Below, piece by piece: positions 1 to 60,427 of a DNA stretch of 60,427 nt (position 1 is its first letter; each line of letters begins with the position of its first letter). The notes under the pieces were generated by a model, which saw only the letters and a list, made by a program, of their open reading frames with translations, did not search any database and had not been told where the DNA came from. The position numbers were made by a program, and so were the translations under genes. The stretch comes from Octopus bimaculoides (taxonomy: Eukaryota), in NCBI RefSeq assembly GCF_001194135.2, contig NC_068985.1:42013134-42073560 (forward strand), written 5' to 3'.

Positions 1-39
<39 letters not shown>

Positions 40-40
<1 letters not shown>

Positions 41-695
41 GAATATAAACTACATGGTTTTTATGGATATACCTATTATTTTAAGGAAATCAATCCCCCA
101 AAATATTAGGTATTGAACCAGTATTAGTTAGGATAATGAACAACGTGTCCCTACCATGTGAACCCTATAAAACAAAAAAAGAAAACATATACAGAACTTC
201 TGCGCAGCATGCAGTTCTCTGGATATGATCAGAAAGATAGGGTTCGAGTATACAGGGGTGCTAGAAGGAAATTAGATAACATTATACATAATGATACCAG
301 TGGTACCTGCCCTAGATATAGAAACAAAGACTGGAAGAGGATCCAAAGAAGTTGTGAAAGTAAGTAAACAGGGCAAACACGTGATATAAAGTTGACAAAT
401 ATAAAGGAGTGATGTTTGTAGAAGCCACAGCATATGGAGAACTAGCCCGTAGATTTAGAAAAGCTCTGAAGGAAACCAAACTCAACATTAAGATTTTTGA
501 AAAGCCAGGGAACTCCATCAGATCACAAATATGTAGGACATATCTCTTTGAGAATACCATATGCACCAATGATAACTGCATGGTATTGTAGGATTAGCCC
601 TAGCATTAACTGTAGAACTAGAAATGTAGTTTACAGCATAAGATACATAGAAGGTACTTGTAAAAACATTTTAACATTCAGAATGACAGAGTAAT
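40..695 (+). mobile_element. Penelope-like retroelement 3' fragment (RT thumb to GIY-YIG endonuclease), degraded
   Basis: ORF pieces FSGYDQKDRVRVY and IKIFEKPGNSIRSQICRT...CTNDNC..CRTRNVVYSI are typical of the PLE linker/EN region. Confidence 0.7.
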
Positions 696-1255
696 AGAAG
701 CTAGAAGGCCTGATTTAGTAGTAGTAGATAAAGGGAATAGAAAGTATCAAATGATGAGGAAGTCAATATGAAAGGTATAGAGAAAATAGCTACGTACCTG
801 TACCTAGCCACTAATTTACAGAGGCTATGGAAAGTGCAGTTAGGAACTGAATTCTGGTAAAAATGTCACAGTTGAAAAGGCACGAAAAAAAAAATCACAG
901 GGAAAAAGTCATAGGGGTTTTGTCTGGGATCTGGGGTTTTGTCCGGATCCCATAAATTAATTGTAACTTTTTTTGGCATAGCTAACTGTAGTTATACCAC
1001 TTTTTTTCCTGTGATTTTATAACCGGCCACCATAAATTAATTGTGACTTTTTTTGAGCCAAAACTGTGACTTTATTATCGGTCACCATAGGAACTATCCC
1101 TAAAAATTTGAACAGTCGGATAAAGTAAATAGGCATAAAACCTAGTTTAGTGCAGCACCAGAAACCAGTGTTATTAGGACAGCTAGAGGATACTTAGGAA
1201 GGTTCTTGGTTACTTAGGAAGCTCTAAGGTTACTTGTAGCCTGAAGTTAGGAGTT
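692..1255 (+). mobile_element. R4/Dong-like non-LTR element, REL endonuclease remnant, interrupted by a small insert (~860-1075)
   Basis: IEARRPDLVVVDK followed later by a GTIPKNL-like segment. An (AAC)n(AAT)n microsatellite lies just downstream. Confidence 0.6.
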
Positions 1256-1351
1256 TTTTCTTTTCCAACAGACTAATTTGTTGTGTATGTGGAACAACAA
1301 CAACAACAATAATAATAATAATGATTATCATTATTATTATTATTATTATTA

Positions 1352-1545
1352 TTTCAAACTTTTGCCACAAGAGCAGCTTGGAGGAGGTGGGGATGAATCG
1401 ATTACACAGGCCTCAGTGTTCAACTAGTACTTATTTTATCGGCTCCAAAAGGATGAAAGGCAAAGTCGACCTCGGCAGAATTTGAACTCAAAACGTAAAG
1501 ACGGACGAAATGCTGCTAGAAAATTTTCCAGTTAACGACCAACTC
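1352..1545 (-). mobile_element. CORE-like SINE (related copies ~20835-21048 -, ~31198-31408 -, ~39905-40030 +, ~45705-45903 -)
   Basis: Recurrent motif aaggatgaaaggcaaagtcgacctcggcagaatttgaactc in five places. Confidence 0.8.
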
Positions 1546-2864
1546 GCGCTTATGTGCTAGTGTTGAGTGACTATGGTTGTCGATCTTCTTGTTTATTATT
1601 ACTAATGGTAGTAACAGTAGAACATGATGACGAGTCATTTGTGGTGTTTTGAGAAAATACGAAATATGTATAGCTGGACTGTGAAGGACCGTTGATTGTG
1701 TAATTTAATTGCTTATCAATTGAGATAGTATTGAGGAGTAATCGTAAACGCTGGTCATTACTGTTGTAGTTGGACTGTATTTGGAGGACATACATATTGA
1801 ATCTTCTCACGAGATTTTAATTTGTTTGAGATTGTTGAGTAACCGCTTCTCCGATAGGTTATTGAACAGTCTGAGTATTCTTTTAGCAACATAATTCACA
1901 CATATAACATCCATAACAAGTTTAGTAAAGACTAAACTGTGAATTTATGTGAATGGATCTTTTCTATTGTTGCAAAACGTTGTTTCAATTATTTTCAAAT
2001 TTAGTGTTCCGATTTAATTTTGTATGTTAATTATGAAAATGAAATTCATTTCCCCCCACAAATTAATAAATAAAACGTTTATAGCATTTAAAGTTTTTAA
2101 ATGTTCGAGTAATTTTAGCCAATCGAAAGTCACAGATATTTTGGTGCCTGTTTCCATAGTAACGAGCGTCTGTTGAAAATTGATGAACATCTCTTATGAA
2201 AAGGGTCCTATTAAAAAAACGGATGCATACAATAACCAAAAGTTTTAGAATCGGAAATCTGTTACTGTCTACGTGTTGATACCAACAAACTTTAAGTGGT
2301 AAGAAACTCTCAAGAGAGCTGAACAGCATGTCGGGAAGAAACCCCACTCAGGCAACTGTTTCGTTCCTTAACTTCTTACACTCTAAGTAGGCCGAGCCGC
2401 ATCTAGGTCGTGTCTCCTGGGTGACCTCCTACTCACTTTTTAGCTACTTGGTTATCAGATATTTGTGCATTTAAACCGCCGGCGGAGTTTCGGACCAGGA
2501 CGCTCAAATCTCCCTTAAATCGCACACCTTTTCGAACGAGAAAAGGAATCATTAATTTTCAAAAAGTTTTTTCATAAAAAGACGCTGCCTCCCCATCATT
2601 TTCAAAGGCTATGGCGAAAAAAAAAAAGAATGGAAAAATCCCCGTTAAAAAGTGGGCGTCTTGATTCGAAATTCCGCCAAGAATTTTACAAATATTTTCC
2701 AGACGGTGTAGATTACGATTATATCGGAATTTAAGCTTACGTAGACAAGGGTCACTCCTGCCCCAACGAATTTGTGTTCTCGTAACGTTCAGAAAAATGG
2801 ACATTTTTAATGAATTTATTTTACAAATATGCTTCAGATGGTGCAGATACTGGTTATAAAGGAA

Positions 2865-3255
2865 TTTGTTACAAATTTTTTTTCCAAGGTTGAAGAGGGG
2901 AGTTTCTGAAAATTCTCAAAATCCGTCTTTGTTTCCTTGTAACTTTCAGAAAAATGGGTATTTTTTCATGAAATTTTCTGCAAATACCTTTCAGATCGCA
3001 ATTGAATATGAAAAAGAAAAAAGAAAGAAAAATTTGATGTGCTCGCACACATACATACTGACACAAATCACAATTTTTTTTTGAAATTTCAAGTTTCATT
3101 TCGTGATGTGTGTCAGTATGTATGTATGCCAGCCCACCAGTTTTTTTTTTTTCAAATTAAATTCTGAAGCATATTTATCGAAATTTCATTTAAAAACAGT
3201 CATTTTCTGGAAGTTATGAGGAAACAAAGTCAGGAGGTGCACACTTGTATAGGTA
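2865..3255. mobile_element. Non-autonomous TIR element (MITE-like); other copies at ~7690-7935 + 9505-9710 and ~46700-46925
   Basis: Inverted gtttcct.ataactt.cagaaaaatg motifs near both ends. The same motifs recur in the other copies. Confidence 0.55.
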
Positions 3256-3389
3256 TGCTAGAATTTAATGTGAAAGAAGTTGGAAAAACGGGCAGATATT
3301 TCATGGATCACGATTTTGTTTCTTCATGTGTTTTAATGGCGTAGACTACAACTATATTGAAAAAAAAAAAAAAAAAAGAAACTTTCGAG

Positions 3390-3640
3390 GTCTATTCAAC
3401 CATTTGCCTTCTGGAATTTGTGAAATGAATATTTTCTAATAAAATCCTGGTTAGACAAGTACTTGAACATCATCTTAGACAACATTCTGATGGGTGACAC
3501 TACCAGGAAGATAAGAACCATGACACAAATGGTATACCAGGTAGGCGAAGATACCTTTTGTGTGAAGGAAATCAAAAGTAACAAGCAGATCAGCCTTAGT
3601 AGGAGGCAGTGTTAGATGGCAGGATTGAGGAGACAGCTAA
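3390..3640 (+). mobile_element. Short R2/NeSL-like non-LTR fragment
   Basis: Translation LDNILMGDTTRKIRTMTQMVYQVGEDTFCVKE resembles the pre-RT region of such elements (from memory). Confidence 0.3.
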
Positions 3641-4098
3641 AAGGTAATCCTAACGAAATCAACACAATTTTTAAAAGGATTGAAGGTGAGCGAAACCAAT
3701 TTCTTTCAAACTTTGCAAGCTAAATGGCCTTCATATGAAACCTTTAAATATGAAATATCTTTTATCTGACTTTAATATTTGCTGAGGTATAACCATTTGA
3801 AATTTTCAAAGAAACGACATTTTTTTGGTTATTCAATACTTTGAGAAGTCATATCTCAGCTACAATTTGAGCTAGAAAGCTCAGTTTTTTTTCATTTTAA
3901 AGCATTTAAATAAATCTATAACTTTTGTTTAGTTAATTTTCCCTTACAACAAAAATAAAAAAGTTGACCTAAAATTTGACTTATCCTTTCATAGATTAAA
4001 AGATGTGGTCATTGAATTTTTTTTGAAATGTTCTCCAAATATTGCCCTACTTAGTCATAACTCACATAAAAATATTCATACTGGGATCTCAATGGGAA

Positions 4099-4484
4099 TT
4101 GCTGTTGGCACTCCGTCACTTACGACGTCGAGGGTTCCAGTTGATCCGATCAACGGAACAACCTGCTCGTGAAATTAACGTGCAAGTGGCTGAGCACTCC
4201 ACAGACACATGTACCCTTAACGTAGTTCTCGGGGATATTCAGCATGACACAGTGTGACATGGCTGACCCTTTGAATTACAGGCACAACAGAAACAGGAAG
4301 TAAGAGTGAGAGAAAGTTGTGATGAAAGAGTACAGCAGGGTTAACCACCATCCCCTGCCGGAGCCTCGTGGAGCTTTAGGTGTTTTCGCTCAATTCACAC
4401 TCTCAACGCCTGGTCTGGGAATCGAAACCGCGATCCTATGACTGCAAGTCCGCTGCCCTAACCACTGGGCCATTGCGCCTCCAC
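4099..4484 (-). mobile_element. tRNA-derived SINE, full length (related copies 18456-18782 -, 51930-52090 +)
   Basis: ggaggcgcaatggcccagtggttagggcagcggac head with A/B boxes. Near-identical body at 18456-18782. Confidence 0.85.
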
Positions 4485-4714
4485 ACTCAATGGGAATAAA
4501 TATAATTAAAGTGACAAGTAATGACAAATTATCAAAACTCACTCATTAAGCAAGACAATTTGAGCTTGAAGGGGAAAACTAAGTGCTGATTATCAAAATA
4601 AGCATTTTTATTATTTCAATAATAATGTCTACTTTAATAACTACTTTTCAGCTTTGCTCTGGTCAATGGTGGCAATGCCACTGCCAACACTAAGAATCAA
4701 AAACAAATTGTTGG

Positions 4715-5090
4715 TATCACCCTCCTGTGCAGGTGGCACGTAATACACCATTTCGAGCGTGGCCTTTGCCAGTATGACACCCGAGCGAGATCGTTGCCAG
4801 TGCCCCTGGACTGGCCCTTGTGCAGGTGACATGTAAAATACACCATTTCGAGCGAGGCCGTTGCCAGTACCCGCCTGACTGGCCCTCGTGCCGGTGGCAC
4901 GTAAAAGCACCCACTACATTCTCGGAGTGGTTGGCGTTAGGAAGGGCATCCAGCTGTAGAAACTCTGCCAAATCAGATTGGAGCCTGATGTCGCCTCCTG
5001 GTCCACCAGTCCTCACTCAAATCGTCCAACCCATGCTAGCATGGAAAGCGGACGTTAAACGACGGCGAAGATGATGATGATGATGATCCA
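4715..5090 (+). mobile_element. SINE with internal tandem repeats and (GAT)n tail (copies ~26500-26950 +, ~32890-33090 -, ~39295-39450 -, ~43390-43730 +)
   Basis: Shared ggagtggttggcgttaggaagggcatccagctgtagaaac...aacccatgctagcatggaaagcggacgttaaacgatgatg in several copies. Confidence 0.8.
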
Positions 5091-6579
5091 TCGCCAAAGG
5101 AGCCACTCCTGATAGCTTAACAGATGAAGTCACACGTCCTAACCTCCCACCCTTGCCTTGCTTTAAATGATTTAGGTACATGTTAGATGAAATTCTGAAA
5201 TCTTTGAAATTTAATGAGATAATTTCCATGAAATTAATAATTGTGGTGCATTTTTCTTTTCTTTTTCTGTCAAAGTATATGTTTTACCTGTAGCAGTTCT
5301 GGGGTTAAATTTACAAAGGATATCTAAATAACTCATTGTTAAAACATCTGACTTTCTAGGATACTGAAATGATGATGAGGGTCCTTTAGGTTCTAGAAAG
5401 GTGAGTTTTACTTGATTAGTTTCTGGGTATGTTTCTAGGACACAGGCTAACCACCAGTCATCATCATAAATTGCTGCTACAAACCCTTTTATATCCTCAA
5501 ATTGTTAGCATCTTACATGGAAATTCTAATTTTAGTATAATTATCTGTTGTAGATATCATTTTTACCTTAATTTCTGAAGGTGTGTTTGGGATAAAGCAT
5601 TGCAACTTTTCTGTCTCTGGAATTGTCTTTGCATTTCTAAATCTCTCTCTCAATAGATTTTCCTCATTCTGCATTTGATCATTTGAGGAGTAGATAAAAT
5701 TAATTCCAGGAATGTTTTGCTGACCATAATGATAAAGTTGTTTTGGAGTCATGATTTGTTCATTGAAAGGGCATAGTAAACTTGCCCGAGCTGCCATTTG
5801 TTTAATTGTACCTCCTAAATCATCACAAGGTCCCTAGCCATCAGAAGTAGCAAAGAAGTGCCACTCTGCATCAGTTTGGAAATCTATAGAATAGTAGTAT
5901 AAATTTATAAAATGCTTACAATTTTTATATTGTGTAGCAGCACCATCTGAAAAATAGATAATTTTGTTGATATTAAAGGTTTTGCCCCTGAGAAAATCTA
6001 TCAGCTTTTTTTGGAAGAGATGGACTGTTATTGTATCCTACTTCATACAGATGGATATAATAACAACATTGATGTTAGTTACATCATTGTTTTGTTTATA
6101 ATAAGAGAGAAATGGATGGATAGTGGTTTGGGCATTGTTCCAATGAAATCTGTGTACAGCATCTTGCAAGATGAGTGAATAATTCTCTGAAAAATCTATG
6201 ACTAAGATTTCTCCTTCACTTAAAGATTCTTTTCTTGAAGTACAAAATTTGGATTGTTCCTTTGCAATGAAATCATGTACTTTAAGTGCTTTAAGCTTTT
6301 GACAGAAAATTTCAACAAAATCGTCAATTGATTTTGATATATTTTCTAGGATTGTTCTGTCTGTTGTTTGCCATTGCTTATACTGTACTTTATTAATCAT
6401 ATTCACATTAAACATTTCATATAAGAATTTTCAAGCTCTTCTAGCAAAGAATTTCAATTTGAATAGTTACCCATGTAGCAGTCATTTTGTTTTGAGTTGC
6501 AAGTAATTGATTCTAAACATTGTTTATAATCAATCAAGTGAAACTTCATATCCTTGGTTAAATCAGATAGTTTCATGCC

Positions 6580-7300
6580 AGAAATCATTACAGTTCTATA
6601 TTTAAGAGATGAGGAATTATTTACATAATTTACATCCAGGAATGCTAGCTGATTGTCTTTTTCCTTTTCCATTGTGAACCGTATGGATGACTTTATTGAG
6701 TTCACATGATCTAATAACACTTGGACATCTTCCTAGTGGGGCCAGAGTATAAGGGTGTTGTCAACATATTGCAGCCATAAGATTGGTTTTAGTGGTGTTG
6801 ATCCTAAAGTCAAATTCTCAAAGTATTCCATTGGCTATTGGCTATTATCAGTGATAATGGCGAACCCATAGCTAAACCTTCTTGTTGATATATATCAGTG
6901 TCCATACTGAAGTGGTTAGTTTCTACACAGAAGGTCAACATTTCCATCAAGTTTCTTATTGGTATACTAGTGCGTTCTTTTAAATGGGTGTCTGTCACTA
7001 GTTTTTCTTGAACCACCAATAGTGCTTCACCAGTTGGGATTTTGGTGAACAGACTTATCACATCTAGACTCATCATTTGGTTGGATTCAATGGGGGTATC
7101 CTTGATCAATTCTGTAAAGTGGGTGGAATTCTTCATGTGCGATGTTGACTTTCCTGCTAATGGACTGATTATATCCACTATAGGTCTTAATGGAATACCA
7201 TCCTAGTGAATTTTATTAAGACCTATAGTGAGCTGTAGAGGTTCAGCATGTCGCCGCTTCCTTGTGGATATAATCAATCCATTTGCAGGAAAGTCAACCC
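6580..7300 (-). mobile_element. Penelope-like RT fragment
   Basis: SLDVISLFTKIP, QQEGLAMGSPLSLIIAN, WLQYVDNTLILW (PLE RT motifs). Confidence 0.85.
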
Positions 7301-7936
7301 TAACTCAGCAAATATTAGAGTCAGGTAAAAAAATATTTTATATTTAAGGGTTTCATATGAAGCCCATTTAGCATGCTAAGGTTGAAAGAAATTGGTTTCG
7401 GTACCTGTGTTGATTTCGCATCAAACGACCCTAAAGCAACTGAAGAAAAAAGAAATAGTCATGGCAGTTGAAAGTAGCTCAAGGTGGCTACAAGAGACTA
7501 CAAGTGGAACTCTTTCATAGGTGAGGACTAGCTGAGTCCTTGCTGCCCCACTCAGGCAAAGCGTACAGGCTAAGGGGTGACACACTTGTGATCCTGAGAT
7601 ACCTGCTAACAACACAGCATTATAATGGAATTAGGAGAGTTTTCAAAACCTCTGAGAAGCTTCTGCAGTTTCTGTACAGGGCAAAGCATCTCCAATGTTC
7701 ATTCCACCTGTATTCAAGGCATAACTACACAAATGTGTTCCCCACTCCTTCACCAGTTTTGTTTCATCGTAAGTTTCAGAAAAATGGATTTTCAATATAT
7801 ACACTTCAGATGATGCCAGTTCCAATTATTTTGGAATTTTCCGTGAAACATTTTTCAAAGGTGGATTATTCCCATGAGCCAGTTTGTGTCCACATAATTT
7901 TCAGAAAAATGGCTATTTTTTACGAAATTTTCTACA

Positions 7937-8594
7937 GGGGCAGGTGTGGCTGTGTGGTAAGTAGCTTGCCTACCAACCACATGGTTCTGGATTCAGTCCT
8001 ACTGTGTGGCATCTTGGGCAAGTGTCTTCTAGTATAGCCTCGGGCTGACCAAAGCCTTGTGAGTGGATATGGTAATAGAAACTCAAAGAAGCACATCGTA
8101 TATATATATATATATCAAAAAATAAGCAACACGAATTTCAAAGGTGATTGTAGTACGCACGTTTCATGCTACTTCAATTTATTTAAGTAATGCGAGCATT
8201 ACCTTAAATGCAATATGAAGAGTAATCTTCAGCTGCACGAAAATGTAGAAAAAAAGACATTATAAATGTGGCAACATTTCAAATCCAAGTGGGAGAGAGA
8301 ATACTTATGTATTCTTCCTCACATTTGGATTTTTACGTATTCTCTCTCCCACTTGGATTTGAAATGTTGCCACATTTATAATATGTCTTTTTTTCTACAT
8401 TTTCGTGCAGCTGAAGATTGCTCTTCATATTGCATTTAAGGTAATGCTCGCATTACTTAAATAAATTGAAGTAGCATGAAACGTGCGTACTGCAATCACC
8501 TTTGAAATCCATGTTACTTATTTTTTGATTTTAATCACCCATCCTTTTGGGATGCGATATTCGGGTGCCTACGCATAAGTACCATATTCAAGCC

Positions 8595-8638
<44 letters not shown>

Positions 8639-9505
8639 AATAATATATATATGCATATATACATACATATATGTACATATTTACATATATGTGTATATAC
8701 ATATGCATATATGGGTACAGGATGTCATAAAACATAAATAACATGAAATACGAAAACATGGAATACAATCTTCTTTTTGTGAACGACGAAAGAAACAAAT
8801 GGAAAACAAGGCAAGTAACATAAAGAACGACCCTTCATCAGTTGTCGGCTGTTGATCTACTCCATCTTTTGAGCAATTACGACAAGATTTGTCTTCGAGA
8901 AAACAGTTGCTCCTGCAAAGCAAAATAAAATTTGGGATTTGCAGAGGGTCAAAGTTGGTAACAAAAATCAGGACAGCAGAAACAAACAGTAAGGACTGCT
9001 AAGCTATAACGAGGTGAGGTGGCGAATGCGGGAGGAACAAACTTTGACAGGAGAAAAGATAGGAGAGGAGACAGACAAGAATGCGTCTGATCTATGTGGT
9101 AGATCAAAAGGAATGACACTCAAGTAGGAAAAGAAAGATGGCTGATGGTCATGTGTGAGCGATGAGAGTAAAGGAGGAAGAGTGAGAAAGAGAGAGGGAC
9201 ATAGAGAGTAGTGAAGGGGAGAGGAAAAGAATTAGAGAAAGGATGAGAGAGAAAAAACAAAAGGGGGAGAAGGGAAGATAAAAAGAATTAGTGTATATGT
9301 TTGTGTGTCTGTGTTTGTCCCCCCACCATCGCTTGACTACTGATGTTGATGTATTTACATCCCCATAACTTAGCGGTTTGGCAAATGCGATGACAGAATA
9401 AGTACTAGGCTTATAAAGAATAAGTTGTAGGGTCGATTTGTTTGACTGAAGGCGGTGCTCCAGCATGGCTGCAGTTAGATAACTGAAACAAGCAAAAGAA
9501 TAAAG
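7937..9505 (+). mobile_element. tRNA-head SINE split by ~1.2 kb of insertions in its central microsatellite (head 7937-8098, tail 9290-9505)
   Basis: Head ggctgtgtggtaag...ccttgtgagtggat and tail ccaccatcgcttgac...gactgaaacaag. Further copies at ~9750-9990 -, 43744-44113 +, 44420-44770 +, 46930-47235 -, 49155-49600 +, and 58343-59490 + across the gap. Confidence 0.8.
8114..8529. repeat. Fold-back element, ~190-bp inverted arms, 32-nt spacer
   Basis: 8114-8304 is a near-perfect reverse complement of 8337-8529. Confidence 0.9.
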
Positions 9506-9989
9506 ATACCTTTCAGATGTTCTAGATTATGATTATATAATAATTTAATATGCAAACAAAAAAATAAAAGAAGAAAATTGTGGGTGCACACACATACAAC
9601 TGACACTTATCACTTATATCTACAAAATGAAACTTAAAATTTTGGAAAAATTGCTATGAGTTTGTCAGTGTGTATTTGTGTGTGCCTACCAATTTTTTTT
9701 GAAGGTTCAGTTGGACAAATCACCTCCAGTGTTTATTTTAAGTGTGGTACTTACTCTATCTTCTCTTTTACTACACTGCTAAGTTAGAGGGATATCAACA
9801 AACCAACACAAGCTGTTATGTGTCAGGGACAAACACACACACACAATAGACTCCCACAAGGATTTGCAGGGTTAGGGCTTTAGTAAGAGACGCTTGACCA
9901 CCATGTTGCATAGTGGGACTGAACTTGTAACCATGTGGCTACAAAAGTAACTTCTTAACCATTCTACCATGCCTGTGCCTACATGTATA

Positions 9990-10235
9990 AGTTACAAGAC
10001 ACTTCTCCACTGTTCAATTCTATATTTAAGAGATGAGGAATTATGTACATTATTTGTATTTGATGGATATTTGTCCTCATCTTGTTTGTTGTTAACACAA
10101 CGTTTTGGCTGATATGCCCTCCAGCCTTCATTGGGTGTCTTTGGGGAAATTAACAGCAAACAAGATGAGGACAAATATCTGTCAAATGTAAATATTGTAC
10201 TTCTCACGGTTGTTTACATCAACAATTTGACAATC
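9990..10235 (-). mobile_element. Penelope pseudo-LTR-derived repeat with degenerate hammerhead motif
   Basis: Shares tatttaagagatgaggaattat with the end of the 6580-7300 PLE. Hammerhead-like core at 10091-10140. Confidence 0.6.
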
Positions 10236-10243
10236 ACCAATAT

Positions 10244-10295
<52 letters not shown>

Positions 10296-10368
10296 AAGTA
10301 AATGTCATTATATTTAAACTGAAATATTTTGGTTCCTCACTTCTTGAAAATTGTTTGTTTTCCAGATC

Positions 10369-10405
10369 ATGGAGATCATAGAATTCTGCTTCTTGGCAAT
10401 GACTT
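10369..10405 (+). CDS. Gene A coding exon 1 (signal peptide [12 protein letters not shown])
   Basis: ttccag|ATCATG acceptor (exon starts 10366) and T|GTAAGT donor. Homologous to 44166-44208 on -. Confidence 0.88.
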
Positions 10406-12624
10406 GTAAGTTATCATTTAGGATAATTCCCCCCACCACTCTCTTTCTGTCTGTCTGTGTCTCTCTCTCTTTCTCTCTCTCTGTCTCTCTCTCTCTATAT
10501 ATATATATATAAAGTCAATTAAAATAAACAAATAATGTGTATTATGTATTTGTGTGTGAGGAAATGTACTAGGGGTGCTTGTATATGTGTATGTGTGTAT
10601 GTATGCATGTGAGTGTGTATATGTATGTGTGTATGTATGTTTGTGCATATGTGTGTGTATTATGTGTGTGCGGAGGGTTCTATTTGTACATGTCAAGACA
10701 TGTCAACTTGTATGTGTGTGTGGTAGTGTTTGTATATTATGTGGTGGGGTGGGGTGTTCATGCTATGTATATTGGTGTGTGTGAGATGGGTAGAAACTGA
10801 AGAATAAAACAAATTTTTAATTTTTAACTTAAAAAATAAAAAAATATAAGAAAAAATGTCTTTAAAGGTGTGTGTAGGACGTCACTGGATAGACAGTGTT
10901 TAGTTCAAATGGAGTTTGGGTTTGGAAAGTAAAAATGTATCATTGTTCAAGGTGAAGTCTGGTGTTGGTGGATCCTTGGAGTAAGGCCAGGCTGAAGACA
11001 GTGAGACTAGTGTGGGGAAGGAGAAAAGGCTGTGGTGCAATTGACTTGGCAGGTACGACACATAAACAAGAGAGCCAGGAATTTAGACTGGGTCTTGAAA
11101 TCCTGGTCACAGCCGTACAGATGTCAGAGACGGAGTAACTGGGAGTAGGGGATGACCTGTTTGGTGTGGAAAGGATGGGAGGAGGAAAAGTTGTGGTAGA
11201 GGTGAGAGTCCATGAGTTTGAAGAAGATGATGGTGGTGAGAGAGTGGGTGAGGGGATCGATAAAGAGAGAGATGTTGAGGAAGTTGACAGAAGTGTTAGA
11301 GATGACAGGTGAATTCAAGAGAAAGATGGAAGTAAGAGACGAAAGAGATAAAGTTGGAGAGGGAGGTAGAGCTAATGCAGTCATCTATATAGTGATTGTA
11401 TAGCACTGGGGTCAGTCCAGAGAACTGTGAGAAGATATGGGCCTCAATGTAACCGACAAATAAGTTGGCAAAGTTGGGATATATATAAAAGTTTTTGAAA
11501 TATCACTTTTATTATGTTACTATCAATATCATTGAGTTATTTTTATTTTTTTTATTTTTGAGCTTTTTTATTGTGTTCTTTAATTGGCTTAGCTACTATG
11601 TCTAAGAGCATTCTGGGACACTGCTTGTATGTGTATGAAAAATTAAAAATTGATAGAACTCAGTCACTAAAAGATCTATAACCTATCATCAGCCAATCTT
11701 ATGTTTTACAATGCCATTTTACCTGTCCATTCCTTTATGTTACTCACCCACCATAAAGATGCTCTTCTATCACATGTTGGTCCATACATGGCCATATTCA
11801 TTAGGACAAAACATATTTGTTATTCTCATGATTTACTGCTGCAGTGATGTTCACCTCACTTTGATTTATATTGCGCTTTTGATGCAACATGACTATGACA
11901 GTATTTTCTCTCAGACAAAATACAAAATCATGCTTTTCAATGGTGTCGATACACTTCACATGATGCACGGATGATGATTTTAATTTAATGCTATTTTTAT
12001 TGTGTTCCCTGAGTTTTTGCAGCTCAGCAAGCTTTCTGCAGTACTAGTGAGTGTATTCACTCTTCCTCATATATCTTAGCAAGTGACAAATAGATGCATA
12101 GCATGGAAGACTATGATGAATAGGGGTGGACTGAGAATCAAACCCTGGTGAATTTCTCCCTGCACACTAAATTTCATTGCTATACTTGGTGCTAGCTCTC
12201 ACCTTGCTGAAAGCAGCCATTTACATGGTCTATGTGGATCTCAAAGGCTATTCATCTACTTGTAGCTTCTTCAGTGACCACCAGATCAAAGAACAAAGGA
12301 TCCTATCCTAGACTTTCTCTAATGTTTAGGAATGCTAGGTACAACAGCTTACTCCTAACCTACTCCTGAAGTTGTTTCACAAAGATGGTATCAGTTGTAT
12401 AGAGGGCAAAAAACAATGAATGTATAACTATAACTACAAGTGGCAAATATTTTATTACTTTAACAAAAATACCAATCTAGTTTATCAAATGTAAAATCTG
12501 AAATCAAAAATGTTTCCTTCTTTTACAGATTTAATAAGCAGAAGTAATAGCTATGAAATAATTCCAGATGGTAATCTTTTTTAATCTCTTCTATTTTTGT
12601 CTCATAGCTGGCACACTTCAGTCA

Positions 12625-12673
<49 letters not shown>

Positions 12674-15600
12674 TATATACATATATATACATGTTGGAAC
12701 TCTTTTAAGCAAAATAATATATACATATATATATACATATATATATACATATATATACATATATATATATATATATNNNNNNNNNNNNNNNNNNNNNNNN
12801 NNNNNNNNNNNNNNNNNNNNNNNNNNNNNNNNNNNNNNNNNNNNNNNNNNNNNNNNNNNNNNNNNNNNNNNNNNNNNNNNNNNNNNNNNNNNNNNNNNNN
12901 NNNNNNNNNNNNNNNNNNNNNNNNNNNNNNNNNNNNNNNNNNNNNNNNNNNNNNNNNNNNNNNNNNNNNNNNNNNNNNNNNNNNNNNNNNNNNNNNNNNN
13001 NNNNNNNNNNNNNNNNNNNNNNNNNNNNNNNNNNNNNNNNNNNNNNNNNNNNNNNNNNNNNNNNNNNNNNNNNNNNNNNNNNNNNAATCTCATCAGTATT
13101 CCCGCTCCAGGTGCCGAGCCACAAACCGATGGACTTGTTCTTGTTAACTTTTGCCCTAGCCACTGCCTCGTATCCTTTGATTGCATCCTCTTCACAAGGT
13201 AGCTGAGCTACGTTGGACACGGTGATGGTGAAGTCATCCACATATGCAGAAACAGACTTATCACATCTGATTTCATTGGGGATGCCCCCTCCCCCCAAAA
13301 CTCTCCAACCTCCACAGCAATGGCTCAAGAGTCAGTACATACAGAAGTGGAGACAGGGGACACCCTTGACGAACCGAGCACTTGATCTCAAACAGCTCTG
13401 ACAGGTAATCGTTTATTTGGACTGTGGATTTGATGCAACCATAAATAGCCTTGATCCAACTGCGGAAGTCTGAACCTAGCCCAGCCACCTCAAGGACTGG
13501 TACTGGTGGTCTACCCTATTGGAAGCTTTACTTTGGTCTAAATGGATCAATGCCCCACTTTTACCAGATACTTTACCCACCCTATCTAAGGTGTACCATA
13601 TGAGATGAAGATTGTCCTGGATTGACCTGCCTGGGATGGCACATGTCTGCACCCTCCCTACAAGTTTCTCCACGACACACGTCAAACTTTTTGCTAAAAC
13701 TTTGGCCAAAATCTTTAACTCTACATTAGTTTGTGTAGATGCAGGCCAGCAAGTGTCTGAACAAGTCTGGCATACTACGATAAAATTCATAGGGCAGACC
13801 ATCCAGCCTGGCGACTTGTCTCTGGCGCATTCTGCCAGCACCCCCTTGACCTCCACAGCTGTAATCGGCCCTTCACAACATTCTGCCTTCTGCGCTGAGA
13901 GTCGCGGCCTACTGGCGAGGAAGTCCTTTAGGGATTCCCCACAGTCCAGTGCCCCGCTCATCCCCAACAACCAGGCGAAATGTTGGTGAAAAGCCTTTTG
14001 CATCTCCTCCTGTCCTTTTCTCGTACACCTCTGCTCGTCAATCAAAGACTTTATAGAGGCTTCACTGTCTCTCCAACTTTCCACACAACGTGCCTATCCG
14101 GCAATGTTAATACCTTCTCTACCCACCACATGTAACTTAGCCCTGACTCTACACCCTTCGTGTTTGGCTTTGAGATGACAGAATAACACCGCTCTTGCCG
14201 CTATCACTCTGGATGAAGAGCCAGATTCCATGGCCTCCTCTGATTCCTTAATTAGATTCCCTTCTATTCTAGTCTTCTCTAAACTTAGCTGGTTACTAAA
14301 TCTAAGAGACTCAGAATGAATGGCTCACTTGAGGGCGCACCACCATCTATTATTAATGATGGTACCACATAATGCCCTCTGCACTAACTCCTTAACCCGG
14401 GTATGGAAAGTTTTACAGATCAAAATAGACTTGTTCATCTTCCAGTACCCTGGTCCCTGTCTATGACACTTAACTAGGTGCACCTCATGTCACAAATTTG
14501 TGATCCATGTAAGGGACACAACAAAAGCATGGACAACTAACTGTATTCCTATTTCTCTCTCTGATGAATATCCTATCTAAATAAGATCTGTATGAACTGT
14601 CGTTATTCGTCCACGTCCACTGTGGAACGAGTTGTTCATCCAGTATATATCAGTCTACTAGGTTATAGCTCCCTAGTATCCTTTTAAGGCCAGGACTTCT
14701 CCTTCTATCAATCGAGCCAACACTATCCACTTGTGTGTCAAGAATAGTGTTAAAGTCTCCTGCTAAAACTAGAGTTTTTGACATCACCAGAAAGCTCTCC
14801 AGGTCTCGCAAAAAACCCACTTGTCTACACTCACTAGGAGCGTAAACAGCTACCAACCTGGAGGACTGCTTACTTGTGTGTGTCACATCTAGGATGACCA
14901 GCCTACTTTCTGGGTCCAGAAAGACTGTACTTACCTGTACGTTCAAGTTTTTCTGAACAAGACCCCCACACCCTGCCTCCCCATTGACTAGGAGAAATAA
15001 ATTTCTCATAGCCATTTAGAAGAGGCGAGAACACCTGTGGCCCATTCAGCTTGGACTCAGTCACCACACATACATTAATTTCTAGTGACCTGAGGTCATC
15101 CAGGAAACAAGTTTGCTTCCATTTCGGCCCCATAGCCTAGTGGTTATATAATAAGTACCAAGTTTTAAGAAAAAGGTATAGGGTTGATTTGTTCAACTAA
15201 AACCCTTCAAGGCAGTGGCCCAACACTTTGGTTAACCTAGAATTGTGTAGTGATGTTGCATACACTTAGCAGGCTCCAACCAACTCCAGCTTGGACTGCA
15301 TCCCTGTGCAGGATGATGCTGACTCTGAGGTTATAGTGCTCATCATTACTAGAGTGGGGTATTGCCATGTGACCTATACTTAGTCATCCTTCACCTGTCT
15401 GATTCATTTCACTGACACCCATGGTGTCATCTAACTTAAATCTTGGTCCATCTGTCCACCATGAAAATGTATGTGGACATTGCAAGTGTTTACACTTGTG
15501 TTATTTTTGGCATTAAAGACACAGCTGATTGGTGTTCAACTTCCATGCAGCTTTGACCTGGTTTCATCCAAGGATGAACCTTCTTCTCTTTGCTTAACTA

Positions 15601-18167
15601 GTCCACAATAGCTACTTTTTGTAATTTCTGTAGTGATAAGTTGGTTTTACAAGGGTAGGTGTAAATAGTTTATGCCAAATTTTGTTCTCATAGTTTAGGT
15701 CACATTCTGTTATTTCTGATTAAATAATGTCTAATTAAGATATGTCTGGTTGAATTATATTTCAGCACACACTATCTTATTGGATTATATTTCATTAGAT
15801 ATCTCACTAAATTAGGTCTAATTAGCTCATATCACTCTAAGTTTTATTTTGTTCTCATTATGTTTTGTTTCTCATTATTTTTTGTGATTATTATTACGTT
15901 TTGATTTTTAATTTCCATGATAAAAATAATAAAGTCGATAAAAAAAAAAAACCCCATAAAACAATGATATAAAGAAGCAATTGGTAATGTTGATTTATTT
16001 ATTTCAGGAACAGCTTGGCTAGGAGAAAACATCACTCTTCGTATTTCAGATATTCCAAATATGAAAAGACCTGTTGTTTGGCAAAGCAAAAATTATAAAT
16101 ATGAATGTGATAGGACATGTGCTAATGGGGATCATATAGTTACTCAGGATGGTAATGTTTCAACACTTACAATCAAAAATATATCTTGGGAATTTTCAAA
16201 GTGGTCTTTTATGGATGATAATATAAGAGGTGCACTCCTTGAACTGGACATAAAGGGTAAGGAAATTATTTCTGTTGATAATAATAATCATGGAGCAAGT
16301 ATTTTATAATATCAAAGCAAAATCAAAGTTTCTAACTTATCTATTTCAAGGTTTTCTTCTGTATAACTGATTTTATTCCCTCATAATATGAAGTCCAGCT
16401 GAAAAGTTCATAAGCTAACCAAGATACTCTCATGGAACATGACCAAATGATATTTTTCAGCATAGCCCCCTTGCAGGCCACACATTTCTTCCATTAGTGT
16501 TGCAGTGCTTGAATCCCATTGGTGAAGAAGCTTTTAACCAATTGGTAAAAAAGTCATCAATAGTAGATATGACATCATCGTCACTGCAATATTGGCTCCC
16601 AGCCAAGTGGTTTTCATGTTGAGGAACAGATAATTAGTCACATGAAGTCAAATAAAGGAGAACAGGGAAGCTGATCAACCAGTTCAAAGCCAAATACACT
16701 CACAGCAGCCATTAAAACCAAAGACTTGTGTGCTGGAGCATTGTCTTGATGAAACAAGACCCTTTCATCAGTTTTCCTGGGTGTTAGGTCTTGATAGCAT
16801 TTTGTAACTACCTCAGCAAGTTGGCATAATACTTTCCATTGACTACTGTTCTGGTGGTTAAGTTCTGTAACATATCCTGTGGTGGCAACAGTTTAGTTTT
16901 GTTGCCACTTTTTTTAATGAGGTTTCTAAACTTAAATAGTTGTTCCTTTGGCACCTCCAATTCACAAAAATTACCACCAACAGCAGCAGAGAAACTAGGT
17001 TTTTTCCTTTTCTTCCTGGTTACCAACTTGGTTACTTTCTTTCATTACCGGGAAATCCTCGTTTGAGAACAGAAATTCAACATTCGAAAGCAAATTTGAT
17101 TCCATTTTTACAAATGACCTCCAAACTCTACAAGAAAAAGCATAAATATTTTTGTCAAAAATGACAAAAATCAATTTTTACCTTGCAATGGGTACCAAAC
17201 CGTCCAAGTGTAGCTCTTTTGATGCCTTTTGTATCCCCCGTAACTGAAATCATCACCTTCCCTGCAGATGAAGCAACCTTGGCCTTCTTTGGTGCAGGCT
17301 AGGAGGGAGTGTTTCCACTGCATGGTTTATCCCTTTGTCTCTGGCTCAAAATGTTGACAATCATCCTGGGTTGGGAGATTTTAAAGGAAACCAGCTGGAT
17401 CGGCCTTGAACAATGTCAGGTTTTCCTGTGATGTAATCAGCATGGTGCATTTTTGATCAGGTGTCAGAAGATGTGGCACCCACCAAGCAGAAACATTCAT
17501 CATACCAAGTTCATAGTGCAGAATATTCTGAACCCTCTCACAGGATATGGCAATAACAATGGCTATTTGATTTATACTCAATTGCCTGTCATCCATCACG
17601 ATGAAGTGAACATGATCAATGTTTTCCTTGCTGGTGGCGGTTGCAGGGCTTCCAGACATTGGGTTGTCTTCAAAACTCTCCCTTTCCCTCCTAAGTTCAG
17701 TTGCCCTGTTCTTTTTTGTACTGTTGATAAAGTTGGAGTATCATCCCCTAATGTAGCAACCATGTCAGCATGAATGCTCTTGTGGGCTAAACCCTTCTTG
17801 ATAACACCATGATGCCAAATTCTGTCCATTTTCAAGAGAAGTTGCTACTGGTGACTCATGCCCTTGAATTTGCCCTCCATATAACCTGCAGTTTTTCTTT
17901 CAGAATTTTATGTGACTTAAAGGCTTTGAGATTTCTGAATGATAACTATGGTGCACAGTATGAAGGTTAACCTATCCTTCATGAGTTTGTGGCAGGCATC
18001 CTCTTCTCCTCTGCCATTATATAAGTCTTCCTTGGCATCTTCTTCTCAAAAAAAGTCCTGTTTCATCACAGTTAAAGACCTGCTTGGGGATATATCCTTC
18101 AGCTGCTTATAATTCCGGCAAAAGTGCCTTCACATTTGCGTTCGTTGCCTTGTAAGTCAAGGTACCA

Positions 18168-18211
<44 letters not shown>

Positions 18212-21200
18212 GCATACATATATATATACATACATACATATATATATANNNNNNNNNNNNNNNNNNNNNNNNNNNNNNNNNNNNNNNNNNNNNNNNNNNN
18301 NNNNNNNNNNNNNNNNNNNNNNNNNNNNNNNNNNNNNNNNNNNNNNNNNNNNNNNNNNNNNNNNNNNNNNNNNNNNNNNNNNNNNNNNNNNNNNNNNNNN
18401 NNNNNNNNNNNNNNNNNNNNNNNNNNNNNNNNNNNNNNNNNNNNNNNNNNNNNNCCGATCAACGGAACAGCCTGCTCGTGAAATTAACGTGCAAGTGGCT
18501 GAGCACTCCACAGACACGTATACCCTTAACGTAGTTCTCGGGGATATTCAGCGTGACAAGGCTGACGCTTTGAATTACAGGCACAACAGAAACAGGAAGT
18601 AAGAGCGAGGGAAAGTTGTGGTGAAAGAGTACAGTAGTGTTCACCACCATTCCCTGCCGGAGTCATGTGGAGCTTTAGGTGTTTTCGCTCAATAAACACT
18701 AACAACGCCCGGTCTGGGAATCGAAACCGCGATCCTCTGACGGCGAGTCCTCTGCCCTAACCACTAGGCCATTGCGCCTCCACACACATACATACATATG
18801 ATCATACATACATACACACACACACATACATACATATGATCATACATACATACACACACACATACATGCACAGGATACGTCGGCTTTTTGAAGTAATTTT
18901 TTATGAATTGAGAAGAAGGTGCAAAGCTTATCAAAGAAAAACTGCCTTTGGTCTCTAAGTCAAAAGACAAATGTTCTACTACATTATGAAGAAGAATTTA
19001 TAAGTGTGAGATGGTTGCCTATACTCTCATATAATCATATTTGTGACATATTTTACAGTGAAACCAAAGATTCGGATCAACGTAATAAAAGAATGTGTAT
19101 ACAACGTAACAGCACAATGTTCTTTACCTGTGACATTAATACAATGTTTCATTGGAAAGGTAAGTAAACAGAATTCTTTTTAACTGTGTTTATCTTTCTA
19201 CCATTAACCAACTAAACTTTGGGGTAAGGAGTGGAATATTTATATTAGACAAACAATTTGGAACAAGCATAATTATGTGCCTTGGTCAGGAGCACAACAC
19301 AAGGACTTCAGTAAGATTTGAACTTATGGACTATGTGGTCACTTGTCTAGCTACTACTTTACTACACAATCATTGTTTTTGATTCTGGATTCCTTTTTAA
19401 CTATTGTAATCATATTGGATTGCAGTCTTTGGGTGTAATAACATCTATAATTCCATCTGTATTTCTCTAGGACTTGAGTCTTATATAAGTTTTATAATTG
19501 TTTATTTCTACTCCAGTATTTCTTGATCCTTAAAAGGAAACAGTTTTAGTGATGCAGTCTTGGTTATCTGGTATTTGTTCAAACTACAATGAGAGGTTCT
19601 AAGAGACAGTATAACCTAAAATTCATAGAGAATGTGCAAAAGCTTAATGGCGTGTTGTTTAGGAATGGTAAGGATGTTGTGTGTGTTTCCTTGATTTGTG
19701 TCTCAGTATAATGGAATGAAACTAAAATGTCAAACTCAAATTTCAGAATATCTCCAAGTCCTTTTAGTTAATGAAAGATATATTTTGACAAAGTCAACAA
19801 ATTTTGTGTGATGAAACTTAGTTGCAGAAGATGGTTTCTGGAATAAAAGTGTTGTTTATTTAGAACTGTGTTCAATGCTTGTTCTATCAACTTCTCTTAT
19901 ACTATATCAGCAAAGAACTTATTCATAACATCAAGTAAGTCATCCATGTAGGTCTTTCATGTACCATAGTTAGTTTTGGTTACTTGTTAGAGTATCCTAA
20001 TTATATTGTATCAAATAATTATGTTAATAAGTCAAGAACTTTAATTAGAAATGAATTGAGAAATGAATGTGATAAAATAAAAGTGTACTTCCTGATGCTT
20101 TTTAATTATCTTCTCTCTCTTTCTCTCGAACCATCTCTCTCTCTTGCTTTTCTTTTTTTCTTTCAGAATCCTGCTGCAACCCAAAGAAATAAATGTTCTG
20201 ATAAAAAAACTATCACCAACAGTGCTAGATTAAATCTTGGTCCTTCAGTTTCTGGACAAGTGAAATGTATTTTCACTATAGATGATATATTCGAGGAGAA
20301 ACAATTTTTTAACTTTACATGTAAGGGAGTATTTGCATAATGTTTATAAATTATATTGAAAATTGTTTTTAATTTTTCTATGCTTAAATATATTGACTAT
20401 AAACTTTTTGTATCATTCCCAACTTCCTTAAAATATTTTTTGTGTGTTATTTCATAATTAATATATTTATTGTAAATTGGATGATCCTGATATTAGTATC
20501 AATGCCATTTTGAAATATGTTCATTTATGTAGAGTTGGATATAGAATCTCTGAAGTCAGCTACTCATGATGTGCTTTTATGTCTACTGCTATAATCTTTG
20601 ATAATCTTCCTTAATAGCATCATATTAAAATGATCTGAGATCTCATTTAAATACTTGTAAGGATCTGTTACTCTCTAAAAATTAAGGGTCTATTACTCTC
20701 GGTATATTAATGAGCTGTTAATTCTCAAATATTAAGGATTTATTACTCTTCAAACACCAAATATATATTACTCTCAAAATATCATGGAACACTGTTACTC
20801 TGTAAATATTAAAGATCTACTAGTCTCTTTATATTGGTTTCAAATTTTGGCTCGAGGCCAGTAATTTTTGGGCAGGGGTGAATCAATTACATCGAGCCCA
20901 GTACTCAACTGGTCCTTATTTTGCCAACCCTGAGAGGATGAAAGGCAAAGTTGACCATAGTAGCATTTGAACTCAATATGTAAAGACAGACGAAATGCTG
21001 CTAAGCATTTTTCCTGGCATGCTAACGATTCTGCCAGCTCACCACCTTTGCTACTCTCTTAATATTATGAAGACTAGTTTCTAAATACTTAAGTGATGAT
21101 AAACTCTATATATTAAAGTTACATCAATTCCAAAATTATTTGTCATTTCCAAGCATGAAAAGCTGAGATAATATTTTTGTTATTTATTGGATCTGGTGTT

Positions 21201-22479
21201 AGGAGATAAGAAAAAAGATGTTTGCCATCTTTTTGTGCACATAGGACAGCTATATACATCATGGTCATTGAAACGTATGTAGTAAGTACAAGTATCACTT
21301 CTACTATTTTAATTCCTGTCATATCTAAATATGACAGGAATTAAAATAGTAGAAGTGATATTTGTACCATTGGCAATTAAACATGGAATCTAGAGCAGAT
21401 TTATGTGTTTCCATGACCAGGTGTGAATAGAAACTTTGAATGGTAGTAGAAGTAATTACTATGCTCCATCTACAATAAGAAAGTTAACTGGCTTAAATAT
21501 CATTTAGTTCTCTATAATATACTTTTAGAGCCAGCAAAGAAGCACCAGTGTAATTACTGAGCCTATTAGGAATACATCCTATCACATCTTGACATCTTAA
21601 AAATGAAAGGTGATATTAGATAATATTATCCTAGATATACACTCTTCTATTATGGTAGTTTACTAGTTGTATATAGCAGCCACTTCCTATAGACCTCTAT
21701 CACATAGGTACCATAACCTTCTACATCCCTCTATTTCGTTTGCTGTCTATCAAGTGTAGTCTACCATAGCTAACCATGATGCTTTTCACTACCCTCTACT
21801 CATTAACCATGTACCCACTGTAGTCTACCATAATCCATACTGCAAACCTCTACCTTGAAACCACCTACTGACTCTACTCTATCATTGCTCCTTACCATGA
21901 TACTTTTTCACATCCTTCAACCTCATTAGTCTACCTTAGTCATTTCCTTACAGGCCTCTACCACAGGACTTCTAATATCACTACAACAGCACCTGTTCAT
22001 TCTAACTTGTAGTCTAAAAGCTACACTTAAATAAACCATTCATTTTACATCTAAACACTATTCTCAACACATTGCCCAATCATTTCTCCCATAAATTCAA
22101 CAACCTGAAACTCCACATTTCTGTATTTTCCACTCAGTCACTAAACTGAGTCAACATGATTGTATCCAAAGATCCAAATTAATCCATAACTTCATCCCAT
22201 TAACCCTATTCCTGAGTCTAGAAGAAATAAAAATTTTATAAACACTACTTCTCTTCAGACTAAGTAAAGCTCGTTAGGCTAATTGGAACCACTTAAGCTA
22301 CACAAATATACTAATTTTTAATAAATACTAAGTTATGTATTATACTGATTATCTTTGCAGGTGATGCTACACCAAAACCAATAGCTGGTAATGATACTCC
22401 ATCAGGATTTTACATATTCAGATCATGCAAAAGCCTTCTCCTGGGGATCATAATTGCTGACAACTTGTTCAAGAATTAA
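10369..22479 (+). CDS. Gene A: spliced gene for a secreted/GPI-like protein with two Ig-like domains, join(10369-10405,12529-12570,16008-16256,19059-19159,20167-20320,22361-22479), 233 aa
   Basis: All introns are GT-AG with compatible phases (1,1,1,0,1), and the 702-nt join is open to TAA. Protein: [233 protein letters not shown]. Five of the six exons have a clear paralogous exon on the - strand. The Ig and GPI labels are inference. Confidence 0.88.
10860..11480 (-). mobile_element. Penelope-like RT fragment
   Basis: [20 protein letters not shown] and [13 protein letters not shown] motifs. Confidence 0.75.
12529..12570 (+). CDS. Gene A coding exon 2 (42 nt, end of signal peptide)
   Basis: tttccttcttttacag|AT...GATG|GTAATC. 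Phase 1-1 and open, bridging exon 1 to exon 3 in frame. Confidence 0.75.
13086..15135 (-). mobile_element. L1/Tx1-like LINE remnant (APE endonuclease + RT) in gene A intron 2
   Basis: [15 protein letters not shown]; [19 protein letters not shown]; [21 protein letters not shown]; AYVDDFT. Confidence 0.9.
16008..16256 (+). CDS. Gene A coding exon 3 (Ig-like domain 1, phase 1-1)
   Basis: atttatttcag|GA ... AAG G|GTAAGG, 249 nt open. Ig-like strand motifs [20 protein letters not shown]. Paralog at 35622-35873. Confidence 0.9.
16388..17960 (-). mobile_element. Decayed mariner transposon with an unrelated ~350-bp insert (~16860-17200)
   Basis: [50 protein letters not shown] motifs. Confidence 0.85.
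19059..19159 (+). CDS. Gene A coding exon 4 (first half of Ig-like domain 2)
   Basis: ttttacag|TG AAA CCA ... GGA AAG|GTAAGT. 24/33 aa identical to the paralog exon 34836-34936, which has the same length. Confidence 0.92.
20167..20320 (+). CDS. Gene A coding exon 5 (second half of Ig-like domain 2)
   Basis: Long pyrimidine tract, ttcag|AAT ... ACA T|GTAAGG. CSD, TNSA and KC.FT are shared with the paralog exon 32054-32216. Confidence 0.88.
20620..21120. repeat. Degenerate ~24-bp minisatellite (ttactctc.aaatattaaggat) shared, inverted, with gene B intron (~31100-31660)
   Basis: Repeated units flank a SINE in both paralogs. Confidence 0.6.
21293..21360. repeat. Perfect 32-bp palindrome with 4-nt loop in gene A intron 5
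   Basis: tatcacttctactattttaattcctgtcatat-ctaa-atatgacaggaattaaaatagtagaagtgata. Confidence 0.95.
22361..22479 (+). CDS. Gene A last coding exon (linker + hydrophobic GPI-like tail)
   Basis: tctttgcag|GT GAT ... AAT TAA. Ends [14 protein letters not shown], identical to gene B. Confidence 0.88.
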
Positions 22480-23559
22480 AAAGTAGCAGGAAGAATCTAA
22501 TACGCATTGTGAATTTCTTACATATGTGTGTGTATATATACATATATATAGATCAACATCGTCATCATCATTTAATGTCCGTTTTCCATGCTCTGGTTTT
22601 GAATATTTCAAGGGTTTTCTTTTAGAAAGCACACATTGGACTCTGTGTGTAGACTTGTGTATGATGAAACACTGTTTATATTCTTTCCCAGGATGGACTC
22701 AGCTCCAATCATGATGAAAATATTGATTACAATACAATTACTAATGGTGCTTCTAATGTTTGTTTAGGCTTTAGATATAAAGTAGCAAGGAGTATATGTT
22801 CAATTCTTTTCACATAAAAAAGTATGAATGATCTGGTGAAGGATTTAGAACTCTGGTTTCAAAGAAAGACACTTGCCTGAAGAAAACATAACAATAAGTG
22901 AAATTTTGATTTAACAGTTCATTTCTAGGTTAATAGCCCTCTCTTTTGATATGATCACATTTATGGATGTTTTGCTTGTTTATCTGACAGCCATATTATA
23001 AGGAGATGGCTATTTTTTTCTAATTGATTCATCACTACAAACATTAAAAGCAGTTATATTGCATGATAGAAATTTAAAGCTATCTATTCTCAACATGCAT
23101 TCACTACATTTAGCAGACATTATGTTGACATGGAATTCTTTTTTAATGCAATTCAGTTCAATGATCACTATTAGAGAAATCATAAAGTAATTCCTATGTT
23201 AAAAAGCATGTAATAGGGCATTCACTAAACTGTGTTGCTTTCTATGTCTGTTGAAGAATTGTATATAATAGAAGAGAATGGCCAACTAGATCTTCATATA
23301 TTTCTGAAAGGGAAAAAGCACTCAATTTACTCCTTCAGTTGACATGAAAAAGATATTTTAAACATCTTTTTTGCATAAAGTTTGCTTAAATAAAGATAAG
23401 GCCATGGGTAAGGGAAAATTTCAAGGAATTTCAATTTCTCTCAGCAATATTTCTTTTATTAGGGCTGCCAAAATTAAAGAAAGATATTAAAAGGTAAAAC
23501 TTCTAATGAAACACATACAACATTTTAACTAAAAACTTGACACACCTTCAAATAATTTT

Positions 23560-24310
23560 GAGCTAAATAAGTAATTGCAGTCGAAGGCATTTTTTGTCAT
23601 TACTGCCTGGTGTTGTTTTTCAGCAACTGCACTTTTTTCTAGCTGCGAGCTTTATCTTTTTAAGTTCTCACCTAGTTCAAGACACTAATAAAAGTGTCAC
23701 CTCTCAAGGTTCCTGATCAGGGATTATATAGCTCTCTTGCAGACATCTTGAAAACGAAGATAACAAGGGTTACACTTCTATATTTTCAGAGGTTACCAAC
23801 TCCTCACACAGTAGATCTTTCAAGGTCATTCCATATGATGTGAGTCTCACAGTAGAGACATCATTTTGAAATCTGGGTGAAGAGGCTGGATATCTGGATG
23901 CAAACCAGAAGTCATTGTTGGCGATTCAGTCAGTCTACTTTATGTCTATGATGTAAAGCTGGAAAGTGCTGTGACATTGCTCGTAACTGAAGTAGTGACT
24001 CTGAGTCTCATTCTTATAATGTAGTATGTTGAGGATGCAATCTCTGTAGACAGCAATTTTATTGCACATTGTCATCTTGCTATTCTTTCACTCTATTTTT
24101 GTCATACCACCTAGAAATGAGGCTACACTTCTTCTCCCTCTGTTGATCTCAAACTTTAGGTAGATTTGTGAAGATAGAGTCAAGGTATGTAAACTCATAT
24201 ACTATCTTCAGCTCACAGTTGTTGATGGGAATGCTTTGGACCAATATTTTGCTGTAGCTAATTGGTACTGTGTTATGTGCTTAACAAGATTCATTAAGAT
24301 AGACACTTAG
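23560..24310 (-). mobile_element. Highly decayed R2/NeSL-like non-LTR 3' region
   Basis: Fragments IVYE..TNLPK...KCSL, LHPDI and AVAEK resemble the Zn-knuckle/REL region. Many stops. Confidence 0.35.
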
Positions 24311-24399
24311 AAAAATAAAACAGACTGGCAGCAAATTTGTAAAAATATGATGATTCAAACAATATCAACCATATGCCAATAAACATATCATTCCTGCTT

Positions 24400-25200
24400 A
24401 GTTTTTATTAAGACTTGCTGAAAATGAAGGTTTTAGTAATTAAGGAAGCAGACAAGAATCATGTTTGATAAACAGAACAGAAAGTAGGAGATTCATATGG
24501 TGTACTCAGTGTAAACTACAGGTCCACAAGAGGAATATTGTAATTGCGTACAAGCTGACAGAGAAAAAAGATATATGCGGCAGATGTATTAGAGTAGTTT
24601 TCAGTCAGAACACTAATAAAATAAATGCTTTCCTAAGTACAGAAGGGTCCATAAAAGTAGTTGATAACATCTGTTGGCTATATGATTTGATCAGCAGTAA
24701 AAGGGAGTATACTGAAAGAGCAGTCAAAATAAGTACAGGGTGGGAAAAGTTTGGGGATCTTTTATCTCTGTTGAAAACAAAAAAAATTCTCTCTTCAAGT
24801 AAGTTAGATTGTATGATCCTTGTGTACAAAGTACAATGTTGCATGGTAGGGAGACATAGGTACTGAATGGAAAGGTTGTGCAAAGGATGGAGAAAAATGA
24901 AGTGAGCAAGTTCTGTTGGATGTGTCTTGTTCATTTGTGAAAAAGAACAAGGCACAGATGAGTTGAGAAAGAAATTTGGTATAAAAGGAATAAAATGTAG
25001 TATGGAAGGGAGGAGACTACTTTGGTATAGATTTGCAATGTATACGAATGATGATAGTTGAGTAAAGAAGTCCAAACAAGGAAGTTAGTGAAGTAAGACC
25101 AAGAAAGATAGAAAACTGAATTCTAGATACTGAACCTCCAAGAGGAGATGACAAAGGAATACTCTCTTTGAGAGGACCCAGTCAACTTATACAAGCATAC
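24400..25200 (+). mobile_element. RTE-clade LINE 3' fragment, older copy
   Basis: ERAVKISTGWEKFGDLLSLLK, RT C-terminal region similar to 25760-26335. Confidence 0.7.
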
Positions 25201-25654
25201 AAAACACATTATAGTTTAGAACAAACAGTAAAAGGTTGTCATTATAGTACTTGGAGTTTCAAATGTCAGAGCAAAGAGCTACGATACATTCTTGTCAGCT
25301 ATTAATGGCAAGAAACGCTATGAAAAACCGTTGAATAAAAGGGAAGTAACTCTAATAGGTAGAAAAAATATACATGCAACAATATTCTCACAATACATAG
25401 ACATAAAACCTGTGTTTACAACGTCTATATACGTATACACTCAAACATGTATATGCACATATACACTCACACAAGTATATATGTATGTATGTATGTACTC
25501 GTACACACACATATGCACACACACACACACACGTGTGTGTATACAACCTTATCCTCATATACACATAGGTGCTTACATGCATACATGTAACATAATACAT
25601 ATATATTTAGACATTATATATACACAGTGAAACATTCACACTCCCGCATACACA

Positions 25655-26335
<681 letters not shown>

Positions 26336-27289
26336 ACCATAGCCTGTGGCCTATGCCAGTGGTGGGGTAACCAGCCCACTTATGAGTACTCCTCATTCCT
26401 TGGACAATAAACTTTGCTTGCAAAGACCTATTGAGGAAAGTGAAATCAAAATCAAAATTGCTGACGTGGCTGATGACAGTACCATCTGATTGACACTCAT
26501 GCCAGTGGAATGTTAAAAGCACATCAGAGCGTGATCGTTGCCAGGGCCATGGATTGGCTCCCGTGCTGGTGGCATGTAAAAAGCACCATTCAAGCATGAT
26601 CATTGCCAGCATCACCTTACCAGCACATGTGCCAGTGGCATGTGAAAAACAACTTTTGAGTGTGGTCATTGCCAGTGCCGCCAGAATGGCTCCCGTGCAG
26701 GTAGCACGTAAAAAATGCCTTTTGAGTGTGGTCATTGCCAGAACCACCTGACTAGCTCTTATGCTTGTGGCACATAAAAGCACCCACTACACTCTCGGAG
26801 TGGTTGGCATTAGGAAGGGCATCCAGCTGTAGAAACTTTGCCAGATCAGATTGGAGCCTGGTGCAGCCTTCTGGCTCACCCATACTCAGTCAAACCGACT
26901 AACCCATGCCAGCATGGAAAGCAGACGTTAAACGATGACGATGTTGATGATATGATGTACACACACACCCTCCTACCACACACCTACACCTGCATATATA
27001 CAAACAAATGCACATCTATAAAAATGAAGTGGGGTGTGCCTGAAAGTGGCATTTATGCACCGCACAGAGTCTTACATTCATATACATACATATACACATA
27101 CACATATATACACACACACGCACACACATATACATATAATCTATATACATACATATACACACATACACACTCACACAATTAAAAAGGAAAAAAATGAAAA
27201 ATAATATAAAATATATATAAAAAATAAAAAAAATTTAAAATTAATGGAAGTTGAAATATATGGGAAAGCTTGTGCAGGAACATAGTCGA

Positions 27290-28495
27290 ATTGTGGATTC
27301 TAGCCATGATCTTGGGGGACCCAAAACGGTAATAAGTATTTTGTGACATGTGGACATGATCCAAAATGTTCAGTTTTTTAATTCAAACATGTAGCAGAGT
27401 CTAAGGAACTTGTCCAAATGAGCCATATTTCCATATTACAAAGATCACACTTGCCACTTCCATTGGTATAAGGTTTGCACTTGGCTAAGATCTTCCAGTA
27501 AATCTTGTAGCTGACATCTTGTTCTTTTAGAAACCATATTTAACTGCATAATTTGGTAGTTTTTCGTTTATTCCAGTGTCTGAAGCTTAAGATGTAATTG
27601 TTGAATCTTGCTTTGAAATTTCCCTCTGTGAAACCCACATATCTCTTGGATGAAACTGTATTATTAGCATTCATGGAATTTACACTGGCCTCGATCATAC
27701 AGGCTCCATTTATCTCTGCAGGAACAGTCAGCTTCATGTTGTTGTGTTGTATTGTTTTGCATAACAATGCTTTTGAAGTTTGGGGTGGGACTAAAACTAA
27801 TTTTTAGGTTATGCCTATTAAAGAGTTTTCTATATTTGTGATGTATTGGAAAATGTCTATCTATACATGACAAGAAATATTTACCTATATTAAAGATCAC
27901 TTTCGGGGGAGTAAGGGGGTGTGAACCATATAATTTTCCTGTATCTATGCTTTCTTTCCTTTATATCTGGTGTAAGTTATTTCCTCTTTAAATCCACTAG
28001 CTTTAAGTACATTGTTATATAGTAGAGCAGCATTATTAAATATGTTTATATTGGAGGAGAGGCTAGAAATTCTCTTACTAATATTCTTAACTAAATTCTT
28101 AAACACTAAGTCTATCGTTGGGCTTCCTATAGGGTTTGTAAATCTAGAGATACATCAAGGAAATTAACAACCATCAGGTTGGTATCTATTGTTATACTAA
28201 GATTGAATGTCTTCATAAAATGGAAATATCCTTTCTTAACCGATCTTGCGCTGGTTCATTGGTATTCTTAGTTAAAGCTAGAGCATCATCCCTATAAATA
28301 GCGAAATATACATCAGGAAAAGCTTTTCCTAACATGTCTAGCAGGAATAGTCTAATGAGATCACATATGTCTGCTCCATCATAATGACCCCATGCTCACA
28401 TTGAAAGAACCCTCTGTGTCCGCTGTCTTGACCCACTCTGCATTCTCGCTGCATGGAGGATTAAATTCTTATCTTGTTTACTAATCTCTATAAAA
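27290..28495 (-). mobile_element. 5'-truncated Penelope-like element (RT + GIY-YIG)
   Basis: FNVSMGS, YFAIYRDDAL, IDRHFPIHHKYRKLFNRHNLKISFS, YVGFTEGNFKARFNN. Confidence 0.9.
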
Positions 28496-29640
28496 TCACC
28501 TGTGAATGTGAGAAACATCAGCTGCAAAAATAATTGATAAAATATATAACTTTGTATTTACATGAAATAAATAACGTTTCTGTGACTTAAGTGTTCTCAT
28601 GTTGACCAAATTGTGCTGAAATTATCTTCATGTTGATAACAACAGAAAAGGGGAATTTTGTTTAATATTTTATTTTTCTGGTTCAGAATATCCAAATGAT
28701 GATGCTGACAGATTTTCATAACACTGAATGCTAGGATATTGAATAGATGAAATTATTAAAAAACTAAAATATAAATCTAAACTTGAATTGAATTTCAGTG
28801 AATGACTAAAACTTTGACACCAAATTGATCAAACATTTCAGTTTTTCAATCCTATTCAAGACACAAGTTTAGTTTTAGGAAATTTATTTCTTTTCATTTT
28901 ACTTATGAAAACTTCTCAATTTTGATGATTAGAAGTTTCATATTAAAAAACATGAAAGCAAAGTTTAACTGATTTTTGTTGTCTATGGTTGATGACAGTT
29001 ATTAGTGACGAAAGGCTGGAGCTACTTATAATGACTATCCACTTCAATACCTAGCCTTCTGTCGTTATACTTGGAGCAATTCCCCTTCCTCCTATACACA
29101 TTCAGGAACCTCTTATAATAACATTTCCAAACCTTTTTTTTTTTTTTTTTTCTGTGTGGCAGTACAACAAAATCATGTACTGCTGTTATTTTCTCCAACA
29201 AAATCTTGATTATACTGCTTCACATTCTTGAGCACCTCATAACCCTGATCCTCCCATTGCAGAACATCAGCGAATCTACGTTCAGTTTCCTTCCATGTTA
29301 TGTGAACTTACTACTTTGCTTCTCTTCTGGCTACTTGGTATTGTTCTTAGGTCTAAACAGTTGCCATTTGGATATCAATTTTTTTTTTTTCACCAAAGTA
29401 AAAACTAAAGGCTCCTTTACTTTCTAATCTCATGCCAAAAATGGCTTCATATATGGATGTCTATGTTAACCAGAATTAGACCATTCTGAAAATGTGGAAC
29501 AGTTTACATTAAAGTCAACATTGATAATTCAAGACAGTGAAAATCCACAAAGGAGCTCAATCTCAGAATTTATATTCTCTAGCAACAAAATGAAATATAA
29601 AAGAAATTTGTGATGCATATTAGATTCTTTCTGCTACTTT

Positions 29641-29804
29641 TTAATTCTTGAACAAGTTGTCAGCAATTATGATCCCCAGGAGAAGGATGGTGAATGTTTT
29701 GAAAATGCAACATCCTGATGTACCATCAGGTACTAAAGATGTTTGTGGAGTTGTAAGTTGCTTGCGGTTGTATGTCGCTTGTATGTTGCTTGAAACATTA
29801 TCAC
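29641..29804 (-). CDS. Gene B last coding exon (S/T-rich linker + GPI-like tail)
   Basis: tctctgcag|GT GAT ... AAT TAA. Confidence 0.88.
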
Positions 29805-32800
29805 CTGCAGAGATAATCGACAAAAATATATAACTTTGTGTTTACATAAAATAAATAACATTTCTGTGGCTTAAGTGGTTCCAGTTAGCTTAAGAGGCCT
29901 TACTTAGTCTGAAGCAAAGTACTATTCATAGAATTTTCAGTTCTTCTAGACTTGGGAATAGGATTAATGGGATGAAGTTATAGATTAATTTGGATCTTTG
30001 GATACAATCATATTGATTCAGTTTAGTGACTGAGTGGAAAATACAGAAATGTGGAGTTTCAGGTTGTTGAATTTATGGGAGAAATGATTGGGCAATGTGT
30101 TGAGAATAGTGTTTAGATGTAAAATGAATGGTTTATTTAAGTGTAGCTTTTAGACCACAAGTTAGAAGGAACAGGTGTTGTTGTAGCAGTATTAGAAGTC
30201 TGTGATAGAGGCCTATTAGAAGATGATTATGGTAGACTAATGAGGTTGAAGGATGTGAAAAAGTATTGTGGCAAGGAGCTATGATAGAGTACAGTCAGTA
30301 GATGGTTATGAGGGAGAGGTTTGTTGGAAAGTACTGTAACATGTAGGCTACACTCAAATGGCTACATATATAGATGGCTGTGGAAATGTATTGTGGCATA
30401 AAGCCATTTTAAACTGCAGTCAGTAGATGGATAATGTGGAAGAGGACAATAGTAGAAGATTGTTACACAGATGTGATAGAGGGCTGTAATGTAATGCATA
30501 ACTGTGATAGAGGAAATATATTATCCAAATTGTCTTTCTATATTAAGAAGATTAGATGTGATTTGAAAGAGCTTTCACTGATATTTCTCATAGATTTGGT
30601 GATTATGTAGATATTCAGTTGTTGACTCTAAAGGAATGTAATAGAGAACTGCATAATATTTAAGCCAATTAGCTATCATATTGTAGGTAAAGTATGGTTA
30701 TTATTTCTACTACCATTTAAAATCTCTGTTTACAACTAGTCATGGAAATGCATAAAACTGCTCTACATTTCATATTTAACTGCCAATGATACAAGCATCA
30801 CTTCTACTACTGCAGTCCTTGTCATATCTAAAGCACCTTGCTACATATATTTCAATGATTATAATGTACATAGCTGTACCACGTCCACAAAATTTTTTCC
30901 ATTTTTGTGATGACATACATAAATTATTCCACAGTTGATAATACTTGAGGATAGCTGTGATTGATAGTAGATGGAACCAGGGAAGAATATAACAGAGTAG
31001 GCAGGATACCTAAGGATTTCAGCAATCCATAATAGGGGGCACAGATGATCCTATGAATAACACAAATATATTAGTACAGCTTTCATGCCTGGAAATAACT
31101 ATTTTGAATTGATTTAAACATTAATATTCAGAGAATTCCTTAATATTTAGAGAGTGATGGCTCCTTGATATTTGGAGAATAACTGCATCTTAATATTAGT
31201 TCCAAATTTTGGCACGAGGTCAGCAGTTTTAAGGAAGAGGCTGTCAATTTCATCAACCCCAGTGTTCAACTCGTATTTATTTTAGTGACCCTCAAAAGGA
31301 TGAAAGGCAAAGTCAACCTTGGTGGAATTTGAACCCAGAATGTAAGGACAAATGAAATGCTGCTAAGCATTTCAGTTAACATGCTAACATTTCTGCCAGC
31401 TTGCCACTGAAATAAAAGAGTGTCAGATCATTAAATATTTAGAGAGTAAGAGAACTTTAATGTTTGTAAAATATTAGATTTTTTAATATTTGGTGAATAC
31501 CAAATTTTTCATATTTTTGATGTCAAGGGAGTAAAGGATCTTTAATATTCAGAAAGTAACATTTTCTTAAAATTTAGAGACTAAGAGATTCTTAACATTT
31601 ACATTGTAGCAGCTCCTTAATATTTGAGTAGTATCAATATTTAAAGAGTAAATGTCTTAATGTTTGGAGATTAACAAGTGTCTAAAATTTATAGAAAGTA
31701 ACAGATCCATACAGATATTTTTTACAGTGGGATCTTGGTCCACTTTGATATGTTTTAAGAAAGATTTAACAAAGTATATAGTAACAGACATGATAACACA
31801 TTGTGAGCAGCTGACTTTAGAGGTTCTGTATCCAACCCTAACTAAATGAACATATTTCAAAGATGAGGTGGCATGAATTATAGGGTCATCCAATTTACAG
31901 CATATTAATTATGAAATATCTTTAAAAAAAAAATTAAAGGAAGTTGGGTGTAACCCCCAAAATTAAGAAGTTAATAGTCAATATATGTAGGTAAAAAGAA
32001 TTTTAAAACAATTTTCAATAGAATATATAAAATTTATGAAACTTTTCCTTCACATTTAATTTTTATGGTTCGTTTATCACTGAATAAGCTGTCCATAGTA
32101 AAATTACATTTCAGTTTTCCAGTAACTGGTGGATCGAGAATTAGTTCAGCACTGTTGGTGAACGTTTTTCCATCAGAACAATTTAATATTCTGTTTGAAG
32201 TAAATGTTAAAGGTGCCTGATAAAAAAAAAAAAAAAAAAAAAAAAAGAAAAGAGAGAGAAAAAAAGGATAATTTAAAAGATCAAAGTAGGTGTTGCATTA
32301 TTATTTTATCACGTTTATTTCTCAATTCATTTCTAATTTTTTAAAATTACTTGACTTATTAACATAATTATTTGATACGATATTATTAGGATACTCTGAC
32401 AAGAACTAATTATGGCACATGCAAGGCCTAGATGGATGATTTACTCGAAGTTATGAATAAGTTTTTTGCTAAAATAATATAAGGGAAGGACATAGACATA
32501 GGATAGTAATTACAGCCTGAAGTTGATACAACAGGTATCAAACACACTTCTAAACATACAACATTATTATTCAAGAAACCATCTTCTTCTGCAACTAAGC
32601 ATCATCACACAAAATTTGATGACTTTGTCACAGTACATCCTTTATAACCAAAAGGCCTTTCAGATATTCTGAAATAAGAGTTTGACAATTTAGCTACATT
32701 CCACTATACCAAAATACAAATATGGCATTAATCAAGAAAACATGCACACAACATCCATACCATTCCTAAACAATATATCACTAAGCTTTTGTACATTCTC

Positions 32801-35800
32801 AATGAATTTTAGGTTAAATTATTTCTTAGGATCTTCCAATGTGGTTTGCATAAAAAGACTGCATCACTAAATCTATTTACTTTCCATCATTATCATCATC
32901 ATCATCATCATTATTATTTAATATTCATTTGTCATGTTGGCATGAGCTGGATGGTTCAACAAAATCCAGAAAGTCAGAGGGTTGTGTTGAGCTCCAGTGT
33001 TTACTTTGGCATGGTTTCTACAGTTGGATGCTCTTCCTAATGCCAACCACTTTACAGAGTGTAATGATTGCATTTTTCATGGCACCAGTACAAGTGAGGT
33101 CACCAAGTAACAGGCCAGACAAAGAAATAGTACCCTTGAGTGAGTGGAAGTGTAGTATAAAAGGGAATGTCTTTATGCTATGTGTTGAAAAATGAAAGCA
33201 TGATAGAGGGACTGAAACAGGTGTCTTACTGGAGAGTAGATACATAGATAACCTGCATTATGTAAAAGTAGATGGGTAGATGGGAATAGCTAAAAAGAGA
33301 GATAAGGATGAAGGTGATGAGGTATCAGGGTACTCCCAAGGTACAAGAAGGTGAGTATAAAAGAAAGAAAGAATAGAAGATTGAGAGGAGTGAGTGGGTA
33401 ATTTGAAAGTGTATGAGAGGGGTGTAGCAGATGGTTAGATATGAGGGTAGGGGTGAATGTAGTGAATGATGAACAAAAGTGGAGGCATGGTAAATATGAT
33501 TTTGGTGGGGAAGATAATAAAAAATAAAAGTAACCCAGGAAGGAAGAGGTAGTAAGTGGTAGTGCAGAAAAGCAGCAGAATGATGAAACTGTAGATAAAT
33601 TAAAAAATAAGGAAATGATGGGTGGGGTGAGTTGGTAAAAGAGCAGAAGTGTAGAAAATACTGGAATACTAAAAGTTTACAAAATAAAATAAGATACAAT
33701 AAATAAGATACTAATAAATAAGATACTAATAAATAAGATACAAGTCCTGGAGGACTATATAAAACTATATAAGTAGCCTGACTACAATGGTAATGAGCTA
33801 GGATTCCTATTTAGCTCATTACTATGCCCACTCCACCACAGCTGGAATTTGCTTAGAAAAGCATACTTGCTTGACACATTAGCTCTCTTGAGCACAGTTG
33901 TATTGAAGATTTTATCCTATCATTTGATGTTGAGAATTTGTCATAGGCATGTTTGATATCACTGTAAATATTGAAGTATGATATCAGGAGTGACATTTCC
34001 TTTTCTGGTAATATCATTTTAAATATAAAAGTTATACACTGGAGTAATATATTTATATTTCTAGTACTTTGAAAGCACTGAGAGAACTGAGATATGATGG
34101 ACTGACAACTTTACATTTCTAAGTAATATCATTGTAATTAGAGTATGGTAGAGTCTGAATAACTTGCTGTAGCAGAGAAGGGTATTGAGTTGGCAGAGAG
34201 CTTCTTATCTCTGGAGGTCGATTCGTCAGATTATGTTGATGCAGCTGGAATAATGACCATATCTTGTTGTTCACAGAGTTTCCAGAGAGTGTTGAATTCC
34301 AGTGGGGTGGGGTGGGAAGCGTTGATCTTTGGTGTTGAACAAATGCACCAACTGTGTACCAAAGGAATTTTGATGTACATAATATAGTTGAAAATGTTGC
34401 CACTCGCAATTAATTTCTAATTAGCTAAAATAACCTACATGACAAAGATGAATCTAAAATGGTCATGTGATTTTGTTAATCTAACCAAAATTTCTGATTG
34501 GTTAAAAATAACATGCATGACAACAGTGAAACTAAAATGCTACATGAATGAGAATCCTTGTAAATTTATTAATCTGAAATCAAATCCAAAGCTAAAAGAT
34601 ATCCCGCATCGAAAATAACAACTGTGTAGTTAAGTGGCTGCTAGACTAGTAACCACATAGTCATAAGTTAAAATCTTACTTATTAAAATCCTTGTGTTGT
34701 GATCCTGCAAAGCACGTAAAACTATGTTTGTTTCAGATTGTTTGACTAATATAAAACATTCCACTCCTTACTCCATAGTTGAGTAGCTTGATAATAGAAA
34801 GACGAACACAGATAAAAAGAATTCTGTTTACTTACCTTTCCAATAAAACAGTCTATATGTGTCACAGGTAAAGAACATTGTGCTGTTACATTGTATATAC
34901 AATCTGTTTCATTCATGATCTCAATCTTTGGTTTCACTGTAAAATATGTCACAAATATGATTATGATCTGTGAGTATAAGCAACGTCTTACACTAATAAT
35001 GTCTTCTTCATAATGTGGTAGAACATTTGTCTTTAGATTATGAGACCAAAACTGTGCTTAAAATGATGACTGGAAGGAATCAAGATGTTACAAGCGTGGA
35101 ATATGACAATTTTTTTCTTTTCTTTATATGTATCTTTATATATATTTTTAAATAATAATATTTTCTTCATTAGTTTCAAGGTCTCAAAGAGATACAAAAA
35201 ATATGAAGTTTTCACTTGGAGTTACATAAATAAAATGATGATATTAAGTGTGAAAAATACATTTACAAATTATGAAGAAAGTGATTAAGATACACTGGAA
35301 AGCAGTGGTACTTTCAATTTTTTCCATTGATGCTCTGTTTTGATTCAAATTGTACCAGAAAATGTCTGCCATGTAGCAATTAATTACTAATATTAACAGT
35401 TGACCAATGAAAATATGTCAGAATATTAAAAGAGATGATATAATAGTTAAACTAACTAGTTTATTTGGTTAACTGTTCTACAAGAGATATGAGGTAAAAA
35501 AAAAACCCCAGTTATACAGAAGAAAACCTTGAAATCATTATGTTACAAACTTCGATTTTGCTTTAATGTTATAAAATATTTGCTCCATGCTTATTGTAAT
35601 CAGCAGAAATAATTTCCTCACCATTTATCTGTAAATCAATTACACCAAAGTTAAAGTTAGCATCGAAATATATCCATGTCGAAAACTCCCATGATACATT
35701 CCTGATCCAAAGAGTAGAAATGTTACCAGCATGAGTAATTGCAAAGTTGGTGGCATTACCGCAGGTTGTATCACAATTATATTCATTATTATTGCTTTCC

Positions 35801-38800
35801 CAAATAACAGGCCTTTTTATGTCTGGAATTTCTTCAGTACAAAGAGAGACGCTTTTCCCTAACCAAACTGTTCCTGAAATAAATAAATCAACTTTATTGA
35901 TTGAAGATTTTTTAAATTAGTATTAATATTTTTGTTTTTGGAAATTAGAAGTCAAAATATATTTAGGTTTCTCATTAGATTTGAAAAGGACAATAAAATA
36001 TAATGAGAAACTTAATTACACAAAATGCATTAAGACAGACTAATGAGACAAAACCTAATTAGACCTAACTTACTGGAAAATTACCTAATAAAATATAATC
36101 CTACAAGGCAACTTAATAACAAACAACCTAATATGGTTAACAACAAAACCTAATCAGACAAGAATTAATGAAACCTAAACTAATGCAACACTAATTAGAC
36201 ATAAACTACAGAAACATATTTAATGTTGCATAACATATTGAGCTTCAGTTTAATGACACATAAACTAATTAGACATAAATTAATGGGGCATACAATAATG
36301 AAACATAACTAATGACACATAATGAGAGTAATATGAAAAAAACATTAAGATAAATTAATGTGACCTTATTTGTCCTCTGTCGAGATGTCCCTGTGATTCT
36401 CAGAGTATCCTAGCAGGGTCACATCAAGACAGCAAGGTGAGGTTCCAGACTCAATGTAGTACATCATTCCAAATCATTAATAGTAGGTAACAAAGAAGAT
36501 NNNNNNNNNNNNNNNNNNNNNNNNNNNNNNNNNNNNNNNNNNNNNNNNNNNNNNNNNNNNNNNNNNNNNNNNNNNNNNNNNNNNNNNNNNNNNNNNNNNN
36601 NNNNNNNNNNNNNNNNNNNNNNNNNNNNNNNNNNNNNNNNNNNNNNNNNNNNNNNNNNNNNNNNNNNNNNNNNNNNNNNNNNNNNNNNNNNNNNNNNNNN
36701 NNNNNNNNNNNNNNNNNNNNNNNNNNNNNNNNNNNNNNNNNNNNNNNNNNNNNNNNNNNNNNNNNNNNNNNNNNNNNNNNNNNNNNNNNNNNNNNNNNNN
36801 NNNNNNNNNNNNNNNNNNNNNNNNNNNNNNNNNNNNNNNNNNNNNNNNNNNNNNNNNNNNNNNNNNNNNNNNNNNNNNNNNNNNNNNNNNNNNNNNNNNN
36901 NNNNNNNNNNNNNNNNNNNNNNNNNNNNNNNNNNNNNNNNNNNNNNNNNNNNNNNNNNNNNNNNNNNNNNNNNNNNNNNNNNNNNNNNNNNNNNNNNNNN
37001 NNNNNNNNNNNNNNNNNNNNNNNNNNNNNNNNNNNNNNNNNNNNNNNNNNNNNNNNNNNNNNNNNNNNNNNNNNNNNNNNNNNNNNNNNNNNNNNNNNNN
37101 NNNNNNNNNNNTTCTCCTTGCCCTGCATTGGAATGGGGCTGGAAAATATGTCCTAAACATAGTCCATTTTGTTTATCTACTTTAGATACCACATCTAGAA
37201 GGACTCACCAGCCTTGAAGCAGAAACATAAACATTAAATTCAGAACCTGAAACAGCAGACATTAATGGAAATGAATGACTCCAACATATCATAAAGAAGA
37301 ACCATTGTAGAAAGAATATCCCCTTAAAGAATCCTGAATACATGACATGAGATTTACTATTAAGGTCAGCCTTGTTTCCAAGATGATATCTGAACTCTCC
37401 ATCAATGATAATAATTAATGACCTGTAACTTCACCTTTCGAAAAATTAGCATGCAACTGTCATCAGTCTATACATTCCATCTTTTGATACCAATGACAAT
37501 ATGAAGGAACTGTTCCATAAACAGTTGACTTCATCATTTCTAACGTTCTGAAGAAGAACAAGATTATCTTGAGGATTTTGAAGTAGAATTTTTAAAAGGG
37601 AAAAAATAGAATCTTTTGAAAGAAAAGATTAGAAAATACAGTATTGGAAATGTCAACTCCAATGACAACCTTCTTCTAACAAAATGTATCAAACATAGTC
37701 ATATTGTCACTAACATTCTTTTTCAACACAAATATCCCTACATGATCTTTTGGCAACATCTTGATCAATTACATTATTGTCTAGTCTTGAGGTCATGAAT
37801 ATGTGCTAAGAAAAAAAAAAAAAAAGGACTCTTGTCTCATTTTCTACAAAATTGAGAAAGGAATTATATCAAATGAAAGGAAATTAAGGAAATTTACACT
37901 CAAGACATTCACTGTAATGAATAATGAATAAATTAATAAAAATTTCCAACCAAGTATCCAACATTAGTTGAAGAACACTGGGATATGTTGAATGATGTTA
38001 TCACTTCAGACTTTTGACACACAGACGTCTAATTTGCTATTGAGGGGTTAAAAGAACAATAAAACTGTAGAAATCTTCAAGGATGAATGAGTAATCTACA
38101 ACAGCCCCATCATGGGTTCTCCTCAAAATTTGGAAAAGGGAGCACGTTTTATCTGAAATATAGACATTCTAAGTGTCTAACCTAAAAGATGTTTATACAC
38201 CTAACCATAGCCATCTCCAGTATTCTTCTTTCTTAGGTCTTCAGCATGTTTGGATGTTCTAAGTTCTTTACAATTCCAAACAACACAATAGCTACTATCC
38301 TTACCAGTAGAGGTCCAACAGACTTCTTTAGAATTTAGTCAATGAAACAAGTATTTTTAAGAAGAGCTTTAAGCAATGCAGGTGAGAAGTTAGGCAAAAT
38401 ATATAAGGTAAGGCCAATAAATAAAGACAGACAAGATATTGTAACATGCTATGTAAGTTATTTACTGCTTCTGTTGTATTTCAGGAAATTGTCTCTTTGT
38501 CAAATATAAGAGAAAATAATCAAGAGTTCAAAGAAAAAGTGTTATTATTGGCTGGTCATTCTGATGTATTGTGATGGAAAGCATTGATGGCTAACTGATT
38601 TTATAGTTGTGGCTGATAAATGTAGATAGTATCAGTAGCAGCAGGTGATGTGGTGTGTCATAAGTAGCAATAATAGGTATCCTGGTAAGTAGAGATTTTG
38701 TTGAGGTGCAAAGGAGTTGAACAATAGCTGAACTTAGTTAAAGTAATTAGATATTTTCTTTGTAAAAAAAAACAACCAATAAATACATAAACAAATAAAT

Positions 38801-39247
38801 AAAAGTTAGTAGGTTTCATTCAAGGTCTTTCAACCAGCTAGGCTCAAAGCAGACTACAGTTCGCTTTGAGCCTAGCTAGTTGAAAGACCCTGAATGAAGC
38901 TGCACAGAAAATTATGTCTGGTTGCATGTGCAACTGCCCATCTCTGTGCAGTGGAAACACTTGTAGGTCATCATATAGGCTGTACGAAATTGTGAAATAA
39001 AAGGAAATAAATTTTGAGGATGTACCAGTCTCCATATTCTCTATCATTAAAATAATTGCTAATATGCACTCTAGATAATATTACCATCCAGATAAGCAAA
39101 CACAAAATTACTCATCAGAGGAGTCTACAATATGAGTAATAACTCATAGTAGTTATAATCATTAAATACTAATCAATGCAGTCAGCCCTAACCTGGAACA
39201 TAACTACCACAGTATCCACTTGGATAATATACCCCTCCAAACTCACA

Positions 39248-39289
<42 letters not shown>

Positions 39290-42200
39290 CATATACATCA
39301 TCATTGTTTAATGATGTCCGTTTTTCATGCTGACATGGGTTGGATGGTTTGATAGGAGTTGGCCAGACTCCAGTTGTCTGTTTTGGCATGATTTCTATGG
39401 CTGGATGCCCTTCCTAACACCAACCACTTTGCAGAGTGTGCTAGGTGCTTTTTATGAGCCACTAGCACATATATACATGTGTATATATTTATGTAGAATG
39501 TATATATATATATATGCAATATACATATAATTATATGACGGATGACTGAGATATGTGGAGCATTACTGTACGTAAGAGTACCTACTCACCACAACAGAAT
39601 TGATATCTTAAAACCAAGCATTGAGTATACTCTGTATACTCTGTAAAGTGGTTGGTGCTAGGAAGTGCATCAAGCTGTTGAAATCAAGCCAAAAGAGACC
39701 ATGGAACCTGCTCTTAAAATGAAATTGTACCAATGAGAAGGATAAAAAAAGGATAAAAACAGTTAGTGACTGAAGAATATTGACAATAATAAAATATGTA
39801 ATACTTGTAGGTACAATTATACATTATATGTAGAAGCAATGGAAGGTGGCAAGCTGACAGAATTATAAGCCTGCTAGGCAAAATTCTTAGTGGCATTTCA
39901 TCCATTTTTATGTTCTGAGTTTAAATTCTGCCAAGTTGACTTTGCTGTTCATCTGCTCAGTATTGATAAAGAAGTACCAGTTGATCACTGGGGTTGATGC
40001 AATTGACTTACCCTTTACTTCAAAGCTGTTGGCCTTGTACTGAAATGTGAAATTATATGTAGAGGCAGTAAGGTTAAGACAATGAATCACTGAAAGTGGG
40101 GTTTTAAATTCAAACATCCACTGCTTTATGTCCTCTCTATCTTCCTAGACTATAACACTCCTATAACATGGTTCAAAGGGTATTAGCTGGAAATTCAGTT
40201 GTTCCAATAACATTGAAAATGTTAGAATTTACAAAAAAGACATTTCATCATGTCCAACTTGAAACAAAGGGATACAAAATAGCTTAAGATGAAATATTAT
40301 TATTATTTTTTTTTATATGTATATAAATTAGTCAGGGAAGATGGGCAGTGTCCATGACTTTTGCAGGCCTTTTTTGATTGGTGAGATTGGTATAGTTGCT
40401 GCCTAGTTTCAACATCTGCAGGAAAAAAACTTATGGGTTAGACCCAAATGTTTACTTGAAACAAGTGTGAAGGCTGCTAAAGGTAACCTAGGCCCAGCCA
40501 CTAAGGGTTGCATGTGAAGTCTACCATTCCTTAATAATGTATTGTATGAAGATAACTGGTATTAAAAAAAAAAAGAAATAGTTTTTCATTTGAATGATGC
40601 CTTCTTGATAGAAAGATAATACCAAAGATGTTCACCTTGTAGTACAGTGGTATTTCTATTTATATGGTATGGTATATCCAGTGATACAATTCTAAACCTA
40701 GTGGTTTAGTATACCTAGTGATATAATTCTATACCTAGTGATACAGTGGTGTGGTACACCCATTATTATAAATTTTATATCTAGTGATACAGTATTGCAG
40801 TATATCCAGATGTATAATCAATGTTCTGTACCCAGTTATAGTCTCAAGTCGAACATGATTGAAGAGACCTATAACCAAATGCAGTCAAAACATAACAGTT
40901 CTTTCTTTTTATTATTCAGCATAATGTATCAAGAACTACTTCGTTTTTGTATCTGGTTTGCAAGATTCTTTTATTTCTTATGAAAAGCTCAAAATGCTTA
41001 AATAAGTGATGATCAGTAGGAGAGATATCAGGGGAATAGGGAAAATGTTGCAAAGTCTCATAATTCAGGCTTTGCAACTTTTGGACCATAACTTGGGGAG
41101 TGTGAGGACATGCATTATCATGGGGCAAAATTGTGTCATCTCTATTCATTAGTCTGGGTTGCTTCTTTTTCAAATCCTCATGCATATAATCAATTTCCTG
41201 GCAATACGATGTTGCTGTTACCGTTTTTCCTTGTTGCAAAAATGAATAATGAATAACTCCCTTTGCAGACCACCATACAGTGACCACTAACTTTTTAGGG
41301 CACAATGGTGGGTTTGGGTAGTGTTTAGGTGACTCTCCTGCATCTAATCACTGTCCTGTTCACAAGAAATAATTTGATGCAAAAATGGTCTTTTTCCAAT
41401 CGAGAAAGCAATAAAGAGCACAATTTTTTTGAATCTTGTTCAGTTGATGTGGAACAAACCTATCTGTTTTCTTGACTTTTCCAATTTTTCACAGGTGTCC
41501 AAAAACAGTGGTGTGAGATGTCTGGAGTTCTGATGAAAGTTTTCGAACTTTTGTTCACAGATTTTGTTCAACCAAAGCATTTAATCCATCATACTGAATA
41601 ACTGATTTTGGCCTACTCCTTGGTTTATTTTCAAGGCTATCATCACCTGAACGAGAGCTTTGGAACCATTTCTGAACAGTTCTGATGTCAACAAAACCAT
41701 TACCAAAGGCCCACTTAATATTCCATAGAGCCTCTGCAACAGAGTGACCTAGAAAATCACTCAACATAGTTTGTTTGTTATCATATTGTTGGGAAAGAAA
41801 AAGAATCAAGATTAAATGTGAGGTGTACATAATAGAGTTTTTAAATGACTGAAATAACTAAATATGCAACATTTCAAGTGAAACAACCTAATATAATGAA
41901 AATAAAATTGCCACCTGTGTATCATACTAAATGTATATATGTTCTTTTAAAGGCATGATGCTATGATTTTTATCTGAGAAAAAAATCTCTTCATAGACAT
42001 GTTGTATAAAAACCACAATATATATTGGAGTGAGGTGAATATCATTGCAACAGTAACTCATAAGAATGACAAGCACATTTTACTCTACTTGGGATTTGTC
42101 AATGCCATGCTTCCATTTTTTACTTAAGTTGAAATTTTAATTTAATGTTGTTTCAGTTGTGTTCACCAAATAATGGAAATACTTATTCCCTAAATAACTG

Positions 42201-44205
42201 CTAACCTGGTGACAAAGTGCATATTATTCCAAGATTGGTATACTGGTAACACGACTAGAATGGTACTTGCTTTATTTATGCTCATATCCTTAACCACATC
42301 CTAAAAGAACTATCCACCTGACAACTCAGTATAATCTATCAATATTCTGGAAATAACAGTAAAATTTCCTTTCAAAAAACCTTCCAGCTTATAAAAGGAT
42401 ACATTAGATAATGATGTCTGGGATATAGTATTCTAGAAGAAAAGATGATATGATGAGAGATGGAATTGACTTCCATACGTTTGCTCTATCAGCACTGGTC
42501 TGGAACGAAACAGCAACTGTGATTTTTGAAACATTTCAGTCACCAACCAATATCCTCTCTGTTTTTCCTACTGCTACTGTAATGGTCATTGTCTGCTGAC
42601 AGTTTCTCATCACCATGTGTGTGTCTCATTCCTGTACATTCTCACTTTTAAAATTCCATCTTACTCTGACTAAATAATGGAAATAGACTTGGTTTTACCA
42701 TAAACATTTATTGGAAACATTGTGAACCATGAAACTATTCTGTTAATTGTAAAAAGATGGAAAATAAAGTAGTTTGTGTAACCCAACAGACACCATGATA
42801 CCCTTCCTCTAGTGAATATTGTCATGAATGGGTAAAAAGTTGCTAAAAGAGGTGTAGAAAGAGCATCTTTATGGTGAGGGAGTAACATCAAGGAATGGAA
42901 AGGACAGAAGATGTTGTAGAACATAGGATTGATTGATGACCAGAAAATAAGTGAGGAGAGAGTTGTGTATTTTGATGTGCGTTTATAACCTATCTAGGTT
43001 ATAGATTTTAAGTGATTGAACCGTATCAATTTTTAATTTATCTATACACACAAGTTGTGTTCCTGTGTGGTCTTAGATATAATAACTAAATGCCAAATAA
43101 AGAACACATAGAAATAAATCGAAAAATAAAAAAAAGAAAATTGACTCAATGTTATTGATAGAAATATGATATGATATTTCAAAAAATTATGTACTGGGAT
43201 CGATTCATTTGATTAAAAGTTCTTCAAGGTGGGGCTCCAGCATGGCCGCAGTCTAATGACTGAAACAAATAAAAGATAGAAGATATATAATAAAATTGTG
43301 GCCATCCATACATACAGGCATGTCCTTTATGGCCATGCTCCCAACTCACTCTTTCAGCTGAGAGGTCTTTGACTTGTGGACTTACAGGTGCTTGTACTAT
43401 GTAAAAAGCACTGATTTTGGTGTCATGTAAAAAGCCCCTGTTTCGGTTTCACAGAAAAAGCACCTGTGCTGGTGCCATGCAAAGGAGCCATGCTGATGCC
43501 ATATATGAAGTACTTGCACTGGTGCCATATATAAAGCACCAGTGGCCGTACTATGTAAAAAGTACCCAGTATACTCTGTAAAGTGGTTGGCATTAGGAAG
43601 GGCATCTAGCCATAGAAATCTTGCCAAAACAGACAATTGGAGCCTTGGCAGCTCTTTGGCTGGCTGACTTCTGTCAGACCGTTCAACCCATGCCAGCATA
43701 GAAAACAGATGCTAAATGATGATGTTGATATGATCATAGATTCAGACATGGCTGTATGTTAAGAAGCTTGTTTTGCAACCATGAGGTTTCAGGTTCAGTC
43801 TCACTACATGGCACCTTGGGTAAGTGTCTTCTACTAAAGCTCCAAGCTGACTAATGCCTTGTGAGTAAATTTGGTTGACAGAAACTAAGTGGAAGCCCAT
43901 TGTATTTATGGCTATTTGTGTGTGTCATCCTCTTACACCACTTGACAACTAGTATTGCTTTGTTTATGTCCATGTAACTTAGTGGTGCAGTGAAAAAGAA
44001 GATAAAATTTAAAAAATCTATAAGTATTTGGTCAATTTGTTCAACTGAAACCCTCCAAGACAGTACCCCAGCATGGTCACAGTCCAGTGACTGAAACAAG
44101 TAAATGGTAAAAGATATAGAATAATAATGGTAAGGGGGGAAAATGAATCATAGATAATAACTTACAAGGCATCACCAACAAACAGAAGAATTTTGCAATC
44201 TCCAT
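29641..44205 (-). CDS. Gene B: inverted paralog of gene A, exons 44166-44205, [exon 2 unresolved], 35622-35873, 34836-34936, 32054-32216, 29641-29804
   Basis: Five open exons with the same phases as gene A: MEIAKFFCLLVMP / GTVWLGKSVSLCTEEIPDIKRPVIWESNNNEYNCDTTCGNATNFAITHAGNISTLWIRNVSWEFSTWIYFDANFNFGVIDLQIN / [34 protein letters not shown] / APLTFTSNRILNCSDGKTFTNSAELILDPPVTGKLKCNFTMDSLFSDKRTIKIK / [54 protein letters not shown]. Flanking intron sequence is also homologous to gene A. Confidence 0.82.
32054..32216 (-). CDS. Gene B exon, second half of Ig-like domain 2
   Basis: ttttatcag|GCA ... AAA T|GTGAAG (weakish donor), 163 nt open. Confidence 0.85.
34836..34936 (-). CDS. Gene B exon, first half of Ig-like domain 2
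   Basis: catattttacag|TG ... AAG|GTAAGT, 101 nt. Confidence 0.92.
35622..35873 (-). CDS. Gene B Ig-like domain 1 exon
   Basis: gttgatttatttatttcag|GA ... AAT G|GTGAGG, 252 nt open. About 39/84 aa identical to gene A exon 3. Confidence 0.9.
36501..37111. other. Assembly gap (others: 12777-13085, 18249-18454, 48663-49008, 58640-59258)
   Basis: N runs. Confidence 1.
37200..38420 (+). mobile_element. Decayed RTE-like LINE endonuclease region
   Basis: ATVISLYIP and KYSIGNVNSNDNLLLTKCIKHSHIVTNILFQHK match the RTE APE C-terminal pattern. Confidence 0.65.
40850..41891 (-). mobile_element. Decayed mariner (SETMAR/Hsmar-like) in gene B intron 1
   Basis: TA|TTAGGTTG terminus at 41891; RTVQKWFQ, LENKPRSRPK, PKKLVVTVWWSAKG, HDNACPH, PYSPDISPTDHHLF. 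Confidence 0.9.
44166..44205 (-). CDS. Gene B coding exon 1 (signal peptide)
   Basis: tttttcag|ATCATGGAGATT ... CCT T|GTAAGT. Same context as gene A exon 1. Confidence 0.85.
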
Positions 44206-47200
44206 GATCTGAAAAATAAATAATTTTCAAAATGTGAGGACCTGAAATATTCCAGTTTGAATATCATAATGACATTTGTTTCTTTTCGTTTTTAATTTCA
44301 AATTTATTCTGTGTGTGTGTGTGTGTCTGTGTGCATATCAGTGTATATTATTTTGGTGATTGTCAAATTGTTAATGTAAACAATAGTGAGCTGTTTCTTG
44401 TAACTTTTACATATAGTCACAGGTATGGCTGTGTGGTTAAGAAGTTGGCTTTGCAACCACGTAGATACAGGTTCAGTTCCACTGTGTGGCATATTGGTCA
44501 ATTGTCTTCTACTAAAACCCTGGGTCAATGAAAGCCTTGTGAGTGAATTTGGTAGACATTGGTAGACAGAAAGTGTGTGGAAGTCCATTGCATATACACA
44601 CGTGTGTGTGTGTGAATACATATATAAAGGGATCGATAGATTAAACTGACAGACAGGCAGATAGACAGATATACATATATATGTATGCATGAATGCATGT
44701 ACGCCAATGACTGGTGTTGGTTTGTTCATGTCCCTGTAACTTGGGAGTATGGCAAAGAAAAGTAAGAGTAAGAGAAGTTAGAGTAAGATGGTTGTATCTA
44801 GTTATTCTACTTCAGTATCTCAAAGACTGGTCTTTGTCTTCAGAGCCAGAAAATACTTCTGCCCTCCACAACTACTATTCCTCTACAAAACTCAGGTGAG
44901 ACCCACATAGACATCCTAGAGGAAGGCTACCAACTGATTAGCACTCTCCAACCACTGGCTGAGAAACATATTGCCTCCTCTCTATACTTTTTCTAACCCT
45001 ACTACAATGGAACATTCTTCTCAGTCCTTGTTGGTCTCACACAACCTTCACTCTCATTTCATTTACCTCTTTTCCTGTTATTGTTCATTTTGTCCTGCTC
45101 TAACTACTACACTGAGTCTTTTCTTTCCAGAGTATTGGCCTTCTGGAACCCTGCTTCCCCTGTTAAGTGAAACATTAATGGCATCAATCTCACTGGTCTT
45201 GGAAGGTTTGCAAAGGCTATGGGCACAACCCCATCTTCCAGACCGAACTGACACATTAAAATATAAAAAGCAACAAAACAATACCAAATCTATCTAACAA
45301 TGTTCTTTATCTAAATGAATGCATGTCCAGTGTATCACCAATTGTAACTTGATCACTATTAGCCACAATGCAAGTTTCATGAGGTCTCTCTAATTGGTCA
45401 TGTGTTCATTCATTGTGATGCAGTTAAGAAGTCCATTCATATACATTATACAGAACAATTCAAAGTGTTACATAAAACTATCAATGTGCTTGATACATGA
45501 AAAGCTGTGAGCACCAGTTGTCTAAAACAAGGACAGTTGGAGAGTTATCTGTTACATGATTCAGTATTATACCCAATCATCACAATTTCAATACTGCAAC
45601 CAACAATCATTTCACTTAAACCAATCATTTCTGTGCTGGTATCTCATCCGACCATTAGTATCTTATTGATTTCATCTTCTTTACCAATAATCCTTTCTAC
45701 TATAGACACAAGGACTGAAATTGGTGGGAGGGGGATCGTCGATTACATCGACCCCATTACTCAACTGATACTTTATTCATCAACCCCGAAAGGATGAAAG
45801 GCAAAGTTGACCTCAGTGGAATTTGAACTCAGAATGTAGTGACGGGCGATATACGCTATGCATTTCACCTGATGTGCTAATGATTCTGCCAGCTCGCTGC
45901 CTTTACCAATAACAATCTTCTTTACCAATAATGAGGAGGATTAGCTTGAGATGATGCTGGTTGGCTCAGTTTGTGCAGGTATTTTATTTTGGTTGAAAGA
46001 TATGTTTATATGTGGATACATTTGCTTTTCAATATTTCCACAGCACCTTATAGATTGCTGCTTACATTTTTATCAGAAGCAGTCTAGAAGAGGGTTAATG
46101 TAGCAACTATTTCATGTTAAAGTAAACCTTAATACTTGTAAGCAACATAAAGCAGAACACATATTTCATGGTCAGTATTCTACTTTCTGCATGATCATAG
46201 TTCATATCATTAAAACTGGGCAACATCATAATCTGGTTACACTATATTTTACTGAACAAGTGATATTCATTTTGATTATTAACCAAATAATGGACAGTTA
46301 TTCATTTCCCTAACCAATGAGTAATTTGTATTTTTTACCATCTCAGGTCTTCATAATCAGAGAAACCAAGTTCTCTCTATACACACATGCAAAGATGTAT
46401 TTCCTTTCTTTTCCTATCTCTGCCACTTTCACTTCTTTTCCCCTGACCTTTCAGCTACTTCTGTCTTTCCCAATTCTCCCATATTCTTCTTCATAGGAGA
46501 CAAAAAGCTGTGCAATGTTCAACAGTTTATATTCCGGCACCTTCAAATATTCTAGCTCTATGTTACACTTCATCCTTTATCTTCAGTCTTACATAACACT
46601 GATTACCAGTGCTGGTACCATATAAAAAGCATCCAGTCCACACTATAAAGTGATTGACTGTAGTCCAATGGTTGAAACAATTAAAAAATAAAAGATACCT
46701 ATACAAGTGTACCTCCACCAACTTCGTATCCTCATAACTTTCAGAAAAATGGATATCTTTTAATGCCATTTCCTGAAAATACTTCTCAAAACATGTAGAT
46801 TATGATTATATCAGAATTTAATATGACCCCCCCCCCAAAAAAAAAAATGAATGTGTGTGTGCAGAATGAAACTTGTAATTTCGAAATTCTAAATATGAAT
46901 GTATTCTCTACCATCTGAAAGGTATTTATTCCTCTATTTTTTTACTTGTTTCAGTCATTTGACTACGGCTATGCCTTAAAGAATTTTAATTGAAGAAATC
47001 GACCCCAGGACGTATTCTTTGTAAACCTGGTACTTATTCTATCTGTCTCTTTTTGCCGAACCACTAAGTTACAGGGACACAAACACACCAGTATAGGTTG
47101 TGAACCAATGGGGTGGGGTGAGGGAGGAACACACACACACACAAATCCACGCACAAAGCTTTGGTCGGCTCGAAGCTATAGTAGAAGACAAAGTGCCACG

Positions 47201-50200
47201 CAGTGAGACTGAACCCGGAACCATGTCTACACCTGTAGAATATTTCATTAAAAAATACCATTCACACACACACACACATGCGTATCGAACATCACCCATA
47301 AATTTTGCCCCAACACCCTATCTTTTCTTTTTCTTTTTGAACTTTAAATTTTCTTGTGTTTTGAATTATACACTTGGCGATTAAGACCCGAAAAGAAAAA
47401 AAAAGAGAATGTTTTGAAAATTTTTGAATTTTGTAACAATCAACCACTTCTACTTTCAGAATATTCAACTACTGCTACTAGTATTACATCAAAATCCCGA
47501 GAGTTTTAAACTCGCCTGTTTCATCTGCGCTTGCGTGGATACATGCACATAAAACAAAAACAACCAAAGGATGCGTAAAAGAGGCCTGCTAGAAATTATA
47601 GCTAACGTCCATCAACTAAAATGCTTGAGTAAGGCGTGTCACTAACGAAGTCAAATCCCTCTTTTATCAGCATTGCAACACCTAACACAGCATCTCAAAA
47701 ACGGGGGAAATTGACTGACAGTTAGACACTTTGATCAATCCGATCGCTGTTCAAGGTACCGCCTACTTTCTGGAAATTGGATAGATGCTTTGCCTGGATA
47801 AAATGCTCGTCTCCATCGTGCTCAAAATCGGTGCCGATTTATGTAGAGGAATAAGGCATCATTACGTAAGCCCACTAGCGTAGATAGAGTGTGTGCCGCC
47901 CACGGCTGTCAATTTGTGCGTGACTGCACATTTTGTCGTCAACATCCTGAAAATGCTTACATTTAATATTTTCCATGAATTTTTCACGGGTCCAGCTAGT
48001 TATGATAAATAGATCTATAATGTACTACTAATAATATAGTAATACTCAGCAAAATTTTTTAGTACTCTCACATTTTCGTGACTATTTTGGTGACTGTTTG
48101 GTTGCCATTGTCAATTTACTGTTCGTGAAAGTAATTTTCGCCATAAATCAATAAAGAAAGAGTTATTAGTAATTAAAGTTTGAAAATTTTGGTAATTTTA
48201 GTCAATCGTAAGCCATAGACACATTCATGTTTTTCTCTTTAAAATTAATACACGAAAGAAAATTAAGATTTATTTACATGAAAGAAAATTACCGGTGACA
48301 TAACACGTTGGGAGGCATAACACATATTGACAACATGTGCTATTTTGTCACGCACAAAATGACAGCTTCCAAATCCTGTTTCCTGACTGGGTGAAAATGA
48401 TCAAACTCTAAATCTCTATAACTTTTTTAAAACATTTTTCTGGAAAAAATGAAATAACTCCAGCAATTCAGTTTGGGCAAGTGTATTATTGTGCCAACGT
48501 CGGGTTAACCAGTGAACATCAAAGGATCAACACCAAGAAGGAAGAAATATTTACATATATTTATTCGTTTACCCGACATGTAGTTAGAGACAGTAGTACT
48601 TGTAATGATAGCGAATTTTTTTTTTTCAATAGTGACAAAAAGGTTGCTGTCTACTAGTAGAGNNNNNNNNNNNNNNNNNNNNNNNNNNNNNNNNNNNNNN
48701 NNNNNNNNNNNNNNNNNNNNNNNNNNNNNNNNNNNNNNNNNNNNNNNNNNNNNNNNNNNNNNNNNNNNNNNNNNNNNNNNNNNNNNNNNNNNNNNNNNNN
48801 NNNNNNNNNNNNNNNNNNNNNNNNNNNNNNNNNNNNNNNNNNNNNNNNNNNNNNNNNNNNNNNNNNNNNNNNNNNNNNNNNNNNNNNNNNNNNNNNNNNN
48901 NNNNNNNNNNNNNNNNNNNNNNNNNNNNNNNNNNNNNNNNNNNNNNNNNNNNNNNNNNNNNNNNNNNNNNNNNNNNNNNNNNNNNNNNNNNNNNNNNNNN
49001 NNNNNNNGGGTGGACCGCCCCTACGCTAGTGTGTAAGCCTCACGATTCCAGAGGACGTGTGCTTGTGTTTACAACGTTGATATATTATTTAATATCACAA
49101 GCTCTGTCGTGAGATGCAATGAATACGCGTTTGTTATTAAATACAGATAGGCACAGGAGTAGCTGTGTGGTAAGAAGCTTGCTTTCCAACAGCATGGTTC
49201 CAGATTCAGTCCTACTGCGTGGCACTTTGGGCAAGCGTCTTCTACTATAGCCTCGGGTCGACCAAAGCTTTGTGAGTGGATTTGGTAGACGGAAACTAAA
49301 AAAGTCCATTGTATGTGTGTGTGTGTGTATACAAATCCACCCCACGACTTACTCTTTGTAAGCCTAGTACTTATTCCATCGGTCTGTTTCGCCGAACGGC
49401 TAAGTTACGAGGAGGTAAACACACCTTGACAACCGATGTTGGCGTGTTTACCTCGCCGAAACTTAGCGGTTCGGCTAAAGAGACTATAGAATAAGTACTA
49501 TGCTTACAAAGAATAAATCGAGGGGTCGATTTGTTCGACCAAAGTCGGTGCTCCAGCATGGCCACAGCCAAATGACTGAAACAAGTAAAAGAATAAAAGA
49601 ATGTCTTTATCATTACATATAATAAACATATTTAGTGTCGCTGTGAATCTGGGACTATATTATAATGTACTGTTGCTCTAATTATGAATAAGAAAACCAA
49701 TATTCCCAACTGTTACACAATGTATCATCCTTTTTACTCTAGTTTGTATTTTTTTTTTTAGAAGTTATGGTGTTGTCGAAGGAAGATTTGGCTGTCATTT
49801 CTAGTAGGCTGAGAGACCACATAGCGGTTTCAACTTCATTATGTACGCTGATCTCCTTGACAACATCGCCAATCGAGGTTTTCGGTTGGTTAAAATTACA
49901 TAACTTTATATGCTTGTAACTTCTTTATTATTAATCTCTTGAAAAAATAAATCAGCATACAAAACTACACCTGAACAAGATATTTTAAAAATAATCTGGC
50001 GAAAATTCGATAAGCTTCAAGTGGTAGGAATAAAATTGAATTATATCTGTAATATATATGTATTATATGTGTAGTAATTAAATTGCATATTACGCATTTG
50101 TTTTGTTATGCGCGAGGTCCTCTGCTCAGTGGTGCTAGAAAAAAAAAGTCTGGGACAGCTGGTGTATGGGGCGTTACCGTTAGCGACTCACTTCATCACG

Positions 50201-50959
50201 TCCTTAATGTTGTAACAACAGAGATGGGACTTACTAAATCCATAGCCGAACGAAATACAGAGCAACAATATTTTAATCCGTTGATATTTTTTTAAACCTG
50301 CAGTTTGAGTGGCATTGTGTGCTGCTGGACAGCTAACAGGATTTTCACGTCTCTTTGAAGTATGCAAGAGAAAACTTGACTGTTCCGGCGCCTCTACCTT
50401 ACATTTATCCGCGACAACACCGTACATGTTTTGTGGGTGAGGCTGGGGGTATTTTAAATTTTTAGATGGAATACCAACTTCCGATGTCTAACAATATGCA
50501 GTGTGCATGTCTTTATTTTTGATTATTTATTTACGGATCTCCTTTTTCTTTTTCCTTTCTCTATTTTCTTACTGTTTACTTTTGTTCATCATTTTCTCAG
50601 ATTTTATGGAACCAGATATGAATGCCATAAGGTAAACAGTTGCAGCTGTTTATCTATGGAGCTGGAAGAACCTCCCATAACTGACGTGCAATACATGGAA
50701 GATCCGCCCACCGCTGATGCTGTGATTATATTTTACAGTTTAGTTAAAAAGTTCCTCCACTTAACAATTTTGTTTCTTTATAACTTTCTTAACAGTGGCT
50801 AAAATTAGTGGGGATGCTGTTTCAGAAAACATAGCTATTTTTATAATATTTTTAAAAACGAAACAAACATATAAAAAGAAAATCTATACATAAACTTGAT
50901 AAAATCATAAACGAAAAAATGATTTTTTACTTATTAATAAGCTGTTACAGTTCGAGGTT

Positions 50960-51830
50960 GATCCATTCATTTAAAAATTAAACCCACTCTTCTTGTTTTA
51001 CTTTTAGCGAAAAGGTTAATAATTTTCTCCTTGATCAATGGATGACTGTCGAGGAAATGTTTCTCCTTTGAAAGCACTGCAAGTGCATTTAGTCTTTCAG
51101 GATTCATAGTGCTCCTTAGAAAAGTTTTTATTCTTTTCAGTGTTGAAAAGAAGAGTCCTGCCTATGATGTAGTCATGGGAATTGTCAAGAGGACAATTTT
51201 ATCTGTTTCGTAATTTCACTAAGAACACCATCTAGATTATTTTCCAAGATAAATTCCAGCAGCTTAATTATTTTGCAATATTCATGCGTATATAGGATCT
51301 ACATGAGAATATTTTCAGTTCCGTTTCAAGCCTTTCTTTGTCAATCATGGGATATGCTTTACTGGTCAGTACTATCTCTTCTGTAGGCAGTCCATTCTTA
51401 AAACTAGTGAAGCTTTTCTTGTTGAACAATTTAACAACTATTAAGTGTTTAGTGGATGAATATCTGTCCATTATATCAACACATATGCAGTCACACACTT
51501 CCTTTGCTTCTGCCATGAGTGCCTTTGAAGGATTCTCACAGTACATCGAGTTACTTATTTCTAAAATCTGTTATATATTCACTGACTTCAAACACACTAA
51601 TTTCTCGAGATTACATTTAGTTCAACAATTATTTCAACATGAAGCATAATCTAACCAAAACATAAAACTATCATCATTCAGGTATTTTAAAATTCCTGTT
51701 GCTTCTGCAATGGTTTGATCTGCATTTGATGTTGAATGAATTTCAGTAAGGCAGTTTTTTAAAGGTTGCAAATTTTCATGAATTCTGCTCACGGTCCGTA
51801 TGTTAAAGTTCCACCTTGTAGAGGATGGAC
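50960..51830 (-). mobile_element. hAT transposase C-terminal remnant (dimerisation domain)
   Basis: ILTIPMTTS*...FSTLKRIKTFLRSTMNPERLNALAVLS; ERLETELKIF upstream. Confidence 0.85.
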
Positions 51831-52089
51831 GTGGAATGCTGACGTCCATATGTGTTATATGTTCATATCTATATGTATGCGTAGGTATACGTATATATGA
51901 ATACGTCGGTATACTTATATATGAATAAGTGAAGGCGCGTGGCTTAGTCGTTAGGGCATTCGGCTCACGATCGTAAGGTCGTGAGTTCAATTCCAGGCGG
52001 CGTATTGTATCCTTGAGCAAGACACTTTATTTCACGTTGCTCCAGTCCACTCAACTGGCAAACATGAGTAGTACCTGTGTTTCAAAGGG

Positions 52090-55000
52090 CCGTCTTCGGA
52101 CACACGAGGATCCGAAATTGCGGCCCCCATCGCCGTACAGATGAATCTACATCTGACCATGAACTGGGACGCCAATGATATCGTGGAAGCGTTCAGGAAA
52201 TTCAAACAGAAAAGTCAGCTGGCTTTCAAAAGCTTCCTGAAAGGTACAACTGCTGATGAAAAGGTAAGCTACATCCTTTTATGAACGGGCGGGACATGTC
52301 AAAATCGGATTGCACACTTTTAGAGAAATTTGAAAGACACCTAGAGCCCAGATCAAAACATAGAATTCATAGGTACGAATTCCAGGGCCTGAAACAAGAC
52401 CCACGAGAAACGATTGACAACTTCCTGTCCAGACTAAAGAATGTTGCCGAGAAATGCAGATTCAAGTACAAGGACAAGAGTATTTGAAGCCACCACAAAA
52501 CAAATGGCCTCACCTTTCAAACAAACACAATAGGCAGCAGTGTAGATATTGTATCTAGACATAGGATGAAACATACCCACAAGCAGAGAACATGCCAGTA
52601 CTGCGGTACAGTGCATGAGTTCAATAACCGGAGGAAATGTTCTGCATTCGGTACACACTGCAAAGCATGTGGAAAGTCCAACCACTGGAAAAAAATGTGT
52701 AGACTAACAAAATCTCACAAATACAAGCCTCCATTTTCAAAGAGGAGCGGAAAGAGAAGACAAAAAATGAGGCTTTCACAACAATACAAATCAAAAAAAA
52801 GTCAGGCAAGAAATGAATAAACATTGACCTAAAGTTAAAGATTGACACTGGAGTCCAGAGTGATATCTTGCCTGTCAACCTCTACAAAAAGATGTTCCCA
52901 GAACACATGACACAAGAGGATAAAGTCAAAGAAGGAATCCTCACACTAAGTGATGTAATCCTAACTGCATACGGAGGTACCAGGATTCCACAACTGGACA
53001 AAACAACCATTACAGAGACACACAAAGGAAGAAAAATCAGATGTTCTTTTTATGTCTCAAGAACAGAAGGACCTGAAATTCTTGGACTTAATACCTGTCA
53101 AAAGGTCAGTATTGTGGCAATCAACAGTGAAGTGAAGGCAGCTCCGAGCAGGATTGACAGAGATATGCCTATCAAAGACCAACCACCAATCAGAAATAAA
53201 GATGAACTGATGAGCATGTACCCAGAATGTTTTGAGAAATGTCGATACCATATAACAGTCGACCCCAATACCAAGCCAATTAATTGTTCACCCACCTCAC
53301 CATGTTCTGCTTGAATTAAGAGAAAAACTGAAGGCGGAGTTGGACAGAATGAAAAAAAAAAACAAATAATCACCAAAGTGACACGACCAACTGACTGGGT
53401 GAATTCAATTGTAATTAAAGAAAAACCCAGTGGTACCTTAAGAATATGCCTTGCCCCCAGGAATCTGAACAAGGCATTAAAACGAGATTACTATCCAATT
53501 CTAACCCTCGAAGAAATCACACCATCATTAGCTGGATCTAAGATATTCAGCAAACTGGTTGCCGGTAATGGGTACTGGAATGTAAAGATAGACAAAGAAT
53601 CATCCATGCCCACTACCTTCAACACACCATTTGGCAGACACAGATTCAACTGACTCCCATTTGGGTTGAAGGTGAGCCAAGATGTCTTCCAGCGCCAAGT
53701 AGATGAGATCTACCAAGGCTGTAAGGGAGCAATCGGAATAGCGGATGATATCTAAGTGTATGGCGAGGATGAGATCACACATAACTACAATTTACATGAA
53801 GCTATGGAGAAAATCCAACAAGTAGGTATCAAACTCAATGCAGACAAATGTGTGATCAAAGCAAGAGTGCTAATTCTTTGGAATGATATACTCTGCAGAG
53901 AGTGAAACCAGACCCCGCTAAAGTGAAAGCCATCAGTGACATCAAAGAACCCAAAGATAAGAAGGAACTCAGAAGCTTCCTGGGACTCATCCACTACATG
54001 GGAGCCTTCATACCCAAGCTGGCTGATCACACTGCAAACCTCTGAGAGCAAATGAAAGATGACATAGAGTTTGATTAGTGTGCTTCACACACACAGGATT
54101 TCAACACAGTCAAAAAACTCATCAGCAAGGAGACAACTCTGCAGTACTATAACAGACACAAAACAGTAACACTCCAAGTCAATGCTTCTATGAGAGGAGT
54201 TGGCACAGCAATGATACAAGAAGGTAAACCTATTGCATATGCCTCAAAAGCTCTCTCACCCACAGAGACAAGGTATGCAAATATAGAAAGGGAACTCCTA
54301 GCAGTAGTCTATGGCTGTGAAAAGTTTCATACATATCTGTATGGCAGACATTTCAATATTGAGTCAGACCATCGCCCTCTAGAACAAATAGACAGAAAAA
54401 AGCTCACAATAGCACCAGCCGGACTGCAAATCTTACTGTTGAGGCTCCAAAAGTATGACTACAATATCAGGTACAAGCCAGGAAAGGACCTGATATTGGT
54501 GGATGCTCTTTCTAGACTATCATCACATGATAAAAGTGAGATGGAAGGACTAAGTGTAAAGGTCCACCACATTGTAAATGTGACAAATACAAAGCTGGAA
54601 CAAATCAAAGAAATGAAGAACTCCAGCTCCTTACTCAGATGGTGATTCAAGGGTGACCAGAGAAGAGACATCAAGAGCAGCCCCCCATTCGTGAATATTG
54701 GGCCATCCATGTTGACATATCAGTGGAGAATGGAATCCTGATGGCTGGATCCCGAATAATCATACCCAAATCAATGCAAAAAGAGATTCTTGACAAGATC
54801 CACTAAGGGCATCTGGGAATAGAAAAATGCAAACTCCGAGCTAAGTCAGCTGTATATTGGGTAGGCATGTACAAAGACATAGAAAAGATGGTTTCTACAT
54901 GCCACATCTCTCAAAGGTACAGAAACAGACAACAAAAGGAGGAAATGATACCCAGTGACATCCCAAGAAGGCCATGGCAAGCTATTGGAGTAGATCTGTT

Positions 55001-55920
55001 CACAGAGAACCAAGAATGGTACTTGATTATGGTTTGCTACTACTCTAAATTCACATTTGTGAGAAAAATGAAAGACCTGAGAGCCAAAACAATAACTACA
55101 GTGGCTCAAGGACTTCTAGCAGAGCAAGGAATACCAGAGCAGATCATATGTGACAATGGAACCTAGTTCACATCTCAGGAATTCAAAAAGCTAGCCGATG
55201 AGTATGGGTTCAACATTATAACCTCATCTTCACACTATCCCAAAAGTCATGGATTCATAGAAAGACAGGTGCAGACAGTCAAGAGAACACTAGTCAAATG
55301 CCGGGAAACTATGGAAGACCTACACCTGGCACTTCTGTCTCTACGAGCGACACCACTGAGGGGTAACATGAAGTCCCCAGCAGAAATACTGAATGGCAGG
55401 AAATACAAAACCACCCTGCCAACAAAGATCCAACCTCCTATTGACCAGGAAAAGACAAGGGCAAAGCTAGTAGCCACTCAAAAACAAAGACAGAAATATT
55501 ACAACAAACATGCACAATACTTACCTGAGATGCTTGGAGGACAACATGTGCATACTCAAGATCCTATAACCAAAACATGGATCCCAGCACAAGATCATAT
55601 ATCATATAAACTGAATCTGGTAGGTCACTGAGACGAAACAGGGCCCACATCTGCTCAACACCAAAACTATCGAGAATAACATGCGCAACATCTGCAGCAT
55701 CAGTGACAACACCAACAAGAACTACAACACCCACAGCAGATGACGGGACACAGAATCCGTGCTTCCACAGTATCATCACCTCAACGGGCACCGACCACCC
55801 ATCAGCAGTCCAACAATACATCAACATTACGCACATCTCAGACATCAGTGCAGAACACAAGATCCACCAGATGGAGACCGAATATCTTACCATCGATTCA
55901 ATACCGTTAAAGAAAAAAAA
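52090..55920 (+). mobile_element. Ty3/Gypsy internal region (gag, CCHC, protease, RT, RNase H, integrase), multiple stops; no LTRs seen
   Basis: CKACGKSNHWKKMC, KIDTG, WVNSIV, LRICLAPRNLNKAL, TTFNTPFGRHRF, PIAYASKALSPTETRYANIERELLAV, HLGIEKCKLRA, PRRPWQAIGVDLF, CDNGT. Confidence 0.95.
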
Positions 55921-56078
55921 GTAAATAATAACTAGTTCTGCTAAATTAGGAAGCAGAAAACCATGTGTGTGGACAGAATAATGTCACGATTTCTACTGCA
56001 GGATTGCCACCCTTGCGCTGACAATCCACTAGTGTAAGGGAGATTACTTCTATTTTTCTTCATTGCCGAAAGAAATTT

Positions 56079-56247
56079 TTTTAGGCTATGGAGATTCCGA
56101 TTCTGAAGAAAAATTTTCAAAAATCGCAACTTCAAAATCCGGAAAAAGTGAAAATGAAGAAAGGAGTGTGGGGAGGAAGAATTGAAATTTTGAAGTTGCG
56201 ATTAAAAAAATTTTTTTTTTCGGAATCGGAATTTCCATAGTCTAAAA
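56079..56247. mobile_element. Small MITE-like element with ~58-bp TIRs
   Basis: ttaggctatggagattccgattc...aatcgcaacttcaaaat versus attttgaagttgcgatt...gaatcggaatttccatagtctaa. Confidence 0.75.
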
Positions 56248-56644
56248 TGTGGGATTCCGTAAAAAAAAAAATTAATTAAAGGGGGAAGGGTTCCGTTTAC
56301 ATCTCCATGTGAGCCATTTAAACAACAGTTCTTTGGCTTTTGCATTTGACGACTGTTGCTTTAAGTATTCTATTTCGATTATCACTGACATAGTGGTAAG
56401 AACAACGGGATATGTAACAGTAGTTTCGAATAAAAATGGAAGTTTTAATCATCTGATGGACAGGAGATAAGGATTACAAAAATAGCGACTCTCACTTTGA
56501 AACTGACAATTTTGAAAATCCTTTTAGATTACGCTCTCTCATGTATCCATGTTTAAAATTTCAGCGCGATCGGATGGACAATATTCTAGTCATAAGCGCG
56601 CAAAAAACAGACAGAACGGGATTTTTATATATATGTGTGTGTGT

Positions 56645-56694
<50 letters not shown>

Positions 56695-56695
<1 letters not shown>

Positions 56696-56850
56696 GAGGG
56701 AGAATTCACACAAGAAAAAAACAAAAGACGAAAACAGGTGGTGTAGACGACAAACAGATGTATTAGTTTAACGCTCGGGAAGTGAAAAAGTCTTTAATGT
56801 TTCGAGCCTACGCTCTTCCACAGAAAGAAACAAGGAGAGAAAATAAAGAA
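56695..56850 (-). mobile_element. Penelope-type short repeat with hammerhead-like motif
   Basis: CTTT CTGTGGA A GAGC GTAG GCTC GAAAC ATT AAAG on - at 56792-56827. Confidence 0.55.
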
Positions 56851-56860
56851 TGCGTAGTGA

Positions 56861-56919
<59 letters not shown>

Positions 56920-57204
56920 CATACATACACACACACATAAATTAAGATTCCGTTGTTTTAGGTACTTAAATTGAAGCACCTTACTAGGTTGGTATAATCT
57001 GCACACCTAAACAATATTAATTGAATGCTTAATATCAAGATTCCGTGCAGGGATGTTTGTACCTGATATTCCTACCGTGTATGCAGACAATGGAACCCAG
57101 CTAAGTGAAGATATCCGCTCTTGGTAATTCAGACATGTACTTTTTATAAAGGTACTTTCTTTAGTATTTCCGAAGTACAGATTCCAAGTAAGGTGAATAA
57201 GATA

Positions 57205-57646
57205 TAAATGAGTAACTAAGATGTACATGTGTCAATTCATTTCGGCCGTTTCAAGCGGCTCCTTTAATTGATTAATGAAAATATTACATCGTTTGAAAGA
57301 AACCGTTCTAGTCAGATGACCGCATAGACTTCAAACATATAGGATACACTATTTCCTTAACATATTGACATCAATAATAGAACTCAAAATATTTACATTG
57401 CTTCTTTTCTCATATCTGTGGCAAAATAACACAGATATGATAAAAGAAGCAACGTAAATATTTTGAGTTCCATTATTGATATCAATATGTTAAGGAAATG
57501 GTTGTATCCTTTATGTTTGAAGTCTATGCGGTCATCTGACGAGAACAGTTTCTTTCAAACGATGTAATATTTTCATTAATCAATTAAAGGAGTTGCTTGA
57601 AACGGCAGCAATGAATTGACACCAGTACATCTTTGTTACTCATTTA
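57205..57646. repeat. Fold-back element, ~215-bp inverted arms, 9-nt loop
   Basis: 57205-57420 is an imperfect reverse complement of 57430-57646. Confidence 0.9.
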
Positions 57647-57903
57647 CACACGCGCACACATAAAGAAATGGTTGTATATATAGATATATATATTCGTAAA
57701 TGTCGAACGATGAAAATGAGTGCTTAACACCGCATTAGTAAATATATCTTCTTTATTTGTAAATTAAGGTTACCGTTGGTTTCATGTTAAAGGAAGTAGG
57801 GAAATATCCTAGCGTCTTAACAATCTTTTAAGCTGATCACATGGAGAAAGGTGTTCGCCTCCATTTTGGAGACTGTATTTTCAAAATGGAGGTTTAAAAC
57901 TCT

Positions 57904-58233
57904 CATGTCACCGGTGTTAAAACACCTTAGAATCATGGACAGGCGAGATAATTCATCCTCACTCACTTGAGTTTAGACGATTCACGAGTCCACGATTTAT
58001 ATGCTCATGGCTTGTAAAATCATGAGCTGGTATACCTGGAAATTGCATACCCAAGAGAAAATTTACATATGAAGTAAAAGCAGCTCTAGTGTAATAAATA
58101 TTAAATACATATACTAATGTATATGCTTTGTGCATTTTCCGGTGGCTGCAATGGCGTAACGGAGTATAAAACTTACATGTCGCCGGTGTTAAAACACCTT
58201 ATAGTCATGGACAGGCGAGATAACTCACCCTCA
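57904..58233 (+). repeat. Pair of ~58-bp direct repeats (57904-57961, 58176-58233)
   Basis: catgtc.ccggtgttaaaacacctta..catggacaggcgagataa occurs twice. Confidence 0.85.
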
Positions 58234-59489
58234 ATCTCATTTGGGAGTTATGGACATCGATGTATATGTATCTAATAATATTTATTACACTTGAGCTGCT
58301 TTTATTTCACACACACACACACACACACATATTACCACACAGCCACTCTTGTGGCTGTGTGGTAAGTTCAGTCCCACTGCATGGCACCTTGGGTAAGTGT
58401 CTTCTATTATAGCCTTGGGCCGTCCAACGCCTTCTAAGTGGATTTGGTAGACGGAAACTGAAAGATACCCGTCGTATATATATATATATATATATATAAT
58501 AACAATAAATGGAGCAAAACGCATATAAATAAAAGTTCCTTTAATTCCTACACATGTTTCAAAATATATGTGTGCTCTCCTCCAAAGAAGTAAGAGCTGC
58601 TGGAATTCCACATATATTCATCGTCAGGGAATCAACATANNNNNNNNNNNNNNNNNNNNNNNNNNNNNNNNNNNNNNNNNNNNNNNNNNNNNNNNNNNNN
58701 NNNNNNNNNNNNNNNNNNNNNNNNNNNNNNNNNNNNNNNNNNNNNNNNNNNNNNNNNNNNNNNNNNNNNNNNNNNNNNNNNNNNNNNNNNNNNNNNNNNN
58801 NNNNNNNNNNNNNNNNNNNNNNNNNNNNNNNNNNNNNNNNNNNNNNNNNNNNNNNNNNNNNNNNNNNNNNNNNNNNNNNNNNNNNNNNNNNNNNNNNNNN
58901 NNNNNNNNNNNNNNNNNNNNNNNNNNNNNNNNNNNNNNNNNNNNNNNNNNNNNNNNNNNNNNNNNNNNNNNNNNNNNNNNNNNNNNNNNNNNNNNNNNNN
59001 NNNNNNNNNNNNNNNNNNNNNNNNNNNNNNNNNNNNNNNNNNNNNNNNNNNNNNNNNNNNNNNNNNNNNNNNNNNNNNNNNNNNNNNNNNNNNNNNNNNN
59101 NNNNNNNNNNNNNNNNNNNNNNNNNNNNNNNNNNNNNNNNNNNNNNNNNNNNNNNNNNNNNNNNNNNNNNNNNNNNNNNNNNNNNNNNNNNNNNNNNNNN
59201 NNNNNNNNNNNNNNNNNNNNNNNNNNNNNNNNNNNNNNNNNNNNNNNNNNNNNNNNNNTATATATATATATACATGTATGTATGTGTGTGTGCGTTTGTG
59301 TGTCTGTTCGTCCCCTCCATCGCTTGACAACCGAAGTTGGTATGTTTACGTCCCCATAGCTTAGCGGTTCGGCAAAAGACACCGATAGAATAAGTACCAG
59401 GCTTACAAAGAATAAGTCCTGGGGTCGATTTCTTCGACTAAAAGTGGTGCTCCAGCGTGGCCGCAGTCAAATGACTGAAAAGAATAAAA

Positions 59490-59524
<35 letters not shown>

Positions 59525-59536
59525 TGTATGTATATA

Positions 59537-60427
59537 TTAGGTCGTCAAGTATGAAATTTGTAGTAAGGTATATGGTAAACTTTGACAGCTACTCATTTTG
59601 CGCTTTATAAATATTTATAAATCGTTTTTTGCTATTTTTGTTTAGAGATGCATAAATCGGAAATTCATACAGTTTTGAAATACGAGTTCTTTCTTGGAAA
59701 TACAGCATCACAGACAGCTCGGAATATTAATGGAGTATTTCATTCTAATATTATTACACAGAAGACAATATCAAATAGGTTTGCAAAATTTTGTTCTGGT
59801 AACTTTGACCTCAAATGAGTAACGTGGTCGACCTGAAACAAAGGTGGATAATGATGAACTGAAAGCCACCGTCGAGTCAGATCCGTCTCATTATTGTTGT
59901 TGTTTGGTGTTAGCAAGCAAACAATATTGACTCACCTAGTTTAAATCGGTAAAGTGAAGTAGTTGGATAAGTGGTTTCCACATGAACTCAATAAAAATCA
60001 GAAACAGCAACGTTTGGAAGCTTCCATTATGCTACTTTCACGTCACAAAAATGAATCATGTTTGAATCGAATTGTAACATGTGATGAAAAATGGATCCAC
60101 TACAACAACCGTAAACATTCAGCACAATGGCTGGACAAAGACGAGCCACCAAAACATAGTCTAAAAAGCAAAATTCATCAAAAGAAGCTGATGGTGTGTG
60201 TTTGATGGTCTGGCGCAGGTGTGATCCATTATGATTTCATTAAACCTGGCTCGTCAATCACAGCCGAAGTATACAGAAACCAACTGGACCAAATGATGCA
60301 GAAATTTACAAAAAAAAACCCCCCAAAACCCCCCCAGCCTAGATTAGTCAACAAATCAACTCCTATTTTATTGCAAGACAATGCCAGGCCACAAATCGCA
60401 AAAATGACATTGGCGAAACTACAGGAG
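59537..60427 (+). mobile_element. Mariner transposon, runs off window end
   Basis: TA|TTAGGTC terminus; KWFPHELNKNQKQQRLE, RIVTCDEKWIHYNN, HQKKLMVCV, LLQDNARP. Confidence 0.92.

Follow-up and report, generated by a model that had tools for sequence, protein, structure and literature searches.

Interlocus gene conversion as the probable source of an identical 138-bp intron tract in two convergent Octopus bimaculoides paralogs

Two neighboring genes of Octopus bimaculoides, strongly diverged elsewhere, share 138 bp of their last introns without a single difference. This raises the question of how so short a stretch of non-coding DNA came to be identical in both: through exchange between the two copies, through constraint, or through an error of assembly. 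The window analyzed here, i.e., the whole stretch of 60,427 nucleotides, comes from assembly GCA_001194135.2 (chromosome CM046605.1, start at about 42,013,134) and is rich in transposons, including LTR-retrotransposon pol domains, a reverse transcriptase, and a mariner-type transposase. Gene A (LOC106876057) lies on the plus strand, with coding exons at about 10.37 kb and 12.5 kb and at 16008-16260, 19058-19159, 20167-20320, and 22361-22479, the last of these including the stop codon. Gene B (LOC106876065) lies on the minus strand, with exon 1 at about 44.2 kb and further exons at 35907-35623, 34937-34836, about 32219-32049, and 29802-29641; the last of these, which also contains the stop codon, was placed by tblastn and alignment. 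The two genes are thus convergent, tail to tail, with 7.2 kb from stop codon to stop codon.

The paralogs encode a signal peptide, two Ig-like domains, and a hydrophobic tail. A Pfam search with the proteins of genes A and B and of a third paralog, gene C, matched no family. In an AlphaFold model of protein A (mean pLDDT 70), a signal helix is followed by two beta-sandwich domains and a C-terminal helix, and the Foldseek matches of the model are tandem Ig domains, among them antibody light chains, DIP, sDscam, and the Ig1-2 domains of NCAM2, with E values of about 1e-6 to 1e-7. These predictions indicate that the A/B/C family would consist of two-Ig-domain surface proteins. In protein searches, homologs were seen in Octopus species only. 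Between A and B, the four coding exons compared are 65-81% identical in nucleotides and 45-73% in amino acids, with an overall dN/dS of about 0.7. Two of these four exons diverge more than the introns.

For comparison, four related loci totaling about 227 kb were examined: the gene A orthologs of O. vulgaris (L001) and O. sinensis (L002), the gene C ortholog of O. sinensis (L003), and gene C of O. bimaculoides itself (LOC106876058, L004), which is located about 265 kb from gene A. Sequences are referred to below as ObiA, ObiB, and ObiC for O. bimaculoides, OvuA for the O. vulgaris gene A, and OsiA and OsiC for O. sinensis, and A-V denotes the comparison of ObiA with OvuA.

The tract of gene A occupies 22012-22149 on the plus strand, within intron 5, which is bordered upstream by exon 5 (20167-20320) and downstream by the last coding exon (22361-22479). 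Its counterpart lies on the minus strand at 30018-30155, in the last intron of gene B, between the exons at about 32219-32049 and 29802-29641. The sequence-only reading had described the one as the exact reverse complement of the other, and the two indeed agree at 138 of 138 positions, with the first A/B mismatches directly abutting the tract on both sides (22011/30156 and 22150/30017). The copies are inverted and 7.9 kb apart, and their sense strand is rich in C, A, and T and poor in G (5% G). No longer inverted exact match exists within the window, the next in size being 56, 42, and 36 bp. When mismatch positions were shuffled over the intron alignment (21300-22560), none of 50,000 shuffles gave a run of at least 138 (P < 2e-5); within the 92.5%-identical block at 21860-22230, such a run arose in 8 of 200,000 shuffles (P 4e-5). 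Because shuffling almost never yields a run of this length, the identity of the tract is beyond chance. The surroundings that had been described for the tract were also recovered: a near-identical block of about 230 bp corresponds to 21981-22203, with five A-B differences, and the neighboring intron sequence, said to be only roughly 75-80% alike, is 72-82% alike further out as measured by BLAST. The immediate shoulders, at 21860-22011 and 22150-22230, are 87-90% alike.

The history of the tract can be read from its relatives. It is present at the orthologous position in gene A of both O. vulgaris and O. sinensis with 135 of 138 positions identical (97.8%), these two species being identical to one another within the tract and thus counting as one effective outgroup lineage. 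The last intron of gene A is colinear with those of OvuA and OsiA at about 90-92% identity, while that of gene B reaches about 79% identity with OvuA and 72-82% with A. As the A intron is about 90% like OvuA and the B intron only about 79%, the A/B duplication predates the split between O. bimaculoides and O. vulgaris. A homolog of the tract is also found in the last intron of gene C, with 76% identity to A and B and a 22-bp indel. Present at orthologous and paralogous sites and without other copies in the window or the four related loci, the tract is, as far as this distribution tells, ancestral intron sequence and not a transposon. Within the tract, B is 97.8% identical to OvuA, as opposed to 79% in the surrounding intron, and B therefore carries A-type sequence there. 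Polarized by gene C, all three substitutions in the core (the identical 138 bp) are derived in the vulgaris/sinensis lineage, and A and B have no derived state in common. No ortholog of gene B emerged from these comparisons: a protein search with B returned O. bimaculoides proteins only, and no B-like copy turned up in the 10-kb flanks of gene A in either O. vulgaris or O. sinensis, or at the gene C loci.

The core is embedded in a wider A-like patch of about 370 bp, which was delimited by site patterns, pairwise identities, and alignments at 21860-22230 on the plus strand in gene A and, from BLAST and MAFFT of the arms, at 29937-30306 on the minus strand in gene B, where its ends are approximate. 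Each variable site was assigned to the odd one out among ObiA, ObiB, and OvuA. The core (22012-22149, 138 bp) has no A-unique site, no B-unique site, and three Ovu-unique sites; the shoulders (21860-22011 and 22150-22230, 229 bp) have 8 A-unique, 18 B-unique, and 8 Ovu-unique sites. In the shoulders, A-B divergence is 11.4% versus a background of about 22%, and A-V divergence is 7% versus a locus-wide substitution mean of 7.1%. The shoulders evolve at the neutral rate between species. Constraint fails to explain them, because this A-V rate is neutral while A-B divergence is half that of the surroundings. Sequence that is neutral across species and yet close between paralogs therefore fits exchange, with B receiving A-type sequence.

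These observations point to the 138-bp tract as the product of non-allelic (interlocus) gene conversion between old convergent paralogs, a reading to which a probability of about 0.68 is assigned. The exact identity of the copies, the non-random length of the run, the ancestry of the tract as ordinary intron, and the A-type nature of the B copy are shown by the comparisons, and so are the neutral evolution of the shoulders and two other exchanges in the family with states specific to the species. Under the conversion model, an A-type copy of part of the last intron would have been pasted into gene B, probably more than once, such that an older event would have left the roughly 370-bp patch to which the shoulders belong and a later, shorter event the 138-bp core. 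The genes would belong to a small, Octopus-specific two-Ig-domain family whose members repeatedly swap patches of a few hundred bases, and the tract itself would need no function. The pattern by which interlocus conversion is recognized, identity in a tract significantly above that of its flanks, is present here, since the tract matches at 138/138 positions, the shoulders reach about 89%, and the intron reaches 72-82%. The lengths of the core (138 bp), of the patch (about 370 bp), and of two other tracts in the family (56 and 183 bp) are inside the usual range of tens of base pairs to about 1 kb, and published conversion tracts measure a few hundred base pairs, the human mean being 250 bp (bioRxiv 10.1101/135152). 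The earlier proposal of recent gene conversion between the arms is hence best supported in its main part, through the A-type patch in B and the unconstrained shoulders; its word "recent" is unproven for the core.

The two other tracts provide clearer cases of exchange. The first is a block of 56 identical bp that, in gene A, covers the last 14 codons with the stop codon and extends 10 nt into the 3' UTR (22434-22489, plus strand) and matches 29631-29686 of gene B (minus strand) exactly. At eight sites of this tail block, ObiA equals ObiB and both differ from OvuA and OsiA; seven of the eight sit close together and turn ALIIFKN of the tail into ADNLFKN. Four differences would be expected over the block at the A-V rate (P = 0.05) and about 12 at the divergence of the paralogs. 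The hydrophobic version, which resembles the gene C tail, is probably ancestral, and for this reason the D-N-L state may be taken as shared and derived. The block looks more like a transfer from B to A. A tail block moved from B to A and a core moved from A to B would need events in both directions, which counts against the conversion model. The block begins 285 bp downstream of the 138-bp tract. A single conversion spanning both was considered and rejected, as strong divergence and two large indels separate A from B over the intervening 285 bp; outside the tail, the last coding exon of gene A likewise shows strong divergence from B, with two large indels.

The second case involves genes A and C. 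In the Ig-domain exon of gene A, 183 bp (16061-16243, plus strand) match the gene C locus (L004, 21181-21363) exactly, and the identity is followed by one mismatch and then by about 35 further identical bases. In a six-sequence alignment, OvuA, OsiA, and OsiC all depart from the 183-bp sequence common to ObiA and ObiC; upstream of it, ObiC groups with OsiC and ObiA with OvuA. Judged from this alignment, the stretch is an independent conversion tract in the same family, and the tail block and the Ig exon together demonstrate post-speciation exchange in the O. bimaculoides lineage. Similar mosaics extend along the genes: in intron 2 and around exon 4, the nearest relative of B is C (about 91%; ObiC-OsiC 93%); over part of intron 4, A is nearest to C (92-95%); and in the last intron and the 3' flank, B comes nearest to A. 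The sequence-only reading had held that homogenization specific to one species would indicate conversion and that conservation across species would indicate constraint. Homogenization specific to O. bimaculoides is what the tail block and the A/C Ig exon display. The core gives a divided answer, with 135 of 138 positions conserved and no derived state common to A and B, and weak constraint may still act on it.

Whether the core was exchanged separately from its shoulders is a question of rates and genealogies. Total tree length is about 7-fold lower in the core (3/138) than in the shoulders (34/229). If the core had evolved along the same genealogy as the shoulders, its three changes would all have landed on the Ovu branch with a probability of 0.235 cubed, or 0.013; this figure involves three substitutions only. 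A Fisher test of A-B versus A-V differences in core versus shoulders gave p = 0.07 and, with three core substitutions, is a weak test. Taken together, the data are read most simply as a second conversion: the core would be a separate and later event that ran from A to B, with the gene B copy as the likely acceptor. As the core has no derived state shared by A and B, its post-speciation date and its separateness are tentative.

The alternative that survives best, although it is unlikely, sees in the core a constrained intronic cis-element of A/B-type genes, e.g., an unstructured C/A/U-rich platform for splicing regulators that govern use of the last exon. The element would have stayed unchanged since an old exchange or since the duplication, with no need for a recent conversion. 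The low tree length of the core is what this account would predict. The same is true of its conservation between species, with an A-V identity of 97.8% versus a locus mean of 92.9%, or three differences versus 9.6 in the mean 138-bp window; only 4.8% of the 138-bp windows in the locus match or exceed it. The position of the tract, 210-350 nt upstream of the last acceptor, also counts in favor of this account, as does the gene C homolog, which ends about 45 nt upstream of the acceptor of its last exon. However, conservation is not family-wide: the gene C homolog evolves at the neutral level (93.8% between ObiC and OsiC), in addition to being only 76% identical to A and B and carrying the 22-bp indel. 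About 15 separate non-coding stretches of the locus are equally conserved and show no similarity between A and B. Constraint also leaves unexplained why all three changes belong to a single branch amounting to roughly a quarter of the tree (p = 0.013), and it does not account for the shoulders; in addition, no structure was found in the tract. Finally, the edges of the two signals do not coincide. A-B identity ends abruptly, with mismatches at 22011, 22150, and 22155, while the stretch of low A-V divergence continues to about 22219. Under a purely neutral history, the place of the core among the 4.8% most conserved A-V windows is a 1-in-20 coincidence. An attempt to align the roughly 210 bp that follow the tract in A and B as a decayed start of the gene C last exon was dropped, since the alignment (43-48%) was at chance level.

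Function and exchange could also be combined. The core might be an A/B-specific intronic platform for last-exon usage that was maintained by selection together with conversion. Alternatively, it might form a 138-bp perfect double-stranded RNA stem in an A/B read-through transcript and thereby become a candidate substrate for ADAR or RNAi. Such a stem is conceivable because the copies are inverted in convergent genes 7.9 kb apart, and the octopus is an animal known for extensive RNA editing. A functional core of either kind is regarded as quite improbable.

The exact identity could, in part, be an artefact of assembly, i.e., a short-read assembler or gap closer may have used one consensus for two very similar copies. 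The assembly GCA_001194135.2 does have N gaps in the window, and the other O. bimaculoides locus compared (L005) is identical to the window because it stems from the same assembly. Nevertheless, both copies lie in one gap-free stretch of 18 kb (18455-36500) with unique, diverged flanks, and the A copy with both of its flank joins is colinear with the assemblies of two other species at about 91%. A mis-join is excluded by the gap-free stretch and by this colinearity. Smoothing of a consensus can erase a few differences; it cannot lift a match of about 80-89% to 100%. Comparable identical patches, moreover, exist between loci 265 kb apart. An assembly origin is for these reasons highly improbable.

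A structured RNA, either an intronic non-coding RNA such as a snoRNA or miRNA or a hairpin that controls splicing, is barely credible. Nothing beyond the conservation of the tract favors it, and the suggestion of the sequence-only reading that an RNA structure might control splicing of the last exon found no support in folding. The 138 nt of the sense strand reach a minimum free energy of -4 kcal/mol (z = +0.16). Antisense folding gave z = 0.0 and a 351-nt context z = -0.8 and +0.08, and a sense strand of 5% G offers little scope for self-pairing. The tract has no Rfam match. At the gathering score, no Rfam family matched anywhere in the window, and a search of the 600 bp around the tract with E values up to 10 gave chance-level matches only, with E of 5 or more. 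Practically negligible is the idea that a young high-copy repeat or transposon fragment was inserted independently into both introns, for although the window is transposon-rich, the tract is colinear with its flanks at the orthologous sites in O. vulgaris and O. sinensis and in paralog C, A-B similarity fades gradually into the flanks without insertion-like boundaries, self-BLAST of the window gave no extra copy, and the roughly 227 kb of the four loci match only at orthologous or paralogous last-intron sites.

Several known systems help to place the locus. The arms of human Y-chromosome palindromes are more than 99.9% identical over their whole length, owing to arm-to-arm conversion. The octopus genes resemble them as inverted duplicates on one chromosome whose exchanges of sequence proceed without crossovers, events that would invert the spacer. 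Unlike in the palindromes, only small patches are homogenized here, and the arms are otherwise 20-30% diverged. MHC class I and similar immune-type families combine homogenization of introns with diversification of exons. Here, too, non-coding segments are closer than the neighboring exons for the Ig domains and the tail, whose evolution is fast (dN/dS of about 0.7). In contrast to MHC class I, about 370 bp of one intron are homogenized, and an immune role or diversifying selection has no support in the octopus family.

The third of these systems is non-allelic conversion in duplicated genes, e.g., human duplicates, in which identical patches of a few hundred base pairs stand in diverged sequence (bioRxiv 10.1101/135152; PMC3924818). 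Genealogies that form a mosaic along genes, and paralogs of one species with states that their orthologs lack (here, the tail block and the Ig exon), are further features in common. The octopus case departs from the surveyed ones in its background identity of only about 78-80% and in a core without shared derived sites. It differs also in arrangement, as donor and acceptor are convergent and 7.9 kb apart, and the A-C exchange joins loci about 265 kb apart. Non-allelic conversion slows as copies diverge (bioRxiv 10.1101/135152), and an A-B background identity of about 78-80% is low for initiating it.

Conversion is an ordinary process in clustered gene families, and the tract is a further instance of this well-known process, in which specialists in molecular evolution will find nothing surprising. 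Its value lies in being a clean, small example of interlocus gene conversion in cephalopod gene clusters. For work on the family, the consequence is that gene trees are mosaic and misleading unless they are analyzed segment by segment. The less hydrophobic, derived tail (ADNLFKN versus ALIIFKN) of two O. bimaculoides paralogs could alter the membrane anchoring of both proteins. In addition, short perfect inverted repeats of this kind might mediate inversion of the 7.9-kb spacer, on which both last exons lie.

Exchange between the paralogs has also involved gene C (LOC106876058), a third paralog that lies ~265 kb from gene A on the same chromosome of O. bimaculoides. The Ig-domain exon of gene A (window 16061-16243, forward strand) is identical over 183 bp to positions 21181-21363 of the O. 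bimaculoides gene C locus (L004), and the orthologs of both genes in O. vulgaris and O. sinensis differ from this sequence. The shared stretch is clearly a post-speciation conversion tract, and it lies within a coding exon. Part of gene A intron 4 (window 19398-19894, forward strand) likewise finds gene C matches, at 33080-33982 of L004 and at 65603-65943 of the O. sinensis gene C locus (L003). Here gene A is 92-95% identical to gene C, whether the gene C copy is taken from O. bimaculoides or from O. sinensis; this equals the similarity between the orthologs and suggests a further, older A-C exchange.

The distance between genes A and C is ~86 Mb in O. sinensis, where both lie on one chromosome (CM016863.1; gene A locus, L002, at 47.0 Mb and gene C locus, L003, at 133.3 Mb), as against ~265 kb in O. 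bimaculoides. The contrast stems from a large rearrangement or else from a difference in scaffolding.

Genes A and B also share an identical 56-bp block (window 22434-22489, forward strand; 29631-29686, reverse strand) that covers the final 14 codons with the stop codon and runs into the beginning of the 3' UTR. In O. bimaculoides the two paralogs have the tail ADNLFKN in common, and O. vulgaris and O. sinensis carry ALIIFKN. ADNLFKN is the less hydrophobic of the two and probably the derived one; with this tail, the A and B proteins might be less firmly anchored to the membrane or by GPI.

Just past the gene A stop codon, O. vulgaris and O. sinensis possess ~5.5 kb that is missing from O. bimaculoides gene A (39400-44969 of the O. 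vulgaris locus, L001, versus window 22553-22590). Because part of this segment resembles the 3' flank of gene B (L001 41341-41713 versus window 29211-29585; 75% identity), the ancestral duplication reached past the stop codon, and O. bimaculoides gene A subsequently lost the segment.

The Ig-domain exon of gene B (window 35623-35907, reverse strand) has an open frame, is 46% identical to its gene A counterpart and is apparently intact. It is skipped in every listed B isoform (P0013, P0014, P0025), and the B proteins are found solely in an older annotation source (eukprot); gene B may be in partial decay, or its annotation may be wrong. At 1.2 kb downstream of the true last exon of B there is an 85-bp relic copy (window 28512-28597, reverse strand; ~87% identity) of the end of the last B intron, with its acceptor site and the opening bases of the exon that follows.

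None of the five assembly gaps in the window (runs of N at 12777-13085, 18249-18454, 36501-37111, 48663-49007 and 58640-59258) falls within 3.5 kb of either copy of the 138-bp tract shared by genes A and B. The window is transposon-rich: it contains the pol of an LTR retrotransposon, bearing RNase H and integrase domains (52000-55650, forward strand), a mariner-type transposase fragment (59960-60427, forward strand) and, in gene A intron 2, an ORF with a weak, below-threshold match to the reverse transcriptase RVT_1 (13200-15140, reverse strand; E 4e-4). Microsatellites of the (TA)n and (CA)n types are also common.
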